Below, in pieces: positions 1-64,000 of a stretch of 64,000 nucleotides of DNA. Every line of letters starts with the position of its first letter. Position 1 is the stretch's first letter. A model generated the notes under the pieces. That model saw only the letters and a program-made list of their open reading frames with translations. It searched no databases and had not been told where the DNA came from. The DNA is from Macrostomum lignano. Taxonomy: Eukaryota. The stretch spans positions 63,980-127,979 of the forward strand of contig NIVC01002976.1 of NCBI GenBank assembly GCA_002269645.1, written 5' to 3'. A program made the translations under genes and the position numbers.

Positions 1-105
1 CATCAGGGACTGCTGATGCTTGAGGTGGTGCATCAGGGACTGCGCTGATGCTTGAGGTGATGCATCAGGGACTGTGTTGATGCTTGAGGTGGTGCATCAG
101 GGACT
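1..105. repeat. 32-bp minisatellite, truncated by the window start
   Basis: About 3 copies of GCATCAGGGACTGCGCTGATGCTTGAGGTGGT; each unit contains a GCATCAG/CTGATGC dyad. Confidence 0.85.
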
Positions 106-821
106 GTCTATTTCACTGACTCACCCACCTCATAGCTTAAAGATTGCTAGGACACAGACGTCCGCAGATGGTTTGATGAGCTGAGGGACTTCCCCAACTC
201 CCTACTCAATTGTATCGACTCTACAAAGACAGCCATTTAATTAAAGTCAAAGCTAAGTGAAAAATATCCCGAATATTCTCAACCTTGCTTTGCTATCCTG
301 CAAACTCATTAATATATTGACTAACATGAACTCATCCGCTTATTGTGGGAGCTCACAAAGGGATTAAAAGCGCCATTTACTCACCGAAAAGCTGGTCACG
401 TACACACGGACTCTTTTGTACTGCGGACTGAGCGCCATTAATTGCGTTGGGCGATTAATCAGACCATGTGCAGACAGGGCTGCCGCTGCCCAGCTTCAGT
501 GCTTCTTCACCTCTTGCTTGGGAGAATCCTCGCGTTTGCTCTCCCCTGAGCAGCACTGAAGCCCGCTTGCCTTTGCCGTGGCAATCAAATCAAGAGCTGG
601 AGAGAGGAGGAGAGGTTATAGACTAGAGGCGAAATCGAGTGTTCGTTGCTAAGCTGAGGCCTCTCGACTCAAAACCCCACTCTCCACAAAGTTGGGCTTT
701 CACGCCGGAAAAAAGTCGGGGGAAATTGGTGAAATTGCTGCTTCTGCATTTTAGACTCTGGAGTACGAGTAAATTCACTTTCGAAACTTGCTCTGACGTT
801 TTAGTCTGCTGCTGTCATCTC

Positions 822-2686
<1,865 letters not shown>

Positions 2687-3253
2687 CATGATCGCATGCC
2701 TCTATGATGAAAGAGCAATTCCCGCCCCATCTCTGTAAAGACAACGAATTTGCCTTGGCTCCGATGGGTCCCACAGCAGCTGTGCAAATACGCCTGCACC
2801 AACCAGCCTCGCTTTTCAAATTCAGATTTTTCGTTAATTCATCCAATTTTAACGAGCTAAAGCTTTACTTACAAGGTATGGGGCAGCAACTCTGCATGGT
2901 AGCAAGCTTCAGGAACAAATTTCTTCTTCTAAATGCAAACTCTATCCACTTAGAAATGGTTTTTTGCGATAAAAATTTTTGTCTACTTTCCATTTAACCG
3001 CGCATAAACCGCGTGTTCGTTCGTTTTTAATCTTCTGCCCTGACGAAGATTGATTGCAGACAGACCGGCTGCCTTCTCGCCACTTCATCTGTTGACTTCC
3101 AGATCATTTAACCTTGGTTATGCTTTTCTGAGTCGTTTAATATCAACCCAGTTTTCATATTCAATAAATGTTTGCTATGCTACTGAGAGCAGTAGTGTTG
3201 ATTTGATTGTGGCGGCAAAAGGAAAGCTAATTTTTTAACTTTATTTTTTTCAG

Positions 3254-3430
3254 GCAATCGACGTCTGGATGTCCACCTGTCTCGTGTTTGTTTTCGGAGC
3301 CTTGATCGAGTACGCCATCGCCAACGTCCTGTCCAGGCAGCAGAGCGCTCTGGAGCACTGGGAGGAGCTGAGAGCCATTCTGGATAGTCAGCGGAATGCC
3401 GCTAGAAATGGCGAGGTTGCTGTTGATCAG
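3254..3430 (+). CDS. Cys-loop ligand-gated anion channel subunit (GluCl/GlyR/GABA-A-like), TM3 exon
   Basis: Acceptor ttattttttttcag|; translates AIDVWMSTCLVFVFGALIEYAIANV, a typical anion-channel M3 motif. First donor CAG|GTGGGT at 3431 is phase 0. Upstream exons were not found in the window. Confidence 0.9.
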
Positions 3431-4153
3431 GTGGGTGAGGTTGTTGTTGATCAGGTGGGTAGGGTTGTTGTTGATCAGGTGGGTGAGGTTGTTGTTGATC
3501 AGGTAGGTAGGGTTGTTGTTGATCAGGTGGGTGAGGTTGTTGTTGATCAGGTGGGTGAGTTTGTTGTTGATCAGGTGGGTGAGGTTGCTGTTGATCAGGT
3601 GGGTGAGGTTGTTGTTGATCAGGTGGGTGGGGTTGTTGTTGATCAGGTGGGTGAGTTTGTTGTTGATCAGGTGGGTGGGGTTGTTGTTGATCAGGTGAGT
3701 GAGTTTGTTGTTGATCAGGTGGGTGAGTTTGTTGTTGATCAGGTGGGTGAGTTTGTTGTTGATCAGGTGGGTGAGTTTGTTGTTGATCAGGTGGGTGGGG
3801 TTGTTGTTGATCAGGTGGGTGAGGTTGTTGTTGATCAGGTGGGTGAGTTTGTTGTTGATCAGGTGGGTGAGTTTGTTGTTGATCAGGTGGGTGGGGTTGT
3901 TGTTGATCAGGTGGGTGAGTTTGTTGTTGATCAGGTGGGTGGGGTTGTTGTTGATCAGGTGGGTGAGTTTGTTGTTGATCAGGTGGGTGAGTTTGTTGTT
4001 GATCAGGTGGGTGGGGTTGTTGTTGATCAGGTGGGTGAGGTTGTTGTTGATCAGGTGGGTGAGTTTGTTGTTGATCAGGTGGGTGGGGTTGTTGTTGATC
4101 AGGTGGGTGAGGTTGTTGTTGATCAGGTGGGTGAGGTTGTTGTTGATCAGGTG
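3414..4153 (+). repeat. 24-bp minisatellite GTGGGTGAGGTTGTTGTTGATCAG, about 31 units
   Basis: CAG|GT junctions every 24 nt from 3430 to 4150; translates as (VGEVVVDQ)n. Confidence 0.95.
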
Positions 4154-4175
4154 AGGGAAGTTGATTGTTAACCAG

Positions 4176-4733
4176 GGCCTATTAAGAGCGCACAGAATCC
4201 TCGCACCGGTTCAACAACCTCCCCAGCAGTCCTCCGCCCTCAAGGAGTCGATCCCATTGACCTACATCAATCGCCGAGCCACGGCCACCAAAGCGTCAGC
4301 AGCAGCAGCAGCAGCCGGTCCATCATCCGGTTTTTATTCGTTGGCATCGAAGGCTGAGATGTCGGAGAGCGCGGAGGACAGCAGCTGCAGCTACGGCTAC
4401 ATCAGGCAGCGTCTGGCGCAGGCCGAAGCCCGCAGCTGCAACCGGCAGCGCCAGCAGCAGCAGCAGCTGCGCAAAAAACTCGAGCCCGGCCGAGAGCCCC
4501 TGTGGAGCCAATCGAGTCAAAGCGAAGTTCGGATTGGCGCAGACTCGAGCGGCAACTGGGACGAAGCTGACGGCAACGCCGACAATGCCGACAATGATGA
4601 CAATGACGAAGACGCCGAAGAGGTGATCAGCAGCGCAGAGATGATCGACCGAATCTCCAGGGCGGCGTTCCCAATTTCGTTTGCCATGTTCAACTTGGGC
4701 TACTGGGTTTATTATATTTACATAGCGGAGTAG
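4176..4733 (+). CDS. Cys-loop channel terminal exon: M3-M4 loop and TM4
   Basis: Acceptor ttgttaaccag| is phase 0. Poly-A, poly-Q and acidic loop, then IDRISRAAFPISFAMFNLGYWVYYI (M4 motif) and stop; AATAAA at 4844. Confidence 0.9.
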   Translation, partial: GLLRAHRILAPVQQPPQQSSALKESIPLTYINRRATATKASAAAAAAGPSSGFYSLASKAEMSESAEDSSCSYGYIRQRLAQAEARSCNRQRQQQQQLRKKLEPGREPLWSQSSQSEVRIGADSSGNWDEADGNADNADNDDNDEDAEEVISSAEMIDRISRAAFPISFAMFNLGYWVYYIYIAE

Positions 4734-6388
4734 AGAAAGCCGTTGTGAGAGTCGATGCGTGGAACGCTTGAGTTTAATTTGTTATACTTTAAAACAGTGT
4801 CTAAGTCTTATAATAACAGCGTCACAACTTCAAAAAATGCGTCAATAAAAGCCACTAGTAGATCCATTACATAAAGCATGCGTGTATGATCTCGCAATAT
4901 GTCATTTTCTCTCTCCGGCTAGCTGCATGATGGATAGTGTATGCGCGCTCAGATCCGTACTGTCTTCCGTCAAAAAAGATTGCTTGCTTTGCAATATATG
5001 GTAATTGTTTAATATTTCCCCCGCGCTATTGAGAACTAACAAAGTCTGATACAATATATAATGCTACAAGTAGTATACACTGCGCATTAGCAAATACCAC
5101 TAGAAGTTTCTGAACCCTGGAGAGTATTTATATTTGGTTTAACACTGGCTGCTTTCAAATTATTGAGTGTCGGAGTTGATCAGGTTTCACTACTGGGTTG
5201 AGAGCTAAAGTATAAATTTCACCATTTTGTTTGCCACAGACAGCCGAATTCGATTTAAGATAATTGCCGGAAGCAGCTGTGCAAATAGGCTCGTACAACT
5301 TATACGAGTACATGTATTCTCTTCGTTCCTTCTTTACTCCCGGCAAAGCTCAGCCAACATTGGAAAAACTCAGAAATTGAGAGCAGAGCTCACTAAACTC
5401 AATCTGAGACCTTGTATTATGAAACCTTTTTATTCTTCTTGTCTAGCTCAAATTAGTTTTTCGTTTCCGTACTGAAAATTGGCTCAGTTGTGGTTGAAAT
5501 AATTGACTGAATGCGACTTCGGATTTTAGTGGGCAGAATTCTGCCGTACATGTAAGCTATCAACTCTTTATATTAGCCATATGGCTAGCAGCAGAGTTCC
5601 ACCAACAACCTCCATCAAAGCCACAAAATTCAATAGTGTGTTTCGACTTTCGCCGATTTTATTACAGTAAAACAATTTATTACTGAACTTCCCAATTAGA
5701 AAATAACACTCAAACAATTAATGAAAACTGAAGGATTGGGGAAATAAAACAAAATGTCAACGTCACATGGTGTCGTAAATAAGGGCGAAAAATTAATGTT
5801 CATTTGCTATACTATTGTTAATAATACCCCGTAAATATTAGCTTTGTCCCCCAACCCTGGATGCACCAAGAAAAATTCCAGTGTTACGCCACCGATGTCA
5901 CATTAAAGAAAAAGTGGAGCTCAGCCTCGGTTTTGAAATTATTGATAAAATATAGAATATATTCCGACTTAAATGCTCCGGTAAGTTACTAATTTCTTTA
6001 AAAGAATACTTAGCATTCGCTGAATTCTAAAACAAGCTACTGTTGCTATCAATAAATTGAAAGATCTGAGGTATTTTTACGGCAGATTATAACTGCCTAT
6101 GTAAATGTACGTTAGATTTCAAATTCTAAACTGTTCAACAGGCTTCAGACAGAAATATTCGAACTTCCGCGTTAAGCATTTATCGCGTCCATTTTAACAG
6201 CATTTACTTTAAAAACACACAGGCTCGCAATCTTATGTGAGATCCTGATTGATTAATTAGAGTAAATGTAAAAAAATTATATATATAGAGCTCGTTTGAA
6301 AAAAACAACTTGATTTTATCAAAAGTTTTAGTACTTATTTTCAATTTCCACTTCTCGAAATTTTACTTCTATGTTAAAAGTAAGCAAG

Positions 6389-6464
6389 GGTAAGGGGTAA
6401 AACACTACACCTGTTACCTGTTAGCCTGTTACCCCATTTTTCGGGTAGTGTTTTACCCCTTACC
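6389..6464. mobile_element. 76-bp miniature TIR element with 9-bp TSD (Merlin/MULE-like)
   Basis: Perfect 20-bp TIR GGTAAGGGGTAAAACACTAC (6389-6408 / 6445-6464), flanked by direct GTAAGCAAG (6380-6388, 6465-6473). Confidence 0.75.
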
Positions 6465-7269
6465 GTAAGCAAGCATTATTTTTAAGGCCTATAAAAGGGA
6501 ACCGCGTCACAAATCTCACGTCCTGCACAGACTTATATGTGCATTTGAAAATATTAAATGAAAAAAAGATTTTTTTTCTCATTTTCTTATTTATACTCTG
6601 TTTCTCTTTATTTTACTGTATTTCAACAGCAGGTGCATGTGCATGCTAGTATGCTACCTGTACCAGATTCTTATTCAATGAATAAGTCTTATTCATTGAA
6701 TAATATACAATGCAATGTAAAATATAAAAGTAATTTTATTGGTAAATTTCTAAACTTATAAAAATGCTTTCCATTTTATAATTTTTGTGTTATCATACTA
6801 CATAATATGAAGTCAAATTATGATGCTACAAGACAAATTAAACTATTGGATGGGAATTATTCTTGACTATTTAATCCCTTTGCCTATCAAGCTTTAAATC
6901 GCATTGTTTGTTTAAATTAAATGGTGTATGTTGAAAAACATCACCCTATGATTTATTAATGTTAGGTCAAGTATATATTTATCAATATTTAAACTTCTAT
7001 ATATTGTATTAACTGTTAGGTACAAAAATAAATATAAAATACTGTCCACATGGTTTAATTATTTATGTTGATATTTTAATCAGTGTATAACTAGTAAAAT
7101 TTAAAAATATGTTTACTTTTATACTTTTTACTTTAACTTTAACTTTACTTTATACTAAAAAGTAAAAAAAAGTTTAATTCAAAAAAATTAATCATCAGAA
7201 ATAGTACTATATTTTAGTCTGGCCTATTAACTTTCCTGCTTCTACTTCCTCATCAGTGCTGAATTTAAA

Positions 7270-10200
7270 ATGGCATCAAGCAATGATGCCGGCAGCACTG
7301 ACCAACAAGGTGACGATGTACCATTGCTGCGACATCCGCACATAGTTGTTAGCCAGAACACTGTTGATGCTGGCAGTGAGGATGCTGCAGAAAGTGCTGA
7401 TGCCACACCAGAGTCGGCAGTCTTCGAGGAACCGTCGTCGCCATCAGCACCAAAACGATGGCGCTACGTGGAGAAGGAGATCCTTGAGACCGAACAAAGC
7501 TATCTTGCCGATATGTCCAAACTTGCAGAGTCCTTCCTGATGCAGCCACTGGGCAAGGAGTTTCCCACAGAAAAGGTTTGTGAAGATCTACTGAAAATTG
7601 TCATTTAAAATCGCTTCAGTAGTGGTGATTTATCTCAGGATTGCACGGCTCAGACAAAAGTTACAATCGCTTCATTAATATCATGGGGTGATTTTTCCTC
7701 AACGTTCTATTAGAGTCTCACCTAAATCATCTGAGAGTTGACCAAAAACTATCTAAAAGATGACCCCTAGACTATCCAGGAGCCCCCCCCCCCCTAGACT
7801 ATCCAAGAGAACCCCCTAGCCTATCCATGAGAATCGCCCCTAGACTATCCAGGAGCCCCCCCCCCCTAGACTATCCAAGAGAACCCCCTAGCCTATCCAT
7901 GAGAATCGGTCCTAGACTATACATGAGAATCGACCCTACTCTATCCATGAAAATCGCCCCTAGACTAGTCATGAGAATCGCCCCTAGATTATCTATGAGA
8001 ATCGGCTCTGCCGCTCTATACTATCCATTAGAATCGCCCTAGCCTTTCAATGAGAAACGCCCCTAGACTATCCATGAGAATCGCCCCTAGACTACCCATG
8101 AGAATCGCCCCTAGACTACCCGTGAGAATCGCCCCTAGACTACCCATGAGAATCGCCCCTAGACTATCCATTAGAATCGCCCCTAGACTATCCATGAGAA
8201 TCGCCCCTAGACTACCCATGAGAATCGCCCCTAGACTACCCATGAGAATCGCCCCTAGACTATCCATGAGAATCAAAAATACCTTCAACAACCCCTGCAA
8301 AGGTGCTGCTAAACCTGAACGAAGTATGCGAAGCGTCCCGCTCTCTGCTCGCCGACTTAGAAGCGGTTGCCAATGACAACACCGACGCATCAGGCAGCAG
8401 GGACATTGGCCAGGTGTTCATCAAACACGGTGACAGAATCGCCACCGCCTACGTGCCGTTCTGCCGCGGCGTGAAGTCCGCGATCAAGAGGGCGGAGTCG
8501 CTGCAATCTCAAAGCTCGCCGCTGGCTGACAAGATCGCCGAACGGATGAACTCCTTGGCGCCCGACTCTGGGTTTCAATTGGACTCGTTCCTCATCAAAC
8601 CGCTGCAACGGATCACTCGCTACCCCCTGCTGCTCAGGGAGCTGCTCAAACAGGGCTGCCCTTATCCTCAATCTGTCAGTCAGGCTAGCGAGATCATCAC
8701 CAACACGCTTAGAAGGGTCAATGAGGAAGTTCGAGTGCACGAATTGCTGAGTCGGTTAGTTCTGAATATGCCTCTGGTGGGAATCATGTCTCAGTCACTG
8801 ATGAGAATCATGCCTCAGTCACTGATGAGAATCATGCCTCAGTCACGTCACTGATGAGAATCATGCCTCAGTCACACATGAGAATCATGCCTCAGTCACT
8901 GATGAGAATCATGCCTCAGTCACTGATGAGAATCATGCCTCAGTCACGTCACTGATGAGAATCATGCCTCAGTCACACATGAGAATCATGCCTCAGTCAC
9001 TGATGAGAATCATGTCTCAGTCACTGATGAGAATCATGCCTCAGTCACTGATGAGAATCATGCCTCAGTCACTGATGAGAATCATGCCTCAGTCACTGAT
9101 GAGAATCATGCCTCAGTCACACATGAGAATCATGCCTCAGTCACACATGAGAATCATGCTTCAGTCACACATGAGAATCATGCCTCAGTCACACATGAGA
9201 ATCATGCCTCAGTCACAGATGAATCATGCCTCAGTCAGACATGAGAATCATGCCTCAGTCACTGATGAGAATCATGCCTCAGTCACACATGAGAATCATG
9301 CCTCAGTCACAGATGAGAATCATGCCTCAGTCACTGATGAGAATCATGCCTCAGTCACTGATGAGAATCATGCCTCAGTCACACATGAGAATCATGCCTC
9401 AGTCACACATGAGAATCATGCCTCAGTCACACATGAGAATCATGCCTCAGTCACACATGAGAATCATGCTTCAGTCACACATGAGAATCATGCCTCAGTC
9501 ACACATGAGAATCATGCCTCAGTCACAGCTGAGAATCATGCGTCAGTCACTGATGAGAATCATGCGTCAGTCACAGATGAGAATCATGCGTCAGTCAATG
9601 ATGAGAATCATGCGTCAGTCACAGATGAGAATCATGCCTCAGTCACAGATGAGAATCATGCCTCAGTCACAGATGAGAATCTTGCCTCAGTCACACATGA
9701 GAATTATGTCTCAGTCACATATAGGAATCATGTCTCAGTCAATGATGAGAATCATGCCTCAATCACAGATGAGAATCATGCCTCAATCACACATGAGAAT
9801 CATGCCTCAGTCACACATGAAAATCATGCCTCAGTCACACATGAGAATCATGCCTCAGTCACACATGAGAATCATGCCTCAGTCACACATGAGAATCATG
9901 CCTCAGTCACACATGAGAATCATGCCTCAGTCACACATGAGAATCATGCCTCAGTCACACATGAGAATCATGCCTCAGTCACTGATGAGAATCATGCCTC
10001 AGTCACGTCACTGATGAGAATCATGCCTCAGTCACACATGAGAATCATGCCTCAGTCACTGATGAGAATCATGCCTCAGTCACTGATGAGAATCATGCCT
10101 CAGTCACTGATGAGAATCATGCCTCAGTCACGTCACTGATGAGAATCATGCCTCAGTCACACATGAGAATCATGCCTCAGTCACTGATGAGAATCATGCC

Positions 10201-13200
10201 TCAGTCACTGATGAGAATCATGCCTCAGTCACTGATGAGAATCATGCCTCAGTCACGTCACTGATGAGAATCATGCCTCAGTCACACATGAGAATCATGC
10301 CTCAGTCACTGATGAGAATCATGTCTCAGTCACTGATGAGAATCATGCCTCAGTCACTGATGAGAATCATGCCTCAGTCACTGATGAGAATCATGCCTCA
10401 GTCACTGATGAGAATCATGCCTCAGTCACACATGAGAATCATGTCTCAGTCACACATGAGAATCATGCCTCAGTCACACATGAGAATCATGCCTCAGTCA
10501 GACATGAGAATCATGCCTCAGTCACAGATGAATCATGCCTCAGTCACAGATGAATCATGCCTCAGTCACAGATGAATCATGCCTCAGTCACAGATGAGAA
10601 TCATGCCTCAGTCACATATGAGAATCATGCCTCACCCGCGGTTGCAGCTACCTGACCCCGGCTGACTGGCAGCAGCAGCAGCCGCAGCGAGCCCGCTGGG
10701 ACAGCCTCGTCCACACTCTGGACAAGAAAGGCGGCCGCTGGGGCACCTTCGTTCAGGAGCGCCTGTCCGGCCATGTTTCGGCCACTGCGGATCCAAAGCT
10801 GCGTCATCAGGTTGGCCGGTTCATCGCCTGCCGCCAGCTAGTCGACACGGTGCTTCAGCAGTGCGGCCGACTTGGCCGCAAGACCCAGCGCTGCGTTCAG
10901 TCTCTGGCCGCCCTGCACCGCCAGTTGGCCAACTTCTCTCCGGCCGTGGCCGCTGAAGCTCCGTGGCCGGAGGCCGCTCTCTTGGACGAAGGTGCCGACG
11001 GTCGATGGGGCCGATTCACTTCAGACGCTGAGAAGCTGGTGTTCGAGCCGTTGCGGAGTCTGCAGGACTGCTTCTCTGGTGAGCTGGGAGTGGCTGGGGG
11101 AGCTGAGGCCATGTGCAAGGACCTTTGAATGCATGGACTGGAAGAGCAGTGCTGGCGGATCCTTGAAAAGTGTCTTTGAACTCCTGAGGATTGAGTAGAT
11201 CTCCTGAACTACCTGAGGATTGAGTAGATCTCCTGAACTACCTGAGGATTGAGTAGATCTCCTGAACTACCTGAGGATTGAGTAGATCTCCTGAACTACC
11301 TGAGGATTTAGTAGACGTCTGAACTACCTGAGGATTGAGTAGATCTCCTGAACTACCTGAGGATTGAGTAGATCTCCTGAACTACCTGAGGATTTAGTAG
11401 ATGTCCTGAACTACCTGAGGATTTAGTAGATGTCCTGAACTACCTGAGGATTTAGTAGATGCCCTGAACTACCTGAGGATTGAGTAGATCTCCTAAACTA
11501 CCTGAGGATTTAGTAGATGTCCTGAACTACCTGAGGATTTAGTAGATGTCCTGAACTACCTGAGGATTTAGTAGATGTCTGAACTAACTGAGGATTTAGT
11601 AGATGTCCTGAACTACCTGAGGATTTAGTAGATGTCTGAACTAACTGAGGATTGAGTAGATGTCCTGAACTAACTGAGGATTGAGTAGATGTCCTGAACT
11701 AACTGAGGATTTAGTAGATGTCTGAACTAACTGAGGATTTAGTAGATGTCTGAACTACCTGAGGATTTAGTAGATGTCTGAACTAACTGAGGATTTAGTA
11801 GATGTCCTGAACTACCTGAGGATTTAGTAGATGTCCTGAACTACCTGAGGATTGAGTAGATGTCCTGAACTAACTGAGGATTTAGTAGATGTCTGAACTA
11901 CCTGAGGATTTAGTAGATGTTTTGTAACCCGGGTCGGCTTGGGTGCCCAGTCCCGAGTACAATATATATTATATGTGATATAACAGGCGTTGTGACGCTC
12001 TGTCTGTACTTTTATGAATACGACGAGCAGGCGTGGCGACGCTCTGCGATAATAATTCGATCCCTCTGGTGTTGTGACACTCAGAGTTCACGCTGCGGCT
12101 CGAGGTGTGGTGACACTCTCGAGTGCTTCTATTCTCTATACCGTAGGGCGTACGCAATATATATGGTAAACGGTACCGTACTACAGAAGCTATATGGTCT
12201 CCCGGCGTTATGACGCTCTGGCAAGAATTCGGCCTAGCAAGCTTCCCGGAAAGAAAGGACTCAAACAGCAGGCGGCTTACCAGTGGCCAGATGACTGTTC
12301 ACCGTTTATTATTCGCAGGTCTCAAGCGCAGTTTCCGACTTCTTCTTAATTCTCCAAGACTCTTCTCAATTAGGCTATTGTGTTTCTTTTATCGAAGTAG
12401 CTAATGTTGCTGTTTCTTTTATCAGGTCTCGCGCTTGCACTCTCTGAGCACACCAAAACACAAAAAGCACGCAGGTGGTGGGCAAGAGCCAGAGTCGCAC
12501 CATAAATAGCACCCAAACCCTGGGGCAGACGGCCCCACCGGCTAAGCTCACCAAAACAAACCACGCCGGCCCAGCCAATCAAAACCCCGCCTAAGGGGGG
12601 AGGGGCTGCACCCGCGCCAAAGCTGGCCCGGCCGCAGCCAACCAGCCCTGAGCACGGGGCAGGGGCACGGCTGGGGAGGGGCACGCGCAAAGCCCGGCCG
12701 GGGCCAGACCCTGCCACGCCCGCCAACCCCCCCAACCAGCCCCAAAGTGCAACGCGCCCTGCCAACTGACAAGGGCGCATGCACTACAGATGTCTGAACT
12801 ACCTGAGGATTTAGTAGATGTCTGAACTACCTGAGGATTTAGTAGATGCCCTGAACTACCTGAGGATTTAGTAGATGTCCTGAACTACCTGAGGATTGAG
12901 TAGATCTCCTGAACTACCTGAGGATTTAGTAGATGCCCTGAACTACCTGAGGATTTAGTAGATGTCTGAACTAACTGAGGATTTAGTAGATGTCCTGAAC
13001 TACCTGAGAATTGAGTAGATGTCCTGAACTAACTGAGGATTTAGTAGATGTCTGAACTACCTGAGGATTTAGTAGATGTCTGAACTACCTGAGGATTTAG
13101 TAGATGTCTGAACTACCTGAGGATTGAGTAGATCTCCTAAACTACCTGAGGATTTAGTAGATGTCCTGAACTACCTGAGGATTGAGTAGATCTCCTGAAC

Positions 13201-16200
13201 TACCTGAGGATTTAGTAGATGCCCTGAACTACCTGAGGATTTAGTAGATGTCTGAACTACCTGAGGATTTAGTAGATGTCCTGAACTACCTGAGGATTTA
13301 GTAGATGTCCTGAACTACCTGAGGATTTCCCGTCTAAGGCACTGATGGTTGTTAAAGCTATTCACCTATATTTTTAAAAACTAAATTCATTCAATAAATT
13401 TACGCGTAGTTAGAAACTAGAAAACTAGAAATTCAAGCCTATGAAATTAAAGTCTTGAAAGCTTAGCAAGGTTGCCAGGTACGAGATTGTTTACCTTGGC
13501 AAGTGCATCAACCCCCTCTCAATGCAACAGTTTTAACTAATGAATTCCATTTGCACACGGAATAGAAATTCTGAAAAGCGAAGTTAGTCAGTACTTTATA
13601 ATACTGAATCCAGTTAGTTAAGCAAGGTAAATTATGAATGGGAATCTGCCTTTTTTCTCTTGCAACTTTATTAACTTTACAAGTTCATCAATTCCGCGTG
13701 GCAGAGATTTGCAATGTGCTTTGTAAATTTAGAAACTAAAAAACACAATTTGGAAACTTATAAAATTCCTTAGCTGTGTCTGGGGCTGAAACATTCAGGG
13801 AAAGAACGAATGCTGTGACAGACTGAAACAGACAGTACGAGATTCCATGGAAGACACTATAAGACACTGAGACAAACACTGAGGCAGACACTGAGACAGA
13901 CACTGAGACAGACATAAGACAGACACTGAGACAGACACTAAGACGGACACTGAGACAGGCACTGAGACAGGCACTGAGACAGACACTGAGACAGGCACTG
14001 AGACAGACACTGAGACAGGCACTCAGACAGAAACTGAGACAGGCACTGAGACAGACACTGAGACAGACACTGAGACAGGCACTGAGACAGACATTGAGAC
14101 AGACACTGAGACAGACACTGAGGACAGACACTGAGACAGACACTGAGACAGACACTGAGACAGACACTGAGACAGACACTGAGACAGACACTGAGACAGG
14201 CACTGAGACAGACACTGAGACAGGCACTCAGACAGAAACTGAGACAGGCACTGAGACAGACACTGAGACAGACACTGAGACAGGCACTGAGACAGACATT
14301 GAGACAGACACTGAGACAGACACTGAGGACAGACACTGAGACAGACACTGAGACAGACACTGAGACAGACACTGAGACAGGCACTGAGACAGACACTGAG
14401 ACAGGCACTGAGACAGAAACTGTGACAGACACTGAGACAGGCACTGAGACAGACACTGAGACAGACGCTGAGACAGGCACTGAGACAGACACTAAGACAG
14501 ACACTGAGACAGACACTGAGACAGGCACTGAGACAGGCACTGAGACAGACACTGAGACAGACGCTGAGACAGGCACTGAGACAGGCACTGAGACAGGCAC
14601 TGAGACAGACACTGAGACAGGCACTGAGACAGAAACTGAGACAGACACTGAGACAGACACTGAGACAGACACTGAGACAGGCACTGAGACAGGCACTGTG
14701 ACAGGCACTGAGACAGACAGGCACTGAGACAGGCACTGAGACAGACACTCAGACAGAAACTGTGACAGGCACTGAGACAGACACTCAGACAGAAACTGAG
14801 ACAGGCACTGAAACAGACACTGAGACAGGCACTGAGACAGACACTGAGACAGACACTGAGACAGGCACTGAGACAGACTCTGAGACAGACACTGAGACAG
14901 ACACTAAGGACAGACACTGAGACAGGCACTGAAACAGACACAAGACAGGCACTGAGACAGAAACTGAGACAGACACTGAGACAGACACTGAGACAGACAC
15001 TGAGACAGGCACTGAGACAGGCACTGTGACAGGCACTGAGACAGACAGGCACTGAGACAGGCACTGAGACAGACACTCAGACAGAAACTGTGACAGGCAC
15101 TGAGACAGACACTCAGACAGAAACTGAGACAGGCACTGAAACAGACACTGAGACAGGCACTGAGACAGACACTGAGACAGAAACTGAGACAGGCACTGAG
15201 ACAGACTCTGAGACAGACACTGAGACAGACACTAAGGACAGACACTGAGACAGGCACTGAAACAGACACAAGACAGACACTGAGACAGACACTGAGACAG
15301 ACACTGAGACAGACACTGAGACAGGCACTGAGACAGGCACTGAGACAGACACTGAGACAGGCACAAAGAAATACTAAGATAGACCCACCAGTGAACACAG
15401 GGTTCCAAGACAGCAGTAAGCCCCTCATACTTAGCGCAGAGAGATTGGTGCACCAGCCCCCTAAGCAAGGCAAACACGAGCGGGCTGCCTTCAGTGCAGG
15501 CCCGCTTCCTAACGCCAGTTATTTGCGAAGTTCATCAAGCATTCACCGAAATTCTTTCCAACCCCCCGCCCGGCGCAGGCCCGCAGCGCCTGATCGACGC
15601 GTGCGAGCGCAAACGCCTCGACTACGAGCGCGTCCTGCGCCGCTCCCAGCCCGACCCCATGGCCGAGGACGCGGCCAGGCAAGATTTCGCCGCCCTGAGC
15701 GGCCGACTCAAAGAGGAGCTGCCAGATTTGATCAGCTTGTCAATCCAGCTGCTGGTCAGGTCTGTTGTCTGCTTCCTGCGCTTGTTGCAGTCGGCCAGTA
15801 CTCAAGCTCGTCTGCTTCTAAAAGAAGCTTTCCCAAGCGATAGCTGCGAGCTGACGCCCTTAATAGAGCAGGAACTGGACGCCTGGCTGCAGCGCTTGGC
15901 AGCTCTCCCGACTCTTGCCGAGGCCTCCCTACTGCAGGAAGTCGACGAAGAGTCCGCAGCTGACGGCGGCGGTGGCGACGAGGATGCGGCAGATTCGGCA
16001 TCGCCCGCCACTCCGGGATTCCGGCCGGCTTCGGCGATCCGGCAGAGTGATGAGCTGCGGCAGCGGCTGGTCGGCAAGTACAAGATGTCCCAGCTGCGGC
16101 GGGTGGTCCGCGAGCATCTCGGCTGCTCCGCTAAACGAGAAGTGGACGCGTGCCAGGTGAGTGAGACAGGGTGGCTGATGGTGACGATGTCTCAAGTGAC

Positions 16201-17395
16201 AGACCCATGGAGAGGGTAGTGAACTCTCAAATGACAATCAAAGACCCATGGAGAGGGTAGTGACCTCTCAAATGACAATCAAAGACCCATGGAGAGGGTA
16301 GCGACCTCTCAAATGACAATCAAAGACCCATGGAGAGGGTAGTGACCTCTCAAATGACAATCAAAGACCCATGGAGAGGGTAGTGAACTCTCAAATGACA
16401 ATCAAAGACCCATGGAGAGGGTAGTGAACTCTCAAATGACAATCAAAGACCCATGGAGAGGGTAGTGACCTCTCAAATGACAATCAAAGACCCATGGAGA
16501 GGGTAGTGAACTCTCAAATGACAATCAAAGACCCATGGAGAGGGTAGTGACCTCTCAAATGACAATCAAAGACCCATGGAGAGGGTAGTGAACTCTCAAA
16601 TGACAATCAAAGACCCATGGAGAGGGTAGTGACCTCTCAAATGACAATCAAAGACCCATGGAGAGGGTAGTGACCTCTCAAATGACAATCAAAGACCCAT
16701 GGAGAGGGTAGTGAACTCTCAAATGACAATCAAAGACCCATTGAGAGGGTAGTGACCTCTCAAATGACAATCAAAGACCCATGGAGAGGGTAGTGACCTC
16801 TCAAATGACAATCAAAGACCCATGGAGAGGGTAGTGACCTCTCAAATGACAATCAAAGGCCCATGGAAAAGTTACGGCACCATAAAACGAGAGATTACAG
16901 TCATGTCTCCTTGCCCGACCAGGGAGATCTCGTGGCCGTCCTGATGGCCTCCTACCCGTCCAGAACGAGCCACTCTCTGGTGGACACCGGCTCTGCAAGC
17001 GGCCTGCTGCCAGCTGAGCTGCTTTCCACCCGCGAGCTGGCCTCCGCGCTGCCGAAGCCCGAGAAGCAGCCGGCCACCATCTGGTATGTGGATCCCGAGC
17101 AGGTGTTTTCCCACCTGCTGCACCTGCCGCCATCCTACGACGATTCCACCAGGACTGCCGCTCCCCGCAAGCCAACCCGCGCCCCAGCCCGCGCACCAAC
17201 TTGAATCAGCCAAAACCTCGGCTGCCGCCTCTTCCTCAGCTACCGGAAGAGGCCCGTCTGCCAGTCCAGCAGCAGCTGATGTCGGAGCTGCAGCAGCGCC
17301 TGCGCCAGCAGTTCGATGTCGAGGCGATGCTGGAAGCCACAATGGACTCTGTCAGTCTGGATTCCATTTTTGAACAGGCAGAGAACTCTCATTGA
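7270..17395 (+). CDS. RhoGEF with DH-BAR-SH3 architecture (Tuba/DNMBP/ARHGEF37-38 family), multi-exon
   Basis: Phase-compatible exons 7270-7575, 8303-8754, 10648-11078, 15579-16156 and 16923-17204 (or 16923-17102 + 17153-17395). DH: EKEILETEQSY...FLIKPLQRITRYPLLLRELLK. BAR: HTLDKKGGR...FEPLRSLQDCFS|GPQRLIDACERKRLDY. SH3: EVDACQ|GDLVAVL...LVDTGSASGLLP. Confidence 0.85.
7760..8274. repeat. 24-bp intronic minisatellite CCCTAGACTATCCATGAGAATCGC
   Basis: Tandem copies in RhoGEF intron 1; gives spurious MRIAPRLS ORFs. Confidence 0.92.
8780..10635. repeat. 24-bp intronic minisatellite ATGAGAATCATGCCTCAGTCACTG/ACAC
   Basis: About 75 units fill RhoGEF intron 2 to within about 13 nt of the acceptor. 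Confidence 0.95.
11185..13327. repeat. 29-30-bp minisatellite CTACCTGAGGATTTAGTAGATGTCCTGAA, split by an insertion
   Basis: Arrays at 11185-11920 and 12789-13327 in RhoGEF intron 3. Confidence 0.93.
11923..12788. mobile_element. Probable solo LTR (866 bp) inserted in the minisatellite
   Basis: Unique sequence with TGTA...TACA ends, flanked by GATGTTT / GATGTCT (near-duplicated array sequence). Minus-strand AATAAA near 12305; no coding capacity. Confidence 0.6.
13862..15362. repeat. 12-bp minisatellite CACTGAGACAG(A/G)
   Basis: 1.5-kb array in RhoGEF intron 3; source of the SVSV/CLSV/ETDT ORFs. Confidence 0.95.
16200..16868. repeat. 41-bp minisatellite GACCCATGGAGAGGGTAGTGACCTCTCAAATGACAATCAAA, about 16 units
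   Basis: Homogeneous array in RhoGEF intron 4; internal GAGAGG/CCTCTC dyad. Confidence 0.95.
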
Positions 17396-18504
17396 GCTCC
17401 CTTGGGTGTTTTTTAATGGGCCAGAATGATGATTTTTACAGGTAATGGAAACTTCCAAAGTAGGGTTGATGACGTATTACATTTATGTGCTTATTGAAAT
17501 TTTGTCTTGTTGGTTTAGCACAGATTTTGACATTCTGATGCAGTTTTGCCAGTAGAAGCGGTTACAATCTTTGATTGTACTTATTAGACGATATGTTGAG
17601 ATTTGTTGGCACAAATTTGATGTGTTATCATGTGTAACTTAGGTGCTATTTTGTTTACCCTGAGATTTCTGTACTTCTTGTTGAGTTACACTTTCATTTC
17701 TAATTCTATTCAGTGCATTATGCTCTTTTAATCAAGTTGACAGAACCCGAGCTTCACAGGTAATTCCTTAAATTCTTCAGTATGTGATCAATCGTGTGAT
17801 GTTTTAGCCAATTCACATTTTAGCTGTGTTAACTTCTACCTTAATTCAGTATTATATTGTTAGCTCAGTTGTAGTTTCATCTGTCACTGACCTCTCTTAA
17901 TCACTAATTGATTAATTGATTAATTAGTTCAATATTTTTGTTAACTCTGATTCCTCATTGTAAAACCCTATTTTATTTAGCTCTGTTTTGGTGCTATGAT
18001 GTTTTTTTCCGGCAATAAAATAAAAATTATTATCATGATTATAGCATGATACAATTGGACACAATTTATCTGCATTGGTTTGCAAGAACTTTTCCTAAAA
18101 TTAAATTTTCAATCATAAATAAATGTTTATAGCTCGTAGGTCGGATATACAAAGACGGCAACAATATCAACGTGCCTAGGAAACCGCTCAGCACTTTACG
18201 GCTAGTCCTATTGTAGAGCTGGCATAGTCAATTTAAATATAGCTCAAATTGAAAATATTTTCATCTCTGTCTGTCCACTTCAAATCAACAGGAATTCATG
18301 ATGGCTGTCATCGATATATACTCTACGTTCCTAAACACACGTGAATTATTATAACTTTACAATCCGTGTTTACACGTGGTAAACATTTTAGACCTTAAAT
18401 AGCAAGTTTTTCGAGTCAGTAATAACTGATCCATTCATCCCAGACCGCGGGAAGGGGCTGCTTCATCACCTATGGAAACTTTTGGAGACTCTTGAGCAAT
18501 CTTG

Positions 18505-26179
<7,675 letters not shown>

Positions 26180-26439
26180 CACAAAACGAAATTGATTCGA
26201 GACTTCATGAAGCTTAAATTGAAACTGGACATTGTTGATGCCTTCTCGAGGAAAACGCTTGCAATTATTTCGCATATTCTGAATATTTAATAACACTTTT
26301 TAAGAGGCTTGTAAACTCAAACTGAAGCTTAGTTATCCAGGCTAAATTCTCTTCATTTTTAAACCGCCTCAAACACTTTTACTCATGTCTATCTACTCGT
26401 ATTACTTTCCTACCTTATTTATTCATGTACCAGCTATAT

Positions 26440-26777
26440 CAGAGGTCTGCAAACGTTTTTGTATCAAGAGCCAGATATTAAATCCAGCTCATGGCTTCGG
26501 GCCAGACGAGAAAGGAAAGAGGAGAGAATACAAAATTTGAAATGAGAGAGGAGAGGAAGGGCGAGAGATGGGTTGAGAGAAGAGATACGATAGAAGATAA
26601 GAGGAGAAAAGATTGAAGAGAGGGAAGAGAATAGGAGAATAGAGAGGAGATAAGAGAAGGGGAGATGAGCGAGGAGAGAAGAGAGACGAGAGACGAGAGC
26701 GGAGACGAGAGAGGAGAGAAGAGAGGAGAGAAGAGAGGGGAGAGAGAAGGGAAGAGGAGAGAGGAGAAAAGAGAGGG

Positions 26778-26823
<46 letters not shown>

Positions 26824-27006
26824 GAAGGGAAGAGGAGAGAGGAGAAAATAGAAGGGCAGAGGAGAGAGAGCAGAGAAGAGAGAGGAGAAGAGAGCTGAGA
26901 AGAGAGAGAAACAGGATTGCTATTGTGAAGTTTCAAAAAACCCCGGGGCCGTATCGAGAAGCTTCGTGGCCAGATGCGGTCCGCGGACGGAGTTTGCAGA
27001 CCCCTG
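26440..27006. mobile_element. hAT-like MITE with internal purine-rich array
   Basis: TIRs CAGAGGTCTGCAAAC / GTTTGCAGACCCCTG; interior is GA-rich low complexity. TSD is degenerate. Confidence 0.7.
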
Positions 27007-27704
27007 ATTTATACGTATCGCTCCGAGTCGAAGATACTTCTAGCTGGATTTATGTATTTATGCCATATTTAATTAAATTAATTCCTGTTTCGAATTAAAA
27101 TATATCCATAAAAGTACATAAGAAAGTACTTGGAGTTTGACCGACAATATTCGACTTTATTGAAGCGACATTAAGTAAAGCTTTACCTGCTTTGCTATGC
27201 ATGTTTGAAGAACGTAGGCTAATTTGGCTACTTTCAGCAGCGTGTTTAGCGTATTTATTTAAATTATTAAAAAAAGTGTTGCTAGACTGTTGACGGAACC
27301 TGGAGTCGATGAACAAATAAAATACAGATAGCAAGACTTCGCAAAGATGGAAAATTTTGATTTATAAAATATTAAAAAGGGCCTGTTAGATATGTATATA
27401 CTTGTGTATTGCTACATCAATTTTCTTTTAAATTTCTCTTGACGATACTGATTATTAATAAACTTGAGGATATAAATCTACAAGCTGTTGAAACCCGGGG
27501 AATTCCGATTCCTGGAAATATTTGTGCATGTGCTCTGAGATCTGAGGCCATACTCAAGCAAAAACTTGTTAATAGTTAGTAGGATAGAGTAAACATAAAA
27601 TGGAGTACATTCGTGTAAAATTAGGATTTGAGGCAAACATTTGATATTGTTGGCTGGGGTACGTGCTGCGCAGAATGTCGGGCAATGTCTGTCTGACTCT
27701 AAAA

Positions 27705-28059
27705 CATGTATTGGCAAACTCTGGCCTCCGCCTCTGACTCTCAACTTGTATCTTGTATCTGACTCTCAACTCAACTTGGATTGCAACTTGTATCTTCTCT
27801 TCTGTTTCCTCTCTTCTTTCTCGTCCCTCGTCTCTCCTTTCTTCTCTTTCTCCTCTCCTCTCTCCCCCTTTTCTCTCGTCTCTTTCCTCTCATCTCTTTT
27901 CTTGTTTTATCTCTCCTCTCTCCCCTCGTCTCTCGTCTCTTCCCTCACCTCTCTTCTCTCTCGTCTGCTCTCTCATCTCTCCTTTCTCTTCTTTTATCTT
28001 TTCTCTCTTATCTCTTCTCGTTTCTCTCTGCTCTGCTCTGCTCTCTCTCTCTCTCTCTC

Positions 28060-28129
<70 letters not shown>

Positions 28130-29079
28130 GCTCTCTTTTATCTCTCCTCTCCCATCTCTCTTCTCCTCTCTACTCTCTCCCCTCTTCATTCTCCTCTTTC
28201 CTCTTCTCTCTCCTCATTCACTTCTCTCTCCCTGTCTCTCCTCTCTCCTCTAGTCTCTGTAATCTCTTCTCTCTTCTCTCTCCTCTGTTCTCTCTACTCT
28301 CTCATCTCTCGTCTTTTTACCCTCATCTCTGCTCTCTCATCTGTCATTTTTACTCTCTTATCGGTTCTCTCACTTATCTCCTCTGTACTCTTCTCTTTCC
28401 CCTCTTCTGACTCCTCTCTTTTCTTACTCCTCTCTTCTTTTCTCTTCCCTCTTCTATGCTCTCTCTCCTCTATTATCTTCTCTCGTCTCTCTGCACTCCT
28501 CTCACCTTTTTCATCTCTCATCTTTACTCTCTCATCTCTCCTTTCATCTGTCCCATCTCTACAGTCTCATCTCTTTCCTCTCTCCTCCTCTTCCCTTTAC
28601 TCTCTCATCTCTCCTTTCTACCCTCTTCTTTCACCACTCTCTTGTCTCTATCTTTTCTCTTCTCACTCCTCTCTCCCCCTCTTATCTCCTCTCTTCTCTA
28701 TCCCTTCTACTCTCTCCTCTCTATTCTCTCCTCTCCTCTTGACCCTTTGTCATCTTATTTCTGTCTGCTCTCTCATCTCTACTCTCTTCTCAATCTTCTC
28801 TACTCTCCTCTCTCATCGATCCTCTGTCTCATCTCTCCCGTCTTCTCACCTTTACTCTTTCCTCTCCCTCCTTTCTCCCCTCCTCTCACTTCTTCCTCCC
28901 TTCTTCTCTGCTCTCTCCTTACCACTTGTCTCTCCTCTTATCTTCCATGTTTTCTCTTATCCCCCTCTCGCCTCTCCTCTCTTCTAATAGTCTATTCCTT
29001 CTCCTTTCCACTCTCATCTAGCCCGCACATAAGCTGGATTCTTTATCTGGCTTTTGAAGTAAAAGTCTGCCGATCCCTG
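27705..29079. mobile_element. Degenerate hAT-like MITE in opposite orientation, with CT-rich array
   Basis: Ends CATGTATTGGCAAAC ... GTCTGCCGATCCCTG; 1.2 kb of CT-rich low complexity inside. Confidence 0.55.
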
Positions 29080-29311
29080 CTTCGAAAGCCAGTTTGTGGG
29101 ACGTACTACTCTCATCGTTATTCTCATGCATTGATCATGTCATCTTTCTTGCCAATTTGCAGTCCTGAAAGGAATTTGTGTATCTTCAGCTCCACCGCAG
29201 TCTGCATCAGTCTAACAACCAAGGAAATACGCATTTCTTAGGCCATTTAAATTTCAAAGTACTTTAAGAGAAACTTAAAATTTTCATGGTGTGACTAATT
29301 TAGTAGGGACT

Positions 29312-30089
29312 TAGGGATTGCAATTGCAGGCACTTTTTGGCCTGAAGGAATCCCGGGATTAGGGGCTCGGGATCCCGGGATTGGAAACTTTTTTGATAAA
29401 GTGGGTGATATCCAGGAAATATCAAAATGTTCGTATTTTAAATACATTACACAAGTAACATTCGAACGCGTCGTGATCGTGACGTGACTCTCGATTCTCG
29501 AATCGGGATACAATACAAATTATACAATACATACAATACACGCGAGTCTCAAACCTGTGTTGTGTTTGTGTATTTGACTACTTGAGTTACTTGTGTAACT
29601 TGTGTTATGTACATAAAAGCATTGAAAAATGACTGGGAGATAATTTTGCATGCATGTATATTCATGTTTTATTTATATAGTACTATTTCATAGTAGTATT
29701 ATACTATACTATACTACTATACTACTACTATACAATACAATATATAGTACATGTATACAAGTAGTATATCGTATATACTCGTATCGTACGATATATCGTT
29801 TATCGTATTGTATATATATACGATATATACGATATACTACTTACATAAATATATTATATATTGTATAGTAGTAGTATAGTATAGTAGTATATCGTATATA
29901 GTATAGTAGTAATATAGTAAGTTGGACCAAGTACAGAATGCATTCTTAATTTGAAGCCGGTTTTCTGGCATTCTATCGGCAAAAACATTTAAAATGTCAA
30001 TATCGGGATTGGGTCCGGGATCTCGGGATTGAGTCATAGCTTCGTCCGGGATCCCGGGATCGTAGAACAGCCGGGATTTGCAATCCCTA
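29312..30089. mobile_element. MITE with TAGGGATTGCAA TIRs
   Basis: 12-13-bp perfect TIR, subterminal CCCGGGAT repeats at both ends, AT-rich interior; no clear TSD. Confidence 0.7.
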
Positions 30090-31103
30090 ATCGGGAAAGA
30101 GAGGCAGGCGGGCGGAGGTTGGGGTGGTTGCTACGCTGAAAAAAGCAGCCTAACTTTAAAAGTGCACAGCGCCGTTCAGGATTCACTTTGAGACTTGAAA
30201 TTTTACATGATTGTGCCAAAATAGTTGAAGATTGTCTGTGTCAAATTTGAAGAGAATCGGTAGAAGTGGAGCGGCGCTATGGAGGATTAAGTGAAAAAAT
30301 CGCGCATTTTGAGGGTAGGAAGACTTAAGTCTAGGAAATTTAAAGGTAGCCTAAGACATTCTCCGTAGTAAGTTTAGGGTGGGTGTAAAGTTTGGTGTCA
30401 TTTGGTTGAGCGGTTTGGGAGTCCATAGCGATCAAAATTGTACACACACACACAGACAGACAGACAGAGTTTTGATTTTTATATGTAGAGATTTTGAAAT
30501 TCACGTAGTGAATCGAAAGCTTAGAAGCGTTTATAAAACCGAACTTGTGATTAAATTAGCATAATTAGATTATGCTGACTATTCAAATACATTCAGTTGT
30601 CATATTTTGATGCAGATCAGGACTGATTTGGCACTGGCATGCGGCAGGAAATAGCAGAACTTCGCAATATTAATCTAACGGAAGACCCAATTTTTATAAA
30701 CAAAAACTTTCCCACCACAGCGAATAGTTGTTAGTTGGAAATACAAATGTTAAAATTCCGAGCTGTGGTTGGAAACTCTGTGGTTAAATAGAAACTGCTT
30801 TGGATTATAAATAGATCTGCTAACTTATCTTTAGCTGCCTTCGACGTGTATTGGAATTAACAAATTTATACTCCAAATAATAATTAAATTGTTGATTTTG
30901 CGTACATTTTGAATTATATTATATTTGTAGTTTACCAATCAAAAAGCATATAGGATTCGCAAGGATCCAACACTTTTTAATACTCGTAGCTCCGCTTATA
31001 ATAACTAAAGCTATTTAATCAGTTCATATAATAAATAGACAGTTGCTGCAACACAGTAACTCTGAAAAGTAATGTTTTAATTAATTGGTTTAATGATTTG
31101 CAT

Positions 31104-32659
31104 TAGCAGTTGACAAACTTTTTACCTCAAATGCCAAAGGAGAGGAGAGAAGGAGATAAGGGAGAGGAGACAAGGGAGAGGAGAGAAGGGAGAGGAGACA
31201 AGGGAGAGGAGAGAAGGGAGAGGAGACAAGGGAGAGGAGAGAAGGGAGAGGAGAGAAGGGAGAGGAGAGAAGGGAGAGGAGAGAAGGGAGAGCAGAGAAG
31301 GGAGAGGAGACAAGGGAGAGGAGAGAAGGGAGAGGAGAGAAGGGAGAGGAGAGAAGGGAGAGGAGAGAAGGGAGAGGAGAGAAGGGAGAGGAGAGAAGGG
31401 AGAGGAGAGAAGGGAGAGGAGAGAAGGGAGAGGAGAGAAGGGAGAGGAGAGAAGGGAGAGGAGAGAAGGGAGAGGAGAGAAGGGAGAGGAGAGAAGGGAG
31501 AGCAGATAAGGGAGAGGAGACAAGGGAGAGGAGAGAAGAGAGAGGAGAGAAGGGAGAGGAGAGAAGGGAGAGTAGAGAAGGGAGAGGAGAGAAGGGAGAG
31601 CAGATAAGGGAGAGGAGACAAGGGAGAGGAGAGAAGGGAGAGGAGACAAGGGAGAGGAGAGAAGGGAGAGGAGAGAAGGGAGAGGAGAGAAGGGAGAGGA
31701 GAGAAAGGAGAGGAGAGAAGGGAGAGTAGAGAGGGAGAGGAGAGAAGGGAGAGCAGAGAAGGGAGAGGAAAGAAGGGAGAGGAGACAAGGGAGAGGAGAG
31801 AAGAGAGAGGAGAGAAGGGAGAGGAGAGAAGGGAGAGTAGAGAAGGGAGAGGAGAGAAGGGAGAGCAGATAAGGGAGAGGAGACAAGGGAGAGGAGAGAA
31901 GGGAGAGGAGACAAGGGAGAGGAGAGAAGGGAGAGGAGAGAAGGGAGAGGAGAGAAGGGAGAGGAGAGAAAGGAGAGGAGAGAAGGGAGAGTAGAGAGGG
32001 AGAGGAGAGAAGGGAGAGCAGAGAAGGGAGAGGAAAGAAGGGAGAGGAGAGAAGGGAGAGGAGAGAAGGGAGAGGAGAGAAGGGAGAGGAGACAAGGGAG
32101 AGGAGAGAAGGGAGAGGAGAGAAGGGAGAGGAGAGAAGGGAGAGGAGAGAAGGGAGAGGAGAGAAGGGAGAGGAGAGAAGAGAGAGGAGAGAAGGGAGAG
32201 CAGATAAGGGAGAGGAGACAAGGGAGAGGAGAGAAGAGAGAGGAGAGAAGGGAGAGGAGACAAGGGAGAGGAGACAAGGGAGAGGAGAGAAGGGAGAGTA
32301 GAGAAGGGAGAGGAGAGAAGGGAGAGCAGAGAAGGGAGAGGAAAGAAGGGAGAGTAGAGAAGGGAGAGGAGAGAAGGGAGAGGAGAGAAGGGAGAGGAGA
32401 GAAGGGAGAGGAGAGAAGGGAGAGGAGAGAAGGGAGAGGAGACAAGGGAGAGGAGAGAAGGGAGAGGAGAGAAGGGAGAGCAGAGAAGGGAGAGGAGACA
32501 AGGGAGAGGAGAGAAGGAAGAGGAGAGAAGAGAGAGGAGAGAAGGGAGAGGAGAGAAGAGACACAAACCGTATGCGGGCCGGATTGCTATAGTGAAGTTT
32601 TTAAGGACACCTGAGGGCCGGATGGAAAGGCTTGACAAGCCGGAGTTTGCCAACCCCTG
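31104..32659. mobile_element. hAT-like MITE with expanded 14-bp GGGAGAGGAGAGAA array
   Basis: Ends TAGCAGTTGACAAAC / GTTTGCCAACCCCTG; array spans about 31135-32560. Confidence 0.65.
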
Positions 32660-32889
32660 GTTAATCATATTTTAATGATTTACGTGATTTAATGTTTTTC
32701 TTAAAATTCAGATTCAAGTTAACATTCAGATGTTAACATTCAAGTTAAAGTTAACATTCAGATTCTGATTAAACAAAAACAATTCTGAAATCACAAGAAT
32801 AAAATAAATTATAAATATTAACATGCTAAAACATAAAACTTCAGTTTAATTGTCAGAGTTCAGACACAGAAGCCAGTTTTTTAAGCCGT

Positions 32890-35800
32890 TCAGTTGTCCG
32901 CTTCGTAGTACACAGTCTGGAAGAAAAACATTTGCTGGATGTACCTTTAACATTAGCGAAATTCCGTGAATGAAGTATTGAAGTTACAAAGAAGCTGCTC
33001 AACTCACGCTAGGGTCGTTCGGTTTCCCAGCGGCCTGCAGCTCGACACCATCTCTTCGACCGCTAGCGGCAGCTCGATTCCTCTTGAGCACAGCAGCAAC
33101 AGTTGCCACGGCAACTACGGCAAGTGAGCAGCAGACTACAGCAACTGTCGAAGCCGGCGTGACAGTTAATGACCATCTATATACTGCAGCTTTTGCTGAA
33201 AGGAGAAATTGTGTTTTTGGGATTTGGGATGGGATCAATCTCAAACCGACCCAGAAACTTACCGAAAGCATCCTGAAATGTTCTTTTTATCGTTAGAGCT
33301 GGGAATGGGTTGAGAGCATCTGAGTAAGGCTGGCTGAGCTGGCACGTGACCTCAACCTCAGACCGATGCTCGGAAAACCAATGAATGAGTCGCACTCTCC
33401 GAATCCAGCCCCGGTTGCTGTCTGTGCGATAGGGCTCAGGAATTACCTGTCAGTCAGAATGAATAAAAGTGAAGAGCATTAGAATCTGTGGGCCATGCAG
33501 AGTACGAGCTATCAATAAAAAATTCAGAGTTCAAACCGTAAGTCTCTCGCCGTCTGATCTGCCGGAGTTCAGGGTGCACTTCAGAACCGGTTTTGGATTA
33601 CCTTCGCCCGTTTCCACAGTCAGGTTGAGGTCGGACCCGTTCACCAACTGGCCTGACCAGCCGATCCAGTTCGATGGGACTGCGGGAGGATCAGACGTTT
33701 GAATCGGTAGTGCTTTGAAGTCTATGGGCATTAGATACTTGTAGATCAACTTCTATTCAAGTTAAGACCGCTCACAGATCACAGAAATATTCTTCCGGAA
33801 GACTCGGTCTTGCAGTCCATCTTGCTTGACTCTGCAGACTACATGGCCGCCGTTCATCCACTTTTCAACCTTCATGCCGAAGCTGGTCTCGAGCTGGTTC
33901 GCCTCCTTGGCTTGCTTTACAAAACTGTCCAAGCTCACTACGGGACCATCGCCTGTCTGCCGCCAGCACCGGTGACTGGGCTTCGGGTTGCCACCCAGGG
34001 ACTTCACTGAGATCGAGAGGTGCTCGCCCTCTCTCAGTAGTTGCAGCCGAGTAGCAGTCCATTGAGTTTTTGCTTCATCTGAAAGAAATGAGCAGCCTTA
34101 ATTGGCAGATGTGCAACCGACAGCTCAGCCGCAGCTATTGCGCGGCGCATCTGAAGGCTGCGTACGGCTGCTCAGTCCAAGGACTGGGGGGGGGGGTCCG
34201 CCACACACACCCTCAATTACCCCAGCTAATGCTGGCACCCATTTTACAGCTGGGAGAACTGAAGCAATGCAGAGTTGAGCGTCTTGCTCAAGGACACAAA
34301 CTGTTCGTCGTGGATCGGGAATCGAACCCCCGACCCATCAGTCGTGAGTCCGACGCTCCAACCGCTAGGCTACAATCTCCTTTTTCTATATACTATGTAC
34401 AAGCCCTAAAGTACTATGTCCTATTTAAAAGCTGAGCTTAATACAAATTCGGTAAGAGCTTTTAGCTACTCACATAGGACATTGAGCATCTCACTGCTCA
34501 CTAGTAAATTAAAAACAGTGAAACCGTTCGGAGCAATTTGGACAATTTGACATTTGATCCGCATTCCATTGTCACTGGCAGCAGGTGTGAATCTCCAAGT
34601 CGATGAGTTGTTGTTGGAAGCTGGGGTCTAAAAGTTTTGATATATTGCATTACTTTTACGATTATCTGCTCCGATCATTCTGGTGCAATTTCTACGTACC
34701 GCTTGTTGAAGCGTCCTCTCAGCCAGGTGACAAAGGTGTCGAGCTGGTGGATTTCCCGAATCCGATGTCTGCAGGGTGAAACTCACAGCAGATCCGCTCA
34801 GAATTCGAGCTGAGGACAGTCTGATCGATGCGTTTCGGATCGCATCTGCGTGTGTTCAAATTTTTTTAACAGCTTATGATAATGTAGGCTTAAAACTTAA
34901 GATAAATGTGCAACTTACAGAACACATCAAGAGTCGTGTTTATCCATTGCGCCAACTTGTCATCCTGCTCAAATGCACAGCTGAGAGTTTTTCTGTTGTA
35001 CTTTCGTGTTATCGCATTCAGCATGAATTGCTTTTCAAACCGGTCCGGTGCTAGAGACGCATTAGATGGTGCAGTTTCCTGTCAATGGAGAAGTTTTCGT
35101 GAATAATGAGGTTACAATAAACGAAAACATACTTTAATAACATCTGGGTAAAAGCAAACCTGAAGCAGGGTCCCTCCAGCCCAGCAGGTGACATTTCTCA
35201 CGGGTGGTCTGCCACCAACTGACACTGCTGTGATGGTTAAATTGTCGCCTTCAGTAATGAATGCACTGGGACTGAACGTCAGTGAGTTGTTGGCCAAGAC
35301 TGAAAATTGGAATGAAGGTTTTAGAATTTTATGCTTAATGTCATCGATTGGTAATTTTTGCGGCCAATCTTTCTGTAGAAATTTTCTTTGTTATAAGGCT
35401 GATGAAAGAGGGTCAAATCCGGATCAATCACTTATCAGTAATCGATTACCAATGTCAATTACGCAAGTAGTTTAGATTACTAATAATAATGCAATATAAT
35501 AATAAGAAGTGCAACCGACAGCTCAGCTGCAGCCATTGCGCGGCGCATCTGAAGGCTGCGTACGGCTGTCCAGTCCAAGGACTGGGGGGGGGGGGTCGCC
35601 ACACACCCCCTAAGTTACCCCATCTGGGTGAACTGAAGCAATGTAGAGTTTGCACAAGGACACAAATTGTTCCTAGTCGGTAGAGAATCGAACCCCCGAC
35701 CTTTAAGTCGTAAGTCCGACGCTCTAACCACTAGGGTACAACCTCTCAAATTACAAAAGAAAAATTTGCGAAAGGCATATACTATGTATGATACTCATAG

Positions 35801-38800
35801 ATATCGCAGGCTTAGAAATAATACTTACATTAACCATAGCTTTAACATACAAGTAGGTTCGTATTTTGTCAGAATCAAAAAACTTACGAAAAAGTTCGAC
35901 TCGGCCGCTGCTAAAAGTCTGATTGAATAAAGTCGAACCATCTTTGGCAGTTTGAACGATTTTGCAGTAGACTTTCTGTCCAGAGTCATCGGTAGGGAAG
36001 TTCCACGTCCAGAGTGATGACGCATTCCGACATGTCGAAGGCTGAAACCCGTTTTGGATGCTGAGAGCGAAAATAAGAAAGGTACAGCACTGTTAAAATG
36101 GTTTTCCCTACCTTTAAAAGATTGAGAATCCTTCCAGAAGCAGAGCAGCTGTGCAGAGCCGGAGGATTTCCGCAGTCAGAGGCGAGCAGCAGAATTTCAG
36201 CTGAGGAATTCGCTCGGATCTGCGGTGCGGCCAGCCTGATGGAGGCGCTCCGCACGGGGTCTGTGGTAATTTAAGTTGCATATACAGTAAGGCTGCATAT
36301 TGCTATCAATTGTTGCGTCCAGTATGGCTATGCATCGTTGCCTTGCAGAGATAGGAGACTACACTCTTAGGCGTACCTTACACTCATAATCATGAGTAAT
36401 TAGCAGGTCAGCTCCGTGGCCTCTTACTCATACTTGTAGCAACTCTTTACTGTCTACTGCAGCATACCAGCGTATTAATTAGCATTAGATCTCATTGCGT
36501 CCTGCACCTCTAACTTTTACTTCACAAATATCACTATGTATGTACATAAATTAAATTTTAAACTTTAAAATTAAAATAAATCATGCTAATTTTTAATAGT
36601 GTAGTTTAAGGCGGTTTACAGCATCTAATTTGTTTCAAACTTTCTTCTGGCTGTCTTGGTGGTGATGGGTGAGCGTGTGAGCGGGTCTGCTGCTTAGCTT
36701 TTTCATGTGATCATTTTTAAATCAAGTTTTGCTTTGCTTGAATCAGCGATTCGGCAAGCAAATATTCATGAAGTGACTCACACAGAGCAGCTGGTAGTGG
36801 ATGCCGGGCCCAGGTCTCGATCAGTCCCGACTGATTCACCAGACACGCAACGGATGCCCTGCTGCCCCACCGTCTGCTCACAGTTACTGAGAATGTGCTG
36901 CTCAAGTTTGTGCTCTGAAGTGAGTTCAGCCCATGCTGTTTTCTGCGGGTTTCGCAACTCAGCTGCAAAACTGTAAAATACTCACCGAGACAATCCGCAG
37001 TGTCGAGTTCGGGACTCCCTCTGACTGCAGAAAGCAGCTATGACTGGTTGTCGCCCAGTTCCCTTGAGATGAGTCGGCTGTCAGATTGACAGTCGCTCCG
37101 TCTATCCAGTTGGAGTCTGGCGGAAGCAGAAACCGAGTCCTGCAGGGCTCTGGAAAGGTTCGAGACGTTGGTGGGATGAGAATTGTTGTTGCGTGAATCA
37201 GCAGTGAGAGCTGACTCACCCTTTATTTCAGGTATGCGAGCTGACACTGTTGTTATGGTCTGATTGTTGCACTCGAGGCTGCAAAATAATGTTCCGCCCT
37301 GATAGCTCAGCGATACTGGAACGCTGAAGTACGAGATGAGATCAAAGCTCGCATTGCTGCTCCTTGTGGTGAGTTTCTGAAATTCAAAATGCCAAATAAT
37401 TATTCGGTTTAGCTTGTGAAAGATTGCTCCACGGTAAAGTGAAAGATTTAGTGTGTCTTTAAAAACGAGAACATGAAAGTTTCTTCTCACTTCCGAGATC
37501 GGCCTTAGTTCTTTAACATTACTCATCGAATTGAATACAGAAATTGCCACCGAACACTTGTGCACAGGCATTGGAAACGAGCCTTGAGTGATGAATGTGA
37601 AAACTGCAGTACTGTTGACCACCCAGTGCTTAGTGAAGCCAAGGTTCAGCTGAATGGACGATGGGATTTCTGGAATGTTTAGAGCTGTTGCACATACTCT
37701 GGAGCCAAGCAGCTAGCTACTTCCCCAAAAATTCCCCAGAACACAAACAGCTCGCTACTTCCCCAAAATTCCCCAGAACACAAACAGCTCGCTACTTCCC
37801 CAAAATAATTCCCCAGAACACAAACAGCTCGCTACTTCCCCAAAAAGTCCCCAGAACACAAACAGCTCGCTACTTCCCCAAAATAATTCCCCCAGAACAC
37901 AAACAGCTCGCTACTTCCCCAAAATAATTCCCCCAGAACACAAACAGCTCGCTACTTCCCCAAAAAATTCCCCAGAACACAAACAGCTCGCTACTTCCCC
38001 AACAAATCCCCAGAATAGAGTCAACGCCCCACATTCAGAACTCACTGATCGACTTCCAACCGCGGAGTCCCAACGTCTGTGAAGTCACCGCCAGAGTGCC
38101 ATCAGTGCAGCTGTGCCGGCACTGCAGTGACGCACCGTGCATATCCCAAGTCATGGTAATGTCGTTCAGAATCAGGAAGCTGGGTCTATAAGTCTTCTGT
38201 AAGATTGAAGGGAAACTTTAATGTAATACTGTTTTACATCTTACACTGTAATTTGATTTCGATTCAGTCCTTACGATTCTCAGGGCCGTGACGTCACCGC
38301 TACGGGTTCTGATGCTGCAGTTCACCGAGTCAGGCTTCTCTGTCTTGCATGGCAGCGACTCTTTAACCATCACCTTGTCGTTTAGCGTCAGTTTTGACAA
38401 TTGTTCAACAGAGCACCTTTGTCTGCCTTCTGGCTTGCAAAAGTATTCTCTAAAGCAGCCAGACTCCTGTGCTTCATCTTGTTCATCTTCCTCAAGTTCC
38501 ACCATCACGAAGTTCATGTACTTGTCGGCTGCATTGGCAACGAATTTCCTCAGCAACACGAACCTCGGCAGCTGCAATGGGATTCAAAAGTGAGCACAGC
38601 GAGTTCGAATATCGAATGGATTCAGTAAGCGGGTGCCAAACCTTTGAATAATTCCGAGTTGCGCAGGTCATTTTGTATGAAAAGTTCGAGTTGCCAAAGT
38701 TTCCAGTGACTCCGCACAGGTAAAATTCGATCAGACTGTGGTTGAAACTCGCGATGCAGTCAAGTGGATTCTCAGTCAGACCTGCTGGCATCTGGTGGCC

Positions 38801-39683
38801 GAGCAGAACCTCGATGCCCTGGGCCCTGACTTTTTCTGAAACTTTAGCTATATAATCAGGTATTATGTAAACTGGCTGTTCATTTGAATATTTAGTTTAA
38901 ACAGCCACTTGAAATTGACAACTCACCGACATTCCTTCGGTGGACAATCACAGAGCGCACTGAAACACATCGAGCAAGTTTCACAAGCAGCCACTGGTAG
39001 CCAGAAGCATCTGGAGTGTTGCTGGAGTGAAAATAGTCCCATTGCCATGGTCTGGCTGATGAGTCACGGAAGCAGCCTTGTCTGTTGTATGCGGAAGATT
39101 GCCAGGCGTCAGAAATCTCCTTGGCTGTTATGTTGACGCCAACGCCTGCAGCATTGTTAGGTGAGTTGTGATGACCTTGGATTTCTTGATGGCGAAGTCG
39201 TTCTTCCCTATCGCTGCATAATGGCCCCGAGAGTCTCTTCGATGTCAGTCTCGCCCTACCATGTCCCCGACTCGCCCTTTCATATCCTCGACTCGCCCTT
39301 CCATATCCTGACTCGCCCTTCCATATCCCCGACTCGCTCTTCCAAATCCCGGACTCGCCCTTCCATATCCCCGACTCGCTCTTCCACATCCCGACTCGCC
39401 CTTCCATAACCCTGACTCGCCCTTCCATATTCCCGACTCGCCCTTCCATATCCCCGACTCGCCCTTCCATATCCCCGACTCGCCCTTCCATATCCCCGAC
39501 TCGCTCTTCCAAATCCCGGACTCGCCCTTCCACATCCCGGCGTCACCCTTAAATATCTGTTGTGCTGGTCAATACGAAATTCTGGTCTCAAGTTAAGCAA
39601 TCATATGTTGATAAGTACTCACAGTATCCAACGCAGCACAAGGTGCATATGAAGAAAATTACCAGGTTCACAGAGAAATCCAT
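32890..39683 (-). CDS. Receptor B: signal peptide, F-type-lectin-like domain, about 8 Ig-like modules, TM and Tyr tail
   Basis: Signal exon 39683-39623 (MDFSVNLVIFFICTLCCVGY). Lectin-like exons 39145-38927 (AWQSSAY..FHS..WLLVKL..VIVHRRNV), 38835-38642 (EKVRAQGIEVLLG) and from 38571 (LPRFVLLR..MNFVMVE). The first six junctions were checked and are in phase. TM exon about 33200-33005; last exon 32916-32890 TVYYEADN*. Confidence 0.75.
34107..34378 (-). mobile_element. tRNA-derived SINE copy
   Basis: Reverse complement of the 19982-20250 family. Confidence 0.85.
35481..35743 (-). mobile_element. tRNA-derived SINE copy with (TTA)n-like tail
   Basis: Same family, internally shortened. Confidence 0.85.
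37710..38015. repeat. 38-41-bp minisatellite CAGCTCGCTACTTCCCCAAAAATTCCCCAGAACACAAA
   Basis: About 7 units in an intron of receptor B; not seen in paralog C. Confidence 0.9.
39255..39540. repeat. 21-bp minisatellite CCCGACTCGCCCTTCCATATC
   Basis: About 13 units with single-base indels in receptor B intron 1. Confidence 0.88.
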
Positions 39684-40608
39684 TCTGACTTCTCGTTGTG
39701 TATCGGATTTTTTGCACTGGGTTTCTGCTATGTGGCTACGCTGTAATCGCTTCAGTCTCAAAAAACTTTTTTCAAAAAAATGGGACTTTGGAATGCTTTG
39801 AAAATACGGCAATACACTTTACGATGCTGCGACGTAAATCGTTATTTTTCAGACATAGTTGTACGTGCTATTAATTAGTTTTTACAGTTTGGTTGAATTT
39901 TACTTGTCATGGAACTCTGCTTACTCTCACATTTGCGCAGCACTGTACGCTCTCACTTTTCATTGGTTAAACTTGAAAAAGATGTGTAAAATTCTGCCAA
40001 TTGCTTTTTGCAGCGATGTTCAAGTATGACAAATTTGCCTCAACAGCTCAGAGACGAAGACAAAGACACCAGCAGATATAAGTTCGCACTCTTTTACTTT
40101 AATTTGACTCAGCTGCAGGGTCTCCGTCGGTCCGGATGCAGCAAGGAGGCTTTGGCGTCCATGCCGATAACCCCTGCCAACCACGGACAGCTGGTGCTGC
40201 GGTGTCGCGCAGGAAGACCCTGCATGGTCGGTGTCCCCTCCGGAGAGACCAGGAGGTGGATGGTCGATCGCCCGGTAGCCCTTAGGTAGCGGACGAGCTG
40301 GCAGAGATTCTCGGGCCTGAAAACTTCGGAGAGGTCCGGGTTTGGACCGAGGTAGGTGAGCCTGTCCTTGGAGGGAACAAAACAGACAGTTCAGCCAATG
40401 CCACACTTGTTGTGAGTATTTACATATTTATGCTTGTGAAATAAATAGATAACAATATGAAAATGAAACTTCGAATATGTGATGAAAAAAAATGATTTTT
40501 ACTATCTTAGTTTTAAACGCCAGTTGTTATAGACCATGTCACTCTTTAATTTTGATGAGTGCCTACTCCTAGTAGTCTATGGCAGCTCTGTCTGCTTTTG
40601 AATTCCAG

Positions 40609-40871
40609 CGAGTCCCAGCGCTGTCCAGTTGGCGGCAGTCGGTGGCGGCTTGGCTACCGTGGCTGCCGCAGTCTGCGCTCTGGTAGCCGCGGCTGTGTGG
40701 AGACGAAGGCGCTCCGCCAACGAAACAGGCGCTGCCGATGAAAGGGAAGTTACGAAGGTGAGTTTGTCGTTAATACAAGAGTTTCTAAATCTGGTCTGTG
40801 GCTTCCATTTTTGTTTAGCGATAATCGGTTTTTTATTACAATTGCAGAAGTACAAATATGAGGATGCCTGA
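40609..40871 (+). pseudogene. Duplicated TM and tail exons of receptor A with no recognisable ectodomain exons upstream
   Basis: Exons 40609-40757 and 40848-40871 are near-identical to 25917-26065 and 26156-26179; splice sites and frame are intact. Confidence 0.55.
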
Positions 40872-41125
40872 CACGAAATTGATTCGAGACTTCATGAAGC
40901 TTAAATTGAAACTGGACATTGTTGATGCCTTATCGAGGAAAACGCTTGCAATATGTCGCATATTCTGAATATTTAATAACACTTTTTAAGAGGCTTGTAA
41001 ACTCAAACTGAAGCTTAGTGATCCAGGCTAAATTCTCTTCATTTTTAAACCGCCTCAAACACTTTTACTCATGTCTATCTACTCGTATTACTTTCCTACC
41101 TTATTTATTCATGTACCAGCTACAT

Positions 41126-42012
41126 CAGAGGTCGGCAATTTTTTTTACATCAAGAGCCAGATATTAAATCCAGCTCATGGCTTCGGGCCAGATGAGAGAG
41201 GAAAGGGGAGAGAATACAAAATTTGAAATGAGAGGGGAGAGGAAGGGCGAGAGATGGGTTGAGAGAAAAGATACGATAGAGGATAAGAGGAGAAAAGATT
41301 GAAGAGAGAGAAGAGAATAGGAGAATAGAGAGGAGATAAGAGAAGGGGAGAAGGAGAGGGCAGAAGGAAGAGGAGAGAAGAGAGGGGAGAAGAGACGGGG
41401 GAGAAGAGAGGGGAGAGAAAAGAGAGGTGAGAAGAGAGGGGAGAAGAGAGGGGAGAAGAGAGGAGAGAGAAGAGAAGGAGAGAAGAGAGAGGAGAAGAGA
41501 TGGGAGAAGAGAGAGTAGAGAAGAGAGGAGAGAGAAGAGAAGGAGAGAAGAGAGAGGAGAAGAGATGCGAGAAGAGAGAGTAGAGAAGAGAGAGGAGAAG
41601 AGAGGGGAGAGAAGAGAGAGGAGAGAATAGAGGGGAGGAGAGATGAGAGAGAAGAGAGAGATGCGAAGAGAGGGGAGAGAAGAGAGAGCAGAGAAGAGAG
41701 AGGAGAGAAGAGAGAGGAGAGAAGAGAAGGGAGAAGAGAAAGAGAGCAGAGAAGAGAGGGGAGAGAAGAGAAGGGAAAAGAGAAAGAGAGCTGAGAAGAG
41801 AGGGGAGAGAAGAGAAGGGAGAAGAGAAAGAGAGCAGAGAAGAGAGGGGAGAGAAGAGAAGGGAGAAGAGAAAGAGAGCTGAGAAGAGAGGGGAGAGAAG
41901 AGAAGGGAGAAGAGAAAGACAGCTGAGAAGAGAGAGAAAGAGGATTGCTATTGTGAAGTCCGGGGGCCGGATCGAGAAGCTTCGCCCTCGGGCCGGAGTT
42001 TGCAGACCCCTG
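41126..42012. mobile_element. hAT-like MITE, duplicate of 26440-27006
   Basis: Same flanks and TIRs; longer GA-rich interior. Confidence 0.7.
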
Positions 42013-43107
42013 ATTCATACGGATCGCTCCGAGTTGAAGATATTTCTGGCTTTGTGTCTTTTATGCCATATTTAATTAACTGAATTCCTGTTTCGAATTA
42101 AAATCTATCCATACTCGTCAAAGTACTTGGAGTTTGACCGAAAGTATTCGACTGCATTGAAACAACATTTAGTAAGCTGTACCTGCTTTACAATGAATGT
42201 TTGTAGAATATAGGCTAAATTGGCTACTTTCAATGGCGTGTTTAGCGAATTATTGAAATTATTGAAAAAAATTTTGCTAGACTGTCGACAGAACTTGAAG
42301 TCGATAAACAAATACTCGAATTCGCAAAGTAAAATGCAGATAGCAAGACTTCGCAAAGATGGAAAATTTTGATTTATAAAATATTAAAAAGGGCCTATTA
42401 GATATGTATATAGTTATGTATTGCTACATCAATTTTCTTTTTAATTTCTCCTGACGATACTGAGTTCCTTATCATCATTGAACGATATGTTAGCTAATTT
42501 TATTATTAATAAACTTGAGGATATGAAAGTTATTTTGAAAGTCATGTAGCCTATCGAAAGCTTACTTGACGTTTATATAACCGAACTTATCATTAAATTA
42601 GCATAATTAGATTATGCTGACTATTCAAATACATTCAGTTGTCATATTTTGATGCAGATCAGGACTGATTTGGCAGGAAATAGCAGAACTTCGCAATATT
42701 AATCTAACGGAAGACCCAATTTTTATAAACAAAAACTTTCCCACCACAGCGAATAGTTGTTAGTTGGAAATACAAATGTTAAAATTCCGAGCTGTGGTTG
42801 GAAACTCTGTGGTTAAATAGATCTGCTAACTTATCTTTAGCTGCCTTCGACGTGTATTGGAATTTACAAATTTATACTCCAAATAATAATTAAATTGTTG
42901 ATTTTTCGTACATTTTGAATTATATTATATTTGTAGTTTACCAATCAAAAAGCATATAGGATTCGCAAGGATCCAACACTTTTTAATACTCGTAGCTTCG
43001 CTTATAATAACTAAAGCTATTTAATCAGTTCATAATAACTAGACAGTTGCTGCAACACAGTAACTCTGAAAAGTAATGTTTTAATTAATTGGTTTAATGA
43101 TTTACAT

Positions 43108-43330
43108 TAGCAGTTGACAAACTTTTTACCTCAAATGCCAAAGGAGAGGAGAGAAAGGAGAGGCGAGAAGGGAGAGGAGAGAAGGGAGAGGAGAGAAAGG
43201 AGAGGAGAGAAGAGAGAATAGAGCAGAGAAGAGACACAAACCTTATGCGGGCCGGATTGCTATTGTGAAGTTTTTAAGGACCCGAGGGCCGGATGGAAAG
43301 GCTTGACGAGCCGGAGTTAGCCAACCTCTG
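43108..43330. mobile_element. hAT-like MITE, duplicate of 31104-32659 with a short array
   Basis: Same ends; purine array is only about 90 bp. Confidence 0.65.
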
Positions 43331-43514
43331 GTTAATCATATTTTAATGATTTACGTGATTTAATGTTTTTGCGTGCTAAACATTCAGATTCTGATTAAAC
43401 AAAAACAATTCTGAAATCACAAGAATAAATAAAATATAAATATTAACATGCTAAAACAGAAGAGTTCAGTTTTTATTGTCAGAGTTTAGACACAGAAGCC
43501 AGTTTTTAAGCCAT

Positions 43515-46500
43515 TCAGTTGTCCGCTTCGTAGTACACAGTCTGTAAGAAAAACATTTGCTGGATGTACTTTTAGCATTAGCGAAATTCCGTGAATGAAG
43601 TATTGAAGTTACAAAGAAGCTGTTCAACTCACGCTAGGGTCGTTCGGTTTCCCAGCGGCCTGCAGCTCGACACCTCCTCCTCGACCGCTAGCGGCAGCTC
43701 GAGTCCTCTTGAGCACAGCAGCAACAGTTGCCACGGCAACTACGGCTAGTGAGCAGCAGAGTACAGCAACTGTCGAAGCCGGCGTGACAGTTATTGGCCA
43801 TCTATATACTGCAGCTTTTGCTGAAAGGAGAAATTGTGTTTTTGGGATTTGGGATGGGATCAATCTCAAACCGACCCAGAAACTTACCGAAAGCATCCTG
43901 AAATGTTCTTTTTATCGTTAGAGCTGGGAATGGGTTGAGAACATCTGAGTAAGGCTGGCTGAGCTTGCAAGTGACCTCAACCTCAGTTTGCCGCTCGGAA
44001 AACCGATGAATGAGTCGCACTCTCCGAATCCAGCCCCGGTTGCTGTCTGTGCGATAGGGCTCAGGAATTACCTGTCAGTCAGAATGAATAAAAGTGAAGA
44101 GCATTAGAATCTGTGGGCCATGCAGAGTACGAGCTATCAATAAAAAATGCAGAGTTCAAACCGTAAGTCTCTCGCCGTCTGATCTGCCGGAGTTCAGGGT
44201 GCACTTCAGAACAGGTTTTGGATTACCTTCGCCCGTTTCCACAGTCAGGTTGAGGTCGGACCCGTTCACCAACTGGCCTGACCAGCTGATCCAGTTCGAT
44301 GGGACTGCGGGAGGATCAGACGTTTGAGTCGGTAGTGCTTAGAAGTCTAATGGCATTAGATACTTGTAGATCAACTTATATTCAAGTGAAGAGCGCTCAC
44401 AGATCACAGAAATATTCTTCCGGAAAACTCGATCTTGCAGTCCATCTTGCTTGACTCTGCAGACTACATGGCCGCCGTTCATCCACTTTTCAACCTTCAT
44501 GCCGAAGCTGGTCTCGAGCTGGTTCGCCTCTTTGACTTGCTTTACAAAACTGTCCAAGCTCACTACGAGACCATCGGCTGTCTGCCGCCAGCACCGGTGA
44601 CTGGGCTTCGGGTTGCCACCCAGGGACTTCACGGAGACTGAGAGGTGCTCACCCTCTCTCAGTAGTTGCAGCCGAGTAGCAGTCCATTGAGTTTTTGCTT
44701 CATCTGAAAGAAATGAGCAGCCTTAATTGGCAGATGTGCAACCGACAGCTCAACCGCAGCTATTGCGCGGCGCATCTGAAGGCTGCGTACGGCTGTTCAG
44801 TCCAAGGACTGGGGGGGGGGTCCGCCACACACACCCTCAATTACCTCAGCTAATGCCGGCACCCATTTTACAGCTGGGTGAACTGAAGCAATGCAGAGTT
44901 AAGTGTCTTGCTCAAAGACAAAAATTTTTTCTAGTGGATCGAGGATCGAACCCCCGACCTTACAGTCGTGAGTCCGACGCTCCAAACGCTAGGCTACAAC
45001 CCCATTTGACTTTATACTGTGTACACCCCTAAAGAAGTACTATAGACATGTTCCGTTTAATAGTTAAACTCAATAAAAATTCGGAAAACAAAATTTAAAA
45101 ACTCACACAGCACATTGAGCGTCTCACTGCTCACTAGTAAATTAAAAACAGTGAAACCGTTCGGAGCGATTTGGACAATTTGACATTTGATCCGCATTCC
45201 ATTGTCACTGGCAGCAGGTGTGAATCTCCAAGTCGATGAGTTGTTGTTGGAAGCTGGGATCTAAAAGTTTTGATTTATTGCATTACTTTTACGATTATCT
45301 GCTCCGATCATTCTGTTACAATTTCGACGTACCGCTTGTTGAAGCGTCCTCTCAGCCAGGTGACAAAAGTGTCGAGCTGGTGGATTTCCTGAATCCGATG
45401 TCTGCAGGGTGAAACTCACAGCAGATCCGCTCAGAATTCGAGCTGAGGATAAACTGATCGATGCGTTTCGGATCGCATCTGCGAGGGTTCAAAATTATTT
45501 TAACAGCTTATGATAATGTAGGCTTAAAACTTAAGATAAATGTGCAACTTACAGAACACATCAAGAGTCTTGTTTATCCACTGCGCCAACTTGTCATCCT
45601 GCTCAAATGCACAGCTGAGAGTCCTTCTATTGTACTTGCGTGTTATCGCATTCAGCATGAATTGCTTTTCAAACCGGTCCGGTGCTAGAGACGCATTAGA
45701 TGGTGCAGTTTCCTACCATTGGAGAAGTTTTCGTGAATAATGAGGTTACAGTAAACCAAAACATACTTTAATAACAGCTGGGTAAAGGCAAACCTGAAGC
45801 AGGGTTCCTCCAGCCCAGCAGGTGACATTTCTCACGGGTGGTTTGCCACCGACTGACACCGCTGTGATGGTTAAATTGTCGCCTTCAGTAATGAATGCAC
45901 TGGGACTGAGAGTCAGTGAGTTGTTGGCTAAGACTGAAAATTGGAATGAAGGTCTCAGAATTTTATGCTTAATGTCATCGATTGGTAATTTTTGCGGCCA
46001 ATATTTCTGTAGAAATTTTCTTTGTTATAAGGCTGATGAAAGAGGGTCAAATCCGGATCAATCACTTATCAGTAATCGATTACCAATGTCAATTACGCGA
46101 GTAGTTTAGATTACTAATAATAATGCAATATAATAATAAGAAGTGCAACCGACAGCTCAGCTGCAGCCATTGCGCGGCGCATCTGAAGGCTGCTTACGGC
46201 TGTCCAGTCCAAGGACTGGGGGGGGGGTCGCCACACACACCCTCAGTTACCCCATCTGGGTGAACTGAAGCAATGCAGAGTTTGCACAAGGACACAAATT
46301 GTTCCTAGTCGGTAGAGAATCGAACCCCCAACCTTTCAGTCGTGATTCCGACGCTCTAACCACTAGGATATAACCTCCTCTCAAATTACAAAAGAAAAAT
46401 TTGCGAAAGGCTTATACTATGTATGATACTCATAGATATCGCAGGCTTAGAAATAATACTTACATTAACCATAGATTTAACATACAAGTAGATCGTCTTT

Positions 46501-49500
46501 TGCCAAAATCAAAAAAACTTACGAAAAAGTTCGACTCGGCCGCTGCTAAAAGTCTGATTGAATAAAGTCGAACCATCTTTGGCAGTTTGAACGATTTTGC
46601 AGTAGACTTTCTGTCCAGAGTCATCGGTAGGGAAGTTCCACGTCCAGAGTGATGACGCATTCCGACATGTCGAAGGCTGAAACCCGTTTTGGATGCTGAG
46701 AGCGAAAATAAGAAAGGTACAGCACTGTTAAAATGGTTTTCCCTACCTTTAAAAGATTGAGAATCCTTCCAGAAGCAGAGCAGCTGTGCAGAGCCGGAGG
46801 ATTACCGCAGTCAGAGACGAGCAGCAGAATTTCAGCTGGAGAATTCGCTCGGGTCTGCGGTGCGGCCAGCCTGATGGAGGCACTCCGCACTGGGTCTGCA
46901 AGGTTTTTAAATATTTTTCACTCCAATTCCATTGCCCTGTTTTTGAGACATTTATCCCACTCAACTTCCGCCTGAAGAAACTCATTGCCAATGTACTCGT
47001 AGTTTTTACGCGTATATTTTTACTACTTGCAATTAGCACTAGAATTCGGCATTCTTCAATTAAATTTTTGATAGTCATTGTGTGAAAAATTCAACTTTAT
47101 CCTTACAAAAAACGGTGATGTTTTGCCGAAAATTGCTGCTCAAATTTTCGAGGCCGGTCTGAGAGACGCTGCACGCCACTGAGCCGCCGTCCATCCGCCT
47201 TGTGGAGTTCGCGCTGAAGTTGGTGCTCTTCGCTCTGCTGCCTGTCTGATCCGACTGAGTTCCATCAGTGCTGCTCATGCTTATATTCCCACCCTGAGCT
47301 GTCCGCAGCCAGCACCGGTGACTGGGCTCAGGGTTGCCACCGACTGACCGAACTGAGACTGACACGGGCTCGCCCTCCTTCATCACCAGAGGCTGAGTTG
47401 CATTCCATGAGTTCCTTGACGCATCTGTTGTACAAATCAATTCATTTGAATAGCGTTCCATTCACTCAGAATCATAACAATGGGAAACAAAAACGACTCA
47501 AACTCACAGAGCACATCGAGTTTGTCACTGACTACTGACTTGCGAAACAAAACTGTGCTGCTTTCAGTCATCTGCAAAAGATCACACTGGATTTGCTGTC
47601 CGTTGTCTCCGGCCAGAGCGTTCAGTGTCCATAGAGATGTAGCATTTGATGCAGATTGAGGCTGGAATCAGTTTAGGGAACGAGGTTATTGTCATGTATC
47701 ACCTGTCAGTCAAATACTACAAACTACAGCCTTACCATAATCTGTGTGAGATTCCTTCCGGAAGCAGAGCAGCTGTGCAGAGCCGGAGGATTGCCGCGGT
47801 CAGAGGCGAGCAGCAGAATTTGAGCTGGGGAATTCGCTCGGATCTGCGGTGCGGCCAGCCTGATGGAGGCGCTCCGCACGGGGTCTGCGGTGTTTGCATA
47901 TGCAGTTGGCTATTATGTACAAATTGTGTACCAACTGAAAAAACTATATATGTGAAGCCACATGCTGTTGCAAATAATGATAGTCAGCTATCCATCACGT
48001 GACTCACACAGAGCAGCTGGCAGCGGATGCCGGGCCCAGGTCTCGATCAGTCCCGACTGATTCACCAGACACGCAACGGATGCGCTGCTGCCCCACCGTC
48101 TGCTCACAGTTACTGAGAATGTGCTGCTCGAGTTTGTGCTCTGGAATGAGTTCATTTCACACCATGCTTTCTGCAGGTCTCGGCGGCAAAACTGTAAAAT
48201 ACTCACCGAGACAATCCGCAGTGTCGAGTTCGGGACTCCCTCCGACACCAGAAAGCAGCTATGACTGGTTGTCACCCAGTTTCCTTGAGATGAGTCAGCT
48301 GTCAGATTGACAGTCGCTCCATCTATCCAGCTGGAGTCTGGGGGAAGCAGAAACCGAGTGCTGCAGGCCTCTGAAACGGTTCGAGTCGGAAGTGCTAAGG
48401 CGATTGCTGCGGTGAGAGCCAGCAGTGAGAACTCACCGAGTAGCTTAGGCAGGCGCAGTGTTACTGGTGCTATATTTGTGCTGTCACTGCATTTTATGCT
48501 GCAAGATATGTTTCCATTCTTATATTCTGATTGCAGTTTCACCTCAAAGTACGACTTTGCACCGATACTTCTAGTACTGAACTTCTGTGTTTCACTCTAA
48601 AAGCATGCATGAAAGTTCACAAAAAATGTGAATGCGCATGATATTGAGTCGAAAATACAGCGCTTTTATTCTTACACTGAAAGTCGAATTCAGTCTTTTT
48701 ATTGAGATCGTTTTCGACTTTTTTCGTCTTGATGTACTGCCATAATTTCTCGGATCATATGTAAGATAGCAGTCGTACTCTGTTGCAGAAACCAAGCCAT
48801 CCGTGCTGAGAGAGAACACTGCTGTCCTGTTCACCACCCAGTGCTTGGTGATGCTCAGATCAAGACTTGGAGCTCCTGAAATTCAAGCTGAAAGCTTAGA
48901 AAAAGAAAAAAGAAATGGTGACTTCAATTTCACGTTAAAGTTGGTGAATGACCAACTGGAAATGAGAAGGATTGATGATACAGTTCTACATAATCGGCAG
49001 TTCATTTATTGAAAGATACAGCGCGAGAAAAACATGAGATACTGAAATTTATTTACTCAATCACAGCTTCACCGAAATTGCCATTAAGTAATGTTACAAT
49101 GGCGAAGCAGGTGTTTGGAAACCGTCTCAAAACTCTTTCAAGCTCACCCTTTGCTACACATTGGTTTATCATCAGTTCTTGCGAAGTCTGCGCGAGACTT
49201 CCGTCAGTGCAGCTCTGTCGGCACTGCAGATTCGCTTCGTGAAATTCCGGTGTCACGTTAATCTCTTTCAAAATGAGGAAACTGGAAGTTTTTGCCTTCT
49301 GCAAAATTTATCGGATTCAAGTTGTAAGTTAGTAGCTAATGAATTTCAGCATTTTGTTTCCAGTTCAGCTCTCACACTGCTCAGAGCCATGACGTCACCG
49401 CTTCGCATCCGGATGCTGCAGTTGACTGCACCAGGTGCGGATGATGAGCTGCACGGAAGCCATGCCTTAACCATCAGTTTATCATTTTCCTTCAGTGTTA

Positions 49501-49968
49501 ACAATTCTCTCTCAAAACATCCAACGCTGCTTTGTTTGCAAAAGTACGCTCCGTAGCAGTGAGCATTTTTGGCGTCTCGATCAGAATCATTGCTTCTTTT
49601 AATAGCCAAGCTATTTTCCTCGATCTGCAGCAGCCGGAAGTTCATGTACTTGTCAGCATTGTTGTGCACAAACTTCCTCAGCAGCACAAACTGCGGCAAC
49701 TGTAATGAGATGTCAATGAGGACATTAAAACATGCACGGGAGCTCCAATATTGAAGGACTCAGCAATTGCATACCTTTGAATAGTCTCGAACTGAGCAGG
49801 TAACTTTATATGCTAATTCTGAGTTAGTTGAGTTCTCGGTGATTCCACACAGGTGAAATTCGGTCAGGCTGTGGTTGAAACCCGCTATGCAACCTGGCGG
49901 ATTCTCAGTCAGACCAGCTGGCCTCTCGTGGCTGAGCAGCACCTCGATGCCCAGGGCTCTAACTCTTT
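43515..49968 (-). CDS. Receptor C: paralog of B with two extra Ig-like modules; 5' exons not in the window
   Basis: Exon from 49968 ERVRALGIEVLLSHE, then LPQFVLLRKF and Ig-like exons. TM exon about 43825-43630; last exon 43541-43515 TVYYEADN*. The upstream intron runs into the satellite and retroelement. Confidence 0.7.
44732..45003 (-). mobile_element. tRNA-derived SINE, duplicate of 34107-34378
   Basis: Same intron position in paralog C. Confidence 0.85.
46117..46378 (-). mobile_element. tRNA-derived SINE, duplicate of 35481-35743
   Basis: Same intron position in paralog C. Confidence 0.85.
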
Positions 49969-50034
49969 CTGGGACTGGGGCTGGTTTGATAATGTGCAAG
50001 GAAAACTGTGAACTGATTATTATCAAACATTCTT

Positions 50035-50757
50035 ATGCACAAAAACACAGTGTGCACAAACACACGGTGTGCACAAACACACGGTGTGCACAAACACACG
50101 GTGTGCACAAACACACGGTGTGCACAAACACGCGGTGTGCAAAAACACACGGTGTGCACAAACACACGGTGTGCACAAACACACGGTGTGCACAAACACA
50201 CGGTGTGCACAAACACACAGTATGCACAAACACACGGTATGCACAAACACACAGTATGCACAAACACACAGTATGCACAAACACACGGTGTGCACAAACA
50301 CACGGTGTGCACAAACACACGGTGTGCACAAACACACAGTATGCACAAACACACGGTGTGCACAAACACACGGTGTGCACAAACACACGGTGTGCACAAA
50401 CACACGGTGTGCACAAACACACGGTGTGCACAAACACACGGTGTGCACAAACACACGGTGTGCACAAACACACGGTGTGCACAAACACACGGTATGCACA
50501 AACACACGGTATGCACAAACACACGGTATGCACAAACACACGGTGTGCACAAACACACGGTATGCACAAACACACGGTATGCACAAACACGCGGTGTGCA
50601 CAAACACACGGTGTGCACAAACACACGGTGTGCACAAACACACGGTATGCACAAACACACGGTATGCACAAACACACGGTATGCACAAACACACGGTGTG
50701 CACAAACACACGGTATGCACAAACACACGGTATGCACAAACACGCGGTGTGCACAAA
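50035..50757. repeat. 17-bp satellite GCACAAACACACGGT(G/A)T, left arm
   Basis: About 42 units ending exactly at the retroelement. Confidence 0.97.
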
Positions 50758-50932
50758 TGGCTAGTTTGCGCGGGCTGCGCTAACTGGCGTTTGTGTACGC
50801 TGCCCACCCCTGCCCCTCCCCGCGGCTTCCCCCCACCCCCGGTGTTGGGGGGGGGGGGTTGCGTGGCGGGGGTTTTATACCCCGCGGTTGGCTCTTTGGC
50901 CTCGCTGTCGCATTGCAATTGAAAAAATTTTT
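50758..50932 (+). repeat. Split direct repeat A1
   Basis: Matches 54886-55060 except one substitution and homopolymer lengths. Confidence 0.93.
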
Positions 50933-50945
50933 ATGCTGCTGAGTC

Positions 50946-51977
50946 ATGTCACACGATTCTCTGACGGTACGAGAACTGCGCATGGCCTTGCGTGCTAAAG
51001 GCTTGCAAACCGTAGGCAACAAGCGCACCCTATTGGAGAGACTTCTGCAGTCTCAAGGCTCAGTGGACACGGGACCCATCGATGAATCGGACACCAGCAA
51101 TCCATCGAGAAGGCGAGGGCCCGACGACGGGACGGCGGCGGTCGGCGGCGGCGAGGCGGCAGGAGGGACCCACGGGACTGGCGACCTGGACCGGGACCTG
51201 CGGGAGGCAGAGAAGCAGCTGCGCTTGCTGACAATTCGTCGGGACCAAGCGCGCCTGGAAGCCGAGATCCGTCAGCTGGACCGCCGTGCCGATGAGCCGC
51301 AGCGGCGACCTGCAAATGCCTCAGTGCCCGGTGAGTACTCAAGCCTTGAGGATTTAGTGCTGGGACCTACTGTCAGAGTGCCGGATGAGGTGCAGCAGGC
51401 GGGGCAGCAGCACCCGAATGCGTACCGGGTGCCGGAGTTCATCAGCGCTCGCAAGCGGCTGGCGCTGAACAAGTCAAGTCAAGCCAGCAAGCAGGCCGCC
51501 CTGGACAGCCTCTCGGTTGGCGACTGGATCACCGGAAACGCCAACGCGCTGATGCAGATGTTGAAGGACGGCAGACTCCTCGTCCTCCGTGATGGCGCTA
51601 TCGACATGTCGGAGCTGCTGGAGTACCTGAAGCACACGGCAAAAATTGGCGACCTCCTTGATCTCGGATTCGACCGCGGCCGCGTTTTGCGCTATGATGA
51701 TGAGTACAGAGCGCAGCACGCTGAGGCCGGCGCCTGGGACAGCTCGGTGACCGACCTGGGTCTGGTGGCGGCACACCTGATGGCTCCGAATCTTCAACTG
51801 CAGGCCGGCTCAGCGGGCAGGTCATCAGCAAAGCGACCGGTCTGCTTCGACTTCAACAAGGTGTCCGGCTGCCAGCGCAACCCGTGTCGTTTCGCACACA
51901 GTTGTAGGCGCTGCGGCCAGGCGCACTCGGAGGCCTCCTTCCACAGAGCGGAGGGCGGCCAGGCGGCAAAAAACTGA
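50946..51977 (+). CDS. gag: Gag-like protein with N-terminal SAP motif and C-terminal Cys/His finger
   Basis: LTVRELRMALRAKGLQTVGNKRTLLERL (SAP consensus); CFDFNKVSGCQRNPCRFAHSCRRCGQAH. Confidence 0.85.
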   Translation: MSHDSLTVRELRMALRAKGLQTVGNKRTLLERLLQSQGSVDTGPIDESDTSNPSRRRGPDDGTAAVGGGEAAGGTHGTGDLDRDLREAEKQLRLLTIRRDQARLEAEIRQLDRRADEPQRRPANASVPGEYSSLEDLVLGPTVRVPDEVQQAGQQHPNAYRVPEFISARKRLALNKSSQASKQAALDSLSVGDWITGNANALMQMLKDGRLLVLRDGAIDMSELLEYLKHTAKIGDLLDLGFDRGRVLRYDDEYRAQHAEAGAWDSSVTDLGLVAAHLMAPNLQLQAGSAGRSSAKRPVCFDFNKVSGCQRNPCRFAHSCRRCGQAHSEASFHRAEGGQAAKN

Positions 51978-53950
51978 TGGACGGGGTTCAGCGGCAGGGG
52001 TCTCTTAACATCGAGTCGCCCGCCCCTGCCGCTGCTTCTGTCGAACCCCAAAAGGAGGGCGACTCAAGCGGGACCCTCTCCACCGACTTGCGCCTTGAAG
52101 CCTGGCGCCTCGAGCTGGCCGACACGGAGATGCCAACGAAGCTCGCGCAGTTCGTTTTGAGCGGTGTGAAGGACGGTTTCCGCATCAGGAACGTCAGCAG
52201 TCCGGTGGACTCTGTCGAGCAGGAGAACTACGGCTCCATCGGTCAGCATCGAGTCGAGGTTCAGGCCCAAGTCCGCCGGGAACTGCAAGCTGGAAGATAT
52301 CGCGTTAGCGCCAAGCCGACTATTGTGAGCGCGCTGGGCGCCATTCCGAAGTCCGGGGGCGGCATCCGGCTCATCCATGACTGCAGTCAGCCCCAGGGTC
52401 GGGCCGTCAATGATTTGTTTGCTTGTCAGCAGAAGCTTCGGTTTTCTTCGGCGGCTGCCTTTGCTAGGAAGCTGCGCCAGGACATGTACATGTGTAAAGT
52501 TGACCTAAGCCAGGCCTACCGGTCTTGCGGCATTCACCCGGACGACCACTGCCTCACCGGTCTGAAGTTCACGTTCGAGGGCGAGGCGGAGCCGACCTAC
52601 ATGGTGGACACCCGGCTGCCGTTCGGAGCGGCAGCATCCGTGAGCAGCTTTTTCCAGATCAGCAACGCCATTCGGTTTATGATGCTCAAGCGCAGGTTCT
52701 TCAACTTCGAGGTCTACATGGACGACTTCGGCTTCGCGGGTTCGCTGACTGAGTGCTGGCGCTTTTACAACAAGCTGACGCAGCTGCTGCAGAGCCTGGG
52801 CCTGACTGTCAACTGGAAGAAGTGCGTGCAGCCGACGCAGGAGATGTGCTTCCTGGGCATTCAGTTCAACACGCAGTCGGGGCTGATGAGTCTGCCAGAG
52901 ACGAAGGTCGAGGAGCTGCAGGCCTGCCTTGACCTCTGCTGCACAAAGCGGCGGATCTCCAAGCACGAGTTGCAGAAGCTAGTGGGCAGGCTCAACTGGG
53001 CCTGTCAGGTGGTCTGCAACGGCCGGCCGTTTCTGCGAGACCTGATCGACCGCGTCAACGACTTGTCGAGCCCGAAGGATCGGCTGTTGGTGGATGGCCA
53101 GTTCAAGAGCGTCCTGAGCTGGTGGAAAGTTGCTCTGCGGCAGCAGCCAGGTCGCGAGCTCTGGCCTGCTGCCAGGAGGCCGGTTGCCATGGAGACGGAC
53201 GCCTGTCTGGTGGGGGCAGCGGCTGTTCTGAGAGATCCGGCTGGTTCTGACTGGTGCTATCTGCAGTGGGAAGTCGACGCTGGGAGCGAGTTCAGCGATT
53301 GCTGCATCAACTACAAGGAGGCTGCCGCGGTGCTGCTGGCGTTGCTGCACTGGCGCCGTCAACTGCACAACTGCCGGATCGCTGTCTACTGCGACAATGC
53401 TGCAGCCTGCGCGATTATCAACAAGGGGTCATCCAGGGAGCCCCGGCTGTTGCGGCTGCTGCAGACTGTTGCTCTGCTGTGCCTAAAGCAGAACATTGTG
53501 GTCACCGCCCACCATGTGCCCGGCCGGTTTCAGCTGTTTGCCGACGCCGCCTCCCGCCTGCATTGCCGGCAGGAGTTGCTGAATTTTCTGTTGCGAGCCT
53601 ATGCAACCGCCTCTGTTTGCCCGCATGAATTTGCGGGACATGCGCTTAGCCCTGCCTCCGCCGCCTTTCTTTTTTTACAGGTCGCCTCCCTGGGTCTCTC
53701 GACGCTGCCGCCGCCAAACTGCTCCAGCAGGCCTATGCATCATCGTCCAAGAGGTCGCTGTCATCTGCTGTCCGCACCTGGCAACGCTTCTGCCGAGAGC
53801 GGCGGCTCGACCCACTCGGCTGTCGGGCGGAGGATCTCGCAAACTACGTCGGCCAGCTCGTGGACGGCCGGCTCAGCTCCTTCGGCAGCGTCCGCGTGCA
53901 TATCAGCGCTCTGTCCGCCAGTTTCCGACTGGCGGGAGTGCCGGACCTGA
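51977..53950 (+). CDS. pol: Reverse transcriptase-RNase H
   Basis: RT motifs RLIHD, KVDLSQAYR, LPFG, YMDD; RNase H TDAC, KEA, CDN, ADAASR. The start overlaps the gag stop (TGATG). Confidence 0.93.
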   Translation: MDGVQRQGSLNIESPAPAAASVEPQKEGDSSGTLSTDLRLEAWRLELADTEMPTKLAQFVLSGVKDGFRIRNVSSPVDSVEQENYGSIGQHRVEVQAQVRRELQAGRYRVSAKPTIVSALGAIPKSGGGIRLIHDCSQPQGRAVNDLFACQQKLRFSSAAAFARKLRQDMYMCKVDLSQAYRSCGIHPDDHCLTGLKFTFEGEAEPTYMVDTRLPFGAAASVSSFFQISNAIRFMMLKRRFFNFEVYMDDFGFAGSLTECWRFYNKLTQLLQSLGLTVNWKKCVQPTQEMCFLGIQFNTQSGLMSLPETKVEELQACLDLCCTKRRISKHELQKLVGRLNWACQVVCNGRPFLRDLIDRVNDLSSPKDRLLVDGQFKSVLSWWKVALRQQPGRELWPAARRPVAMETDACLVGAAAVLRDPAGSDWCYLQWEVDAGSEFSDCCINYKEAAAVLLALLHWRRQLHNCRIAVYCDNAAACAIINKGSSREPRLLRLLQTVALLCLKQNIVVTAHHVPGRFQLFADAASRLHCRQELLNFLLRAYATASVCPHEFAGHALSPASAAFLFLQVASLGLSTLPPPNCSSRPMHHRPRGRCHLLSAPGNASAESGGSTHSAVGRRISQTTSASSWTAGSAPSAASACISALCPPVSDWRECRT

Positions 53951-54657
53951 CCAGGCACCCGCTGCTGCACCTGGTTCTGCGGGGAGCCAAGCGCGAGCTG
54001 GGGTCGGAGCCGAGTCGCAAGCTGCCGGTGTCGCCAGACCTTTTGTCGAGACTGCGGCTGCAAGTCGACAGCTCGAATCCTGTGCAGGCGGCCTGCTGGG
54101 CTGCGGTCATGTGCGCTTGGTGGGGGATGTTCAGGAAGTCCAGCCTGCTGCCGCGAGGGCGCGCCGATCCGCCAGTGCTGCGACTGAGCTCGCTGGCAAG
54201 ATGCCCCGAAGGCCTGCTTCTGACGTCCAGCTTCGGGAAGACCAACCAGTACGGCCGGACGCATCGCGTGCTGCTGCCAGAGTTGACTTCGGGCCACCCG
54301 CTCTGTCCAGTGGCGGCACTGCGAGGCCACCTGCGCTGCAACCGGCTGAAGCGGCGGCAGCAGGGCCTGTTTTCATTCAGCAGTGGATCGTCCGGTCACG
54401 CATCTCTGACGTCCCGGAGGCTCGATGTACAGTTCAGGTCGTGGCTCGGCAAGGCGGGAGTTCCGGCGGCCGGGTTTTCTGTGCATAGCCTGCGGCGAGG
54501 CGCCGCCACCTGGGCGGCCCGGTGCGGCCTGTCAGTGCGGGAGATCCAGTGCGTGGGTGACTGGCGCAGCGATGCAGTGAGCGTCTACCTGTCCCGCGAT
54601 GACACGGCTCTGCGTGCGGCGCGCAAGCTTGCTGTTGCGGCGCTTGACCAAACCTGA
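53683..54657 (+). CDS. Tyrosine recombinase; frame open from 53650, no suitable ATG, probably expressed by splicing
   Basis: N-terminal AYASSSKRSLSSAVRTWQRFC; catalytic residues in FRKSS, KTNQ, HSLRR, GDWRS and VYL. Confidence 0.9.
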   Translation, partial: RLPGSLDAAAAKLLQQAYASSSKRSLSSAVRTWQRFCRERRLDPLGCRAEDLANYVGQLVDGRLSSFGSVRVHISALSASFRLAGVPDLTRHPLLHLVLRGAKRELGSEPSRKLPVSPDLLSRLRLQVDSSNPVQAACWAAVMCAWWGMFRKSSLLPRGRADPPVLRLSSLARCPEGLLLTSSFGKTNQYGRTHRVLLPELTSGHPLCPVAALRGHLRCNRLKRRQQGLFSFSSGSSGHASLTSRRLDVQFRSWLGKAGVPAAGFSVHSLRRGAATWAARCGLSVREIQCVGDWRSDAVSVYLSRDDTALRAARKLAVAALDQT

Positions 54658-54780
54658 CGTGTTTCGCGGTTTTTTTTTGAAGAAAGGTTTTGGGCTCCTT
54701 TTTTGTTTGCTTGTCCGCTTTTGCTTGCCTCTGCTTGGTCTGCTTTTGCTCTAGTCTGTTTTCTTGCTGCTTTTGGTGTT

Positions 54781-54883
54781 GGGGGGAGTGCATGGCAGCC
54801 TTCCCTGACCTCCTCGCTGTTCCTGCGCCATTTGCTGCTCTTGAGCTTGCTGCGTTCGTCTTCTGGGGTGGGCAGTGGGCACT
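54781..54883 (+). repeat. Split direct repeat B1, abutting A2
   Basis: Identical to 55157-55259. Confidence 0.93.
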
Positions 54884-54885
54884 AA

Positions 54886-55060
54886 TGGCTAGTTTGCGCG
54901 GGATGCGCTAACTGGCGTTTGTGTACGCTGCCCACCCCTGCCCCTCCCCCGCGGCTTCCCCCACCCCCGGTGTTGGGGGGGGGGTTGCGTGGCGGGGGGT
55001 TTTATACCCCGCGGTTGGCTCTTTGGCCTCGCTGTCGCATTGCAATTGAAAAAAATTTTT
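54886..55060 (+). repeat. Split direct repeat A2
   Basis: Copy of A1; the B1-AA-A2 junction reads GGGCACTAATGGCTAG. Confidence 0.93.
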
Positions 55061-55156
55061 TTTCGTATCCTGTCACTCTTTTAATCCTGCTTTGATCCGT
55101 TCTAACTGTTGTCAATAATGCTTGAATATTTTCTCGTAATCGGTCTGAAATATACG

Positions 55157-55259
55157 GGGGGGAGTGCATGGCAGCCTTCCCTGACCTCCTCGCTGTTCCT
55201 GCGCCATTTGCTGCTCTTGAGCTTGCTGCGTTCGTCTTCTGGGGTGGGCAGTGGGCACT
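55157..55259 (+). repeat. Split direct repeat B2 (element 3' end)
   Basis: Identical to B1; followed by AA and the satellite. Confidence 0.93.
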
Positions 55260-58200
55260 AACAAACGGTATGCACAAACACACGGTATGCACAAACACAC
55301 GGTGTGCTCAAACACACGGTATGCACAAACAAACGGTGTGCACAAACACACGGTATGCACAAACACACGGTGTGCACAAACACACGGTGTGCACAAACAC
55401 ATGGTGTGCACAAACACACGGTGTGCACAAACACACGGTATGCACAAACACACGGTGTGCACAAACACACGGTGTGCACAAACACACGGTATGCACAAAC
55501 ACACGGTGTGCACAAACACGCGGTGTGCACAAACACACGGTATGCACAAACACACGGTGTGCTCAAACACACGGTGTGCTCAAACACACGGTTTGCACAA
55601 ACACACGGTATGCACAAACACACGGTGTGCTCAAATACACGGTGTGCACAAACACACGGTATGCACAAACACACGGTGTGCTCAAACACACGGTGTGCAC
55701 AAACACACGGTGTGCACAAACACGCGGTGTGCACAAACACACGGTATGCACAAACACACGGTGTGCTCAAACACACGGTATGCACAAACACACGGTATGC
55801 ACAAACACACGGTGTGCACAAACACATGGTGTGCACAAACACACGGTGTGCACAAACACACGGTATGCACAAACACACGGTGTGCACAAACACACGGTGT
55901 GCACAAACACACGGTATGCACAAACACACGGTGTGCACAAACACGCGGTGTGCACAAACACACGGTATGCACAAACACACGGTGTGCTCAAACACACGGT
56001 GTGCTCAAACACACGGTTTGCACAAACACACGGTATGCACAAACACACGGTGTGCTCAAATACACGGTGTGCACAAACACACGGTGTGCACAAACACGCG
56101 GTATGCACAAACACACGGTGTGCACAAACACACGGTATGCACAAACACACGGTGTGCACAAACACACGGTGTGCACAAACAAACGGTATGCACAAACACA
56201 TGGTGTGCACAAACACACGGTGTGCACAAACACGCGGTGTGCACAAACACACGGTGTGCACAAACAAACGGTATGCACAAACACACGGTGTGTACAAACA
56301 CACGGTATGCACAAACACACGGTGTGCACAAACACACGGTGTGCACAAACACACGGTATGCACGAACACACGGTGTGCTCAAACACACGGTTTGCACAAA
56401 CACACGGTGTGCACAAACACACGGTGTGCACAAACACACGGTATGCACAAACACACGGTGTGCACAAACACACGGTGTGCACAAACACGCGGTGTGCACA
56501 AACACACGGTGTGCACAAACAAACGGTATGCACAAACACACGGTGTGTACAAACACACGGTATGCACAAACACACGGTGTGCACAAACACACGGTGTGTA
56601 CAAACACACGGTGTGCACAAACACACGGTGTGCACAAACACACGGTGTGCACAAACACGCGGTGTGCACAAACACACGGTGTGCACAAACACACGGTGTG
56701 CACAAACACACGGTGTGCACAAACAAACGGTATGCACAAACACATGGTGTGTACAAACACACAGTGTGCACAAAAACACGGTGTGCACAAACACACGGTG
56801 TGCACAAACACACGGTATGCACGAACACACGGTGTGCTCAAACACACGGTTTGCACAAACACACGGTATGCACAAACACACGGTGTGCTCAAACACACGG
56901 TGTGCACAAACACACGGTGTGCACAAACACGCGGTATGCACAAACACGCGGTGTGCACAAACACACGGTATGCACAAACACACGGTGTGCACAAACACAC
57001 GGTGTGCACAAACACACGGTATGGACAAACACATGGTGTGCACAAACACACGGTGTGCACAAACACGCGGTGTGCACAAACACATGGTGTGCACAAACAC
57101 ACGGTGTGCTCAAACACACGGTGTGCTCAAACACACGGTGTGCACAAACACGCGGTGTGCACAAACACACGGTGTGCACAAACAAACGGTATGCACAAAC
57201 ACACGGTGTGTACAAACACACGGTATGCACAAACACACGGTGTGCACAAACACACGGTGTGCACAAACACACGGTATGCACGAACACACGGTGTGCTCAA
57301 ACACACGGTTTGCACAAACACACGGTGTGCACAAACACACGGTGTGCACAAACACACGGTATGCACAAACACACGGTGTGCACAAACACACGGTGTGCAC
57401 AAACACGCGGTGTGCACAAACACACGGTGTGCACAAACAAACGGTATGCACAAACACACGGTGTGTACAAACACACGGTATGCACAAACACACGGTGTGC
57501 ACAAACACACGGTGTGTACAAACACACGGTGTGCACAAACACACGGTGTGCACAAACACACGGTGTGCACAAACACGCGGTGTGCACAAACACACGGTGT
57601 GCACAAACACACGGTGTGCACAAACACACGGTGTGCACAAACAAACGGTATGCACAAACACATGGTGTGTACAAACACACGTGTGCACAAAAACACGGTG
57701 TGCACAAACACACGGTGTGCACAAACACACGGTATGCACAACACACGGTGTGCTCAAACACACGGTTTGCACAAACACACGGTATGCACAAACACACGGT
57801 GTGCTCAAACACACGGTGTGCACAAACACACGGTGTGCACAAACACGCGGTATGCACAAACACGCGGTGTGCACAAACACACGGTATGCACAAACACACG
57901 GTGTGCACAAACACACGGTGTGCACAAACACACGGTATGGACAAACACATGGTGTGCACAAACACACGGTGTGCACAAACACGCGGTGTGCACAAACACA
58001 TGGTGTGCACAAACACACGGTGTGCACAAACACGCGGTGTGCACAAACACACGGTGTGCACAAACAAACGGTATGCAAAAACACACGGTGTGTACAAACG
58101 CACGGTATGCACAAACACACGGTATGCACAAACAAACGGTATGCACAAACACACGGTATGCACAAACACACGGTATGCACAAACACACGGTATGCACAAA

Positions 58201-61200
58201 CACACGGTGTGCACAAACACACGGTATGCACAAACACACGGTGTGCACAAACACATGGTGTGCACAAACACACGGTGTGCACAAACACACGGTATGCACA
58301 AACACACGGTGTGCACAAACACACGGTGTGCACAAACACACGGTATGCACAAACACACGGTGTGCACAAACACACGGTGTGCTCAAACACACGGTATGCA
58401 CAAACACACGGTGTGCACAAACACACGGTATGCACAAACACACGGTATGCACAAACACACGGTGTGCACAAACACATGGTGTGCACAAACACACGGTGTG
58501 CACAAACACACGGTATGCACAAACACACGGTGTGCACAAACACACGGTGTGCACAAACACACGGTATGCACAAACACACGGTGTGCACAAACACGCGGTG
58601 TGCACAAACACACGGTATGCACAAACACACGGTGTGCACAAACACACGGTGTGCTCAAACACACGGTTTGCACAAACACACGGTATGCACAAACACACGG
58701 TGTGCTCAAACACACGGTGTGCACAAACACACGGTGTGCACAAACACGCGGTATGCACAAACACGCGGTGTGCACAAACACACGGTATGCACAAACACAC
58801 GGTGTGCACAAACACACGGTGTGCACAAACAAACGGTATGCACAAACACATGGTGTGCACAAACACACGGTGTGCACAAACACGCGGTGTGCACAAACAC
58901 ACGGTGTGCACAAACAAACGGTATGCACAAACACACGGTGTGTACAAACACACGGTATGCACAAACACATGGTGTGCACAAACACACGGTGTGCACAAAC
59001 ACACGGTATGCACAAACACACGGTGTGCACAAACACACGGTGTGCACAAACACACGGTATGCACAAACACACGGTGTGCACAAACACGCGGTGTGCACAA
59101 ACACACGGTATGCACAAACACACGGTGTGCTCAAACACACGGTGTGCTCAAACACACGGTTTGCACAAACACACGGTATGCACAAACACACGGTGTGCTC
59201 AAATACACGGTGTGCACAAACACACGGTGTGCACAAACACGCGGTATGCACAAACACGCGGTGTGCACAAACACACGGTATGCACAAACACACGGTGTGC
59301 ACAAACACACGGTGTGCACAAACAAACGGTATGCACAAACACATGGTGTGCACAAACACACGGTGTGCACAAACACGCGTGTGCACAAACACACGGTGTG
59401 CACAAACAAACGGTATGCACAAACACACGGTGTGTACAAACACACGGTATGCACAAACACACGGTGTGCACAAACACACGGTGTGCACAAACACACGGTA
59501 TGCACAAACACACGGTGTGCTCAAACACACGGTATGCACAAACACACGGTGTGCACAAACACACGGTGTGCACAAACACACGGTATGCACAAACACACGG
59601 TGTGCACAAACACACGGTGTGCACAAACACGCGGTGTGCACAAACACACGGTGTGCACAAACAAACGGTATGCACAAACACACGGTGTGTACAAACACAC
59701 GGTATGCACAAACACACGGTGTGCACAAACACACGGTGTGTACAAACACACGGTGTGCACAAACACACGGTGTGCACAAACACACGGTGTGCACAAACAC
59801 GCGGTGTGCACAAACACACGGTATGCACAAACACACGGTGTGCACAAACACACGGTGTGCACAAACAAACGGTATGCACTAACACATGGTGTGTACAAAC
59901 ACACGGTGTGCACAAAACACGGTGTGCACAAACACACGGTGTGCACAAACACACGGTATGCACAACACACGGTGTGCTCAAACACACGGTTGCACAAACA
60001 CACGGTATGCACAAACACACGGTGTGCACAAACACACGGTGTGCACAAACACACGGTGTGCACAAACACGCGGTATGCACAAACACGCGGTGTGCACAAA
60101 CACACGGTATGCACAAACACACGGTGTGCACAAACACACGGTGTGCACAAACACACGGTATGGACAAACACATGGTGTGCACAAACACACGGTGTGCACA
60201 AACACGCGGTGTGCACAAACACATGGTGTGCACAAACACACGGTGTGCACAAACACGCGGTGTGCACAAACACACGGTGTGCACAAACAAACGGTATGCA
60301 CAAACACACGGTGTGTACAAACGCACGGTATGCACAAACACACGGTATGCACAAACAAACGGTATGCACAAACACACGGTATGCACAAACACACGGTATG
60401 CACAAACACACGGTATGCACAAACACACGGTGTGCACAAACACACGGTATGCACAAACACACGGTGTGCACAAACACATGGTGTGCACAAACACACGGTG
60501 TGCACAAACACACGGTATGCACAAACACACGGTGTGCACAAACACACGGTGTGCACAAACACACGGTATGCACAAACACATGGTGTGCTCAAACACACGG
60601 TGTGCTCAAACACACGGTATGCACAAACACACGGTGTGCTCAAACACACGGTATGCACAAACACACGGTATGCACAAACACACGGTGTGCACAAACACAT
60701 GGTGTGCACAAACACACGGTGTGCACAAACACACGGTATGCACAAACACACGGTGTGCACAAACACACGGTGTGCACAAACACACGGTATGCACAAACAC
60801 ACGGTGTGCACAAACACGCGGTGTGCACAAACACACGGTATGCACAAACACACGGTGTGCTCAAACACACGGTGTGCTCAAACACACGGTTTGCACAAAC
60901 ACACGGTATGCACAAACACACGGTGTGCTCAAACACACGGTGTGCACAAACACACGGTGTGCACAAACACGCGGTATGCACAAACACGCGGTGTGCACAA
61001 ACACACGGTATGCACAAACACACGGTGTGCACAAACACACGGTGTGCACAAACAAACGGTATGCACAAACACATGGTGTGCACAAACACACGGTGTGCAC
61101 AAACACGCGGTGTGCACAAACACACGGTGTGCACAAACAAACGGTATGCACAAACACACGGTGTGTACAAACACACGGTATGCACAAACACACGGTGTGC

Positions 61201-64000
61201 ACAAACACACGGTTTGCACAAACACACGGTGTGCACAAACACACGGTATGCACAAACACACGGTATGCACAAACACACGGTGTGCACAAACACACGGTGT
61301 GCACAAACACACGGTGTGCACAAACACACGGTGTGCACAAACAAACGGTATGCACAAACACACGGTGTGTACAAACACACGGTATGCACAAACAAACGGT
61401 ATGCACAAACACACGGTATGCACAAACACACGGTATGCACAAACACACGGTATGCACAAACACACGGTGTGCACAAACACACGGTATGCACAAACACACG
61501 GTATGCACAAACAAACGGTGTGCACAAACACACGGTGTGCTCAAACACACGGTGTGCACAAACACACGGTGTGCACAAACACACGGTGTGCACAAACACA
61601 CGGTGTGCACAAACACACGGTGTGCACAAACACACGGTGTGCACAAACACGCGGTATGCACAAACACGCGGTGTGCACAAACACACGGTATGCACAAACA
61701 CACGGTATGCACAAACAAACGGTGTGCACAAACACACGGTGTGCACAAACACACGGTGTGCACAAACACACGGTGTGCACAAACACACGGTGTGCACAAA
61801 CACACGGTGTGCACAAACACGCGGTATGCACAAACACGCGGTGTGCACAAACACACGGTATGCACAAACACACGGTATGCACAAACACACGGTATGCACA
61901 AAAACACGGTATGCTCAAACACACGGTGTGCACAAACACACGGTGTGCACAAACACGCGGTGTGCACAAACACACGGTATGCACAAACACACGGTGTGCT
62001 CAAACACACGGTATGCACAAACACACGGTATGCACAAACACACGGTGTGCACAAACACATGGTGTGCACAAACACACAGTGTGCACAAACACACGGTATG
62101 CACAAACACACGGTGTGCACAAACACACGGTGTGCACAAACACACGGTATGCACAAACACACGGTGTGCACAAACACGCGGTGTGCACAAACACACGGTA
62201 TGCACAAACACACGGTGTGCTCAAACACACGGTGTGCTCAAACACACGGTTGCACAAACACACGGTATGCACAAACACACGGTGTGCTCAAACACACGGT
62301 GTGCACAAACACACGGTGTGCACAAACACGCGGTATGCACAAACACACGGTGTGCACAAACACACGGTGTGCACAAACACACGGTATGCACAAACACACG
62401 GTATGCACAAACACACGGTGTGCACAAACACACGGTGTGCACAAACACACGGTATGCACAAACACACGGTGTGCACAAACACACGGTGTGCACAAACACA
62501 CGGTGTGCACAAACACACGGTGTGCACAAACACGCGGTATGCACAAACACGGTGTGCACAAACACACGGTATGCACAAACACACGTGTGCACAAACAACA
62601 CGGTGTGCACAAACACACGGTAAGGACAAACACATGGTGTGCACAAACACACGGTGTGCACAAACACACGTGTGCACAAACACACGGTATGACAAACACA
62701 TGGTGCACAAACACAGCGGTGTGCACAAACACACGGTGTGCACAAACACACGGTGTGCACAAACACACGGTGTGCACAAACACGGTGCACAAACACACGG
62801 TATGCACAAACACACGGTGTGCACAAACGCACGGTATGCACAAACACACGGTATGCACAAACACACGGTATGCAAAACACACGGTATGCACAAACACACG
62901 GTATGCACAAACACACGGTGTGCACAAACACACGGTGTGCACAAACACACGCACGGTTGCACAAACACACGGTGTGCACAAACACGGTGTGCACAAACAC
63001 ACGGTGTGCACAAACACACGGTGCACAAACACACGGCACAAACACACGGTGTGCACAAACACACGGTATGCACAAACACACGGTGTGCACAAACACACGG
63101 TGTGCACAAACACACGGTATGCACAAACACACGGTGTGCACAACACACGGTATGCACAAACACACGTGTGCACAAACACACGGTGTGCACAAACACACGG
63201 TGTGCACAAACACACGGTGTGCACAAACACACGGTATGCACAAACACACGGTATGCACAAACACACGGTGTGCACAAACACACGGTGTGCACAAACACAC
63301 GGTGCACAAACACGCGGTGTGCACAAACACACGGTGTGCACAAACACGGTATGCACAAACACACGGTGTGCACAACACACGGTGTGCACAAACACACGGT
63401 GTGCACAAACACACGGTGTGCACAAACACACGGTATGCACAAACACACGGTGTGCACAAACACACGTGTGCACAAACACACCGGTGTGCACAAACACACG
63501 TTGCACAAACACGGTGTGCACAAACACACGGTATGCACAAACACACGGTTGCACAAACACACGGTGTGCACAAAACACGGTGCACAAACACACGGTGTGT
63601 CAAACACACGGTGTGCACAAAACACGGTGTGCACAAACACACGGTGTGCACAAACACACGGTGTGCACAAACACACGGTGTGCACAAACACGGTGTGCAC
63701 AAACACACGGTGTGCACAAAACACGGTATGCACAAACACACGGTGTGCACAAACACACGGTGTGCACAAACACGGTGTGCACAAACACACGTGTGCACAA
63801 ACACACGGTATGCACAAACACACGGTGTGCCAAACACACGGTGTGCACAAAACACACGGTGCACAAACAAACGGTTGCCAAACACACGGTGCACAAACAC
63901 CGTGTGCACAAACACACGGTATGCACAAACACACGTGTGCACAAACACACGGTATGCACAAACACACGGTGTGCACAAACACACGGTATGCACAAACACA
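55260..64000. repeat. 17-bp satellite, right arm (over 8.7 kb, runs off the window)
   Basis: About 510 units with recurrent variants; stop-free frames explain the giant HTVC/CTNT ORFs. Confidence 0.98.

Follow-up and report, generated by a model that had tools for sequence, protein, structure and literature searches.

A Ngaro-type tyrosine-recombinase retrotransposon inserted conservatively in a unit of a 17-bp satellite of Macrostomum lignano

In the 64,000-nucleotide stretch of Macrostomum lignano DNA analysed here (the window), a 4,504-bp retrotransposon (50758-55261, + strand) was inserted into a single unit of an already present 17-bp satellite through conservative exchange at its B|A junction. 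The element is a structurally intact and probably young tyrosine-recombinase (YR) retrotransposon of the Ngaro type, with split direct repeats. The explanation that we favor overall, with moderate confidence, is that this young element entered the satellite conservatively through sequence-directed recognition of an arm at its junction, using a recombinase made as a spliced SAP-YR fusion.

Target choice and entry of Ngaro and other DIRS-order elements are largely undescribed in the open literature that we searched, which offers just a junction model based on 3 nt for DIRS1-like elements and, in Cafeteria, a preference for a genomic compartment. The locus supplies a clean filled site with a known empty form, a defined arm motif and a cross-family conserved junction palindrome as candidate recombinase sites, and a possible SAP-YR fusion that could account for targeting. 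If phase-specific insertion held genome-wide, it would make a clear case of a retrotransposon homing to a satellite by means of a site-specific recombinase, with bearing on how satellites and centromere-like arrays accumulate mobile elements; if insertion is not phase-specific, the locus shows an ordinary Ngaro copy where repeats are abundant.

The insertion site and the architecture of the element

TRF and a census of units place the satellite, with unit GGTGTGCACAAACACAC, on both sides of the element (both parts unstranded): 42.5 units at 50036-50757, ending ...GGTGTGCACAAA, and at least 514 units at 55262-64000, starting CAAACGG and reaching the window end. The left junction (50757|50758) reads ...GTGCACAAA|TGGCTAG, the internal B1|A2 junction (54885|54886) ...GGGCACTAA|TGGCTAG, and the right junction (55261|55262) ...GGGCACTAA|CAAACGG. 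Joining the flanks yields GGTGTGCACAAA followed by CAAAC, an exact 17-nt unit in which nothing is duplicated and no base is lost. The CAAAC variant accounts for 24 of ~470 satellite units, and the window contains the 16-mer GTGCACAAACAAACGG 19 times and the consensus form 217 times. These results bear out the original prediction in its junction sequences, in its reconstruction of the target as an ordinary satellite variant without target-site duplication, and in its reading of a conservative insertion into a ready-made unit, the flanks rejoining to a unit variant that exists in the array. A second, unrelated insertion of ~861 bp, flanked by a 6-bp duplication, splits another satellite in the window, with a 29-bp unit.

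The element is laid out as A1-[gag, RT/RNaseH, YR]-B1A2-B2 on the + strand. Repeat A1 (50758 to ~50937) forms the left end and starts TGGCTAGTTTGCGCGGG; repeat B1 (54781-54885) ends ...GGGCAGTGGGCACTAA and directly adjoins A2 (54886 to ~55066, from repeat mapping); and B2 (55157-55261) forms the right end. B1 and B2 are identical at 105/105 positions, and A1 and A2 are separated by a single substitution and six differences in homopolymer length, near-identities that point to a young element. As predicted, the sequence formed by joining the element ends is present internally, at B1|A2. The relatives that we retrieved also have the split-repeat layout. In place of a DDE integrase the element carries a tyrosine recombinase alongside RT and RNase H, in the order gag, RT/RNase H, YR. 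We detected no methyltransferase, the domain that separates DIRS1-like and PAT-like elements from Ngaro, as ORF2 has no other Pfam match at E <= 0.01 and its RNase H ends ~50 residues upstream of the opening of the YR frame. The absence of a target-site duplication, seen in the rejoining of the flanks to exactly one unit, is likewise a Ngaro-like trait. The terminal repeats are direct, and the inverted terminal repeats and internal complementary region of DIRS1-like elements have no counterpart among inverted repeats of at least 25 nt in 50700-55320.

Coding regions, a candidate splice, and relatives

ORF1 (50946-51977, + strand; 343 aa) is gag-like, comprising a SAP domain (50958-51050; Pfam E 5.7e-07), a coiled-coil-like middle and a CCCH-type Cys/His cluster at the C-terminus; the nearest family likewise has a SAP domain in its gag. 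ORF2 (51977-53620, + strand) encodes RT (52343-52867; RVT_1, 6.7e-14) and RNase H (53174-53464; RT_RNaseH, 1.4e-05), and its open frame extends to 53950, overlapping the YR frame, although comparison of frames with the nearest family indicates that this overlap is not conserved. The YR coding region (53681-54657, + strand), delimited by a frame scan, matches Cre at E 1e-05, and its match to Pfam Phage_integrase is sub-threshold (21.4 bits versus a cut-off of 27.1). The expected residues are in place, with R (FRKS), K (GKTN), HSLRRG, GDW and VY, and the alignment to Cre includes the HxxR, W and Y positions. Together with the RT and RNase H matches, this agrees with the call of a YR retrotransposon in the original prediction.

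The frame scan found no in-frame ATG ahead of the conserved YR N-terminal domain. A candidate phase-1 intron (51331-53680, + strand), CCG|GTGAGTAC ... CTTTCTTTTTTTACAG|G, would join the YR to gag: translation of the joined exons puts gag residues 1-128 in frame with the YR, for a 453-aa product. The donor, acceptor and phase are identical in the nearest family, represented by contig L026, and GT[AG]AGT occurs a single time upstream of the acceptor in each of the two elements. We also considered a -1 frameshift at the slippery sequence T TTT TTA (53671-53677); it is well placed for the YR, but L026 lacks it and no structure follows it (z +0.9), which is why we prefer splicing. A short intron within ORF2 was rejected too, with no GT in the needed phase among the sites checked by hand. 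On this comparison of frames and splice sites, the YR is predicted to be translated from a spliced transcript, fused to the SAP-domain N-terminus of gag, and such a fusion could bring DNA or chromatin targeting.

The nearest family shares 69% identity in RT and 72% in YR with the element. Its representative, the Logan contig L026, carries a 4.1-kb element and closes on itself at the junction ...GTGCGCACTAA|TGCTCAGTTTGTGCGCC... Four more distant relatives (L021, L022, L023 and L025; ~40% RT identity) lie in unique DNA, and relatives at 41-55% (L028, L029 and L030) are on contigs that end short of a usable junction. The element has one copy in the window, and we found no further copies by exact-protein look-ups with gag and ORF2, a metagenome DNA scan, or scans of genome and viral contigs. 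The metagenome scan with the 17-mer at the A start returned 19 hits, all of them 17-23-nt chance matches in bacterial contigs (L003 and L012 were inspected). A search of genome and viral contigs with ORF2 returned no relatives, and an Rfam scan of the window gave no hits.

The junction palindrome, resemblance to the target, and alternative explanations

We then compared the joined B|A junction with the empty site and found that they match at 15 of 26 positions. This register is the best of the 34 satellite phase and orientation registers, with the next best reaching 12, and its level of matching occurs at 33 of 100,043 non-satellite window positions (3.3e-4). The predicted resemblance of target to junction is therefore above chance. 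As a mimicry of the element's own junction, it stands on the B side, which matches at 10/13 positions (8 of 100,043 non-satellite window positions do as well or better, 8e-5), but falters on the A side, where a weak 5/13 leaves it one-sided. The only bases flush with the crossover that are common to both partners are AA (2 nt). Classical tyrosine-recombinase sites require identical overlaps; here the 7 nt after the crossover (TGGCTAG) match the target at 1/7 positions, and the 6-nt spacer of the original prediction matches at 5/6. The resemblance of the satellite to the element end hints at sequence-guided integration, a single copy being too little to establish the predicted specialization in this satellite, with its hundreds of ready sites.

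An imperfect palindrome spans the B1|A2 junction (54871-54932, + strand; DNA fold -20.5 kcal/mol, z -6.2), arranged as arm GCACTAA, 7 nt TGGCTAG, arm TTTGCGC, loop GGGAT, arm GCGCTAA, 6 nt CTGGCG and arm TTTGTGTAC. In alignment with the nearest family, no non-coding part of the element is better conserved than this junction block; the two palindromes have 22 shared pairs, 95.5% paired with 2 compensatory, and the relative's fold has a z of -5.0. In L026 all four GCACWAA 7-mers lie inside 46 nt at the junction with strands alternating, and the four more distant relatives have the same palindrome layout in form. The dyad conserved between the element and its nearest family is thus a ~60-nt imperfect palindrome of GCACWAA-type arms, unlike the dyad originally predicted. 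The crossover falls at the left edge of the 7-nt segment (TGGCTAG here, TGCTCAG in the relative), placing the junction within the palindrome's left arm. Complementarity within the GCACTAA-7 nt-TTTGCGC arm pair is 5/7 in this element, compared with 8/9 in L026, and the larger palindrome holds a second such pair.

The left junction (attL) has a palindrome of its own (50744-50803, + strand; DNA fold -21.0 kcal/mol, z -3.1), in which satellite GCGGTGTGCACAAA and the first ~46 nt of A1 form the same hairpin as B1|A2 with an unbroken 16-bp outer stem; attR, unlike attL, shows no such refolding. Satellite GTGCACAAA replaces the B-side arm at this junction, and because satellite GGTGTGCACAAA equals that arm at every palindrome-paired position, the left junction rebuilds the palindrome. 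The three B-side mismatches all sit at unpaired or mispaired positions, so attL retains the structure. The palindrome might alternatively serve reverse transcription instead of recombination.

We infer that the recombinase, or a complex containing it, would recognize a GCACWAA-like arm and that strand exchange would take place directly after the arm, beside the common AA and without homology in the next 7 nt; recognition of the arm would make a satellite unit a favored, sequence-directed target. Counting against directed insertion are the single insertion on which it is built, the weak A side, and the presence of only one insertion in ~560 units of a supposedly ideal target. That scarcity also favors untargeted or weakly targeted insertion, in which tandem arrays fill the region, insertions there are harmless and persist, and the resemblance is coincidence. 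This array alone makes up 14.8% of the window and all tandem arrays and repeats 36%, so landing in a satellite is not surprising in itself; the ~861-bp insertion with the 6-bp duplication, an unrelated element, also splits a satellite; and the four distant relatives show no flank mimicry, with 0-1 nt common at the crossover and 1-4/13 matches per side, which is chance level (flank similarity for L021 was counted by hand). However, coincidence would have to account for a register that is the best of 34, a B-side match of a level seen at so few control positions, mismatches that spare palindrome pairing and keep the attL structure, and conservation of the matched arm motif in the nearest family. 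We regard untargeted insertion as unlikely, although it is an alternative to be taken seriously.

Considerably more doubtful is the idea that the junction palindrome acts as a recombination site folded from a single strand, with the element integrating in the form of cDNA that is single-stranded or extruded as a hairpin, in a satellite-aimed counterpart of integron attC or CTX phage. The hairpin would offer one duplex copy of an arm-spacer-arm site, to be paired by the SAP-YR fusion with a matching arm in a satellite unit; strands would then be exchanged once, at the edge of the arm, and replication would complete the process. A folded single-strand site would explain the absent overlap homology and the one-sided mimicry, as well as the single-stranded DIRS-1 cDNA that has been reported (PMC7192593).

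The geometry originally predicted has GTGTG/CACAC arms as binding sites of the recombinase and places strand exchange in a 6-bp overlap that reads CACAAA in the target and CACTAA in the circle; it is slightly more improbable still. The satellite consensus does read GTGTG-CACAAA-CACAC and so carries the dyad, CACAAA does match CACTAA at five of six positions, and an attL with CACAAA and an attR with CACTAA are expected of one heteroduplex-overlap daughter in the standard two-step strand-exchange scheme. The arms are a property of the satellite only, however: the element's right arm, TGGCT, matches CACAC at 0/5 positions and is not the inverse of its left arm, GTGGG, and for want of this right arm in the element we rejected GTGTG/CACAC as the recombinase site. 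Moreover, the dyad conserved across families is centered elsewhere, and a mismatch within the overlap normally blocks such enzymes.

Least probable is common descent of the 17-bp unit from a Ngaro-type junction arm, with self-targeting or homology-assisted insertion as in DIRS-1 into DIRS-1, for although the unit and the distal arm region of L026 agree at 14/16 positions (GGTGCGCACAAACAC versus GGTGTGCACAAACAC) and the unit is complementary to the element's distal arm over the 16-bp stem, 14/16 was attained in 2 of 60 scan-wide shuffles and is marginal, the element's own best match of 12/16 is a typical null maximum, and its arm spacing is 26 nt versus a satellite period of 17.

Comparison with known systems

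Several known systems invite comparison with the element. Ngaro retrotransposons of the DIRS order are summarized as having split direct repeats, A1-[ORFs]-B1A2-B2 (Goodwin & Poulter 2004, as summarised in PMC8547959 and PMC13465315), and the element resembles them further in gene order and in lacking both a methyltransferase domain and a target-site duplication. It differs in the SAP domain of its gag (we found no open paper linking SAP and Ngaro), in a YR that has no start of its own and is apparently spliced to the gag N-terminus, in an insertion site that mimics the B-terminal arm, and in having a nearest protein relative only 69-72% identical. DIRS-1 of Dictyostelium and DIRS1-like elements are also YR retrotransposons with an internal copy of their joined ends, and they are proposed to integrate without duplication by recombining at a short sequence that their junction and the target have in common (PMC3266345, PMC7192593); integration of a circle is the standard model, yet is undemonstrated even for DIRS-1 (PMC7192593). 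DIRS-1 clusters in repeat-rich centromeres, a further likeness. In contrast, the inverted terminal repeats, internal complementary region and methyltransferase of DIRS1-like elements were not found here, and their model has a 3-nt common sequence where we observe 2 nt flush with the crossover and, in addition, an extended one-sided match.

Cryptons, which are YR DNA transposons, end in a motif that differs little from a short motif in their target, such as CACCG versus CAYCG, and integrate through site-specific recombination (PMC9977147). The end motif here similarly resembles the target, but Cryptons lack reverse transcriptase and split repeats, and their target motif is 4-6 nt rather than an arm of ~12 nt. 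Ngaro elements of Cafeteria burkhardae favor integrated virophages, with ORF1 suspected of setting the compartment choice (PMC8547959). They set a precedent for Ngaro families with marked genomic compartment choice, although the target there is a class of AT-rich viral DNA with no motif defined, whereas the insertion here lies in a defined satellite unit and the YR may carry the ORF1 N-terminus as a fusion. In endogenous nimaviruses a tyrosine recombinase is tied to insertion in (TAACC)n or 28S rDNA (PMC10871703). The likeness is a tyrosine recombinase with a tandemly repeated host target; nimaviruses differ in being large DNA viruses with unrelated YR families, and their specificity was demonstrated over many insertions as opposed to the one described here.

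The attP of CTX phage, recombined by XerCD, is a folded single-strand site at which one exchange proceeds without overlap homology. Integron attC is similarly an imperfect palindrome that folds from one strand into a recombinase site and undergoes one strand exchange without overlap homology (PMC11641012, PMC3053210). Both are bacterial systems, and the likeness to them lies in site shape and absent overlap homology only. Were the folded-site reading true, the element would do in a eukaryote, with a satellite as its target, what integron attC and CTX phage do in bacteria.

The element and its setting

The window is animal DNA and carries a Cys-loop channel exon (Neur_chan_memb, 4161-4733) and a RhoGEF exon (8303-8854), with tandem arrays making up 36% of its length. 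A 17-bp satellite of unit GGTGTGCACAAACACAC, by itself 14.8% of the window, runs from 50036 to the window end and is broken by a plus-strand insert of 4,504 bp (50758-55261) with a GC content of about 63%, compared to about 45% in its surroundings. Array density is also very high in 1-50000, a region holding at least 16 distinct tandem arrays whose periods are 2, 3, 4, 12, 14, 16, 21, 24, 27, 29 and 41 nt, and several arrays exhibit extreme strand skew (e.g. ATCT x467 at 823-2687 and AGGAGAGAAGGGAG x102 at 31138-32558). Host exon-like ORFs (regions 3269-4733 and 8303-10139) directly adjoin 24-bp arrays at 3413-4176 and 8781-10634 that are themselves open over 300-394 codons, and these arrays may encode 8-residue repeats or may have invaded genes. 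An insertion of about 861 bp (11921-12781) interrupts a 29-bp satellite (11177-11920 and 12788-13328); it is GC-rich in its 3' half, is unrelated to the window element and has AGATGT on each side, in what looks like a 6-bp target-site duplication. Elements within satellites are therefore not unusual in this window.

The 4,504-bp insert is a tyrosine-recombinase (YR) retrotransposon with split direct repeats: A1 at 50758 to about 50937, B1 at 54781-54885, A2 directly after it at 54886 to about 55066, and B2 at 55157-55261. Because B1 and B2 are identical (105/105) and A1 and A2 nearly so (one substitution and six homopolymer-length differences), this copy is young. ORF1 (50946-51977) resembles gag, bearing a SAP domain at its N-terminus and a Cys/His cluster at its C-terminus, and we found no account of a SAP-gag in the open literature searched. 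ORF2 encodes reverse transcriptase (RT) and RNase H, with methyltransferase absent, and the last frame encodes a Cre-like tyrosine recombinase whose HxxR, W and Y align to Cre. Only 12 codons of open YR frame precede the conserved N-terminal domain, and none of them is ATG. A candidate phase-1 intron (51331-53680) has a consensus donor at 51331, where CCG is followed by GTGAGTAC, and a strong acceptor, CTTTCTTTTTTTACAG followed by G, that ends at 53680; judging from sequence, its removal would give an in-frame fusion of the YR to the first 128 residues of gag, which comprise SAP and coiled coil. L026, a contig carrying the nearest family, has donor and acceptor at homologous places (620-2981) in identical phase, and in each element GT[AG]AGT has just a single occurrence upstream of the acceptor. 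A T TTT TTA heptamer (53671-53677) lies exactly at the overlap of the ORF2 and YR (-1) frames; -1 frameshifting there was rejected as a route to the YR, as the heptamer is missing from L026 and is followed by no stable structure.

Resemblance between the insertion site and the element's junction

The three junction strings quoted in the original prediction match the sequence exactly, and its account of the target also held: the rejoined flanks give GGTGTGCACAAA followed by CAAAC, exactly one unit of an ordinary satellite variant, and there is no target-site duplication, with bases at the insertion neither duplicated nor lost. The CAAAC variant is present in 24 of about 470 units, the window contains 19 instances of the 16-mer that spans the empty site, and the only bases common flush at the crossover are AA.

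When the internal B1-A2 junction (54885/54886) is aligned in register with the empty site, 15 of 26 positions match, the B side scoring 10/13 and the A side 5/13. This match is beyond chance because it is the best of 34 phase and orientation registers against the consensus satellite (runner-up 12) and is rare outside the satellite, where at least 15/26 is reached at 33 of 100,043 window positions and at least 10/13 on the B side at 8 of 100,043. The resemblance is thus real, and the B side carries it. The prediction that the target resembles the junction therefore stands, but its dyad of GTGTG and CACAC arms around a 6-bp spacer is not supported for the element's junction, since the element has TGGCT right of the crossover where CACAC was expected (0/5) and the 7 nt after the crossover match the satellite at 1/7.

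A palindrome at the joined ends

The nearest RT (69% identical) and YR (72%) both lie on short Logan contigs. The last 30 nt of L026 (4,177 bp) repeat its first 30 nt, and its end therefore supplies the family's joined B-A sequence, GGGTGCGCACTAA running into TGCTCAGTTTGTGCGCCAAGCACTAACTAGTGTTTGTGCGCACCC. Outside the coding regions, no stretch is better conserved between L026 and the window element than this junction block. The only four GCACWAA 7-mers in L026 cluster in 46 nt at the junction, alternating between strands, and the four corresponding arms of the window element are GCACTAA, TTTGCGC, GCGCTAA and TTTGTGTAC. Each junction single strand folds as one long imperfect hairpin (-20.5 kcal/mol, z -6.2, for the window element; -23.0 kcal/mol, z -5.0, for L026). 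The two share 22 column-matched pairs, with 95.5% of cells paired versus 11-50% when partners are slid, and two pairs are changed on both sides. Because just two sequences are compared, this pairing evidence suggests but does not prove a conserved palindrome.

Three mismatches separate the satellite's GGTGTGCACAAA from AGTGGGCACTAA at the B end, and all three fall where the palindrome is unpaired or mispaired. For this reason the left junction, in which satellite joins A1, adopts the same hairpin, at -21.0 kcal/mol with an unbroken outer stem of 16 bp. Folding of the right junction gave no such hairpin. Refolding with satellite bases thus indicates that the satellite serves as a working B-side arm.

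Four distant relatives (L021, L022, L023 and L025; RT identity about 40%) all have split repeats. Their layout is the same: an outer stem forms between the final 6-10 nt of B and bases 30-40 nt into A, enclosing an inner hairpin, and the junction sits at the inner end of this stem (z -2.6 to -4.3). In each of the six split-repeat elements examined, the window element and L026 included, the terminal bases of B complement a segment of A that begins some 30-40 nt in, around an inner hairpin, and among these six the joined ends therefore always lie within a long imperfect palindrome, of which we found no description in the open literature searched. The four distant relatives are inserted in unique DNA, with 0, 0, 1 and 0 crossover bases in common and flank similarity of 1-4/13 per side (L021 counted by hand).

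Other repeats accompany several relatives. In L021, a 164-bp-period array (11460-12682) starts 230 nt past B2. L022 is flanked by two direct repeats of about 600 bp (4083-4701 and 13397-14000), 9.3 kb apart, and another repeated element may therefore enclose it. L024 (7342-10960) has split repeats, an unusually long B repeat (about 540 nt) and an RT ORF without a YR ORF; arrays of 14-nt and 30-nt units begin about 200 nt downstream (11178-13220), and it may be a non-autonomous derivative beside satellites. L030 (YR identity 41%) has an 11-bp array, CACTTGACATT, from about 110 nt past the YR stop (2700-2840) to the contig end, either flanking satellite or internal repeats.

Probable targeting and known systems

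The best reading, which we consider moderately probable, is that sequence-directed integration chose the satellite unit. Recognition more likely involves the junction palindrome's conserved B-side arm than the dyad first proposed; integration by a single strand exchange at a folded single-stranded site seems improbable. Caution on targeting is warranted because the family is represented by a single insertion (n=1), this array alone takes up 14.8% of the window, another element also lies in a satellite, and the distant relatives show no mimicry. Scans of metagenome, genome and viral contigs and of the relatives' contigs found no further copies of the family, and the open literature searched held no account of satellite targeting.

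Classical lox and att sites require an identical overlap, whereas here the nucleotides past the crossover largely differ from the target. What the open literature searched does offer is limited to three points: DIRS1-like elements are described by a 3-nt junction model (PMC3266345, PMC7192593), Cryptons have short terminal motifs (PMC9977147), and the Ngaros of Cafeteria show a preference for virophages that has been attributed to ORF1 (PMC8547959). The window element has the Ngaro layout, following the definition in PMC8547959 and PMC13465315, and adds a new member to that kind.
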